NCBI GenBank assembly: GCA_043817815.1
Contig: JBDRGM010000017.1
Span: forward strand, 1-41,513
Length of the DNA stretch: 41,513 nt
Direction: 5' to 3'
From: an archaeon
GTDB lineage: Archaea > Nanobdellota > Nanobdellia > Pacearchaeales > GW2011-AR1
The stretch's first letter is position 1, and each line of letters starts with the position of its first letter. This document shows positions 1-41,513 of the stretch, in pieces. Below the pieces are notes generated by a model. It worked only from the letters and a program-made list of their open reading frames with translations. It searched no databases and was not told the DNA's origin. The translations under genes and the position numbers were made by a program.

Positions 1-140
1 CTTGTCAAATCCAAAGTCATTGTCCAACTTGAAGTCAGAGTGTCTCCACAATTACATGCAACTGCTCCCCCACAATTTGCTGCACTAACAGCATGAACTA
101 AAAACCCCAAACAAAGTAAAATTAAAACGCCTCTTTTCAT
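1..140 (-). CDS. 5' part of a secreted protein, truncated by the window edge (possibly a beta-helix surface protein)
   Basis: Hand translation from ATG at 140: MKRGVLILLCLGFLVHAVSA|ANCGGAVACNCGDTLTSSWTMTLDLT, a signal peptide ending in VSA. TATA-like tract at ~160-170. Not in the ORF track. Confidence 0.7.
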   Translation of the reverse strand, partial: MKRGVLILLCLGFLVHAVSAANCGGAVACNCGDTLTSSWTMTLDLT

Positions 141-219
141 GTGTTTAATTAAGAACTGATATATATAAATTTTTATTTGATAACAAAATATTTAATAAAC
201 TTGATTATTTCTTAATAAG

Positions 220-387
220 ATGAAAAAGCAGGTAGATTATGCGGTTCTTGATCAGTTGTTGAAATCGCTTGAAGAAGCAGTGGCTGAACTTGAGAGTTCT
301 TATAAAAACAAGAATTATGAAAATTTTAACAAATCTAAGAAATTGTTATTAAATGTGCAGGTGAAGATTTCTGAGGTGATAGAATGA
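220..387 (+). CDS. small conserved helical protein (55 aa) coupled to tadC
   Basis: Hand translation MKKQVDYAVLDQLLKSLEEAVAELESSYKNKNYENFNKSKKLLLNVQVKISEVIE. Homologous to 30013..30198, with the same ATGA overlap onto the next gene. Below the ORF-track cutoff. Confidence 0.85.
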   Translation: MKKQVDYAVLDQLLKSLEEAVAELESSYKNKNYENFNKSKKLLLNVQVKISEVIE

Positions 388-1667
388 TTCCGCAGACTAA
401 GAATGATTTTTTAGAATTAAAGAGGAGCGTAGCTAGGGAGAAAAGAATATTAAAAGAGCTTGGGATGATTCTAAGAAGTTTGGAAAATTCAAATGAAGAT
501 GAAAAGAGATTGCTGAACCATCAAGTTGCTGCGCTTAAAAAAGAGTTTAAAAAAGTCGATAGCGAGTTTAGAAAAAAGCTTGGAGGTATTTCTTTGACAA
601 GACCATTAGAGCAAAGGATTCCTGAAATTATTTCTAGCCCAAGTGAGGCAGAAGTTGTGCCTGAAAAAATCGAAGACAAATCTATTTTTTCTTTAGAGAA
701 AAGAGCAATGAAAAGGCTTGAAAAAAAAGAAGAGAAAAAGAAAAAAGTTAAAGAAGAGAAACCACGTGCATTTGTAAAAGTTTCAAATAGATTGTTCTTT
801 AAATTTTCAGATAATCTTTTTAAAAAATATCGGTTTACAGGATTGAGCAAAAATATTGTTCGGGCTAATATGAAGTTTGTTCCGGCAAGTTATATCTCGT
901 TGATATTTTTTGTATTGGTTGTTTCATTTGTGGCTGGCAGTTTATTAGCTGTTTTCCTTATTATTTTTGATGTGAGTTTTTTAATGCCTTTTATCTCTTT
1001 CACAAAAAATCCAATTAATTTGCAACTTGCTAAATTCGCTTGGATTGCTCTTGCGGTTCCTATTTGCGCTGGGCTGTTTACATATTTTTATCCTTCATTG
1101 GAAAGAAAATCCACAGAATCAAAAATCAATAATGAACTTCCTTTTGCAACAATACACATGTCTGCGATTTCAGAATCGCTTGTTAACCCAAAGGGGATTT
1201 TTGAAATTTTATTGACTGTTGAAGAATACCCTGCCTTGAGGAGAGAGTTTACTAAGCTTTTGAATGAAGTTAATATTCATGGAATGAACATGGTTAATGC
1301 TTTGAGAAGTGGTGCGTTTAATAGCCCAAGTGATAAATTGGCTGATTTGTTGAATGGTCTTGCAACGACGATAAATACTGGAGGGGATATGCAACAGTTT
1401 TTTGATAAAAGATCTCAGGCTCTTTTTTTTGAGTATAAAATTGAAAGACAAAAGAGTATTAAAGTTGCTGAGACTTTTTTAGATATTTATATCAGTATTG
1501 TTATCGCGGCTCCGATGATATTGATGCTTTTATTGATGATGATGAAAATGAGTGGGCTTGGGATTTCATTGAGCACGAATGCTATAACCTTGATAATGGT
1601 CTTGGGAGTTTCAGGGATAAACGCTGTGTTCTTGACATTCTTACATTTAAAACAACCGAGCAAATAA
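384..1667 (+). CDS. tadC: type IV pilus platform protein (TadC/PilC, T2SSF family), long form
   Basis: T2SSF motifs INNELPFA...MSAIS, FNSPSDKLADLLNGLATTINTGGD, TM segments; homolog of 28712..30016. Confidence 0.88.
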   Translation: MIPQTKNDFLELKRSVAREKRILKELGMILRSLENSNEDEKRLLNHQVAALKKEFKKVDSEFRKKLGGISLTRPLEQRIPEIISSPSEAEVVPEKIEDKSIFSLEKRAMKRLEKKEEKKKKVKEEKPRAFVKVSNRLFFKFSDNLFKKYRFTGLSKNIVRANMKFVPASYISLIFFVLVVSFVAGSLLAVFLIIFDVSFLMPFISFTKNPINLQLAKFAWIALAVPICAGLFTYFYPSLERKSTESKINNELPFATIHMSAISESLVNPKGIFEILLTVEEYPALRREFTKLLNEVNIHGMNMVNALRSGAFNSPSDKLADLLNGLATTINTGGDMQQFFDKRSQALFFEYKIERQKSIKVAETFLDIYISIVIAAPMILMLLLMMMKMSGLGISLSTNAITLIMVLGVSGINAVFLTFLHLKQPSK

Positions 1668-1668
1668 A

Positions 1669-2499
1669 ATGGAGATAAAAAACATACATATAATCGGGAT
1701 AATAGTCGGGGCAGTGGTCCTCATAACATCTATCTTTTTTTATGGAACCAAGTTTTTCTTGTTTTTAATTGGGGTGGCGGTGATAACAGCTATATCTCCT
1801 TTTGTTGTTTCAGTGATTAGAGAGAATGCTATTGCTTCTGAAAAAGAGCAGATGTTTTTGGAGTTCACGAGAAACCTTGTTGAAAGTGTTAAGATTGGGA
1901 CGCCAATCAGCAAAAGTATAATCAACGTTAGAAACAAACCTTTTGGGGTGTTGGGACCGAACATAAAAAAACTTGCAAACCAGATTTCAATTGGAATTCC
2001 ATTGAGCAATACTCTTCAAACTTTTTCAAGAGATGTTAATAATATAACTATTTCAAGGTCCTTAAAACTTATAGGACAAGCAGAAAAAGCAGGGGGGGAT
2101 ATTGGGCAGATACTTGAGTCAGTGGCAGGAGCAGTGAGCATGTCTGACCGGTTAAACAAAGAAAGGCAAAGTGCAATCTCTACTCTGGTTATTCAAGGTT
2201 ATATTATATTTGTTGTTTTTATTACTATTGTGCTTGTTATGCAATTTAAAATTGTTCCACTTCTTTCAGGGATGGGGGGAGTAGAGTTTATGGGCGGAGG
2301 AGGTGGAGAATTAATAGACGCTGAAAAACTGTCTCAATCTTTCTTATATTTGTTGCTGGCACAGGGTTTTTTTAGTGGACTTGCAATTGGAAAATTCTCA
2401 GGGGGAGGAATCAAGTCTGGAATAAAACATTCATTTGCATTCATGGTGTTGTCTTTTTTGGTCTCAAGCGGAGCTAGTTTGTTTTTTGGTGGTGCTTAG
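1669..2499 (+). CDS. type IV pilus platform protein (TadC/TadB-like, T2SSF family), short form
   Basis: FLEFTRNLVESVKIGTP, AEKAGGDIGQILE, QGFFSGLAIGK...GIKH; homolog of 27861..28703. Confidence 0.88.
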   Translation: MEIKNIHIIGIIVGAVVLITSIFFYGTKFFLFLIGVAVITAISPFVVSVIRENAIASEKEQMFLEFTRNLVESVKIGTPISKSIINVRNKPFGVLGPNIKKLANQISIGIPLSNTLQTFSRDVNNITISRSLKLIGQAEKAGGDIGQILESVAGAVSMSDRLNKERQSAISTLVIQGYIIFVVFITIVLVMQFKIVPLLSGMGGVEFMGGGGGELIDAEKLSQSFLYLLLAQGFFSGLAIGKFSGGGIKSGIKHSFAFMVLSFLVSSGASLFFGGA

Positions 2500-2544
2500 A
2501 AAACCTAATTTTTTGGCTTCTTTTTTTCCAAAAAAATGGTTTTT
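2500..2544. terminator. AT-rich hairpin between convergent genes (terminator or REP-like element)
   Basis: aaaacc-taa-ttttttgg ... ccaaaaaa-at-ggtttt inverted repeat directly after the stop codon. Confidence 0.45.
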
Positions 2545-2571
2545 TAAATTGAAAAATAAACTGTAAAAAAT

Positions 2572-3132
2572 CTAATTGTTATTTTTTAAAAAAGAATAAA
2601 ATTCTTTCCATGAATCAACTCTGATTATCCCCTCTTTAACATTAACTTTTTCATTATGAGGTTTGTCAAATAAAATCAAATTTTTAACTACGTCCTCCAA
2701 TGAAACCAAATCATGATAAGAATCATCCAAATGGGCAAAACTCCCCCTGCAAAAAGCTGTCTTAGGTTCATAATTTGTATTAAATATTTTAAGTTTAATT
2801 CTTTCTTTTTCGCAAATATCCCGCACGTATTTTACTTCAGCGTCATTTCTAGCCGTTACTATTTTGGGTAAGTATCCCATCTCTTGTATCAGATTCAAAT
2901 ATCTTCTTGCGCCATTCACTAAGGGTATATTCGCCCCCTCAGAAGTTTCATATAAACAATGAATGAGTTCATCATATTGCGCTTGTGTTAAATATTCTGG
3001 GACATGCTGGCTTTGTCTTGAGTTAGCTATATCCAACTCTGCCCCGAACATTCTTTTTGCCAACCCACGTTGATGTTTTTGGGTATCGGCTATTACATCA
3101 TCAAAATCTATTGTTACAATCTTATTTGTCAT
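2572..3132 (-). CDS. HAD-superfamily 5'(3')-nucleotidase-like protein (NT5C type)
   Basis: IDFDDVIADT motif I, IVTAR motif II, LDDS motif IV, LFDKPHN...RVDSW tail. Confidence 0.8.
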   Translation of the reverse strand: MTNKIVTIDFDDVIADTQKHQRGLAKRMFGAELDIANSRQSQHVPEYLTQAQYDELIHCLYETSEGANIPLVNGARRYLNLIQEMGYLPKIVTARNDAEVKYVRDICEKERIKLKIFNTNYEPKTAFCRGSFAHLDDSYHDLVSLEDVVKNLILFDKPHNEKVNVKEGIIRVDSWKEFYSFLKNNN

Positions 3133-3188
3133 AACATAACGAGCAAAATAAACTATATAAGCGTTACCATTAAGTAGTGATACACCCT

Positions 3189-4190
3189 TTAAAATATTTT
3201 AGTGAAATCGAAGTCAAGAATCGCTTCCGAAATTACTCCCATTTTGATTAATTTCTTTAAAAAGATTTTTTCATTGGATATAGCTATTTCTACATCTTTC
3301 TTCTCCTTATATTCTTCTAAAAAAGAATTATTCAAGGTTTTATATAATTGTACAAACCCCCAATACATGCCTGAAAGAAACCATAAAATGGCATACTTTT
3401 CAACTCTTTCTTTTAAATTTTTTTCGCTTCTAAATTCTAAATATTTATCTAAAAAAATCTTTTTATTCTTTTCGTCAAAAGGGGTTCCAAAATCAATAAA
3501 AATGTGGGCTATTTCACAAGCAGGATCAGATAATTCCAAATCTTCAAAATCAATTAGATAATATTTATTTTGATTAAATAAAACGTTAACTGAACAAAAA
3601 TCGCCATGTGCCAAAACAATTTCTGAAGGGAAATTATAATTATCATATTTTTTAAGAAGATCGGCATAAGCATTATCCATCATCTTTGCGAATTTTTCAT
3701 CTTTGCAATATTTTCCGAATACCTCTTTTTGTCTTTCTGCTTTTTTTACCATTTCATTATAATCTTTTTTAGGGAGATTATTCATTTCATCTACAATCTC
3801 CATCGAATGGATTTTTATCAAAAATTCTGCTAATCCTTCAATTTGATCTTTTCCAAATCCCTTAACCTCCTTAATCGTTTCGCCATCAAGATAACTCAAA
3901 ATCAAAATTGGGAATTTAAACTCTTTTTTCGAGTCATCGAACAAATAAACTTTTGGGGCAAAATCCTCATTCTGAAAAAACTTCAAATTCTTAAATTCTC
4001 TTTCTGCACTTGGCAAATCTTCATCGACTTTTAAACGAAAAACGAATTTTTTATCATTAGCATTTACAAGATAATTTAAACTTGAAAGCCCCTTTCCTAG
4101 TTTCTCAATTTTATCTACCTTAATCTTTTCCTCCAGTCCTAATTTAATTGGATTTAATTTTTCAAAATAAGATTTAATTTTTGACTCCAT
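3189..4190 (-). CDS. aminoglycoside phosphotransferase / choline kinase-like phosphotransferase
   Basis: GKGLSSLNY, KFVFR, Brenner motif HGDFCSVNV, LIDFE, DPACEIA. Confidence 0.85.
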   Translation of the reverse strand: MESKIKSYFEKLNPIKLGLEEKIKVDKIEKLGKGLSSLNYLVNANDKKFVFRLKVDEDLPSAEREFKNLKFFQNEDFAPKVYLFDDSKKEFKFPILILSYLDGETIKEVKGFGKDQIEGLAEFLIKIHSMEIVDEMNNLPKKDYNEMVKKAERQKEVFGKYCKDEKFAKMMDNAYADLLKKYDNYNFPSEIVLAHGDFCSVNVLFNQNKYYLIDFEDLELSDPACEIAHIFIDFGTPFDEKNKKIFLDKYLEFRSEKNLKERVEKYAILWFLSGMYWGFVQLYKTLNNSFLEEYKEKKDVEIAISNEKIFLKKLIKMGVISEAILDFDFTKIF

Positions 4191-4297
4191 AATAAAAACT
4201 AGATGTTGGCTTTTATAAGTTTAATCTCTAAGCAGTTTATTCTTTAATACGACATAGAACCTGATAAATATAAAAAGTGTTTTTGATTTCTTAAGGT

Positions 4298-4981
4298 ATG
4301 CATAAAAGAGGAACTCATATGGGTATGATGATTTCATTTGCAATATTTATTTTATTTGTAATTTTTTTTTATGTTGCAATTGGAGATGACATAAAGGTGA
4401 CTGAACCCAAAGGAGAAGTTTTGAAAAATCTCGAGGAAGAGGTATTAATTGAGATTGGGGATGTTTTAATTACTTTGATGGTTTTTGAAGATTCGACAAG
4501 TAAAGAGTGTATTGAAGTGAATGTGGAAAATCTTGGTCAAGCAGATTATTATACTGTTAAAGATGGAAATGGGGTGATGATTAAGTCTGAAAAATCAGGG
4601 GATTTAGTGAGGATGGAATATGATGAATCTGAAACTCTTTTTAAGGTTTATCTTTCAAATCATAGTTTTGACAAAATTGAGGGAGGACCTGAAGAGTGTG
4701 AACCGCGCACAGCTGATTTTGTAAAATTTGAAAATATGGTCTTTGAAGAAAATTTTTATTCATTTATACAAGAGTATAATACAGATTATGTGGCTCTTAA
4801 AACTAAATTAGGGCTTTCTTCTGATTATGATTTTAAGGTTAGTTTTGAACTTAATAATGGGACTGTGATCAGGGGGGAGAGAACTGTTACAGGAAGCGTT
4901 TATGTTTCAGATGTTCAAGTTGAGTATGTTAACTCTCAAGCAGATAAAATTGGAGGGGCGGTTAAATTAACTGTTTGGTAA
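4298..4981 (+). CDS. pilin-like protein with class III-type N-terminus
   Basis: KRG|THMGMMISF plus hydrophobic helix; homolog of 27124..27855 (both end K-x-x-VW). Confidence 0.7.
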   Translation: MHKRGTHMGMMISFAIFILFVIFFYVAIGDDIKVTEPKGEVLKNLEEEVLIEIGDVLITLMVFEDSTSKECIEVNVENLGQADYYTVKDGNGVMIKSEKSGDLVRMEYDESETLFKVYLSNHSFDKIEGGPEECEPRTADFVKFENMVFEENFYSFIQEYNTDYVALKTKLGLSSDYDFKVSFELNNGTVIRGERTVTGSVYVSDVQVEYVNSQADKIGGAVKLTVW

Positions 4982-4982
4982 A

Positions 4983-6242
4983 ATGAGGGGTAAAAAGGGT
5001 TGGCTGAAAATTGCAGAGGCGTTTATTTCAGTGATGTTGATAGCAACGGTAGTTGTAATTTTTATAGATAGTCAGGGAATAGATAAGGAAGAGATTTCTC
5101 CGAAAGTTTACAAGGAAGAGGCTTCTCTTTTGAGGAATATTCAGTTAAATGAAAGTTTGAGAGAGAGTATTCTTAACACAGTTAACTTGCCTGTTAAATG
5201 GAGTGATGTGGATTTTCCAGGAGGAGTGAAGAATAAGATAACTTCAGATAAACCAGATTATTTGGATTGCGAGGCGACGATATGTGGCGCGAATATTAGT
5301 GAATGTTCTATGGAAAGTTCTGTGACAAAAGATGTTTATGCTCAGAGCATTGGGGTTTTTTCAAGCAAGACGCAATATAACCCTCGGCAGTTGAAATTGT
5401 TTTGTTGGGATACATATGAGTTTGTTGGGGGAGATCTTTCAGGTTCTTCGGGCTCTTCAGGAGGAGGATGTACTCCAGATTGTTCTGGAAGAGTGTGTGG
5501 CCTTGACCTGGTTTGTGGTGAAAGCTGTGGGAGCTGTGGTAGAGGATATATCTGTGAAGACGGAGCTTGTAATTATTATGTGCCATATGGGGCTATTATG
5601 GAATTGCATCTTGATGATGGTGAAGGTGCCTCTTCATTTGTTGATTCTTCAGGTAATGGGAATGGTGGAACTTGTTCTTATTGTCCTGACTGGGATTCTT
5701 CTGGAATTGTTAATGGATCTTATCATCTTGATGGGACCACTTATATCACTGTGCCTGTTAGTTCAAATTGGGAATTTAACCAAGAGCTTACAGTCTCAGC
5801 ATGGTTTAAAAAAGATATAGCTGATGATGGGTTCTGGATTGTTGACAGGTGGATGAATTCTAAAGATTCTTTTCATTTGGATGTGGGAAGTTCTTCAAGT
5901 AATTATGCTGGGGGATTCACAACCTCGCTTACAGGAAAAGGCGGGAGCCCTCAAGAAAGAGCAGTAGGAGACACCCCGATTAATGACCTTGAATGGCATC
6001 ACTTAGTGGGGGTTTTTGATGGTCCTAGTGATAAGATATATATCTATTTAGATGGAGAGAAAGATGGAGAAGAAGATACTTCTTACGATACATTCTATTC
6101 AATTAGAGCGAATATTGAAATTGGCAGGTTAGCAGGATATCCTACCGCCAATGTTGTAGGAAATTTAGACGAAATAATACTTTGGGATAGAGCATTGAAT
6201 GCCTCAGAGATACAAGGTTATTATAACGCCACTCGTCCATAA
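4983..6242 (+). CDS. pilin-like protein fused to a Cys-rich linker and a LamG/concanavalin A-like domain
   Basis: KKG|WLKIAEAF. First ~142 aa match 26642..27130 up to NPRQLKLFCW, then a G/S linker, CTPDCSGRVCG and LamG motifs (LTVSAWFK, WHHLVGVFDG, IYLDG, GNLDEIILWDRAL). Confidence 0.8.
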   Translation: MRGKKGWLKIAEAFISVMLIATVVVIFIDSQGIDKEEISPKVYKEEASLLRNIQLNESLRESILNTVNLPVKWSDVDFPGGVKNKITSDKPDYLDCEATICGANISECSMESSVTKDVYAQSIGVFSSKTQYNPRQLKLFCWDTYEFVGGDLSGSSGSSGGGCTPDCSGRVCGLDLVCGESCGSCGRGYICEDGACNYYVPYGAIMELHLDDGEGASSFVDSSGNGNGGTCSYCPDWDSSGIVNGSYHLDGTTYITVPVSSNWEFNQELTVSAWFKKDIADDGFWIVDRWMNSKDSFHLDVGSSSSNYAGGFTTSLTGKGGSPQERAVGDTPINDLEWHHLVGVFDGPSDKIYIYLDGEKDGEEDTSYDTFYSIRANIEIGRLAGYPTANVVGNLDEIILWDRALNASEIQGYYNATRP

Positions 6243-6273
6243 ACATTAAAACTTCATTTTTATTATATCATTT

Positions 6274-6681
6274 ATGAAATTCAAATTTTTAGAGCATACA
6301 GCAGATATAAAGTTTCAAGCTTTTGGTAATTCATTAGAAGAGGTTTTTGAAAATTCTGCTTTGGCGATGTTTAATGCAATGCACGACGGAAAAGTTGAAA
6401 AAGAAACAAGCAAAAAGATTCAAGTAAAAGGAAAAGATAATGAAAGTTTGATGTATAATTTTTTGGAAGAACTTTTGTTTTTGTTTGACAGCGAGGGTTT
6501 TTTCCTTTCAGAAGTTAAAAGTTTGAAAATTGAAAAGGAAAAATTAGTTGCAGAAGTTGTCGGCGACAAAGCAGAAAATTATGAAATTCATATTGATGTT
6601 AAGGCAGTGACTTACAATGAAATGTTTGTTCGCGAGGAGAAAAAAGGAAAGTGGGTTGGACAGGTTGTTTTGGATGTTTAA
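6274..6681 (+). CDS. archease (RtcB cofactor)
   Basis: FLEHTADI, VKAVTYNEM, VVLDV C-terminus. Confidence 0.95.
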   Translation: MKFKFLEHTADIKFQAFGNSLEEVFENSALAMFNAMHDGKVEKETSKKIQVKGKDNESLMYNFLEELLFLFDSEGFFLSEVKSLKIEKEKLVAEVVGDKAENYEIHIDVKAVTYNEMFVREEKKGKWVGQVVLDV

Positions 6682-7175
6682 TCGCTGTTAAAGTAATAAT
6701 CTAAAACTCCTAATTGTAATGTAAATATCTTTTCTGGTGTTTCTTCAAATATCTGTTTCAATTTAGACTTTTTAATCCAGTAGATGTTTTTTGTTCCATC
6801 TCCTTGTTTAAGGGGTTCTTTATCTTTAACTTGACATATGAAAACAAAACCTATCCACGGTCTGCCGCCTTTAATTTGTTGGTGGCAGCAAAATGGTTTA
6901 AATGCAAAAGACCCATCATTATTGGGCGAGAGTATTTTTGTTTTTGAGTCTGGAGAGATTTTTAATGCTTTTAATCCGGTTTCTTCAAAAACTTCTCTAT
7001 TAAGAGCATCATAAATATTTTCAAACTCTCTTATTTTTCCTCCTGGCATTTCAAAACATCCGGAATATTTGGGATCTTCTTCAGGTTTCCACCTAGTTTG
7101 AATTAAAACTTCTGTTTCTCCATCTTTTAACCGTTCAATGATCGCTGTAACAACAGGGATGCTAAATCTTTCCAT
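6678..7175 (-). CDS. NUDIX hydrolase
   Basis: Nudix box GGKIREFENIYDALNREVFEETGL. Confidence 0.9.
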   Translation of the reverse strand: MERFSIPVVTAIIERLKDGETEVLIQTRWKPEEDPKYSGCFEMPGGKIREFENIYDALNREVFEETGLKALKISPDSKTKILSPNNDGSFAFKPFCCHQQIKGGRPWIGFVFICQVKDKEPLKQGDGTKNIYWIKKSKLKQIFEETPEKIFTLQLGVLDYYFNSD

Positions 7176-7263
7176 ATTTTAATCAATTGGGGGGTCTATA
7201 TAAAGATTATTCTTTAATTTTGTTTAACATCAGATTTATATATTTGTGTTGATGATCTAATAT

Positions 7264-8679
7264 ATGAAACTGAAAAAAATCTCTGCAAATATTTATGAAA
7301 TTCCTCGTGAAGGGAAAATGAATGTTCCTGGAATGGTTTTTGCAAGTGAGAAACTTTTGGAAAAAATCAAAGAAGACAAAACATTAGAGCAAGTTAAAAA
7401 TGTTGCACAACTCCCTGGAATTTTAAAAAAGTCAATAGCTCTTCCAGATGCACACCAAGGTTATGGTTTCCCAATTGGAGGCGTTGCTGCGTTTGACATG
7501 GACAAAGGAATAATTTCTCCAGGGGGAGTTGGTTATGATATTAATTGTTCTGTAAGATTATTAAAAACAAATCTCAAGAAAAAAGATATCTTAGATAAAC
7601 AAAAAAAAATTATTGAAGCTTTGTTTAGAAAAATTCCTTCTGGAGTTGGTCGCGGAAGTAAGTTTCAGATTACGCGAAAAGAATTGAATAAACTTTTAGA
7701 GAAAGGTGCGAAATATATTGTTGACAAAGGTTATGGGGTTAAAGAAGATTATTTGCACATGGAAGAAGAAGGATTCATCAAGAGAGCTGACTCTTCAAAA
7801 GTTTCAGAGAGAGCAATTAAAAGAGGAATTGGACAGCTTGGAACACTTGGGGCTGGAAATCATTTTTTAGAAGTTCAATTTGTCGACGAGATTTATGATG
7901 AAAAAATTGCAAAAGTTTTTGGTTTGGAGAAAGGGCAAGTTACAATCATGGTTCATTGTGGTTCAAGAGGATTAGGTCACCAGGTTGCGTCTGATTATAT
8001 TAAAGCTATGGAAGAAGAATATGGTTTTAAGAATTTGCCAGACAGGGAATTAATTAATGCTCCGATTAACAGCAAGTTGGGAAAAGATTATTTTGCTGCA
8101 ATGGCGTGTGCTGCGAATTTTGCGTTTGCAAATAAACAACTAATTACTCACTGGATTCGTGAAGAAATGAAATCTCTTTTTCCTAAGTTCAAGGCAGAAG
8201 TGGTTTATGATATTTGTCACAACATTGCAAAATTTGAAGAGTTTAAAGTTAACGGAAAAAAGCAAACTTTGTGTGTTCATAGAAAAGGTGCGACTAGATC
8301 GTTTGGCCCTGGAAGAAAAGAAGTTCCAGAAAAATATAGGAATGTTGGACAGCCAGTTATTATTCCTGGTTCAATGGGAACAGCATCGTATTTGCTTGTT
8401 GGAACAAAAAAGGCCGAGGAATTGACTTGGGGTTCAACAGCACATGGGGCTGGAAGAGTCTCAAGCAGAAGTGCAGCATTAAGAAATATTAATGGAGAAG
8501 AAGTCAAAAAAAGGTTAAGTGATAAAGGAATTGAAGTAAAGTCTGGAAGTTGGAAATCGCTTGCTTCAGAAGCACCTGAAGTTTACAAAGATATTGATGA
8601 GGTAATAAAGGTTGTTGACGAAATTGGTATAAGTAAAAAAGTTGTGAAATTAAAACCCTTGACAGTTATTAAGGGATAA
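7264..8679 (+). CDS. rtcB: RNA-splicing/repair ligase RtcB (copy 1)
   Basis: LPDAHQGYGFPIGG, GYDINC, GAGNHFLE, HCGSRG, CHN, HRKGAT, PGSMG, HGAGR, EAPEVYK all intact; no intein. Confidence 0.97.
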   Translation: MKLKKISANIYEIPREGKMNVPGMVFASEKLLEKIKEDKTLEQVKNVAQLPGILKKSIALPDAHQGYGFPIGGVAAFDMDKGIISPGGVGYDINCSVRLLKTNLKKKDILDKQKKIIEALFRKIPSGVGRGSKFQITRKELNKLLEKGAKYIVDKGYGVKEDYLHMEEEGFIKRADSSKVSERAIKRGIGQLGTLGAGNHFLEVQFVDEIYDEKIAKVFGLEKGQVTIMVHCGSRGLGHQVASDYIKAMEEEYGFKNLPDRELINAPINSKLGKDYFAAMACAANFAFANKQLITHWIREEMKSLFPKFKAEVVYDICHNIAKFEEFKVNGKKQTLCVHRKGATRSFGPGRKEVPEKYRNVGQPVIIPGSMGTASYLLVGTKKAEELTWGSTAHGAGRVSSRSAALRNINGEEVKKRLSDKGIEVKSGSWKSLASEAPEVYKDIDEVIKVVDEIGISKKVVKLKPLTVIKG

Positions 8680-8713
8680 TAAAACTTATAAAGAGGATTT
8701 TACTAATAAGAAA

Positions 8714-10153
8714 ATGAAAGGAGAGAGAGGTGTTATTTTTGTATTTTTATTTGTGATGTTATTGGCAAATGTTTCTGCTCAAAGTTGCGACGTGGTTTTA
8801 GAGGGTTCATGTTCGGACAATATTGTTATGTGGTTGTCTGATGAAACAAATGCACATGGAAGTCTTACAGATATGCCAAATTATGATTATGTTTTGTGTT
8901 GCGATTTTGGAACTGGAATTACTACTTGTGCAGATGAGAATGATATTATCAGGTTGGAAGAAGTAACAAACTCTCATGCTCAGATTCCAAGTTTAAGTGA
9001 TTATTTGGAGCCTGTTTGTTATGAAGAATTAAATTGCACAAGCAAGGTCGGGGATTGCACAGCGTCGGAGATGCCTACTCTTGCTTTATCTACAGACACA
9101 GATGCGCATATCTCTAAATATGATGATGTAGATGCTACTGTAAAAATATGTTGTGAAGGGGTTTGCCTAGGTGAACAAGAGTATTATGATGGAGATTGTG
9201 TTGCTGATGAACTCTTGTATTGGGAAGAGAGTGGAGGGATTGGAATACCTGACGGAGGAGTTGTAGAAGTTGTTGTTGGACAAACACAATTAGTTTTGGT
9301 CTTGAAAAATTCAAAAGAATTAGATGGCACAGGAGTTAGTTTTACAATTTATGAGGCAGACCTTGGACCAGATGATGAGATTAAAACCATAAACTCAGTG
9401 GTTAATTCTGGTGAAGCAAGTGCATTGTGGAAAATTCTCGAGGAGGATTTGCAAAAGACACTTGGGGATTATAAAGAGTTTTATTTTAAAGTGGCAGGAG
9501 TAGGAGGCTCAAGCCAGATTGTTGAACTTGATGTGGTTGATTCTGAAACTTTTTGTAGTATTCGGGAATATTGCAGGGACTATAAAGCGCAAGAAGATTG
9601 TGAAAGCGACTTATGCTCTGTTGCAGGGGCGAGTGTAGAGATAAATGATCCTTCCATAACTTGTGGGCAGGTTATTGTAGAGAATGGATGTACTGCCTGG
9701 CATAATTGTTCATGTGAGTGGAGAGGAGGAGTATGTGGTCCATCTAGGCTAGATAACTTAAATTGTACAGATGGTAATCCGGTAGTGATTGGGGCGTGTT
9801 TTTTCAATGAATCTTCAGCAGATGATTGTGAAGACGGATTGTTAGAGTACTCTTGGAAAGGAATTTATACATGGGATTTAGGAAACTGGAATACAACTCA
9901 AAAAGGTGGAGTATCAGGATGGTTAGAAGATCCATCAGCTTCAAATTATTGGCATTATGACCCAGGGGAAAAAGCAATGGGGTGTAGAACAGAGAATAGT
10001 AACGTGATCCAATGTCCAATAGAAGCTTTGCTTCCTTTTTTTACATGGATGAATATAATAGTTATTGCGATAATCATCGCTGTATTATATGTAATCATCG
10101 AGAGGAACAAGAAGAAACCAAAAAGAAAGGGTTCTAAAAAAAGAAAAAAATAA
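8714..10153 (+). CDS. Cys-rich secreted/membrane-anchored surface protein with three N-A-H-type repeats
   Basis: Signal peptide VSA|, TNAHG/TNSHA/TDAHI repeats, C-terminal LPFF-TM-polybasic tail; homolog of 21276..23144. Confidence 0.75.
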   Translation: MKGERGVIFVFLFVMLLANVSAQSCDVVLEGSCSDNIVMWLSDETNAHGSLTDMPNYDYVLCCDFGTGITTCADENDIIRLEEVTNSHAQIPSLSDYLEPVCYEELNCTSKVGDCTASEMPTLALSTDTDAHISKYDDVDATVKICCEGVCLGEQEYYDGDCVADELLYWEESGGIGIPDGGVVEVVVGQTQLVLVLKNSKELDGTGVSFTIYEADLGPDDEIKTINSVVNSGEASALWKILEEDLQKTLGDYKEFYFKVAGVGGSSQIVELDVVDSETFCSIREYCRDYKAQEDCESDLCSVAGASVEINDPSITCGQVIVENGCTAWHNCSCEWRGGVCGPSRLDNLNCTDGNPVVIGACFFNESSADDCEDGLLEYSWKGIYTWDLGNWNTTQKGGVSGWLEDPSASNYWHYDPGEKAMGCRTENSNVIQCPIEALLPFFTWMNIIVIAIIIAVLYVIIERNKKKPKRKGSKKRKK

Positions 10154-10188
10154 GATAATTTTATAAAACAGAAACACTATTTCTTGTC

Positions 10189-12831
10189 ATGAAAAAAGAG
10201 TGTGTAAAATTTTTGATAGTTGTTCTTTTAATCGGAAGTGTTTATGCTGGTTTTGAATTAGGGGCACCATCACATTCTGTTGATGAATATTATGGACCAG
10301 GGAATGATATCAAGGGGTGGGTGAACATGAGTTTTAATCAAGAATTGGCTAATTCATTATTTGAAGATTCGTTTGAAAATCAAATAACCTTGGTTGAGCT
10401 CTTGGAAAGTAATGATAATCTGCAGTATTCTTGTGTGCCTGTTGATTGTGGGACAGAATATGCCACAACTAATAATGGAGCAACTGAAAAAACATTTAGC
10501 CTGGACATTAGTGGTTCTAAATTAATTGGTTTAAAAGTCCAGGGAAATGTTGAATCAATAACCTCTGTTGATTTTGTGGTAGAAAGTGATGCAGGAAAAT
10601 CATGTTATAATCAATTGAAGATAGATGTTGGGGCAGACGGAGTTATTGAAACAGGCAATGCAAAATCCTCAACAGAAACTTGTGATTTTTTGAGGGACTA
10701 TGGATGTTTTGATGAAGAGGAAACTCCAAGAGATTATATAATTGGGGATTCTCCAAATAAAAAATATTGCCAGAAAATAAACTTGTCTGAATCTGCCGGG
10801 TTTAATATTGGGGCGGAGATTGCTCGTAATGGGGACTCGCGAATAGTGAAGATGGCTCTCTATGATCTCGACGGTGAGCCAATAGAAACAGGGGGTTGCG
10901 ACTTGCCAGGAGGAGAAGGAGAAGTTTATTGTAGTGTGGATTATCTTGTTACAGAAATTTCGCCTTATTATGTTTGTGTTTATTCGGATGAAGCAGGAGT
11001 GTCGAGGATAAAAGGATATGAAGAAGTGGGTGGTTGTGGATTTTATGGGGCAGGGATCCAAGCAGGAAATGCGGCGTATAAAATTTTTTCAGAAGGGAGA
11101 AAGTTCAACGATGTCGGAGTGTTGAACATTTCTAATTCAATTGCGCACGGAAACACATTGGCAGGAGAGATAAATGATTATTTAATGGAAAAGTATGGGG
11201 GCATGGCTTGTTCAGAAGGTTGTGTGATTCCTATAAATATTTTGTCTAAGAGTGACCAAAGTGTGACACTGAACAACTTAGAGATGAAATATAAAACTGC
11301 GAGCGGGGAGATTAGTGAGAATAAATTTTACGAGATAAATGAAACTTATGCCAAGGTTAATTCAACTCATCAAAAAATCTCTTTGAACAATGCAGGATTT
11401 GCAACTCCTTTAGAATATGGCAATTACACTTTTAGTTTGGATTTCAATGGAGAAGAATTATTCAGTAAAAATGTTCATGTTGAAAATGTGCCCCAGATAA
11501 AATATCTGTTTCCGACAAAAACGTCTTCTGCTTTTCCAACTTTGTTCAGGGTGACAACTGATTCTCAGGTAAGTGTGAAGGAGTATAAATGGGAATTTGG
11601 AGACAATAGTAGTGAGAAGACTTCTAAAAACGCGGTTACGCATGTTTATGCCTCAACAGGTGCTTATACATTGAAGCTTACACTTAAGGATAATTCAGAG
11701 CGGGTCTCTTCAAAAGAATTTATTATCATTGTTGTGTCTCCTAAGGAATTGTTAGCAGAAAAGCTCGAGATTATGCAAGCAGATATTGGAAACGTGACTG
11801 CGCAGATTAATTCTATGCCTGTGTTTTACAAGCAAGCTTTAAAATCAGTTTTAGATATGGATGATATCAGTGAGAAATTTAAACAGATTCAGAGGGACTA
11901 TAATGCTGCGACAACCGAGGAGGATTATAATGCAATTGTGGGAAGGTTCCTTGAATTAGAGGTTCCTAAAAAGTTGCTTACAAACGAGAAAGCTACTTCT
12001 TTGTTGTTTTATCCGAAGAGAGAGAACATAAATCTTGATGTCTTGAAGACTGTTGGAGGGGGGGACTATGAACTGGATAAAGAGAGCGAGTACAAGGAGG
12101 CGATTTTACTGTGGCAACAAAAGAATATTGATTTGAAGATTTCATTGGTTGAAATTTCTGCGGTGTATGAAACCTCTAGTGGAGTTCTTACGAGGATTTA
12201 TCAAATTGACTTGAAGGAGAAAGAAGAACTTGGGAAAGATCCTTATGTAATTATCAAAAAAAGTGAAGGGCTTGCTTTTAAAGAAAATTATCTTGAGCAA
12301 GAAGAAGGGGATTATTTTATTATTGAACTTTCTCAACCTGAACAGGTCATTGAATTTTCAACTGTTGAAGATTTTGAGTTTTTTGAATTGCCATTGTTTG
12401 TGTCCACAAGTTTGGCTAGGATAAAATTGCAAGAGCCAATAAAAGAGGCATTAATGAAGATGAATTGGAAGGCAGTGATAATTGTGATAATTGTAATATT
12501 CATTTTAGGGTTTGTGGTTTACGTTGTTTTGCAAGAATGGTATAAGAGGAAATATGAAAATTGGTTGTTTAAAGAGAGAAATGATTTGTATAATTTGATC
12601 TTTTACACGAAAAATTCAAAGGACCAGGGATTAGACAATAAACAGATTTTGCAAAAGTTGAAGAAGATGTCGTGGTCTTCTGAACAGATTAAATACATTA
12701 TTCGGAAATATTTGGGGAAAAGGACAGGGATGATTGAGATACCGATTATGAAATTGGTGGATAAGATAAGAGGATTGATACCGAAGAAGAAGGTTGTGGA
12801 GGAAAGTATCATTCCAACACGAAAAATTTAA
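10189..12831 (+). CDS. large PKD-domain membrane-anchored surface protein
   Basis: Signal peptide, PKD motif YKWEFGD...VTHVY...GAYTLKL, coiled coil, TM, cytoplasmic tail; homolog of 18578..21241. Confidence 0.8.
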   Translation: MKKECVKFLIVVLLIGSVYAGFELGAPSHSVDEYYGPGNDIKGWVNMSFNQELANSLFEDSFENQITLVELLESNDNLQYSCVPVDCGTEYATTNNGATEKTFSLDISGSKLIGLKVQGNVESITSVDFVVESDAGKSCYNQLKIDVGADGVIETGNAKSSTETCDFLRDYGCFDEEETPRDYIIGDSPNKKYCQKINLSESAGFNIGAEIARNGDSRIVKMALYDLDGEPIETGGCDLPGGEGEVYCSVDYLVTEISPYYVCVYSDEAGVSRIKGYEEVGGCGFYGAGIQAGNAAYKIFSEGRKFNDVGVLNISNSIAHGNTLAGEINDYLMEKYGGMACSEGCVIPINILSKSDQSVTLNNLEMKYKTASGEISENKFYEINETYAKVNSTHQKISLNNAGFATPLEYGNYTFSLDFNGEELFSKNVHVENVPQIKYLFPTKTSSAFPTLFRVTTDSQVSVKEYKWEFGDNSSEKTSKNAVTHVYASTGAYTLKLTLKDNSERVSSKEFIIIVVSPKELLAEKLEIMQADIGNVTAQINSMPVFYKQALKSVLDMDDISEKFKQIQRDYNAATTEEDYNAIVGRFLELEVPKKLLTNEKATSLLFYPKRENINLDVLKTVGGGDYELDKESEYKEAILLWQQKNIDLKISLVEISAVYETSSGVLTRIYQIDLKEKEELGKDPYVIIKKSEGLAFKENYLEQEEGDYFIIELSQPEQVIEFSTVEDFEFFELPLFVSTSLARIKLQEPIKEALMKMNWKAVIIVIIVIFILGFVVYVVLQEWYKRKYENWLFKERNDLYNLIFYTKNSKDQGLDNKQILQKLKKMSWSSEQIKYIIRKYLGKRTGMIEIPIMKLVDKIRGLIPKKKVVEESIIPTRKI

Positions 12832-12855
12832 TAAAGCTTGGTTTCAAGATAATTT

Positions 12856-13497
12856 ATGGCAATAAAAATAATGAAGAACTTTTTTAAGAGATTTTTTTCA
12901 AATATATTTAGCAGTAAGAAAGAGATAAAACTTGGGTTTTATGGTCCCCCAAATGCAGGGAAAACAAGTTTAGCGAATCGAATCTGTAAGGATTTCACAG
13001 GTGAAGAGATGGGGAGTGTAAGCAAAGTTCCACATGAGACAAGGACTATTCAGTTTAAAGAAAAAGTAGAAATTGAATTTAAAGGTAAGAAGATTACTTT
13101 TAAGATGATTGATACTCCTGGAATTGCGACGAAAATTGATTATGAAGAGTTTTTAAAATACAAGATAAAGAAGGCAGACGCGAAAAAAAGAGCAAAGGAA
13201 GCGACCCAGGGAGTTGTTGAGAGTATAAAATGGCTTGATGACATGAATATTGTAGTCGTGGTTTTGGATTCTACTGAAAACCCCTACAACCAAGTTAACA
13301 TAACAATTATTGGGAATCTTGTTGCAAGAAAAATTCCGGTTTTGATTGTCGCTAATAAAGTAGACTTGAAAAAAGCCAATATTAAAAACATAGAGTCTGC
13401 ATTTCCAGAATATGATGTTGTTGGGATTAGTGCAAAGTATGGGAAGAATCTAGAAGAATTTTATGAATCAATTTTTAAACTATCAAAAAAAGTTTAA
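12856..13497 (+). CDS. oapA: small GTPase OapA/ArvA family
   Basis: G1 GPPNAGKT, PHET, G3 DTPG, G4 NKVD, G5 SAK; KEATQGVVESIKWL and NPYNQVNITIIGNL typical; followed by oapB/oapC-like genes. Confidence 0.85.
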   Translation: MAIKIMKNFFKRFFSNIFSSKKEIKLGFYGPPNAGKTSLANRICKDFTGEEMGSVSKVPHETRTIQFKEKVEIEFKGKKITFKMIDTPGIATKIDYEEFLKYKIKKADAKKRAKEATQGVVESIKWLDDMNIVVVVLDSTENPYNQVNITIIGNLVARKIPVLIVANKVDLKKANIKNIESAFPEYDVVGISAKYGKNLEEFYESIFKLSKKV

Positions 13498-13532
13498 GTA
13501 AAGATTAAAAACCAAAAAATCTTTGTATAAAA

Positions 13533-13946
13533 ATGGGACGGAAAAAAAGAGGTAAAAGTTTAGGAAAGCTTAAAGGATTTTCAATTCAGTTTTTGCCATA
13601 TTCAGAAATTAGAGATTTGGAAAGTGATTTGAGGTTAAGGAAGATATTAGGAATTGTCTTAGGGAATAATATTTTGATTCTGCAGGGGAGATTATTGCCT
13701 GAAGAAGAGACGCGACTTATAGGAGACACAATGGCAATGATTGGACATGTTAAAAATTTCAAAGGAATAGAACTTGCAGTTATTTCTGGGAACAACAATA
13801 TGGGTTTTATTGGAAGAATGAAAAAAGGGCTTGCAAATGCTTTGGCTGGAGGAGATTTGGGAGCAGTTACAATCATTGGTCCTGCAACAATTGTGAAGGA
13901 GATTAAGAGAAATCCAAAGAAAATTGAATTACTTCTTAACAAATAA
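13533..13946 (+). CDS. oapB: OapB/ArvB (DUF2073-like) protein
   Basis: ILILQGRLLPEEETRLI..TM, FKGIEL, TIIGPA..KEIKRNP motifs; position after oapA. Confidence 0.8.
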   Translation: MGRKKRGKSLGKLKGFSIQFLPYSEIRDLESDLRLRKILGIVLGNNILILQGRLLPEEETRLIGDTMAMIGHVKNFKGIELAVISGNNNMGFIGRMKKGLANALAGGDLGAVTIIGPATIVKEIKRNPKKIELLLNK

Positions 13947-13963
13947 GAATCTCCGTGGTCCTC

Positions 13964-14010
13964 AAACCTAAATTTTTTGCGGTCACAAATCACAAGTGAT
14001 TTGCAAAAAG
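13964..14010. repeat. hairpin element with perfect 8-bp stem CAAATCAC-AA-GTGATTTG
   Basis: Stem 13986-13993/13996-14003, flanked by ttttttgc...gcaaaaa; leading aaacctaa(a)ttttttg also occurs at 2501. Confidence 0.5.
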
Positions 14011-14012
14011 GA

Positions 14013-14057
14013 ATAAAACGTAATCCTAAAAAAATAGAGCTATTGCTAAATAAATAA
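14013..14057 (+). pseudogene. orphan recoded duplicate of the oapB 3' end (IKRNPKKIELLLNK*)
   Basis: ata aaa cgt aat cct aaa aaa ata gag cta ttg cta aat aaa taa encodes the same 14 aa plus stop as 13902-13946 with different codons. Confidence 0.85.
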
Positions 14058-14059
14058 TT

Positions 14060-14425
14060 CTATCGCTTACCAGGTTTAAGATTAATAATTGTTCCGTCGT
14101 CAGAAATTTCATAATCAGTTGGTTCTGCTTTCTTAAATCCCCACATTTTTTCTGTTCTCTCCATTAAATAAACATCATCTCCAAGTAAAGCATTTCTTAT
14201 TAAATCCCTATATCCTGAATCATTTTGCCAACCTGGAAGGAACTGAATATTTGTTTTTTCCATCAATTCATCCTCTTTTCCAAGAATAGCTTGGTCATTT
14301 GCTAAAACGGTCAATCCTTCTTGATTATTATGTTTTTCACGCATAAGAACATTTAAGCTTTTGTAAGTTAAAGCAATCGTCTCCACACTAGCATTCTCAT
14401 CTAAAATTAAAAGTGCTAATTTCAT
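14060..14425 (-). CDS. hypothetical protein inserted antisense within the oapABC cluster
   Basis: 121-aa ORF with ATG and upstream TATA-like tract; no recognised motif. Confidence 0.65.
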   Translation of the reverse strand: MKLALLILDENASVETIALTYKSLNVLMREKHNNQEGLTVLANDQAILGKEDELMEKTNIQFLPGWQNDSGYRDLIRNALLGDDVYLMERTEKMWGFKKAEPTDYEISDDGTIINLKPGKR

Positions 14426-14510
14426 AATTAGTCTGTGTAAGATTGTTATTTAAGGATTTGTATACTTTAAGCATCGATAAATTTATTAACTTCGCGCTAT
14501 TTGTTCTATC

Positions 14511-14921
14511 ATGCCACACCAGTGTGTAAAATGTTCTAGGATTATTCCAGTTGGAAGCAAGGAGTTATTAGAGGGATGTGAAAGTTGTAAGGGGAGGTTT
14601 TTCTTTTATATTCGAGATGATCAGTTGAAGAAGATTAAGGAAGAACCACCTATAGAAATTCCAGAAGAAGAAAAGGACAAAATTGAGAGGGACATTCGTG
14701 AGATGGCAGGGATTACAGACCAAGATGCGCCAGTGATTTTGGATCTTGAATCTGTGAGAGCTGTTGGTTCTGGAAAATTTGAAATTGATATTGTGAATTT
14801 ACTTAGAAAAGACAGGCCTTTAATTTACAAGATGGAAGAAGGAAAATATATAATCGATTTATCTTCAACATTAGGCAAAAGTGCGAAAGAGATTAAGGAG
14901 ATTCAAGATCCTGAGAAATAA
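14511..14921 (+). CDS. oapC: OapC/ArvC zinc-ribbon protein (DUF2072-like)
   Basis: MPHQCVKC...LLEGCESC.GRFFFY, LESVR...GKFEIDI..L, EEGKYIIDL. Confidence 0.85.
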   Translation: MPHQCVKCSRIIPVGSKELLEGCESCKGRFFFYIRDDQLKKIKEEPPIEIPEEEKDKIERDIREMAGITDQDAPVILDLESVRAVGSGKFEIDIVNLLRKDRPLIYKMEEGKYIIDLSSTLGKSAKEIKEIQDPEK

Positions 14922-14951
14922 CTTTATTAACCTTATTCTGTTATTTTATTT

Positions 14952-16235
14952 ATGAACAAACTAAATCAAATCCTAACTCAAGTTTTAGAAAATGTTGAAC
15001 CGCCTAAAGAGGATTTGAAATTTATAGAAGACGAATTGGAGAAATTTTTGCAAAAGCTTAGAGCAAAGATTAAATCCTTGAGGATTAATGTGGAAATTTT
15101 TGTTGGAGGGAGTTTTGCAAAAAAAACCCTTATAAAAAAAGACAAGTATGATATTGATATTTTTTTGAGGTTTGACAAGAAGTACAAAAACGAGGAGCTT
15201 TCGGATTTGACTAAGAAATTGTTAAATGGTTTTAAAGAAGTTTCAATGGTTCATGGCTCAAGAGATTATTTTAATGTAAAGCTCAACCCGTTTGTGTTTT
15301 TTGAGATAGTGCCAGTGGCAAAAATTAAAAAGCTTCAAGAAGCAGAAAACATAACTGACCTTTCTTATTCACATGTGAAATATGTAAATAGAAAAGTGAA
15401 ATCAAAGAAAGTTCTCGACGAGATAAGAGTTGCAAAAGCGTTTTGTTATGCGAACAATTGCTATGGTGCAGAGTCTTATATAAATGGGTTTTCAGGTTAT
15501 GGGCTTGAATTATTGGTTTATTCTTACGGAAGTTTTTTGAAATTTATCAGAGCTATTGTTAAATCAAAGAAAGATGAAAAGATTGTTATTGATATTGAAA
15601 AACAGCACAAGAATAAAAGTTCTATTTTAATGGATTTGAATAGTTCTAAACTTCAGTCGCCAATTGTTTTGATTGATCCAACATATAAGCAGAGAAATGT
15701 ATTGGCTGCTTTGTCATATGAAACATTTGAGAAATTTAAAAAAGAATGTGTAGCTTTTTTGAAGACGCCTTCTATAAAGTCGTTTGAAGTGAAAAAAACA
15801 GATTTAGAGAAAGTGAAAAAAGACGCAAAGATGAAGAAGTTTGAGTTTGTATTGGTTGAGGCTTTTACAAATAAACAAGAAGGAGATATTGCAGGAGGGA
15901 AGTTGTTGAAGTTTTACAAGCATTTGGAGATGGAGATTTCTAAATATTTTGAGATGAAGAAAAAAGGGTTTAATTATAATCATAAAAAGTCTGCAAGGTA
16001 TTTTTTTGTTGTTAAGAGCAAAAAAGAATTATTAGTCAAAGGACCTTTTGTTAAAGATGAGAAAAATGAAAAGAGGTTTAAGAAAAAACACAAGAAAACT
16101 TTTGTTAAAAAAAATCAAATTTATTCACGTGAGAAAATTGATTTTGATATTAAGAAATTTATTGAAATCTGGAAAAAGAAAAACAAGACAAAGATTAAAG
16201 AAATGGATGTTGTTGGGTTGAAGGTTTTTGGTTAG
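14952..16235 (+). CDS. cca: class I (archaeal) CCA-adding tRNA nucleotidyltransferase
   Basis: GGSFAKKT...YDIDIF, YGAESYINGFSGYGLELL, IVLIDPTYKQRNVLAALS. Confidence 0.9.
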   Translation: MNKLNQILTQVLENVEPPKEDLKFIEDELEKFLQKLRAKIKSLRINVEIFVGGSFAKKTLIKKDKYDIDIFLRFDKKYKNEELSDLTKKLLNGFKEVSMVHGSRDYFNVKLNPFVFFEIVPVAKIKKLQEAENITDLSYSHVKYVNRKVKSKKVLDEIRVAKAFCYANNCYGAESYINGFSGYGLELLVYSYGSFLKFIRAIVKSKKDEKIVIDIEKQHKNKSSILMDLNSSKLQSPIVLIDPTYKQRNVLAALSYETFEKFKKECVAFLKTPSIKSFEVKKTDLEKVKKDAKMKKFEFVLVEAFTNKQEGDIAGGKLLKFYKHLEMEISKYFEMKKKGFNYNHKKSARYFFVVKSKKELLVKGPFVKDEKNEKRFKKKHKKTFVKKNQIYSREKIDFDIKKFIEIWKKKNKTKIKEMDVVGLKVFG

Positions 16236-16495
16236 GAATTCTTCTTTGTTTTGTGGAGAAAGTCCTCACAAGCAGTCTTACCTGCCATAAAAAAGATATT
16301 ATTATGTATCCATCCTTTCTCTTTCACCCTATTAACCACTTTCCGAGCATGATCTCTTGCGGCTTCCTCGTTAATACTTGCCTCTAGATTCAATGTTTTT
16401 CTAACAATAGAATAACTTACTGCAGATCCAAGAAGATATCCTATGTAAACTCCGCCCAGAAGATATTCCAATCCCCCCATCTCACTTCCCTCCAT
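16232..16495 (-). CDS. small hypothetical membrane protein
   Basis: Overlaps the trmB stop; N-terminal hydrophobic segment. Confidence 0.55.
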   Translation of the reverse strand: MEGSEMGGLEYLLGGVYIGYLLGSAVSYSIVRKTLNLEASINEEAARDHARKVVNRVKEKGWIHNNIFFMAGKTACEDFLHKTKKNS

Positions 16496-17264
16496 TCATA
16501 GCCTTCTCAAACAAAGCTACAAAAGCACTTATGAAAAATTCTGAGTTTAGCCAGATTGCAACGTCTTCTGTGTCTGATCTTTTTGACAAATAGAACAAGA
16601 TTTCCTTTTGGTCGATTATAAAGAATTTTGCGTCGATTTCTATTTGCTTGATTTTGATTCCAAACTTGCCTGACAATTCCTTGATTGTTTGGGGCTCACC
16701 TGACAAAGCCATCTTAATCTTAATGTTTGATTTTTTGAGAATTTCAAAAGTTTGTTCAAAAAGTTTAAGTTTTGATTTCAATTCTTCAGCATTTGTACAG
16801 ATTATTACTTCTTTGTTTGCACTTTGAATTATTTCCTTCAAGTAATTTGTAATGTTAGACTTGCCTTTTAACGACGCTGAAAGGTCTTCTCGTTTTATAG
16901 GTGAGATTCCGCCCTTGTACAATTTCTCAAGCTTTGTAAACTCGTCTGTCTCTTTTATGTTTGTCAAACTCACTACTCTGTCGTCTGCATTTTTCCGTAT
17001 GTTATTTTTTAATTTCTCAAGAACAATTTTTGGTTTTACTCCAATATACTTTACAGGTTTGCCTAACTTCACAATTGCAAATCCTTTTTTCTCTAAACTT
17101 TCAAGAACATCATAGGTTCGGCTTCTTGGAACTCGCGACATTTCTGCGATTTCACCAGCAGACGCAACACCTTTTCCAAGCAAAGCTAACCAGACTTTAG
17201 TCTCATAAATATTTAAATCAAAATAATCCTTTATTCTATTGATTAGTTCTTCTTTTACTAACAT
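16482..17264 (-). CDS. trmB: TrmB-family transcriptional regulator
   Basis: LNIYETKVWLALL...SAGEIAEMSRVPRSRTYDVLESLEKKGF wHTH; C-terminal effector domain (FFIIDQKEIL). Confidence 0.9.
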   Translation of the reverse strand: MLVKEELINRIKDYFDLNIYETKVWLALLGKGVASAGEIAEMSRVPRSRTYDVLESLEKKGFAIVKLGKPVKYIGVKPKIVLEKLKNNIRKNADDRVVSLTNIKETDEFTKLEKLYKGGISPIKREDLSASLKGKSNITNYLKEIIQSANKEVIICTNAEELKSKLKLFEQTFEILKKSNIKIKMALSGEPQTIKELSGKFGIKIKQIEIDAKFFIIDQKEILFYLSKRSDTEDVAIWLNSEFFISAFVALFEKAMNGGK

Positions 17265-17265
17265 T

Positions 17266-17577
17266 TTATTTCCTTGGTTTAAGTTTAGAATCTCTGATTA
17301 CAAAACCTCTGCCTGTAAGATAAGAATAAAATTCTGAAGCATCTTTTAATTCAGAAGCATGAATGTAAACATTTTTCCCTTTTCCATTAGGAACTGCTTT
17401 TGAAATAGAAAATTCATCAACAAGACCCACATTAGTATCAAAACCATTATCCCTATGCAATTTGGCTCCTATTGCATACAAATGTGAGATTATACTACTT
17501 GAATTCCAATCTCCAATTTTCTTTTTATCTCTTCCGATTATTGCTTTAAGTTCCATGGAAAATAAAGATATATTCAC
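17266..17577 (-). CDS. hypothetical protein (true start may be the ATG near 17556)
   Basis: ORF abuts the trmB start; no recognised motif. Confidence 0.55.
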   Translation of the reverse strand: MNISLFSMELKAIIGRDKKKIGDWNSSSIISHLYAIGAKLHRDNGFDTNVGLVDEFSISKAVPNGKGKNVYIHASELKDASEFYSYLTGRGFVIRDSKLKPRK

Positions 17578-17620
17578 TTTATAAATCTTATGGATTGTTA
17601 CTTTTTGGTAGTGGGAACAT

Positions 17621-18562
17621 TTAGAACAAAAAATAACTTAAAATCATTCCAATAAAGATTCCTGCTGTGATGAAAGGCATTGCAGGATAAAACTTTTTCT
17701 TCTCAGAGAAGATAAATAAATAACCTACTCCAAGAGTTGCCCCTGCAATTACTAATAATGCAGGTATAAATCCAAAGGTTTTAAGCATAACTCCTGCAGC
17801 GATTATTGGAAAAATAACATCTCCTCCTCCTAAAATTGCAACATTGACTTTAATCCTTTTCTTTTTCAGCTCTGATTTTTTCATTTTCTTTATTTTTAAC
17901 CTAACTTTTTTTGATAAATAAGGAACAAAAAATCCTGAAAATATATTGAGTTTGTTTATTTGATATTTTGCCATTTTTTGCATAATTCCTGAATGCCACA
18001 CTGCCCACATGTCATAGATTGAGATTAATATTAAAAGAGCAATTATTGTGTAAATGTTTAAAATAGGAACAAAGACTGCACCAATTCCAGGGTAAATAAA
18101 CAATTCTGTAAGATTGTGGACAATAAACTCTCTTTTGAAGATTTTTATAAATGCTAGAGGCAATGCTATGATTAGAGGTATTATAAATGCAATAGTGGGA
18201 TTAATAATCCAGGGAGCGAGTTTTTCAAAAGCATAAATAGATAAAAAAAGAGCTATAACGACAACTACAAAAAACCATAATTTTAAAAAAAATTCAACTT
18301 TAAATTTAGTCAGGAAAAACAATAGTGAAATAGCGATTATAAAAGAGATAATTAAACTTCCAAGCATTCCAATAGATTGTTTCGCTGTTTGAGTTTCAGG
18401 AGGTTTGATGAAAGAAAGGTAAGGATTTGAAATTTTTTGAATTGTTCCGTTTACTTCTTGCTCTAAATAAAAGACATCAGCTTTTTGAACAATTAAGCCA
18501 ATAAACTGAGCCAATAAAAACATTGACAAGAGAATGATTGTAATTTTTACATTGTGTTTCAT
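17621..18562 (-). CDS. presenilin/signal-peptide-peptidase family GxGD intramembrane aspartyl protease
   Basis: ISIYDMWAVW (YD), ILGGGD (GxGD), YPAMPFI (PAL-type); multiple TM helices. Confidence 0.92.
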   Translation of the reverse strand: MKHNVKITIILLSMFLLAQFIGLIVQKADVFYLEQEVNGTIQKISNPYLSFIKPPETQTAKQSIGMLGSLIISFIIAISLLFFLTKFKVEFFLKLWFFVVVVIALFLSIYAFEKLAPWIINPTIAFIIPLIIALPLAFIKIFKREFIVHNLTELFIYPGIGAVFVPILNIYTIIALLILISIYDMWAVWHSGIMQKMAKYQINKLNIFSGFFVPYLSKKVRLKIKKMKKSELKKKRIKVNVAILGGGDVIFPIIAAGVMLKTFGFIPALLVIAGATLGVGYLFIFSEKKKFYPAMPFITAGIFIGMILSYFLF

Positions 18563-18577
18563 TTTATAGATATTTTT

Positions 18578-21241
18578 TTAAAGATGAAATGCTAGAAAAT
18601 TTCTTGGAAATTTTCCTTGAGTAATATTTTTATCCTCTTTTTTCTTAAATTTTCCAAAGATTTTCAATAAAGGAATTTCAATCATCCCTGTTCTTTTTCC
18701 AGAATGTTTTTTCAATGCATAATTTACTTGCTCAGATTTCCATCCAGATTTTTTTAGTTTAGAAGAAATTTTTTTATCTTCTATTCCTTTGTTTCTTTCA
18801 CCTTGAATATATATAATTAAATTATATAAATCATTTCTATTCTTGAATAAATGACTTTCATATTTGTTCTTGTACCATACCTGCAAGATTATATATGTTA
18901 TAAATCCTATAATACCTAATAAGAAAAGAATTAAAATAAAGAGGACTACTTTTGAAAAATTATCAGGTTCTCCTCCAGGCTCCTTTTCTATAACCAATTT
19001 ACTAATTTCAGGAGAAATAAAAACAGGCAAATCTAAAAAGTCAACATCTTCTGTTGTTGAAAAAACAATTGTTTGGGGTTTTGTTAATTTAATATAGGTA
19101 TATCCGGATTGTTGGTCTTGTAAATAATCTTCTTTAAATTTAAGGTCATCAATATTACTAAGAATTAAATAAGGATTACTCTCCCAGGTATTTTTCTCGT
19201 CTATGTTTAATTCAAATATTCTTAAAACAGGTTCTGCAGAATAACCTTGTTTGACTGAAATTTCTTTAAAAGAAATTTTTGCCTCTATATTTTCCTGGTT
19301 CCAAAGCAGAATCGCATTAATATATTTATCTTCATCTTCAATACCATAATCCTTTTCTTCTATTTCTTTTAATACATATAAATCCATATTATCTGTTTGA
19401 GGGTATAATGAAACTGAATCTACACTTTTAGTTGTAATAACTGATTCTGGAATATCTAATAATAATAAATCAGTCATAACTTGATTGTAATCTTCCTCAT
19501 AAAAAGCATCCTCATAATCTTCTTGAATTTTTTTTAGTTGTTCATCTAACAAATCAACATCTAATATAGAATTCAAACACTCTTGAGAAAACAAATCAAA
19601 CTCTTTAATATGTGTTTTTAAATTATTCAAGTTTTCTAATTTCTCCTTTATTGTTATGTTTATTACTTTTTTTGGAATTTCTACAATTATGTTGAATTTC
19701 TTGGAGAAACTATTTTGTTTTGAGTCTGTGGCATTGATTTCAAGTTCATATTCTCCTGTTAAATCATAGATATGAGTAACTTCATTTTTTTGGGTTATTT
19801 TATAATCTCCGTCTCCAAAATTCCATTTATACATAGTGATATTATTAGGAGATTCAATAATAACCTTAAATAAGGTTGGAAATGCAGACGCTGTTGTTGT
19901 TGGTGTTATTGATTTAATTATAGGAACATCTTTAATATATAACGACTCTGAGTAAATTTCTTTACCATTTAAATCTAACTGAAAATTTACTTCCCCATAA
20001 TCTGATGGAAGAAGAAATCCTTTATTATCCAGGTGTAATTTTTGAAAATCTGCATTTATTGTTGCAGGAATTTCAGTTAAATCATAAAATTTAGTCTCGC
20101 TTATCCCGGGCAAACCTTGTTTGTCATGCACTGCCTTTAAATCTTTGATTGTTATTTCTTGGTTTTTTCCAGAAATAATAATTATGGGGATAGTACAATT
20201 ATCTGTGCAATCAAAACTACCATATGTTTTTAAGATATAATCGCTAACTTTTTCACTAAGTGTATTTATGTCTGACAAAGAGTTTGATATATTCAAGGTT
20301 CCAACACTTGCAAATCCTTTTCCCTCAGCAAATATTTTATATGTGTTGATTTCTGTTCTTGCAGGAAAACCATTAAACCCGCAGTTTGATACTTGTGAGG
20401 AATATCCTTTTGTTTTATATGTGCCACTTCCACTATTAGAATAAATACAAACATAATAGTCTTCTGATTTTGTCACCAAATAATCTATATCGCAGAAAAT
20501 CTCAGCACCACTAGAAATTCCTTGTTTTAACAACTCGCAGGATTTTCTTAAACCTCCTGTAATGCTATAAAGAGACATTGTTAATTTTTTATCTCCTGCA
20601 ATTTCCTCTTTCACCCATGCACCAATCTTAAATCCCGGAGATTCAGAAAGAGATATTCTCTGGCAAAAAGGTATAGTACTTATACTAACTTCATATGTTT
20701 CTTCAGCATCATTAAAACAACCATAGCTTTTTAGAAAAGAGCAATCATTAGCAGATACTTTATTATTTCCAACATCAATTATTCCATCATTTAAAAAATC
20801 CAATTCTATTTGGTTGTAACAAGATGAAGATGCAGTGCTTTCAATAATAAAGTCTATAGAATTCACTGCAGTAATCTCTCCACTAAATTTTAATCCAATA
20901 ATCTTTGATTGTTTAGCATTTAAATTAAATGTTTTTGTTTCTTCTCCATTAGTTGCAGAATAATCTGATATACAGCTTATTGTACTACAGGTATATTCAA
21001 AATCACTTGTTTCTTTTAACAAATTGATTAAGCTTATTGAATTTCCAAGAGAATCTTCAAAAATAGAATTAGATGCTTCATTACTCAGGCTTATATTTAT
21101 CCATCCTTTTAATTCACTATCAGGACCATAAACTGATTCAATTGAATGAGATAAATTTCCAATTTCAAAACTTGCAGAAATTAAATTTAAAGTTAATAAT
21201 AATCCTGTTGCTAAAAAAAAATTTATCACTACTTTTTTCAT
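18578..21241 (-). CDS. large PKD-domain membrane-anchored surface protein (copy 2)
   Basis: YKWNFGDG...VTHIY...GEYEL; full-length homology to 10189..12831 (SAFPTLF, RNDLYNLI, GKRTGMIEIP). Confidence 0.8.
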   Translation of the reverse strand: MKKVVINFFLATGLLLTLNLISASFEIGNLSHSIESVYGPDSELKGWINISLSNEASNSIFEDSLGNSISLINLLKETSDFEYTCSTISCISDYSATNGEETKTFNLNAKQSKIIGLKFSGEITAVNSIDFIIESTASSSCYNQIELDFLNDGIIDVGNNKVSANDCSFLKSYGCFNDAEETYEVSISTIPFCQRISLSESPGFKIGAWVKEEIAGDKKLTMSLYSITGGLRKSCELLKQGISSGAEIFCDIDYLVTKSEDYYVCIYSNSGSGTYKTKGYSSQVSNCGFNGFPARTEINTYKIFAEGKGFASVGTLNISNSLSDINTLSEKVSDYILKTYGSFDCTDNCTIPIIIISGKNQEITIKDLKAVHDKQGLPGISETKFYDLTEIPATINADFQKLHLDNKGFLLPSDYGEVNFQLDLNGKEIYSESLYIKDVPIIKSITPTTTASAFPTLFKVIIESPNNITMYKWNFGDGDYKITQKNEVTHIYDLTGEYELEINATDSKQNSFSKKFNIIVEIPKKVINITIKEKLENLNNLKTHIKEFDLFSQECLNSILDVDLLDEQLKKIQEDYEDAFYEEDYNQVMTDLLLLDIPESVITTKSVDSVSLYPQTDNMDLYVLKEIEEKDYGIEDEDKYINAILLWNQENIEAKISFKEISVKQGYSAEPVLRIFELNIDEKNTWESNPYLILSNIDDLKFKEDYLQDQQSGYTYIKLTKPQTIVFSTTEDVDFLDLPVFISPEISKLVIEKEPGGEPDNFSKVVLFILILFLLGIIGFITYIILQVWYKNKYESHLFKNRNDLYNLIIYIQGERNKGIEDKKISSKLKKSGWKSEQVNYALKKHSGKRTGMIEIPLLKIFGKFKKKEDKNITQGKFPRNFLAFHL

Positions 21242-21275
21242 AATTAGTAATAGGAATCTTATTTTATAAATCTTA

Positions 21276-23144
21276 TTAATGTTTTTCTCTTTGAATTAAA
21301 ACAACATAGATTAAAGTGATTAATATAAATGCTATAATTAAATTATAAAATCCAAAAAATGCAAGTTGAATTTGTGTTGGGCATTCTAGTGTGTCGCTTT
21401 TGCTATAACATTGAGTAAGCAACTGATTTTCACTATTATAAAGAGGATCATAATGCCATCTATCATCAAATTTTGACTCTATAGTGCTACTAAAAAGCAC
21501 ACATGTATTACTATTTCCTCCAGTTCCTGAGATACATTCTAATTGAGTAAACCATCCACTATTATCTGCTGGCCAATCAATATAACTTATAGCAGAATAA
21601 CTTATATATCCATCTGTACAATCATAATCAGTATTTGTATAATCCCATTTACATGTTCCTAGTTCAGAAGTGTCAGAAGAGCCTGCACTTTCTTCACATA
21701 AAGAAGTATCAAACCTGCATTCTCTTGAAGTTCCAGGAGCATAACAAGATAAAGTTCCACCTGGAAAATCATCAATATTTCCACAACCTGTAATTTGGCC
21801 CCAATTAGATCCATCACATGTTTCAGATAAACCATCATTATTAGGTATTTGCACAATTTCATCCCCACAAATTCCTCCAGTAGTACAACCTGTGCATTGA
21901 CTTGAATCAATCAAACATGTAACAGGATTGCAACTTAGACTTCCTCCAGTGCAATCATTAATGTCTGTACATGTCAAATCTCCAAACTCTGTTCCATCAC
22001 ATGTTTCACCTGGGTTGATAACTCCATTCCCACAAGAAGGTCCTGGTATACCTGTGAATTTAGGACTACATATGCCTTCAGAGATATTCCACCAGCACTC
22101 GCAAATATATCCATCTCCACAAGTTATGTCAGGATTGTTTATGTTAACACTATCATCAGCAACCACACAAATATCTTGTTCACATGTTTCTTGTTCAGTA
22201 TAGTCTAAACAAGAATTTATATTTACACAACTTCCTCCACTAAGAATCATGGCTAAATCTCCACTTACCTGTCCATTAACTATAAAATAAAATTCTTCTA
22301 AATCAAATGTTTTATCTAAATCCTCTTGAGTTATTGTCCACTTTTCTATTGCATCTCCTTGGCTATTTACAACACCTGTTATTGCATCACTTCCGACTCT
22401 TATATCATCATCAATGAAAAAATCATTTTCATAAATTTCAAAACTCACTGGTGTATTTTCAGGCAGTCCAACATCTCTTAAAATAAGAGATACTTGTGTG
22501 CTTTCTGGAATTACTTCAATTTCAGCTATTGCAATAATAGGATTATTTGCACTTGCCCAGTAAGCATTTACCTGTTGTGAAATGCATATGCCATTTATAT
22601 CACAGGTTTCTGGTGGTACACAACCAGGAGGACAAGTTCCTGCACAACCATCACTCCCACATTCTTTACCTGTACAATCTGGAACACACACACTACCACA
22701 ACAAATTTTTACAGGATAATCACCAAACTCTCCAATATGAGCATTAGTATCGTCAGACAAAGAAAGCATTTGTATATCATAACCTGGTAGACAACTTCCA
22801 GAATTGCTTGCACATGCTAAATTGCTATAACAAACATCACTATCATAATTATTAAGGGAAGGGATTTCTGCATGAGCATTTGTTACATCTGATAATCCTA
22901 TAATTTTGTTTGCTCCATCACAATTTGTTACCCCGTTGCCAAAATCACAGCACAAAACATAATTATAATTACTCTGGCTTGACAATTCTCCGTGTGCATT
23001 TGTTAGAGCAGACAAACCCATAATAGTATAATCACTGCAAGAAGCTCTTGTTGTAATACTGCAATTATCAGCAGAAACAAATCCTATTAATAGGATTATT
23101 AAGAATAAAAAACTCAAAAACATGCCCCTTTTTTTTTGTTTCAT
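21276..23144 (-). CDS. Cys-rich surface protein with three TNAH repeats and additional Cys modules (copy 2)
   Basis: TNAHG/TNAHA/TNAHI, DCTGKECGSDGC module, CGNGVINPGETCDG repeats, WHYDP, C-terminal TM. Confidence 0.75.
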   Translation of the reverse strand: MKQKKRGMFLSFLFLIILLIGFVSADNCSITTRASCSDYTIMGLSALTNAHGELSSQSNYNYVLCCDFGNGVTNCDGANKIIGLSDVTNAHAEIPSLNNYDSDVCYSNLACASNSGSCLPGYDIQMLSLSDDTNAHIGEFGDYPVKICCGSVCVPDCTGKECGSDGCAGTCPPGCVPPETCDINGICISQQVNAYWASANNPIIAIAEIEVIPESTQVSLILRDVGLPENTPVSFEIYENDFFIDDDIRVGSDAITGVVNSQGDAIEKWTITQEDLDKTFDLEEFYFIVNGQVSGDLAMILSGGSCVNINSCLDYTEQETCEQDICVVADDSVNINNPDITCGDGYICECWWNISEGICSPKFTGIPGPSCGNGVINPGETCDGTEFGDLTCTDINDCTGGSLSCNPVTCLIDSSQCTGCTTGGICGDEIVQIPNNDGLSETCDGSNWGQITGCGNIDDFPGGTLSCYAPGTSRECRFDTSLCEESAGSSDTSELGTCKWDYTNTDYDCTDGYISYSAISYIDWPADNSGWFTQLECISGTGGNSNTCVLFSSTIESKFDDRWHYDPLYNSENQLLTQCYSKSDTLECPTQIQLAFFGFYNLIIAFILITLIYVVLIQREKH

Positions 23145-23180
23145 TTTAATATAGGTAGTAATTCTAATTTATAAATCTTT

Positions 23181-23420
23181 TTAACTCATTATAACTGCCA
23201 AAGGTTTAAGTCTAATTACTTTTTTGTTTATTCCAAGACCCTCAACAGATTTTATAACTTCATCTATGTCTTTGTAAACTTCAGGAGCTTCTTCTGCTAG
23301 AAATTTTATATTTTCTGATTTAATCTCAATCCCTTTTTTATTAAGTTCTTTTTTTACTTCTTCTCCTTTTATTTCTTTTGATGCAGCACTTCTACTTTTC
23401 ACTCTTCCAGCACCATGCAC
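23181..23420 (-). pseudogene. rtcB: relic 3' fragment of an rtcB gene (last ~79 aa)
   Basis: HGAGRVKSRS...EEAPEVYKDIDEV...LKPLAVIMS; homology stops abruptly upstream of V-HGAG. Confidence 0.88.
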
Positions 23421-23513
23421 ATTAATTGGACGCTGTCGCCTTTAGGGAATCAGAGGATGTCACATAGAGATATTTAATTAAAGAATACTTTAAAGCAATG
23501 GTTAGCTAAGCTC

Positions 23514-23539
23514 CTTTATTTTTTGCAATAAAAATAAAG
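23514..23539. terminator. 10-bp AT-rich stem-loop downstream of rtcB copy 2
   Basis: ctttattttt-tgcaat-aaaaataaag. Confidence 0.4.
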
Positions 23540-23578
23540 TATCAATGAACGAACAAGCAGTTCCTGATAAGTAATAGG

Positions 23579-24982
23579 TTACCCTTTAATTACAATCAAG
23601 GGCTTTAATCTAGCGATTTTTTTGCTTATTCCGATTTCATCAACAACTCTGACAACCTCATCAATATCTTTGTAAATTTCTGGTGCCTCTTGCGCAAGCG
23701 CTTTCCAGCTTCCCGATTTAACTTCAATACCTTTTTCTGCAAGCGCGCTTTTTACTTCTTCACCTCTTAAATCTTTCATGGCTTTGCTTCTTGATGATAT
23801 ACGCCCTGCACCATGAACAGTTGAACCCCAAGTAAGCTCTTCTGCTTTTTTTGTTCCAACCATTAAATACGATGCAGTCCCCATTGAACCAGGAATAATT
23901 ACTGGTTGCCCTATCTCTCTATAATTCTCAGGAATTTCTTTTCTTCCAGGTCCAAAACTTCTAGTTGCACCTTTTCTGTGAACGCAAACTTTTTTCCCGT
24001 CAAACTCCTCGAATTTTGCAATATTATGGCAGATATCATAAACAACATCTATATTGATTTTTGGAAAAATGTACGTCATTTCTTCACGAACCCAGTGCGT
24101 AATTAACTGTTTGTTGGCAAATGCAAAATTAGCAGCGCACGCCATTGCAGCAAAGTAATCTTTTCCCAATTGGCTTTTTATTGGAGCATTAATTAACTCT
24201 CTGTCTGGCAGTCCCTTAAATCCGTATTTATCTTCCATTTTCTTTATATAATCTGAAGCAACCTGGTGACCCAATCCTCGGGAACCGCAATGAATCATTA
24301 TTGTTACTTGTTCTTTCTCAATCCCAAAAATTTTCGTAATTTTATCATCATAAATTTCATCAACAAACTGAACTTCTAGGAAATGATTTCCAGCACCAAG
24401 TGTTCCAAGTTGCCCAATTCCTCTTTTAATCGCACGCTCTGAAACCTTTGAAGCATCTGCGCCTTTAATGCAGCCTTCTTCTTCTGTATTGACATAATCT
24501 TCTTTTAATCCATAACCCTTGTCTACAATATATTTCGCACCTTGCTCCAAAACTTTATTCAATTCTTTGCGCGTAATCTGAAACTTACTTCCGCGTCCTA
24601 CACCTGAAGGAATTTTTCTAAACAATGCTTCAACAACTTGCTTTTGTTTTTTTAGTACATCTTCTTTTTTCAAATTTGTTCTTAACAATCTAACTGAACA
24701 ATTGATATCATATCCAACTCCGCCAGGAGAGATTATTCCTTTATCCATATCAAATGCAGCAACACCTCCGATTGGAAAACCATAACCGACGTGCATATCT
24801 GGCAAACCAATAGAATATTTAAGAATTCCTGGCAAATGAGCAACATTTGCAACTTGTTTTAGTGCATCCTCTTCAATTATCATCTTATCGGAGATAATAA
24901 TCTTTCCTGGAACACGCATATCATTTTCTTTCAAAAGAGTATATTCATATTTTCCTATCTTTTTCAAATTTTCCTTATACAT
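23579..24982 (-). CDS. rtcB: RtcB ligase (copy 2) with divergent N-terminus
   Basis: All RtcB catalytic motifs present (LPDMH, DINC, GNH, HCGSR, CHN, HGAG); no intein. Confidence 0.97.
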   Translation of the reverse strand: MYKENLKKIGKYEYTLLKENDMRVPGKIIISDKMIIEEDALKQVANVAHLPGILKYSIGLPDMHVGYGFPIGGVAAFDMDKGIISPGGVGYDINCSVRLLRTNLKKEDVLKKQKQVVEALFRKIPSGVGRGSKFQITRKELNKVLEQGAKYIVDKGYGLKEDYVNTEEEGCIKGADASKVSERAIKRGIGQLGTLGAGNHFLEVQFVDEIYDDKITKIFGIEKEQVTIMIHCGSRGLGHQVASDYIKKMEDKYGFKGLPDRELINAPIKSQLGKDYFAAMACAANFAFANKQLITHWVREEMTYIFPKINIDVVYDICHNIAKFEEFDGKKVCVHRKGATRSFGPGRKEIPENYREIGQPVIIPGSMGTASYLMVGTKKAEELTWGSTVHGAGRISSRSKAMKDLRGEEVKSALAEKGIEVKSGSWKALAQEAPEIYKDIDEVVRVVDEIGISKKIARLKPLIVIKG

Positions 24983-24983
24983 T

Positions 24984-25865
24984 TTAATTTTCCTTTAATA
25001 TATTTTTGATTAATTTTTTATTGATTAATTTTTGTATATCTTCTCTTCTATTTATATTTAACTCATAATAAATAGTTCCAATGCCATTAATTCTTTTGTT
25101 AACTTTTCCATTAATTTTATAGAATTTATATAATAATTGATTTAGTTTGTTAAGATTAACTTCTTCTTTAGATACAATTCTAATATAATAGGGTTTTTTA
25201 ATCCTAACCTTTTTATTTAATAAATCTTTTACAAATAATTCACATTCTTTTTCTTTTGATGGAAAAGACCATTTATATTCAACAAAATCTTTAATTAGAA
25301 CGTCTAATTTCTCTTTTTTATCAGGATGTAAAAAACCTATTTCTTTAGAAAATTTTATCAAATTCCCTTTTCCATAAATAAAAATTCTAAATATACCTCT
25401 TTTTTTATTTACTTTTTTAATTGTTTTTATGCCAAGTTTGTTGAGAGATTTAATAATTTGATTAAGACCTTTTTCATTAACACTATCTAATCCAATATGT
25501 CTATTTTGATGTGTTTTACAAAATACCCATCCCTCACAATCGAAAAATGTTCTTAACCATTTTTTAGATAATCTATCATTAAGCAAAGGCATGACCCACT
25601 CTTTAGAATAAAATGAACCAAACTTTGAAGTAAGTTTTTCATAGAGTTCTTTTTTTTGAACAATACACCTTTCACCAATATTTAATCTTGGTTTAATCTT
25701 AAAATAATTAAAGAATTTCTTTTGAAAATCTTTTAACAGGACTAAATTAGTATTTCTAAACCCAATGTAATAATACTTTTGTTTTTGTGTTTTAGGATTT
25801 TTTATAACATAACCATCAGCACAAAGATAAGAATGTATTGATGTAAGATTTTCATTAAATTTCAT
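24984..25865 (-). CDS. free-standing two-motif LAGLIDADG (DOD-type) homing endonuclease-like protein
   Basis: Motif 1 IHSYLCADG, motif 2 WLRTFFDCEG, LNKLGIKT and FSKEIGFLHPDKKEKL as in intein endonucleases. No Hint/splicing motifs. Own TATA at ~25887-25894; 1 nt from the rtcB start. Confidence 0.85.
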   Translation of the reverse strand: MKFNENLTSIHSYLCADGYVIKNPKTQKQKYYYIGFRNTNLVLLKDFQKKFFNYFKIKPRLNIGERCIVQKKELYEKLTSKFGSFYSKEWVMPLLNDRLSKKWLRTFFDCEGWVFCKTHQNRHIGLDSVNEKGLNQIIKSLNKLGIKTIKKVNKKRGIFRIFIYGKGNLIKFSKEIGFLHPDKKEKLDVLIKDFVEYKWSFPSKEKECELFVKDLLNKKVRIKKPYYIRIVSKEEVNLNKLNQLLYKFYKINGKVNKRINGIGTIYYELNINRREDIQKLINKKLIKNILKEN

Positions 25866-25880
25866 AAGATAAGAAAGAAC

Positions 25881-25973
25881 TTATGGTTTAAATACCTTAT
25901 GTTTATCAGGAACTAACATTTTTCCTTCTTTCAGTATCTCATAAATATTTTGGGAAATCTTTTTGAGTTTCAT
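25881..25973 (-). pseudogene. rtcB: stranded 5' fragment of rtcB (first 22 codons, then 8 unrelated codons)
   Basis: Hand translation MKLKKISQNIYEILKEGKMLVP-DKHKVFKP*; 18/22 identical to the RtcB copy 1 N-terminus; upstream TATA-like tract at ~25995-26003. Confidence 0.9.
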
Positions 25974-26187
25974 TATTTTTGGATGAAGTTATAGTTTATT
26001 AAATTTGCTTATGGAAATTGTTCGCAACAAGTTGCTCAGGATGTATGCGCTGCTCCAAATCAGATTCTGTCAGGATTTTCCGCTAGTTATTTTGTTATAG
26101 ACTTAATAGATTCTATTGGCGAAGTTCCTTGGTGCGAGCCTGGAACTGAGCCAGTCATCTACGAGCTTTAGCGAGCATAATTATTCT

Positions 26188-26589
26188 TCAAACATCAACT
26201 ACAACCTGTGCAATCCATTTATTTTTTTCCTTGCGAATAAACATCTCATTGTAAGTTATGGCTTTGACATCAAGATGAATCTTATAATTTTCTGCTTTGT
26301 CTCCTAAGATCTCTGCTTCAAGCTCTTTTTCTTTAATCTTAACTTTAACTCTTGAAACAAAAAATCCCTCGCTGTCAAACAAAAATAACAACTCTTCTAA
26401 AAAATTATACAACAGACTTTCATTATCATTACCTTGAACACTTACATTCTTCTTAATTTTCTCTTTCACTTTTCCATTAAACATAGCATTAAACATTGCA
26501 AGTGCAGAATTTTCAAAACTCTCTTCTAGAGTTTTCCCAAATGCCTGAAATTTTATATCTGCTGTGTGCTCAAGGAATTTGTATTTCAT
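26188..26589 (-). CDS. archease (copy 2)
   Basis: FLEHTADIKF, VKAITYNEM, VVVDV. Confidence 0.95.
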   Translation of the reverse strand: MKYKFLEHTADIKFQAFGKTLEESFENSALAMFNAMFNGKVKEKIKKNVSVQGNDNESLLYNFLEELLFLFDSEGFFVSRVKVKIKEKELEAEILGDKAENYKIHLDVKAITYNEMFIRKEKNKWIAQVVVDV

Positions 26590-26641
26590 ATAATAATATC
26601 CAGATAGGAGTTTATATTTTTATTGATGTTCCTTAAACTCT

Positions 26642-27130
26642 CTATTTAACCCAGCAAAATAATTTTAATTGTCTTGGGTTGAACATCTCATAATTTGCAG
26701 TTATTGTTACTGGTTGTGCATAAATTTCCTTATTACTTGGCTTATCTAAATCATTTAAAAGACAAGAATCATTTGGTTCACATATTTTTGCTATACATTG
26801 CAAATAATTTGGAGTTTGTTCAATTATTTTATCTTTAAGATTTTGTAATTGTCTTTGTTCAGCATCTTCAAAATCATCCCATTCAATAGGAAGAGGGCTT
26901 TCTGAGATATCTGGGTCATATCCTGATTTGTTTGAGATTAATATGTCTTGTCTAAGATTATCGTTTACTTGAATTCCTCTTAGAATTAAAATCTGTGCAT
27001 CATAAACCTTTGATGAGATATTTTCACCTATATATCCTTTATTTATAAATATTAATAAAACTCCTGTTATCAATAGTATTGCAACAAATGCCTCAACAAT
27101 TTTTATCCATGCTTTTTTATTAATTACCAT
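26642..27130 (-). CDS. pilin-like protein with class III-type N-terminus
   Basis: KKA|WIKIVEAF plus hydrophobic helix; homolog of the N-terminal part of 4983..6242. Confidence 0.72.
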   Translation of the reverse strand: MVINKKAWIKIVEAFVAILLITGVLLIFINKGYIGENISSKVYDAQILILRGIQVNDNLRQDILISNKSGYDPDISESPLPIEWDDFEDAEQRQLQNLKDKIIEQTPNYLQCIAKICEPNDSCLLNDLDKPSNKEIYAQPVTITANYEMFNPRQLKLFCWVK

Positions 27131-27855
27131 ACTTTTACTTCTATGAACCCTGAGTTTATATTTGCTTCTTTATTAATATATAAGAGAGGAATTTCTTCAA
27201 CATAAACGCTTGTGGAAACATTTTTTTCCTCTACTTCAATAATTATTCCCTCCTCTTTATCTATAAATCTAAAGCCAAATTCACTGCCTCCAGGTATATT
27301 TAATTCATCTTTAAGACTTGTATAATTATCCTCATATTCTTGTTTGGTTTTATTTATTTTACTTTCAAAAATTTCTTTTCCTAATAATATTGATTTAATA
27401 GAATATTCATCTTCTTTTAATTTTTTACACGGATTTATTGTTTCTTGTTCTATTTCATCAAATTCCTCTGAATAATATATTTTGAAAAAAATATTGTCTT
27501 CATCTTCTCTTTCTATAAATAGACTTGTACCCTCTATTTTAACATTCTCTGGAATATCCCCAGACTCATTTTTAACAACAATATGTGAATTTATTATATA
27601 TCCTTCTATCTCTGTTCCTATTAGCCCTTCTAATTCAATACATGGTTGATTAATATCTTCTGCAGTAATTATTGTTAGACTTATTAAATCTGCAGAAAAT
27701 TTTTGTATTAATTCTATTTCTAAATCATTTAAAAGGTTTTGTTTGTCTTTTTGGATTATTACTGTTGGTTCTATAATAATAAATAAAAAAATTACAAAAG
27801 TTATAAACACCATAAACGATAAAATTACTCCCACGTGTGATCCTTTTTTTTTCAT
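27124..27855 (-). CDS. pilin-like protein with class III-type N-terminus
   Basis: KKG|SHVGVILSF; homolog of 4298..4981. Confidence 0.7.
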   Translation of the reverse strand: MKKKGSHVGVILSFMVFITFVIFLFIIIEPTVIIQKDKQNLLNDLEIELIQKFSADLISLTIITAEDINQPCIELEGLIGTEIEGYIINSHIVVKNESGDIPENVKIEGTSLFIEREDEDNIFFKIYYSEEFDEIEQETINPCKKLKEDEYSIKSILLGKEIFESKINKTKQEYEDNYTSLKDELNIPGGSEFGFRFIDKEEGIIIEVEEKNVSTSVYVEEIPLLYINKEANINSGFIEVKVW

Positions 27856-27860
27856 TTGAA

Positions 27861-28703
27861 TTAAACTCCAAAAAATAAATTAGCTCCTGTAAAAACTAAA
27901 AATGAAAGTAACATTAATGCAAAAGAATGTTTTATTCCTGATTTTATACTTCCTTCTGCTAATTTTCCTATTGTTAGTCCACTAAAAAGTCCTTGAATAA
28001 TAAGCATGTATAAAAATGCATTAGCCAATTCTTGTTGACTTACTCCTGGTTCTGAAAAACTTCCAATTCCAATACCACCAGATACTCCTATATTTGCAAT
28101 GTTTGATACCATTGGAAGTATTTTGAATTGCATTATTAAGATAATTATCATAAATACAACGAAAATAATATACCCCTGGACAACTAATGTGGATATTGCT
28201 GCTTTTCTTTCTTTTTTTAATTTATCTGATATATTTACAGCTTCTGCAACAGATTCCAGTATTTCTCCTATGTCTCCTCCTGATCTTTCTGCTTGCCCAA
28301 TCAATTTTAATGCTCTTGAAATACTTCTGCTGTTCACATCTTTTGAAAATGTCTCAAGAGCAGAATTTAAAGGAATTCCTAGTGAGATTTGATTAGCTAA
28401 TTTTTCAATATTTTCACTTAAGACACCATAGGATTTCTTTTTTATATTAATTATGCTTTTACCTACAGGAGTTCCGGTTTTTACACTTTCTACTAAATTA
28501 CGGGCAAATTCTAAAAACATCTCTTCTTTTTCAGAAGCAACTTTTGTTTCATATATTATTGAAAAAATAAAAGGAGAAATTCCTATCAAAAATCCAATAC
28601 CAATCATAAAAAAGAAAATTTTAGTTTCAATTAAAAATAAAGAAGAGACTATAATAATTAATGATAAAATAATTCCAATCCAGTGTATTTTTTTTATCTC
28701 CAT
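27861..28703 (-). CDS. type IV pilus platform protein, short form (copy 2)
   Basis: T2SSF motifs; homolog of 1669..2499. Confidence 0.88.
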   Translation of the reverse strand: MEIKKIHWIGIILSLIIIVSSLFLIETKIFFFMIGIGFLIGISPFIFSIIYETKVASEKEEMFLEFARNLVESVKTGTPVGKSIINIKKKSYGVLSENIEKLANQISLGIPLNSALETFSKDVNSRSISRALKLIGQAERSGGDIGEILESVAEAVNISDKLKKERKAAISTLVVQGYIIFVVFMIIILIMQFKILPMVSNIANIGVSGGIGIGSFSEPGVSQQELANAFLYMLIIQGLFSGLTIGKLAEGSIKSGIKHSFALMLLSFLVFTGANLFFGV

Positions 28704-28711
28704 CTTTTATA

Positions 28712-30016
28712 TTATCCTGTAGGTTGTTTTAAATGTAAAAATGTTAGAAAAACAAAATTTATTAAGGAAACACCTAAAATCATCATTAAAGTGATTATTG
28801 AAGTGCTAAGTGAAATTCCAAGTCCACTTATTTTCATCATTATTACTAAAAGCATTAAAATCATTGGAGCAGCAATAACAACACTAATATAAATATCCAT
28901 AAATGTTTCAGCAGATTTTGTATATTTTTCTCTTTCAAGTTTATATTCAAAGAGCAAACTTTGGGATCTTTTTTCAAAAAATTCTCTAAGATCTCCTCCA
29001 GAGGTTATAGTTGTTGCAAGACCATTAAATAATTCTGAAAGTTTTTTACTGGGGCTGTTAAATGCTATACTTCTCAATGCACTAACTAAATCATATCCAT
29101 AAATATTTATCTCGTTTATTAATTTTGTAAATTCTTTTTCAAGACAAGGATATTCCTTTGTTGAAATTATTATGCTAAATATTTTACTGGGGTCAATCAT
29201 TGAACCAGAAATGGCAGACATGTTTATTGTTGCAAAAGGCAGTTCTTGGTCAATTTTATTTGCAAGAGATTTTTTTTCAATTGAAGGATAAAAATACATA
29301 AACAAAAAAATTCCAATAGGAAGTGCAAATAAAATCCAAAAAACTTTAAAAAATCTAGTAACAATATTCTCAGTAACTTTTGTTATAATTGGAAAAGTAG
29401 CTCCAAAATTAAAGAATAAAAAGAATAAAAAAAGACATGCCCCAAATATTACAGATAATAAAGTTGTAAATAAAATTGTGGAAATATAAGTTATAGGAAT
29501 AAATTGCAAGTTAGTTTTTTTTAAGTCTCTATTCAGTGTTCTAAAAAAATCTTTCTTAGAGAGAGATGATGAGAAATCAAAAAAGATTTTATTAGCAATT
29601 TTTACATATATGCTTGGTTTTTTTAATCTTTTTTCTTTAATCTTTTCTTTTCTTCCTTTCATTCTTTTTAGTGTTTTTCTTTCAAGATTTGAAAGCTCTG
29701 ATTTCTTTATCAATCTGCTTATGAAAGGAATTTTTTGTTTTAGTTTAGGTTGTTCAATCTCTCTTTTTATTGTTTGACTTGGAAGATTAGAATGCAAGGG
29801 ATTTATAAAAAGTACTCTTTGTAAAATCATTGGAATTTCTTTATTTGTTTTTCTTAATAAGTCTACTAAAGATTTTAATTGATTAAAGATAATTTCTTTT
29901 TCTTGCACATTCTTTTCTTCTAGATTTTTTGAAAGAGAAACAATTTCAGTCATTATCTTTTTTTCTTTTAATAATGTTTCCTTTAATTTAATAAAAGAAT
30001 CTTTGTTTTCTTTCAT
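28712..30016 (-). CDS. tadC: type IV pilus platform protein TadC/PilC, long form (copy 2)
   Basis: IDQELPFA, FNSPSKKLSELFNGLATTITSGGD; homolog of 384..1667. Confidence 0.88.
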   Translation of the reverse strand: MKENKDSFIKLKETLLKEKKIMTEIVSLSKNLEEKNVQEKEIIFNQLKSLVDLLRKTNKEIPMILQRVLFINPLHSNLPSQTIKREIEQPKLKQKIPFISRLIKKSELSNLERKTLKRMKGRKEKIKEKRLKKPSIYVKIANKIFFDFSSSLSKKDFFRTLNRDLKKTNLQFIPITYISTILFTTLLSVIFGACLFLFFLFFNFGATFPIITKVTENIVTRFFKVFWILFALPIGIFLFMYFYPSIEKKSLANKIDQELPFATINMSAISGSMIDPSKIFSIIISTKEYPCLEKEFTKLINEINIYGYDLVSALRSIAFNSPSKKLSELFNGLATTITSGGDLREFFEKRSQSLLFEYKLEREKYTKSAETFMDIYISVVIAAPMILMLLVIMMKISGLGISLSTSIITLMMILGVSLINFVFLTFLHLKQPTG

Positions 30017-30198
30017 TTTATGACCTCAGAAATTTTTTTCTGTATTGCAAGAACGAATTTTTTTAATTTATTAAAATTGTGATAATCTTTTTTTTCATAT
30101 GTTTCATCTAATTTTAATACAGTTTGTTCAATAGTTTTAGCTAATTGATCTAAGAAGATAATCTCTTCTTTATTAAAAACTCTTGCCTCTTTTTTCAT
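30013..30198 (-). CDS. small conserved helical protein coupled to tadC (copy 2)
   Basis: Homolog of 220..387; ATGA overlap. Confidence 0.8.
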   Translation of the reverse strand: MKKEARVFNKEEIIFLDQLAKTIEQTVLKLDETYEKKDYHNFNKLKKFVLAIQKKISEVIK

Positions 30199-30265
30199 GA
30201 ATAAATAAAAGAAATTGTCTATAAAAAACTTCTTGTTGCAGAAACTCTAAAAAATTATTAAATAT

Positions 30266-31858
30266 TTATACTACAGTAACAGTTGTCTGGCCTTTTGTGG
30301 TTGTATCAACAGTTTCTCCTTCAAACATGTAAATACCATCAAAAACATAATTACCTGTTGTTGCAGGTGCTTGTACTGTGTATGTGAAAGGATCTTGTCT
30401 AGGACCAGTTACACCTTCAATCCATACCCATCTATATGTATTTGACGCATCTGGGAGTCCTGTACTTCCACTTGTGACAACCCACCCACTTGGTATATAT
30501 TCTTCAATTGCATAAAATGTTTCTCCACTTATAATAGTAACATCAATCATAACATCTATTTGAGCACCAGTAGAAACTGTTGTTGATGAAAAGCTTCTAG
30601 TAACTTGCGATTCAGTTTGAGTCAAACACTGGCTTCCTGACCATGAACAGCTTCCTAAATTACAAGGGTCATCAATACATGTTGTCTGGTCATTGTCATA
30701 AGACTCACAAGTTGCACCACCACATGAATTACATTCATCAACTAATATTCTGTCTATGAAATAACAACTATCACCAGTGCAAGAATAACATTCTGGCCTG
30801 TCACATATGTTAAATAATCCATCACCACAAGTATCACATGTCGTGCATGTTGGGTTTTCACAGGTTGCATCACAACACCTTGTTGTATCTGAGGCAGGTA
30901 TTGTGTTTCCTGAACAATACTGCTCTCCTGTACATGTAGTTCCTCCTATTTGTGCACATGTTCCAAGAGGTTGTGTTACAGTTAATTGGTTGCTGCTTGT
31001 TATGGTCTCACTCTCGCCAACAACTGTCGCAATAAAATAATATTCTGGGTCACTGCTTACATCATCTTGCCATTCTGCTGTCCATATACCTGTAGCACTA
31101 TTTCCAGTAAATATAACATTAACAGGATTAATTGATACAGGGTCGTCACCAACTAAATCATCTTCCCAAACTTCAAATGAAATAGTTTGTCCATCACAAT
31201 CTGTTCCAATAATATTTAAATTTACTGCAGTACCTTCAACAACAGATGTTTGACTCCAAGTAGCTGAAGTTAAATCACAAGGATTAGTTCCAATTATACA
31301 GGTTCCAGATGAGCAATATTCACCACTTCCACAACCAGGAGGACAAGTTCCTGCACAACCATCACTTCCACATTCTTTACCTGTACAATCTGCTGTGCAA
31401 CTTTGACTACTAATTCCTTTAAGTCTGTAAGTACTTATAATACGTCCAATAATTATTTTTCCAGATTTAGTTTTATACATTGGTGCAACTGAAATTGTTT
31501 CAACATTAGAAAGATTTAATTGATTTAAAACAAAACTAAAACCTCTTTGTCCTAATTCTTCCAAATTTATATTTGTTTCCTCAAGAATCTCAGAATTAAA
31601 CCCGTCATTAAATATAAATTTTATTCCTGTTAATTCTCCTTTTCCTGCATTTCTTTTTATATTCATTGAAATATTTTCTGTTCCAACACTAACATCTTTA
31701 ATATCTAAATCAAGTGTAAATTGTCCTAATTCTATTTCTTCACTTCCAGTTTCAATAACATTTCTTATAACAATCCAGACAATTCCTACTGCAACCAAGA
31801 CTAACAAGATTATAATTAAACTAGTAATGACTGTTGATAACCCTCTTTTATTTTTCAT
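30266..31858 (-). CDS. pilin-anchored multi-domain Cys-rich adhesin-like protein
   Basis: KRG|LSTVITSLIII class III signal, pilin domain, Cys modules, C-terminal Ig-like region. Confidence 0.75.
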   Translation of the reverse strand: MKNKRGLSTVITSLIIILLVLVAVGIVWIVIRNVIETGSEEIELGQFTLDLDIKDVSVGTENISMNIKRNAGKGELTGIKFIFNDGFNSEILEETNINLEELGQRGFSFVLNQLNLSNVETISVAPMYKTKSGKIIIGRIISTYRLKGISSQSCTADCTGKECGSDGCAGTCPPGCGSGEYCSSGTCIIGTNPCDLTSATWSQTSVVEGTAVNLNIIGTDCDGQTISFEVWEDDLVGDDPVSINPVNVIFTGNSATGIWTAEWQDDVSSDPEYYFIATVVGESETITSSNQLTVTQPLGTCAQIGGTTCTGEQYCSGNTIPASDTTRCCDATCENPTCTTCDTCGDGLFNICDRPECYSCTGDSCYFIDRILVDECNSCGGATCESYDNDQTTCIDDPCNLGSCSWSGSQCLTQTESQVTRSFSSTTVSTGAQIDVMIDVTIISGETFYAIEEYIPSGWVVTSGSTGLPDASNTYRWVWIEGVTGPRQDPFTYTVQAPATTGNYVFDGIYMFEGETVDTTTKGQTTVTVV

Positions 31859-31919
31859 CGCAATAATATTAAGAAAAATGTATTTATAAAATTATTGTTT
31901 TATCATTCAATACCCAATA

Positions 31920-33479
31920 TCATTTAATACCCAATCTCTTCAAAACTTCTTCTGGTTTTTTATAATATTCATTGATTATATCTTGGACTTCTTTAAATTT
32001 AAAAATTTTATTTTGATGCAGTTTATATATTAATTGTACTCTTTTTCTAAATTCTAAATCAAGTTCTTCAAGTCTAAGTCCATATCTGCTTGCTATTTTT
32101 TCAAATATCTTGCTATTTTTTTTAAAATAAAATTGGTTGTCAGAAGGATTCCAGACATAAGGAGTATTTGTTATTGCAATACCATCTGGAGTTACATTTA
32201 CAATCTCTACAATTTGCTTAAGTTTTCTTGTTTCTTGTTTGTTTACAATTGCATGAGTCATTATACCCACACAATCGAGAATATTTACTAATGTTGGAGA
32301 AAGTTCAATCGGAGGTGTTTCCAATCTTTTTATTACTGTGTCAACAGAATCAGCGTGCATAGTGCTTATAGAAGAATGGCCTGAAGCCATACCCTGAAAC
32401 AAAACAAATGCTTCTTTACCTCTTACTTCACCAACAATTACATAATCAGGATTTTGTCTAAAGGAACTTCTTAATAAAGTGAACAAATCTATCTCTCCTA
32501 CCTGTTTTGTTCCAATAGCATTTCTGACAACACTTGGAATCCAGTTTTCTCTTGGAAGATTTAATTCTCGTGTGTCTTCTATACTAACAACCCTTGCTTC
32601 AGGAGGAATAAAAAAAGCAACAGCATTTAATAATGTAGTTTTTCCAGAAGCAGTTCCTCCTGTAATTAAAATATTCATTTTATACTGGATTAATAACCAA
32701 AGATAAGCGAGCATTTCAGCACTTAAAGTATTTAGAGATAACAATTGTGTAGGAGTCCAAGGAGTTTTTGTGAATTTTCTTATTGTAAATGTTGGTCCTC
32801 TACTTGTAATATCTTTTGTGTAAGTTGCATTTACTCTGCTTCCATCAGGCAAACTTCCATCTAAAATAGGTGCAGCATAAGAAATGTGCTTTTCACATCT
32901 TTGAGAAAGTTTTTCAATGAAATTTGCAAGTTTATCTGCATCCTTAAATAAAATATTTGTTTTGATATTTCTATAAATTCTATGAACAATATAAATATGA
33001 CTATCAACACCATTACATTCAATGTCTTCAACAAAATAATCTCTTAATAGAGGTTCTATTTCATTAAATCCTATAAAATCCCTACAAAGATAATAGAATA
33101 TTTTCCTATAAGTTTCATAAGAGATATCTATTCCAAGTTCAATTGTCAAAAACTTTAATCTATTATCAATATATTCTATTAATTTTTGTTTATTGTCTTC
33201 AATGATAATTTCATAATCAATCATATCTCTCATAACAGAAGTTATCTGTTCTTTATATTGAAATTCTTGTTTATTTAATAATGGCTCTTCGATATTATAT
33301 ACCAGTTCATATATTTTTGAATCCCAATAAATATGCACAAAAGCAAAGGGTGCAATTAAACAATATCTAACATTAATTTTTGTTTTATCTTTTATTTTTC
33401 TTAGAGGAGGAATGTTTGGAGAGAAATCTATTGAAGGTCTTTGATAATTTTGTATTTGCTGTTTAATTTTTGTTTCCAT
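31920..33479 (-). CDS. type IV pilus assembly ATPase (PilB/FlaI/VirB11-like)
   Basis: Walker A GGTASGKT, EDTREL, RQNPDYVIVGEVRG, GH...TMHA, LPDGSRVNA. Confidence 0.95.
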   Translation of the reverse strand: METKIKQQIQNYQRPSIDFSPNIPPLRKIKDKTKINVRYCLIAPFAFVHIYWDSKIYELVYNIEEPLLNKQEFQYKEQITSVMRDMIDYEIIIEDNKQKLIEYIDNRLKFLTIELGIDISYETYRKIFYYLCRDFIGFNEIEPLLRDYFVEDIECNGVDSHIYIVHRIYRNIKTNILFKDADKLANFIEKLSQRCEKHISYAAPILDGSLPDGSRVNATYTKDITSRGPTFTIRKFTKTPWTPTQLLSLNTLSAEMLAYLWLLIQYKMNILITGGTASGKTTLLNAVAFFIPPEARVVSIEDTRELNLPRENWIPSVVRNAIGTKQVGEIDLFTLLRSSFRQNPDYVIVGEVRGKEAFVLFQGMASGHSSISTMHADSVDTVIKRLETPPIELSPTLVNILDCVGIMTHAIVNKQETRKLKQIVEIVNVTPDGIAITNTPYVWNPSDNQFYFKKNSKIFEKIASRYGLRLEELDLEFRKRVQLIYKLHQNKIFKFKEVQDIINEYYKKPEEVLKRLGIK

Positions 33480-33482
33480 CTT

Positions 33483-34022
33483 TTAAGTAAGTTCTACATC
33501 TATTATTGTTTTATTTAAAATATCCTCTTTACCCTTGTTTGAGATTAGTAATTTATAAGGCATTGAAGCCTTAGTTAGAGATTTTATCTTTTCCTCTCCT
33601 TGATATTTTAAATCATATTGTGAACTATAATCTTTTGTTAAAGTTACATTATTAAATTTTCCTATTTTTTCTGTATGTATATTTATTCCAGTAGTGCTTT
33701 CTTGAATATCCTGTCCAGGTTCACTATACTCGTATTTGCTTTCTATTTCAAAGATAATTCTATCATTAATAGCATCTATTTTTAGATTTCCTTTATTTAT
33801 TCCTAATTCAACTATCCTTTGATTTCCCGAAGCTCTTTTAATATCTGAAATAAGTGAGTTGATATTTTTAAGAACATCTAAAGATTGTTCAATAATAGCT
33901 TTATCCTGAACTTCTTCTATTCTTGGTTTTACAACAGAAAGAACTAATCCAATCATAGCAATAGCAATTAAAGTATAAATTACTGTTTCAATCCAAATCT
34001 GAGCTTTTTTATTAAAAAACAT
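33483..34022 (-). CDS. pilin-like protein
   Basis: KKA|QIWIETVIY class III signal. Confidence 0.75.
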   Translation of the reverse strand: MFFNKKAQIWIETVIYTLIAIAMIGLVLSVVKPRIEEVQDKAIIEQSLDVLKNINSLISDIKRASGNQRIVELGINKGNLKIDAINDRIIFEIESKYEYSEPGQDIQESTTGINIHTEKIGKFNNVTLTKDYSSQYDLKYQGEEKIKSLTKASMPYKLLISNKGKEDILNKTIIDVELT

Positions 34023-34114
34023 TTTTCCTCTTTTTATTAGACATACATTTTATTAAATATGATTTGCTTTATAATATTTTCTGAATAAGATGCTTTTGTA
34101 TTTTTTCAATAAAA

Positions 34115-34145
34115 ATTTACAGAATTAACATTTACAGAATTAACA
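34115..34145. repeat. 15-bp tandem duplication spanning a stop codon
   Basis: atttacagaattaac x2. Confidence 0.7.
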
Positions 34146-34625
34146 ATTACCAATTTCATACAATGAATCAGTGATTTCGCAAATTGTTTCACTTATAACA
34201 GGGGCTATTTCAATTGAATTAGGTTTATTTGAAAAATTTGTTAAATATGTTAAACCTGCATTTTTTTCTGGAAGATTAATTAAAGTATCATAAAGTCCTC
34301 CATAGGTTCTAAGGTCACTATAACTCTTACCATTTTCTATTTCAATTCTTTTTGAATTTTCTGCATCAGAAATTAAGACAATAATTTTGTCCACATTTAT
34401 TTCACCAATGTCTATGGAAAATTGAAACTCTCCAGAACTAGAATTATAGCAAGTATATTTGTTATTGATTCCAACTTTTTCAAAAATTCCCAAACAAGAT
34501 TCAGTTTTTTCAACTCCTTTTTCAACAAAATTTATTACTGCAACCCAAATAATACCTATTGAGGTTATAACTAATACAATCATAATCATAACACTAACAA
34601 CCAGAGAAAGCCCTCTTCTTTTCAT
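34140..34625 (-). CDS. archaeal type IV pilin
   Basis: RRG|LSLVVSVMIMI class III signal. Confidence 0.8.
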   Translation of the reverse strand: MKRRGLSLVVSVMIMIVLVITSIGIIWVAVINFVEKGVEKTESCLGIFEKVGINNKYTCYNSSSGEFQFSIDIGEINVDKIIVLISDAENSKRIEIENGKSYSDLRTYGGLYDTLINLPEKNAGLTYLTNFSNKPNSIEIAPVISETICEITDSLYEIGNC

Positions 34626-34711
34626 TAAAATAAAAAAGAAATGTTGTTAATAAATTTAACTATCTTATTTTTATTTTCTATAAAAGTCCATAAACAATTT
34701 ACAGGGATAAT

Positions 34712-35776
34712 TTAACTCAAATCTAAATTATATAATGCTTTAACTTGTTCTTCTGACAATGCTCTGTTGAATATCATTGGTTCGTCTATTGTACCATCGA
34801 ACTTTTGATTAGAATTGCCTCCTATCATGAGATTCGTAGTTGCTTGTACCGGAGGAGTTATAGAACCTCCTCCATCAGGATTACCGTCTAAATAAAAAGT
34901 TACTTGTCCAGAAGAGACTACTACAGTAACATGATAGAAAACATTATTAGATAGCGCGGTATTTGCAGTTCTGTATGTTGATGTTCCACTTTGGTCATTT
35001 CTAAAGATAGGTTTTTGATTATGTCCATCCACTCTCCATATAAACCCCGAAACTTGATATATTTCTGAGCCCATAATTTCCCAATTATCAGATACAGGAG
35101 GGAAAGGGTCTGCTGAAATTTTTATCCATGCTACTAAAGTTTTATCTCCAGTTAATTTTAAACTAGAATCACTTCCAGTATCTATATAATTACTGCTTCC
35201 ATCAAAATCACAAGCCTTTCCAAACTTCCCATCAACATTGCAGTTAGCTCCTATTATTGTTCCATCATTATTTCCTATTTCATCATTTGCATTTCCGTCT
35301 AATTTCCACCATGAAACAGCTCCCATGTTTTCAATGATTTCTTTATTTGAAAAAACTTTTTTATCAATCTCATTTCCAACAGAGTCTTTTCCAGAGCCTG
35401 ACTTTAAAATTGGAGCAATTGAAATCTCTTTGACTAAACCAGTATAATTTAATGTGAATGTTGTTTCTCCTAATTCTCCAATATTTGTAGGCTCTTCAAA
35501 TTCCTGCACATTAATTCCATCACCAATTAAAAATTTTATTCCTGTTAATTCTCCCTGCCCTGGATTTCTTTTAACTTTAACATCAATATCTCCAGGATTA
35601 ACACTAACATCTTTGATTTTCAAATCAATCATGAATTTTCCCAGAGAAACCTGTTCTGCACCTTCAGAGATAACATTTCTTATAACAACCCAGACAATTC
35701 CTACTGCAACCAAGACTAACAAGATTATAATTAAACTAGTAATGACTGTTGATAACCCTTTTTTATTAGGTGTCAT
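34712..35776 (-). CDS. type IV pilin fused to a LamG domain
   Basis: KKG|LSTVITSLIII; SWWKLDGNAND, TLVAWIK, YHVTVV, FYLDG, FDGTIDEPMIFNRALS. Confidence 0.85.
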   Translation of the reverse strand: MTPNKKGLSTVITSLIIILLVLVAVGIVWVVIRNVISEGAEQVSLGKFMIDLKIKDVSVNPGDIDVKVKRNPGQGELTGIKFLIGDGINVQEFEEPTNIGELGETTFTLNYTGLVKEISIAPILKSGSGKDSVGNEIDKKVFSNKEIIENMGAVSWWKLDGNANDEIGNNDGTIIGANCNVDGKFGKACDFDGSSNYIDTGSDSSLKLTGDKTLVAWIKISADPFPPVSDNWEIMGSEIYQVSGFIWRVDGHNQKPIFRNDQSGTSTYRTANTALSNNVFYHVTVVVSSGQVTFYLDGNPDGGGSITPPVQATTNLMIGGNSNQKFDGTIDEPMIFNRALSEEQVKALYNLDLS

Positions 35777-35782
35777 TTTAAA

Positions 35783-36229
35783 TTAGATAATAATCTCATA
35801 TCCATGCTGTTTTTCATTGCAGACAAATGTTCTGTCCCCTTTTTCAGAGCTACCTATTAACACAGGAATTAATATTATTTCTTCAGCACTTTCAACATCA
35901 CTATATATGTCTCCTGAAAAAGTTCCTCCTTGATTTAGTCCATCAAAACCTTTTAAATTAATAGTTCTGTGACTTTTTTCTTCTAAAACTCTTATTTTCA
36001 TTCCATATATAGGAACATCCCCTGAGTTAGAAATATATAATTCTCCTGAAGAATAACTTGCACTAAAATAAACATCGTCGCATATAAGCTGTATGTTTGT
36101 TCCATCAAATTTAGTTATTGATTCTTCAGTCATTCCTTTGAACCAGAAAAAAATAATTAATCCAATTACTACAACCATTGTAATTAATAGCACTGTAGCA
36201 ATAACTGGAGAAAGCCCTCTTTTTTTCAT
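35783..36229 (-). CDS. archaeal type IV pilin
   Basis: KRG|LSPVIATVLLI, canonical archaeal pilin N-terminus. Confidence 0.88.
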   Translation of the reverse strand: MKKRGLSPVIATVLLITMVVVIGLIIFFWFKGMTEESITKFDGTNIQLICDDVYFSASYSSGELYISNSGDVPIYGMKIRVLEEKSHRTINLKGFDGLNQGGTFSGDIYSDVESAEEIILIPVLIGSSEKGDRTFVCNEKQHGYEIII

Positions 36230-36275
36230 ATTTGTATCAAGTGTTTTCCCTTTTTAAATATTTTCTATTTAAATT

Positions 36276-36797
36276 TTAAGAAGAACAATAGATTGTATCT
36301 TTGATTTTTGATATTCCACAACTTAATGTTATCTTTTTATTGTCTTGTGTTTGCCATCTTATTGGGATTATTTCAACTGAATAGATTTGTCCAACAGCAC
36401 TTAAATTAAAGTTGTGTGCCTCCTCGCTGTTTGATTTAAAAGGATTATCTCCTATTCCGTTAAATATAACTGAATTCCCAACAGTATATTTATCATGAGA
36501 TTGAGATAAATCTTGTGTTGCCAACTCTTGTTCTTGAGATGTTGTACCATGTATAAAATATCCCCTGATATCAAATCTTCCATTATTCCTAAATGTTAAA
36601 CTTAATTGATTAGTGCTACAATTATAAGTGTAATCTTTTATAAATAAAGAAGTTTCATCAGGGCATTCTAATGAATCTCTTGGAACATATGTTTTTACCC
36701 ATTGATATACTATGGCTCCTATGATAACTGCAAAAGTTACTAATAAAACATATCCAATCATTATACTCACTGCTTTTTTGTTTTTTTTAATGTTCAT
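36276..36797 (-). CDS. archaeal type IV pilin
   Basis: KKA|VSIMIGYVLLV class III signal. Confidence 0.82.
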   Translation of the reverse strand: MNIKKNKKAVSIMIGYVLLVTFAVIIGAIVYQWVKTYVPRDSLECPDETSLFIKDYTYNCSTNQLSLTFRNNGRFDIRGYFIHGTTSQEQELATQDLSQSHDKYTVGNSVIFNGIGDNPFKSNSEEAHNFNLSAVGQIYSVEIIPIRWQTQDNKKITLSCGISKIKDTIYCSS

Positions 36798-36841
36798 TAT
36801 CTTAAGAAATTTAATTTTTGATTTTATTTGCTTGTGTCTAT

Positions 36842-37396
36842 TTAGCTTATATGAGTATCTTTTTCTTCACCATGAACATCAGAAATTATAAGATAAAGAT
36901 TATCTCCTTCATTTAATATAAAACTAAATTCCTCCTCTTCATCTCCATAATCGAGTATAATAACTATTTCTTTTACGTTTTCTTCTGGAATTGTTTCAGA
37001 AGTAATTGTCTTTTTTTTCAATAATATTTCATAGAAATCTGTCTGATCAAGTGCAATATTAGCAGATAAGATATCTTTTAATTGTTGATATCCCACAAAT
37101 ATTATATTTTCCTCATCTGCAAAAATATAATAATATTCATCTATTATTTCAGCGCCGAATTCTTCCTCAAAGCCTGCTATAAAACTTTCTAACATGCTTT
37201 CCATTCCTTCTGCATCTACTCCACTAATTATTCCATAATCTATAACATATGCACTTTCGATTTCTAATTCTTCTGCCAAGTCATAAATTTTTGTAGAACT
37301 TGTTGTTTTGGAATAATTTGTAATCACCACAAACCCAATAATTATCATGATAATCACAACTGCTCCTATTAAATAAAATTGTCCTCTCTCTTTCAT
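36842..37396 (-). CDS. pilin-like protein
   Basis: ERG|QFYLIGAVVI class III-type signal. Confidence 0.7.
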   Translation of the reverse strand: MKERGQFYLIGAVVIIMIIIGFVVITNYSKTTSSTKIYDLAEELEIESAYVIDYGIISGVDAEGMESMLESFIAGFEEEFGAEIIDEYYYIFADEENIIFVGYQQLKDILSANIALDQTDFYEILLKKKTITSETIPEENVKEIVIILDYGDEEEEFSFILNEGDNLYLIISDVHGEEKDTHIS

Positions 37397-37462
37397 AATA
37401 AAAATAATAGATAAGGGTTTATTAAAGTTACTATAAATTATTAATGTGGAAAAATATATCAG

Positions 37463-37722
37463 TGTAGACTCAGAGGTTTGCTCATAGATAATTAAAAAGC
37501 TACCTCTATTCTTCCTCGGCTTTGCGACCCACTAAGCACCTTAACAAATGTTTAGGGCTGCTCCGATCAAGGTCTGACCCGGTTTGCATATGCAAGATCA
37601 AAGCGGACAAAGCGTCAATGTCCAAACAAAGACTTTCCAACGCACTAATCACGCCCCTCGTTGCAGTCTGCCTAAAGCCCGTTTGCAAGTAGCGGAGGGC
37701 TAACCCGCCAACCTAGTCTACA
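37463..37722 (-). ncRNA. ffs: signal recognition particle (7S/SRP) RNA
   Basis: GC-rich island. Ends pair (UGUAGACU/AGUCUACA, helix 1). 5' GACUAGGUUGGCGGGUUAGCCCUCCGCU is Alu-like, helix 8 reads GGGUCAG...GGAGCAGCCC, and GGGUCGC...GAGGAAG follows as in archaeal 7S RNAs. TATA ~25 nt upstream. Confidence 0.82.
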
Positions 37723-37765
37723 AAAATACAGAGAAATAAGAGTATTTAAGATTGTTGGTTTAGGA

Positions 37766-39904
37766 TTATCTAAAACCTAACCAAATCAAAATAACAATTA
37801 ATATAAGCAATATTAAGACCCCAATCAATATCCAGAACCAATTGACAGGTTTTTTTTCTAATAAAGATTCAGTTATTTCTTCCTGACAGCCAACAGATTC
37901 AATTGGTTTGTCAATAGTGTTTTCACAATAATTAATATCTTCACAATTTCTGGTTTTTATCTGGTCATAACAAGCAGTCCAGCCACCACATTCCCAAATA
38001 GGCACACACTCAGAAAATAAATTTATAAATTTCATTGATTTCTTATCATCGTCGTCATCTTCTTTGACACACTTTCCACTTTTGCATTCTTCATCAGAAT
38101 CGCATTCTTCAACAATTTCAATTTCAGTTTCACTTGAGCAAGTTCCATCAATACACTTTGGAATTGTATGTTCTTTTACAACATCATCTCCTTGGCAATA
38201 TTTATCACCATAGTAAGGTTCACCGCAGTCTAAATCTATTATACATTCAGGAGGTTCTGGTAAACATTGTCCATTATTACATCCAAATTCACACTCTTCA
38301 ACAACTATTATTCCTCCAATCTCAACAGAACAAATTCCATTAATACAAACAGGAGTAGTGAGTGTTTTTACAACATTATTTCCTTGACAATACTTCTCAC
38401 TATAATATGGATAACCACAATCTAAATTTATTTGACACTCTTGTGGTTGAGGCAAACACTCTCCATTACTGCATCCGAACTCACAAGTTTGAAATAGCTT
38501 GCTCTTAACATTGCTTGAGCAATAAGATTGATAAGTCCCTGGATTGTTGCAGGCATACTGCTTGAAATCTTTCCAGACATTTCCATATTTACAATAAGCA
38601 TTTCCAATAAACCCGTTTTGACCACAATTTGAATTAATAGAGCATGTGATTTGTTCTATTAAACACTGGGCAGAACACCCGTCATAATTATTAGTATTTC
38701 CATCATCACACTCCTCATTTCCATTTATAATACCATCACCACAATAAGGTTCTACAACCCCTTCAACATAAAATCCTAATATTGCAGTATCTTCTGGATT
38801 TGTTTTTCCAATACAATAACAATCTGATGAATATGCAACACCAGTTACCTTTATGGTATAATCCCCTCCATAATCAGGTGTCCATTGAAATGAAATTTCT
38901 TTAGGATTTATTGTATTAGGATTTTTATCAAGTGTTAAATAATCAGAATAAACAACAACATTTTCAGAGTCTATTATTATATATTCTACTTTTGTTTGAA
39001 CAGCAATTTTATTATAATTTGAATCTGCATAGTTGCTTATTTTATTATAAGTGATTGTTACCAAATCTCCTTCTTGTGCAAATTGAGGTGTTGCAGTTAA
39101 GTCGTTTATTATTGTATAACATTCATTTTGAGGTCTTTCTGCCCATACAGCAAATATTTTTTCTGAGTATTGCACAAAACTTGAAGAGCACTGGCAGTCA
39201 GTTATGTCAGTTGTAACACGAGCAGTGTATTCACCTTCTTCCTGAGGTGTCCATTTAAACTGTATATTTTCTGATGTGTCCATTAATATATTAAGGTCTG
39301 AGTAATCACTATAAACTAAAACATCTAATTCATTGTAGATTTCAAGCGTAACTCTTGTTTCAGCAGAGTAATAGTCTTCATAACCTGCAGGAAACCATTT
39401 TAATTGTAAATCTGTAAAAGCACTATATGCATCTGCTTCAAGATTTGCCTTTATATTTATTACAACAGGTTCATTTGCATAATTTGAATTTGTAATACTA
39501 AAAGAATCAATTGGTGAGTGGCAGTCTTTTGCCTTATTTAAATGATAATCATATTGTACACTAGTCCCATAACCCCATACCCATTCCTTATATTCTTTAG
39601 GCAAATAGCATTCTTTAAAAGAAAAATGCGAATAATAATCAGGGTTGCTTGCAGTTGAACTGGGATTATAAGGGTACTCAAAAGTTAAGGAGTTTGAATT
39701 TCCTGTATTTAAATTATAGATTAGACTTCCTTGAGAAGAACAGGATAAATCAGAACAAGTGTATAATATTTCCTGAACTCCTGTAACTGGCTCAAGAGTT
39801 GAAGAATCATAAAAAATATCTGTTTGTTGGACTCCTGTAACAGCATAAACAATAGATAGGCTAAATAAAGCAATTAAGGTTATTAGTAAATATTTTGAGT
39901 TCAT
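37766..39904 (-). CDS. Cys-rich membrane-anchored surface protein with Ig-like repeats and a Myxococcus-type Cys repeat
   Basis: Signal peptide, two FxWTP..G.Y Ig-like units, CGDGIINGNEECDDGN..DGCSAQC, tandem C...C-G...YC modules, C-terminal TM. Confidence 0.78.
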   Translation of the reverse strand: MNSKYLLITLIALFSLSIVYAVTGVQQTDIFYDSSTLEPVTGVQEILYTCSDLSCSSQGSLIYNLNTGNSNSLTFEYPYNPSSTASNPDYYSHFSFKECYLPKEYKEWVWGYGTSVQYDYHLNKAKDCHSPIDSFSITNSNYANEPVVINIKANLEADAYSAFTDLQLKWFPAGYEDYYSAETRVTLEIYNELDVLVYSDYSDLNILMDTSENIQFKWTPQEEGEYTARVTTDITDCQCSSSFVQYSEKIFAVWAERPQNECYTIINDLTATPQFAQEGDLVTITYNKISNYADSNYNKIAVQTKVEYIIIDSENVVVYSDYLTLDKNPNTINPKEISFQWTPDYGGDYTIKVTGVAYSSDCYCIGKTNPEDTAILGFYVEGVVEPYCGDGIINGNEECDDGNTNNYDGCSAQCLIEQITCSINSNCGQNGFIGNAYCKYGNVWKDFKQYACNNPGTYQSYCSSNVKSKLFQTCEFGCSNGECLPQPQECQINLDCGYPYYSEKYCQGNNVVKTLTTPVCINGICSVEIGGIIVVEECEFGCNNGQCLPEPPECIIDLDCGEPYYGDKYCQGDDVVKEHTIPKCIDGTCSSETEIEIVEECDSDEECKSGKCVKEDDDDDKKSMKFINLFSECVPIWECGGWTACYDQIKTRNCEDINYCENTIDKPIESVGCQEEITESLLEKKPVNWFWILIGVLILLILIVILIWLGFR

Positions 39905-40539
39905 CTTGCGCCTCCGCCTCCAGAGCCTCCGCCCCCAGCTCCTCCAGCTCCATCTCCACCAGAACCTCCAGCACCGCCAAAGCCTCCAGCACCATTACCT
40001 CCTGCTCCAGCATCTCCTCCGTTTCCTGCGTCTGGTATTTTTTTATCAATAGTGTAAATAATAAATCTATTTGGATTATCTTTAAGTTGCTTGGCATAAA
40101 TCTCAGACTTTTCACTTTCTCCTGTCTTGTAAGCTATTGCAGTTCTTTGCACATTTTCAGGATTAGTATAACAAGGAACATCATGACTTAATATTTTGAC
40201 TTTTTTTAAATCAGATCTTTTTTTAACAATCTCTTCTAGTTTTAAAGCATCTACTTTCTTCCAGTCCTTTGCTCTAAAATCTAATTTATAAATATCATTT
40301 TTTGGGTCTATAACCAAAAGATTTATTTTGTCCTCTTTTTTAGGAGCATAAAAATCAAATTTGTCTTTTTCTTTAAGATAAAAGTCTATTTCTGAACATT
40401 GGATATAAGGAGTAATAGATTCTTCTCTTAACCCTCTATCAAGATAAAATCCTGTGCTACATCCACTAGAGAAGGCTGTTAAACAACTTAACATAACTAT
40501 TGTTCTTTTTAATTTCTCTTTTATGTTGTGTTTTTTCAT
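39901..40539 (-). CDS. putative lipoprotein with Gly-rich C-terminal tail
   Basis: AFSSGC lipobox-like motif; GGDAGAGG...GGGAR tail; ATGA overlap with the next gene. Confidence 0.6.
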   Translation of the reverse strand: MKKHNIKEKLKRTIVMLSCLTAFSSGCSTGFYLDRGLREESITPYIQCSEIDFYLKEKDKFDFYAPKKEDKINLLVIDPKNDIYKLDFRAKDWKKVDALKLEEIVKKRSDLKKVKILSHDVPCYTNPENVQRTAIAYKTGESEKSEIYAKQLKDNPNRFIIYTIDKKIPDAGNGGDAGAGGNGAGGFGGAGGSGGDGAGGAGGGGSGGGGAR

Positions 40540-40647
40540 ATATAGCTCCTATTGTCTCATTATAACTTAATATAACTTAATAATAGTAACATTTTTTATT
40601 TATAAAGATTTATATTTTTTATAACCTATATTTTTTTAGGACAAGTC

Positions 40648-40700
40648 AGTAGTGAATAGTAGTGAATTTTTAAGATTTAGTGAATTTTTAAGATTTAGTG
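40648..40700. repeat. short intergenic tandem repeats
   Basis: agtagtgaat x2 overlapping agtgaatttttaagattt x2. Confidence 0.6.
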
Positions 40701-40713
40701 TATTTTTTAACAA

Positions 40714-41466
40714 TCAGATATATTTATTATAAGTGTATTTTTTATTCTTGCTTGTTTGTCTTGCTTGTTTGTCTTGCTTGTTTGTCTTGTTCTTTTTTAT
40801 TGTTATTACTATAATTCCAGCAATTAAAATTACTAATATAATTATTATTCCAATTCCTGTTCCTGATTGAGCAAATCCAATAGCAGCTCCTGTTATTCCA
40901 AAAATAAAATTTCCTTTTTGTTCTTCTTGAGTTGTTGATTCTTTGTTTTGATTTGTTTCTTCTTCCTCTTCAACATTTAAGTTAACAAGATTATTATTTG
41001 TATCTGTGTTTGTATTAAGTGCAGAACCCCCACTACTTCCTCCAGAAGAACCTCCTCCACCGCCTCCTCCACCAGAAGAGTCACCGCCAGAACTTGGGGG
41101 AGTAGTTGGGCTAGTTACAGTAACAGCTAAGTTTAATTGTGTTGAACCACCATTTTCAAAGATAGCAGTACTTCCTGTATTTATATCCTTAACATAAAAT
41201 TCTATTGTTTTTCCTTCATAAGTTCCTTCTGGGTCTGTTATTAAAAATAAAGGATTATAACCATATTTTCCTTCTAAACTTGTTGTGGTAGCAACAATTA
41301 CAACTCCATCTATTTTAGCAACCACAGACACTCCATTTGGCGCAGGAGCACCATTATAACTCACATCCCCATAAAATTGATGCGGTACACCAGGCCCAAA
41401 AGCCATAACAAAAGTTAAACTAAGAATAAATACAAAAAATAATGTAAGGGTGATTTTATTATTCAT
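40714..41466 (-). CDS. secreted/membrane-anchored surface protein with G/S linker
   Basis: Signal peptide, PHQFYGDVSYNGAPAPNG domain, poly-G/S linker, ITGAAI-TM-basic tail. Confidence 0.75.
   Translation of the reverse strand: MNNKITLTLFFVFILSLTFVMAFGPGVPHQFYGDVSYNGAPAPNGVSVVAKIDGVVIVATTTSLEGKYGYNPLFLITDPEGTYEGKTIEFYVKDINTGSTAIFENGGSTQLNLAVTVTSPTTPPSSGGDSSGGGGGGGGSSGGSSGGSALNTNTDTNNNLVNLNVEEEEETNQNKESTTQEEQKGNFIFGITGAAIGFAQSGTGIGIIIILVILIAGIIVITIKKNKTNKQDKQARQTSKNKKYTYNKYI
40746..40789. repeat. 13-bp tandem repeat x3 inside a CDS tail
   Basis: tcttgcttgtttg x3 plus tcttg. Confidence 0.75.
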
Positions 41467-41513
41467 TTTAATATTTTTTCAACGCTAGACTATTTAAAGA
41501 TTTATATTAAAAA

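What the first reader, a model, noticed from the sequence alone, without database searches (positions are those of the whole stretch)
24788..25973. Free-standing LAGLIDADG endonuclease inserted in rtcB that appears to carry a replacement N-terminus (intron/intein-less homing element)
Seen on the - strand, in order: an rtcB start broken after codon 22 (VP, ~25907), a new TATA, a two-motif LAGLIDADG gene with no Hint domain, and a complete rtcB 1 nt downstream. The stranded stub is 18/22 identical to RtcB copy 1. The equivalent stretch of the complete gene is only ~9/20 identical, yet from GYGFPIGG (aa 66) onward that gene matches copy 1 closely, even in DNA (cgcggaagtaagtttcagattacgcg in both). 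Inference: stub and body were once one gene, and an element of promoter + endonuclease + ~65 divergent rtcB codons inserted and rebuilt the gene, plausibly with a cleavage-resistant allele. Known analogues are free-standing phage homing endonucleases and fungal mitochondrial endonucleases that carry target-gene fragments. In archaea, rtcB is known for inteins, and that site (GYDIN|C) is empty here. I do not recall this arrangement being described.
Basis: partly seen in the sequence, partly recalled or inferred. Interest (0 to 1): 0.82.

Follow-up and report, generated by a model that had tools for sequence, protein, structure and literature searches.

The report
Homing endonuclease cassette rebuilding archaeal rtcB
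A selfish DNA-cutting gene sits in front of the RNA ligase gene rtcB of a tiny groundwater archaeon and appears to spread together with its own replacement start of that gene, leaving the old gene ends behind as stubs.

Summary
On the minus strand lie archease, a 22-codon rtcB 5' stub, a conserved 24-nt promoter-like motif, a 293-aa LAGLIDADG gene without a Hint domain, and a complete rtcB 1 nt downstream.

In relatives, the endonuclease is patchy (22 of 401 genomes) and rtcB follows it wherever the flank is known. Its tree tracks the rtcB N-terminal type, not the host. N-termini split 100/98 into an endonuclease-linked type and an ordinary type, while bodies follow genus (AU p 6e-5). 5' stubs occur in 7 of 22 loci, and deletion footprints or remnants remain where the gene was lost.

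In other DPANN lineages the same family pairs with 18-36-nt bulge-helix-bulge mini-introns exactly where the replaced tract ends. This is a free-standing homing endonuclease with a recoded (elsewhere intron-split) target.

Cleavage, target and splicing are inferred, not shown. A seemingly susceptible rtcB1 in the same genome is unexplained.

The parts
26188..26589 (-). archease copy 2, upstream neighbour of the cassette
   Evidence: Pfam Archease E 2e-42. An archease lies upstream of the endonuclease on the same strand in 16 of 20 assessable related loci.
25881..25973 (-). 5' stub of the resident rtcB (psi): 22 rtcB codons (25973..25908), then 8 foreign codons and a stop; its native upstream region is retained
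   Evidence: tblastn 18/22 to RtcB1. It is collinear with the rtcB1 start in the window's old inverted duplication. The same kind of stub occurs in G291, G195, G200 (22 codons each), G389 (36), G284 (about 42) and G142 (61).
25887..25910 (-). conserved left-end motif CCTGATAAACATAAGGTATTTAAA; its TATA-like part is centred about 26 nt before the endonuclease ATG, and every stub ends at it
   Evidence: Unique in the window. The 21-nt core is found with at most 4 mismatches, 42 nt before the endonuclease ATG, in 17 of 21 assessable endonuclease-bearing loci of the order. It is found upstream of rtcB in 0 of 40 endonuclease-less loci. The promoter role is inferred.
24984..25865 (-). free-standing LAGLIDADG homing endonuclease gene, 293 aa, three alpha-beta-beta-alpha-beta-beta-alpha units
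   Evidence: Pfam LAGLIDADG_3 E 1e-15, no Hint. D17 is invariant and E111 is acidic in all 20 aligned copies. AF2 model pLDDT 89.8. Best folds are PI-PfuI, Tli VMA intein endonuclease, PI-PkoII and I-DmoI. dN/dS is 0.10-0.18.
24788..24982 (-). element-borne replacement 5' segment of rtcB2 (codons 1-65, 'type A' N-terminus)
   Evidence: It groups with the endonuclease-linked N-termini of other genera at 100/98. It is 54% identical to RtcB1 over aa 1-62, against 86% afterwards.
24773..24802 (-). codons 61-70 of rtcB2 (PDMHVGYGFP): inferred recoded, immune version of the endonuclease target
   Evidence: All 15 endonuclease-linked type A genes read D[MIV]H[VTLI]G here, where ordinary genes read DAHQG. 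The replaced tract ends here. Mini-introns of distant relatives are inserted here. Immunity is inferred, not tested.
23579..24787 (-). remainder of rtcB2 (codons 66-467 and stop); origin is either the resident gene or an import with the cassette
   Evidence: RtcB family, full length. The body is 85% identical to rtcB1, G112 and G291 alike.
23421..23578 (-). 158-bp spacer between the rtcB2 stop and the 3' stub; holds a T-rich hairpin; origin unknown
   Evidence: No match in any fetched locus. Both junctions are bridged by mismatch-free contigs of other studies.
23181..23423 (-). 3' stub of the resident rtcB (psi): last 78 codons, starting at the V-H of HGAGR
   Evidence: tblastn 69% to RtcB1 aa 392-469, 63% to RtcB2. 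Pfam RtcB E 7e-23. It is collinear with rtcB1's 3' end and downstream gene in the old duplication: 8443-8979 matches 23417-22870 at 67.9% nt.
7264..8679 (+). rtcB1, ordinary ('type B') paralogue without an endonuclease; codons 61-70 (7444-7473) are the inferred susceptible site
   Evidence: RtcB family. Its N-terminus falls on the ordinary side of the 100/98 split. Its site reads GAT GCA CAC CAA GGT TAT GGT TTC CCA.

Best explanation
The 293-aa gene is a free-standing LAGLIDADG homing endonuclease that lives immediately upstream of rtcB.

Shown by comparison: it moves between lineages together with its own promoter-bearing left end and with the first ~65 codons of rtcB. Genomes that hold or once held it therefore carry a foreign 'type A' RtcB N-terminus on a native body.

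Inferred: its target is the DNA coding PD-AHQ-GYGFP (codons 61-70) in endonuclease-less rtcB. A cut there is repaired from an endonuclease-bearing donor. The copied segment ends at the conserved GYGFPIGG block and brings a recoded site (DMHV) that is no longer cut. When the upstream join is made by short homology instead of through archease, the resident 5' end is left behind as a stub.

In this window the cassette landed in the second copy (psi) of an old duplicated archease-rtcB region. It left 22 codons of psi upstream and 78 codons downstream. The working gene rtcB2 is thus either wholly imported (one event) or psi's own body with both ends replaced (two events). I cannot tell which.

In other DPANN lineages the same endonuclease family is paired with a short bulge-helix-bulge intron that splits the same site. 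This is the archaeal counterpart of 'collaborative homing'.
For: Anatomy.

Patchy occurrence: full-length orthologues (53-68% identity) are in 22 of 401 genomes of the order, spread over many genera; three more genomes hold C-terminal remnants. rtcB follows directly in 20 of 20 loci with a downstream flank.

Nuclease features: catalytic D17 and E111 are kept in 20/20. The fold matches intein- and intron-borne archaeal endonucleases. dN/dS is 0.10-0.18.

Mosaicism:
- The N-terminal tree splits 100/98 into 22 type A rows against 41 others.
- The body tree pairs type A with ordinary genes of the same genus: G389+G212 100, G281+G133 100, G021+G111 100, G142+G225 98.
- AU rejects type A as one clade on body columns (p 6e-5); the label needs 17 changes on 77 rows.
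- The endonuclease tree matches N-terminal type, not genus. The g3 genomes G301 and G328 have sister bodies but different endonuclease groups and N-terminal types.

Stubs: 7 of 22 loci have them, and each ends at the same motif. The G389 stub matches the native N-terminus of its congener G212 at 28 of 32 residues (my own count on the sequences printed).

Loss footprints:
- G281 keeps 5 stub codons plus the last 9 endonuclease codons.
- G395 keeps the last 11 endonuclease codons.
- In G051 and G341 the archease stop overlaps a type A rtcB start.
- Remnants remain in G132, G219 and G297.

Tract mapping: G281 and G133 are 100% identical upstream to about -110, 50-67% identical from -105 to +190, and recover to 100% by +680.

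Same site altered three ways in endonuclease-linked genes: DMHV-type substitutions in 15/15 type A genes; GYGAC in 7 of 8 type C genes (the eighth, G360, reads GYAM); mini-introns in 27 of 64 rtcB genes linked to the family across DPANN.

Mini-introns: frame-blind bulge-helix-bulge predictions restore the reading frame in 25 of 45 (best solution) and 36 of 45 (any solution), against 0 and 4 of 900 shuffles. Stem changes are compensatory.

Association: 9 of 24 intron-bearing genomes have the endonuclease, and 9 of 12 endonuclease-bearing genomes outside the window's order have the intron.
Against: No cleavage, target or splicing has been tested.

rtcB1, 17 kb away on the same contig, has an ordinary DAHQGYGFP site with only synonymous differences from the consensus, yet it has not been converted. 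Either the enzyme is silent or inactive here, or the target inference is wrong in detail.

The endonuclease ORF is intact in 20 of the 21 related copies (19 full-length, one cut by its contig end) plus the window's; only G142 has an internal TGA. This fits domestication as well as recurrent transfer.

Seven endonuclease-less genes carry type A N-termini, and five of them (G128, G171, G246, G021, G211) show no recognisable remnant.

Crossovers between diverged genes tend to fall in conserved blocks anyway, so the tract end at GYGFPIGG does not by itself locate the cut.

The apparent likeness of the left-end motif to the rtcB site is not significant. The best local match falls at codons 58-68 in only 6 of 54 genes, with scores no better than shuffles.

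Kin are not independent, so the association counts overstate.
Confidence: 0.78

Rival explanations
1. Domesticated LAGLIDADG protein. It is an old, vertically inherited partner of rtcB (a regulator of the archease-rtcB unit, or a helper for the rtcB mini-intron) that has been lost many times. Under this view the N-terminal types are old alleles shuffled by ordinary recombination.
For: It is fixed next to the rtcB 5' end across several DPANN phyla, in either orientation. Most ORFs are intact and dN/dS is 0.10-0.18. A strongly conserved upstream motif could be an operator. It co-resides with an unconverted ordinary rtcB1. It is linked with an intron outside the order.
Against: Both catalytic acids are kept in 20/20. 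No WhiA or HTH family is found, and WhiA ranks 39th by fold. It is present in only 22 of 401 genomes of the order, and 15 of 391 at phylum level. The endonuclease tree conflicts with genus. Stubs, remnants and footprints mark insertion and loss. The order that holds the window has the protein but no intron (0 of 77 genes).
Confidence: 0.12
2. On the window's own history (single event): promoter + endonuclease + a whole foreign rtcB + 158 bp of its 3' flank replaced codons 23-391 of the resident psi gene through two short-homology joins.
For: Both stubs are collinear with the rtcB1 region of the old duplication, and the insert lies exactly between them. One event explains both stubs. The endonuclease, N-terminus and C-terminus of rtcB2 all have their nearest relatives in genus g39: 68% to G291, 82% to G291, and 85% to G112.
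Against: g39 is also the nearest genus to rtcB1, so this is expected in any case. The bodies are equidistant at 84-86% and dS is saturated. A 100%-identical pair of congeners (G281/G133) breaks at exactly the same His codon of HGAGR. That points to a separate hot spot at the 3' end rather than a chance join.
Confidence: 0.5
3. On the window's own history (two events): rtcB2's body (codons 66-391) is psi's own. The 5' end was replaced by the endonuclease cassette, and the 3' end (from HGAGR) by a separate insertion of a foreign 3' end plus flank.
For: The G281/G133 pair has independent 5' and 3' replaced tracts around a 100%-identical middle, and the 3' break falls at the same codon as the window's 3' stub. 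Other genomes have C-terminal rtcB fragments behind inserted DNA: G369 at 450 nt and G389 at 2.2 kb.
Against: It needs two irregular events in one gene. No agent for the 3' event was found: there is no extra stub in G133 or G281 and no nuclease or integrase in the flanks seen.
Confidence: 0.35

Closest known systems
Free-standing homing endonucleases of T4-like phages ('intronless homing'; Seg and Mob proteins)
   Same: The endonuclease gene lies between two conserved genes. It is optional among relatives and is copied with flanking markers after a break in the neighbouring gene (definition read in passages of PMC6083498). Here archease and rtcB are the neighbours, and the rtcB 5' segment is the co-converted marker.
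   Different: Those are GIY-YIG or HNH enzymes in phage genomes. This one is a three-unit LAGLIDADG enzyme in cellular DPANN archaeal genomes. The resident gene end is often left as a stub, so the element in effect carries a replacement gene start.
Collaborative homing: F-CphI next to the intron-bearing psbA of cyanophage S-PM2
   Same: A free-standing endonuclease targets the intron insertion site of the adjacent gene, and an ORF-less intron protects the host copy (passages of PMC6083498 citing Zeng et al. 2009). Outside the window's order, this family sits beside rtcB genes split by ORF-less mini-introns at the inferred target.
   Different: The intron there is a self-splicing group I intron. 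Here it is an 18-36-nt archaeal bulge-helix-bulge intron that needs the cell's splicing endonuclease and RtcB itself. The window has no intron, only a recoded site.
MobA element with the 50-nt bypass insert of T4 gene 60; MobE inside nrdA of phage Aeh1
   Same: The endonuclease travels with element-borne coding pieces that rebuild the target gene, and with a short insert that destroys its own recognition site. Progressive loss of the endonuclease leaves the insert behind (passages of bioRxiv 10.1101/2022.08.31.505936).
   Different: MobA splits the gene into two proteins and the insert is skipped by ribosomes. Here the gene stays whole, the old start becomes a dead stub, and the insert (in relatives) has the geometry of an RNA-splicing substrate.
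Archaeal intron- and intein-borne LAGLIDADG endonucleases (I-DmoI, I-Tsp061I, PI-PfuI, PI-PkoII)
   Same: Nearest by fold and sequence: PI-PfuI E 1.4e-9; I-DmoI TM 0.68-0.70 on the target; profile hits to VMA intein 2e-6 and PI-PfuI 6e-5.
   Different: Those lie inside an rRNA intron or an intein. This one is free-standing with its own promoter-like motif, has no Hint domain, and has a third LAGLIDADG-like unit at aa 205-282.
Pre-mRNA bulge-helix-bulge intron of archaeal cbf5
   Same: A short protein-coding intron removed by the tRNA-splicing machinery (abstract listing of PMC2738675).
   Different: That intron is crenarchaeal, in a different gene, and has no linked endonuclease. I found no paper describing an intron in rtcB.
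Fungal mitochondrial endonuclease ORFs that carry a piece of the target gene
   Different: Those usually replace a 3' end and are fused in frame to the host gene. Here a 5' end is replaced and the endonuclease is a separate ORF.

Membership tests
LAGLIDADG homing endonuclease (two-motif, monomeric) | Two LAGLIDADG motifs, each ending in a catalytic acidic residue before Gly | tested here: met
   YLCADGY (D17 invariant) and FFDCEGW (E111; D in two) in 20 of 20 aligned copies. Assigning these as the catalytic positions rests on general knowledge of the family.
LAGLIDADG homing endonuclease (two-motif, monomeric) | Paired alpha-beta-beta-alpha-beta-beta-alpha core fold | tested here: met
   AF2 model at pLDDT 89.8 with units at 5-82 and 97-175. 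Foldseek hits to PI-PfuI, I-DmoI and I-Tsp061I at probability 1.00. Pfam LAGLIDADG_3 E 1e-15.
LAGLIDADG homing endonuclease (two-motif, monomeric) | Site-specific double-strand cleavage of a long target | not testable with these tools
   Needs protein and DNA substrates.
Free-standing homing endonuclease / intronless homing | Own ORF between conserved genes, not inside an intron or intein | tested here: met
   No Hint domain. It has separate start and stop codons and lies between archease and rtcB.
Free-standing homing endonuclease / intronless homing | Presence/absence polymorphism among close relatives, with empty sites | tested here: met
   22 of 401 genomes. Genera g17, g48, g39, g11, g20, g3 and g7 hold both states.
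Free-standing homing endonuclease / intronless homing | Co-conversion of flanking target-gene sequence | tested here: met
   N-terminal and body trees conflict. A bounded tract is seen in G281 against G133.
Free-standing homing endonuclease / intronless homing | Cuts the endonuclease-less allele but not its own host allele | not testable with these tools
   Indirect only: site differences. The unconverted rtcB1 in the same genome speaks against it, or for inactivity.
Collaborative homing (endonuclease + ORF-less protective intron) | ORF-less intron at the endonuclease target in the adjacent gene | tested here: not met
   Not met in the window or its order: 0 of 77 rtcB genes have an insert, and 0 of 29 genomes match by pattern. 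Met in other lineages: 27 of 64 family-linked rtcB genes.
Intein | Hint splicing domain in frame within the host protein | tested here: not met
   Pfam finds no Hint. The ORF is separate from rtcB, and the GYDIN|C site is uninterrupted.
WhiA-like regulator / LAGLIDADG maturase | Degenerate motifs without catalytic acids, plus an HTH (WhiA) or an intron partner (maturase) | tested here: not met
   The acids are kept. No WhiA_N or HTH_WhiA family is found. WhiA is rank 39 and the bI3 maturase rank 42 by fold. There is no intron in this order.
Archaeal bulge-helix-bulge intron (for the inserts in relatives) | 4-bp helix flanked by two 3-nt bulges, cuts at symmetric positions, exon joining restores function | tested here: met
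   Frame-blind search: the best solution restores D-x-H-x-G-Y-G-F in 25 of 45 and any solution in 36 of 45; shuffles give 0 and 4 of 900. Stem changes are compensatory. Many have extra unpaired bases opposite the second bulge (a relaxed form). The cut position within the bulge is taken from memory of tRNA introns.
Archaeal bulge-helix-bulge intron (for the inserts in relatives) | Removal from RNA in vivo | not testable with these tools
   No RNA data were available.

The most novel reading that the evidence does not exclude
DPANN archaea may harbour a previously undescribed homing system. A free-standing, three-unit LAGLIDADG endonuclease targets the DAHQGYGFP-coding site of the essential RNA ligase gene rtcB and spreads across phyla. 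It is protected in each host by one of three devices at the same ~25 bp: a recoded 5' gene segment that it carries along (this window), an FP-to-AC recoding, or a bulge-helix-bulge mini-intron. The intron version makes synthesis of RtcB depend on RtcB's own ligase activity, which would be a built-in feedback loop. It would also be a natural intermediate on the path from a free-standing endonuclease to a mobile archaeal intron.
Probability: 0.55. Interest if true: 0.9.

Novelty: new variant of a known kind. Interest (0 to 1): 0.8.

Why it matters
Homing endonucleases known in archaea sit inside rRNA introns or inteins. Free-standing ones that drag along a rebuilt piece of their target gene are known from phages.

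This finding would show the same strategy in cellular genomes of ultra-small archaea, aimed at the enzyme that ligates spliced RNA. It gives a ready-made natural series within one gene family: empty site, stub-bearing insertion, clean insertion, remnant, footprint.

It also links a free-standing endonuclease to ORF-less archaeal introns at its target. That bears on how mobile introns arise, and on whether rtcB expression in some archaea needs RtcB itself.

The enzyme is also a candidate new long-site nuclease with an extra DNA-binding-like unit.

Tried and rejected
1. Left-end motif as a remnant of the rtcB target. By eye, CCTGATAAACATAAGGT resembles CCTGATGCACATCAAGGT. A local-alignment test placed the best match at codons 58-68 in only 6 of 54 genes, with scores no better than shuffled motifs. 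I dropped this as evidence.

2. Dating by synonymous divergence. dS between the paralogous regions and between rtcB1 and rtcB2 is 0.8-4.4, i.e. saturated. It cannot tell whether rtcB2's body is resident.

3. Origin of the 158-bp spacer. blastn against all fetched loci gave only chance-level hits of 21-28 nt.

4. Integrative element using the rtcB 3' end. No second C-terminal fragment exists in G133 or G281. No integrase or nuclease lies in the flanks of G369, G389, G281 or G133. This stays unexplained.

5. The apparent second rtcB copy in G142 (tblastn aa 18-471 after aa 1-95) is an intein at GYDIN|C, not a duplication.

6. The bacterial-type promoter/terminator scan is uninformative for an archaeon: 13 found against 14.5 expected.

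7. The viral-contig scan found no relative.

8. Sequencing runs. Parts of the stretch without cover in X3-X5, the 20-nt-sided joint 24787>25909 in X4, and small-share runs X6-X9 were not used as evidence.

9. Complex prediction, the protein-atlas search and the Rfam tools were not used. Supplements of papers were not consulted and bear on no claim here.

Full report
WHAT IS THERE

The window is contig 17 of a 725-kb, 45-contig genome (86.75% complete, 6.88% contaminated). Its relatives are labelled Pacearchaeota, Woesearchaeota or Nanoarchaeota by their depositors.

On the minus strand, in order:
- archease, 26589..26188
- an rtcB start of 22 codons, 25973..25908, running on for 8 foreign codons to a stop at 25881
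- the motif CCTGATAAACATAAGGTATTTAAA, 25910..25887
- a 293-aa LAGLIDADG gene, 25865..24984
- one base, then a complete 467-aa rtcB, 24982..23579 (rtcB2)
- a 158-bp spacer
- the last 78 codons of another rtcB, 23423..23190, starting at V-HGAGR.

A self-comparison shows an old inverted duplication. About 300-12,800 (+) matches about 30,100-18,650 (-), collinear, at 68-77% nt where it is alignable. The 5' stub aligns with the start of rtcB1 (7264-7329). The 3' stub aligns with the end of rtcB1 and runs on into the downstream gene (8443-8979 against 23417-22870, 67.9%).

The two stubs are therefore the ends of a third rtcB (psi), the positional paralogue of rtcB1. Endonuclease + rtcB2 + spacer lie between them.

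Mismatch-free contigs from three other studies bridge all four junctions, so the arrangement is not an assembly artefact.

THE ENDONUCLEASE

Pfam gives LAGLIDADG_3 only. An alignment of 20 intact relatives keeps D17 (YLCADGY) and an acidic residue at 111 (FFDCEGW) in every row.

The AlphaFold model (pLDDT 89.8) has three alpha-beta-beta-alpha-beta-beta-alpha units. The first two match I-DmoI (TM 0.68-0.70 on the target). The whole protein is nearest to PI-PfuI, the Tli VMA intein endonuclease and PI-PkoII. WhiA ranks 39th.

Pairwise dN/dS is 0.10-0.18, with dS near saturation.

DISTRIBUTION AND CONTEXT

In 401 genomes sampled from the order, 22 (the window included) have a full-length orthologue at 53-68% identity. 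Three more (G132, G219, G297) keep only its last 46-70 codons right in front of rtcB. One copy (G142) has an internal TGA.

rtcB follows directly in 20 of 20 loci with a downstream flank. An archease lies upstream on the same strand in 16 of 20 assessable loci.

RtcB itself is found in 368 of the 401 genomes, mostly once.

The 21-nt motif core sits 42 nt before the endonuclease ATG in 17 of 21 assessable loci. It is upstream of rtcB in none of 40 endonuclease-less loci. Its TATTTAAA is centred about 26 nt before the ATG, which fits an archaeal TATA box for a leaderless message. That is an inference.

STUBS

Seven of the 22 loci have a resident rtcB 5' end between archease and the motif:
- window, G291, G195, G200: 22 codons
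- G389: 36 codons
- G284: about 42 codons
- G142: 61 codons, ending ...ALP|D

The G389 stub matches the native N-terminus of its congener G212 at 28 of 32 residues (my count). All stubs are of the ordinary N-terminal type. The window's stub is 18/22 identical to rtcB1, and equally 18/22 to three other genera.

I collected 77 RtcB genes: 2 from the window, 20 endonuclease-linked, 3 with remnants, and 52 without. These were not all the genomes that have RtcB. I chose the genes best matching rtcB1 plus congeners of endonuclease-bearing genomes.

N-termini. Columns 1-65 split 100/98 into 22 'type A' rows against 41 others, on 63 rows.
- Type A reads MYKEKLKKIG...ISEKMIIEEDALKQVANVA...SIGLxDMHVGYGF.
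- The 22 type A rows are 15 endonuclease- or remnant-linked genes and 7 without.
- The other 41 rows read MKLKKISxNIYEIPKEGKMNVPG...SIALPDAHQGYGF. They include a 100/96 clade of 7 endonuclease-linked 'type C' genes, most reading ...GYGACIGG (G360 and G385 differ).

Bodies. Columns 70-471 follow genus: G389+G212 100, G281+G133 100, G021+G111 100, G142+G225 98, and g17 together. On 77 rows the type A label needs 17 changes. Forcing it into one clade costs 892 log-likelihood units (p-AU 6e-5).

Endonuclease tree. It has two groups that match N-terminal type A (13 of 14 on one side, 91/98) and type C (98/95), with G074 and G385 as exceptions near the root. It conflicts with genus. G301 and G328 (g3) have sister bodies but different groups. 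G064 and G042 (g148) also fall in different groups.

Recent case. G281 and G133 are 100% identical upstream to about -110. They are 50-67% identical from -105 to +190, and climb back to 100% by +680.

LOSS

G281 keeps 5 stub codons fused to the last 9 endonuclease codons. G395 keeps the last 11. In G051 and G341 the archease stop overlaps a type A rtcB start. The other five endonuclease-less type A genes show no remnant.

WHERE THE TARGET PROBABLY IS (inference)

Three kinds of change are concentrated on codons 62-70 in endonuclease-linked genes.

1. D[MIV]H[VTLI]G instead of DAHQG, in 15 of 15 type A genes.

2. GYGAC instead of GYGFP in 7 of 8 type C genes (G360 reads GYAM).

3. Short inserts outside the order. 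A scan of one genome per species found 79 loci of the family. The depositors label them Woese-, Pace-, Nano-, Micr- and Aenigmatarchaeota, and some Methanosarcinales or Syntrophoarchaeum. Nearly all family members of at least 41% identity lie next to the rtcB 5' end. Some are co-directional; in about 14 loci they are divergently oriented.

In 27 of 64 of these loci with an identifiable site, 18-36 nt with stops or frame shifts lie between the His codon and (Y)GFPIGG. The inserts start at offsets 0, +2, +7 or +9 nt after the His codon.

A strict pattern independent of the endonuclease finds such inserts in 24 of 401 genomes sampled across the phylum. There were 0 control hits and none in the window's order.

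Each insert has a hairpin. I ran a frame-blind search for a 4-bp helix flanked by two 3-nt bulges, cutting after the second bulge base. It predicts cuts that restore D-x-H-x-G-Y-G-F in 25 of 45 distinct cases (best solution) and 36 of 45 (any solution). Shuffled inserts give 0 and 4 of 900. Ten aligned introns show 1-4 double compensatory changes per stem pair, and a UA>CG change in the central helix.

I read these inserts as relaxed bulge-helix-bulge introns. The cut position in the bulge is recalled from tRNA introns, not taken from a call.

Nine of the 24 pattern-positive genomes have the endonuclease beside rtcB. Of the 12 endonuclease-bearing genomes outside the window's order in a 391-genome sample, 9 are among those 24 (one of the other three is the unpublished G737). 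Kin are not independent, and the two samples differ slightly.

WHAT DOES NOT FIT

- rtcB1 on the same contig has an ordinary site and is unconverted.
- The motif's likeness to the target is not significant.
- Breakpoints in conserved blocks are expected for any recombination between diverged genes.
- Nothing has been tested at the bench.

THE 3' STUB

Bodies of rtcB1, rtcB2, G112 and G291 are 84-86% identical to each other. The 3' stub is at most 74% identical to any C-terminus. I therefore cannot say whether rtcB2's body is psi's own.

The otherwise identical G281 and G133 diverge exactly at the His codon of HGAGR, and are unrelated downstream. G369 and G389 have C-terminal rtcB fragments behind inserted DNA. 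This hints at a second hot spot at the 3' end. I found no agent for it.

COMPARISON WITH WHAT IS KNOWN

The behaviour is that of free-standing homing endonucleases, that is, intronless homing (passages of PMC6083498). The relatives with introns parallel collaborative homing of F-CphI and the psbA intron (same passages).

An element that carries replacement coding pieces and a site-destroying insert parallels MobA with the gene 60 bypass, and MobE in nrdA (passages of bioRxiv 10.1101/2022.08.31.505936).

Three full-text searches returned no paper describing a free-standing endonuclease at rtcB or an intron in rtcB. This judgement rests on listings and abstracts only. The searches were:
- RtcB + homing endonuclease + archaea
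- bulge-helix-bulge + protein-coding + intron + DPANN
- rtcB + pre-mRNA + bulge-helix-bulge + archaea

VERDICT

This is a new variant of a known kind, with an unexpected link to archaeal mRNA introns.

Noticed in passing
window 300-12800 (+) versus 30100-18650 (-): An old inverted segmental duplication of about 12 kb, collinear and 68-77% nt identical where alignable. It includes pilin-like genes, archease, rtcB and large surface-protein genes. It probably explains part of the 6.9% 'contamination' of the genome bin.
   Followed up: partly
L134-L178 and L185-L208 (e.g. L157:4016-4085, L152:4030-4100): 18-36-nt bulge-helix-bulge-like mini-introns interrupt rtcB between the His codon of PDxH and GYGFPIGG in other DPANN lineages, at four offsets within 10 nt. 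RtcB would have to ligate its own message.
   Followed up: yes
L073 (G281) versus L058 (G133), rtcB nt about 1180: Two congeners are 100% identical over 500 nt of rtcB. They diverge exactly at the His codon of HGAGR, the same codon at which the window's 3' stub begins, and are unrelated downstream.
   Followed up: partly
L083 (G369) 172-360; L034 (G389) 262-360: C-terminal rtcB fragments lie 450 nt and 2.2 kb downstream of complete rtcB genes, behind inserted unrelated genes. The G369 fragment is close to its own gene's end.
   Followed up: partly
L037 (G142) 4169-5497; L002/L102 (G291); also G388, G265, G137: Inteins with their own LAGLIDADG domain sit at GYDIN|C in the rtcB of relatives, so some rtcB genes carry two different homing elements. 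The site is empty in the window.
   Followed up: partly
window 6678-7175 (-): A Nudix-like gene on the opposite strand lies between archease1 and rtcB1. The second copy of the region has no such gene.
   Followed up: no
window 22619-22681 and 31330-31392: A 63-nt repeat at 98% identity lies inside two different large genes, far above the level of the surrounding duplication.
   Followed up: no
window 31546-31852 and 35464-35767: A direct repeat of about 310 nt at 76% identity covers the ends of two neighbouring genes.
   Followed up: no
window 24984-25376 (endonuclease aa 205-282): A third alpha-beta-beta-alpha-beta-beta-alpha unit lacks a catalytic motif and may be an added DNA-binding module. 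Endonuclease remnants in G132, G219 and G297 keep only this 3' part, which may hold the rtcB promoter.
   Followed up: partly
L131, L137, L141, L143, L145, L147-L149, L153, L155, L158, L174, L175, L177: In about 14 distant loci the endonuclease lies between archease and rtcB but on the opposite strand. Some copies are frame-shifted or interrupted (L139, L173, L177).
   Followed up: no
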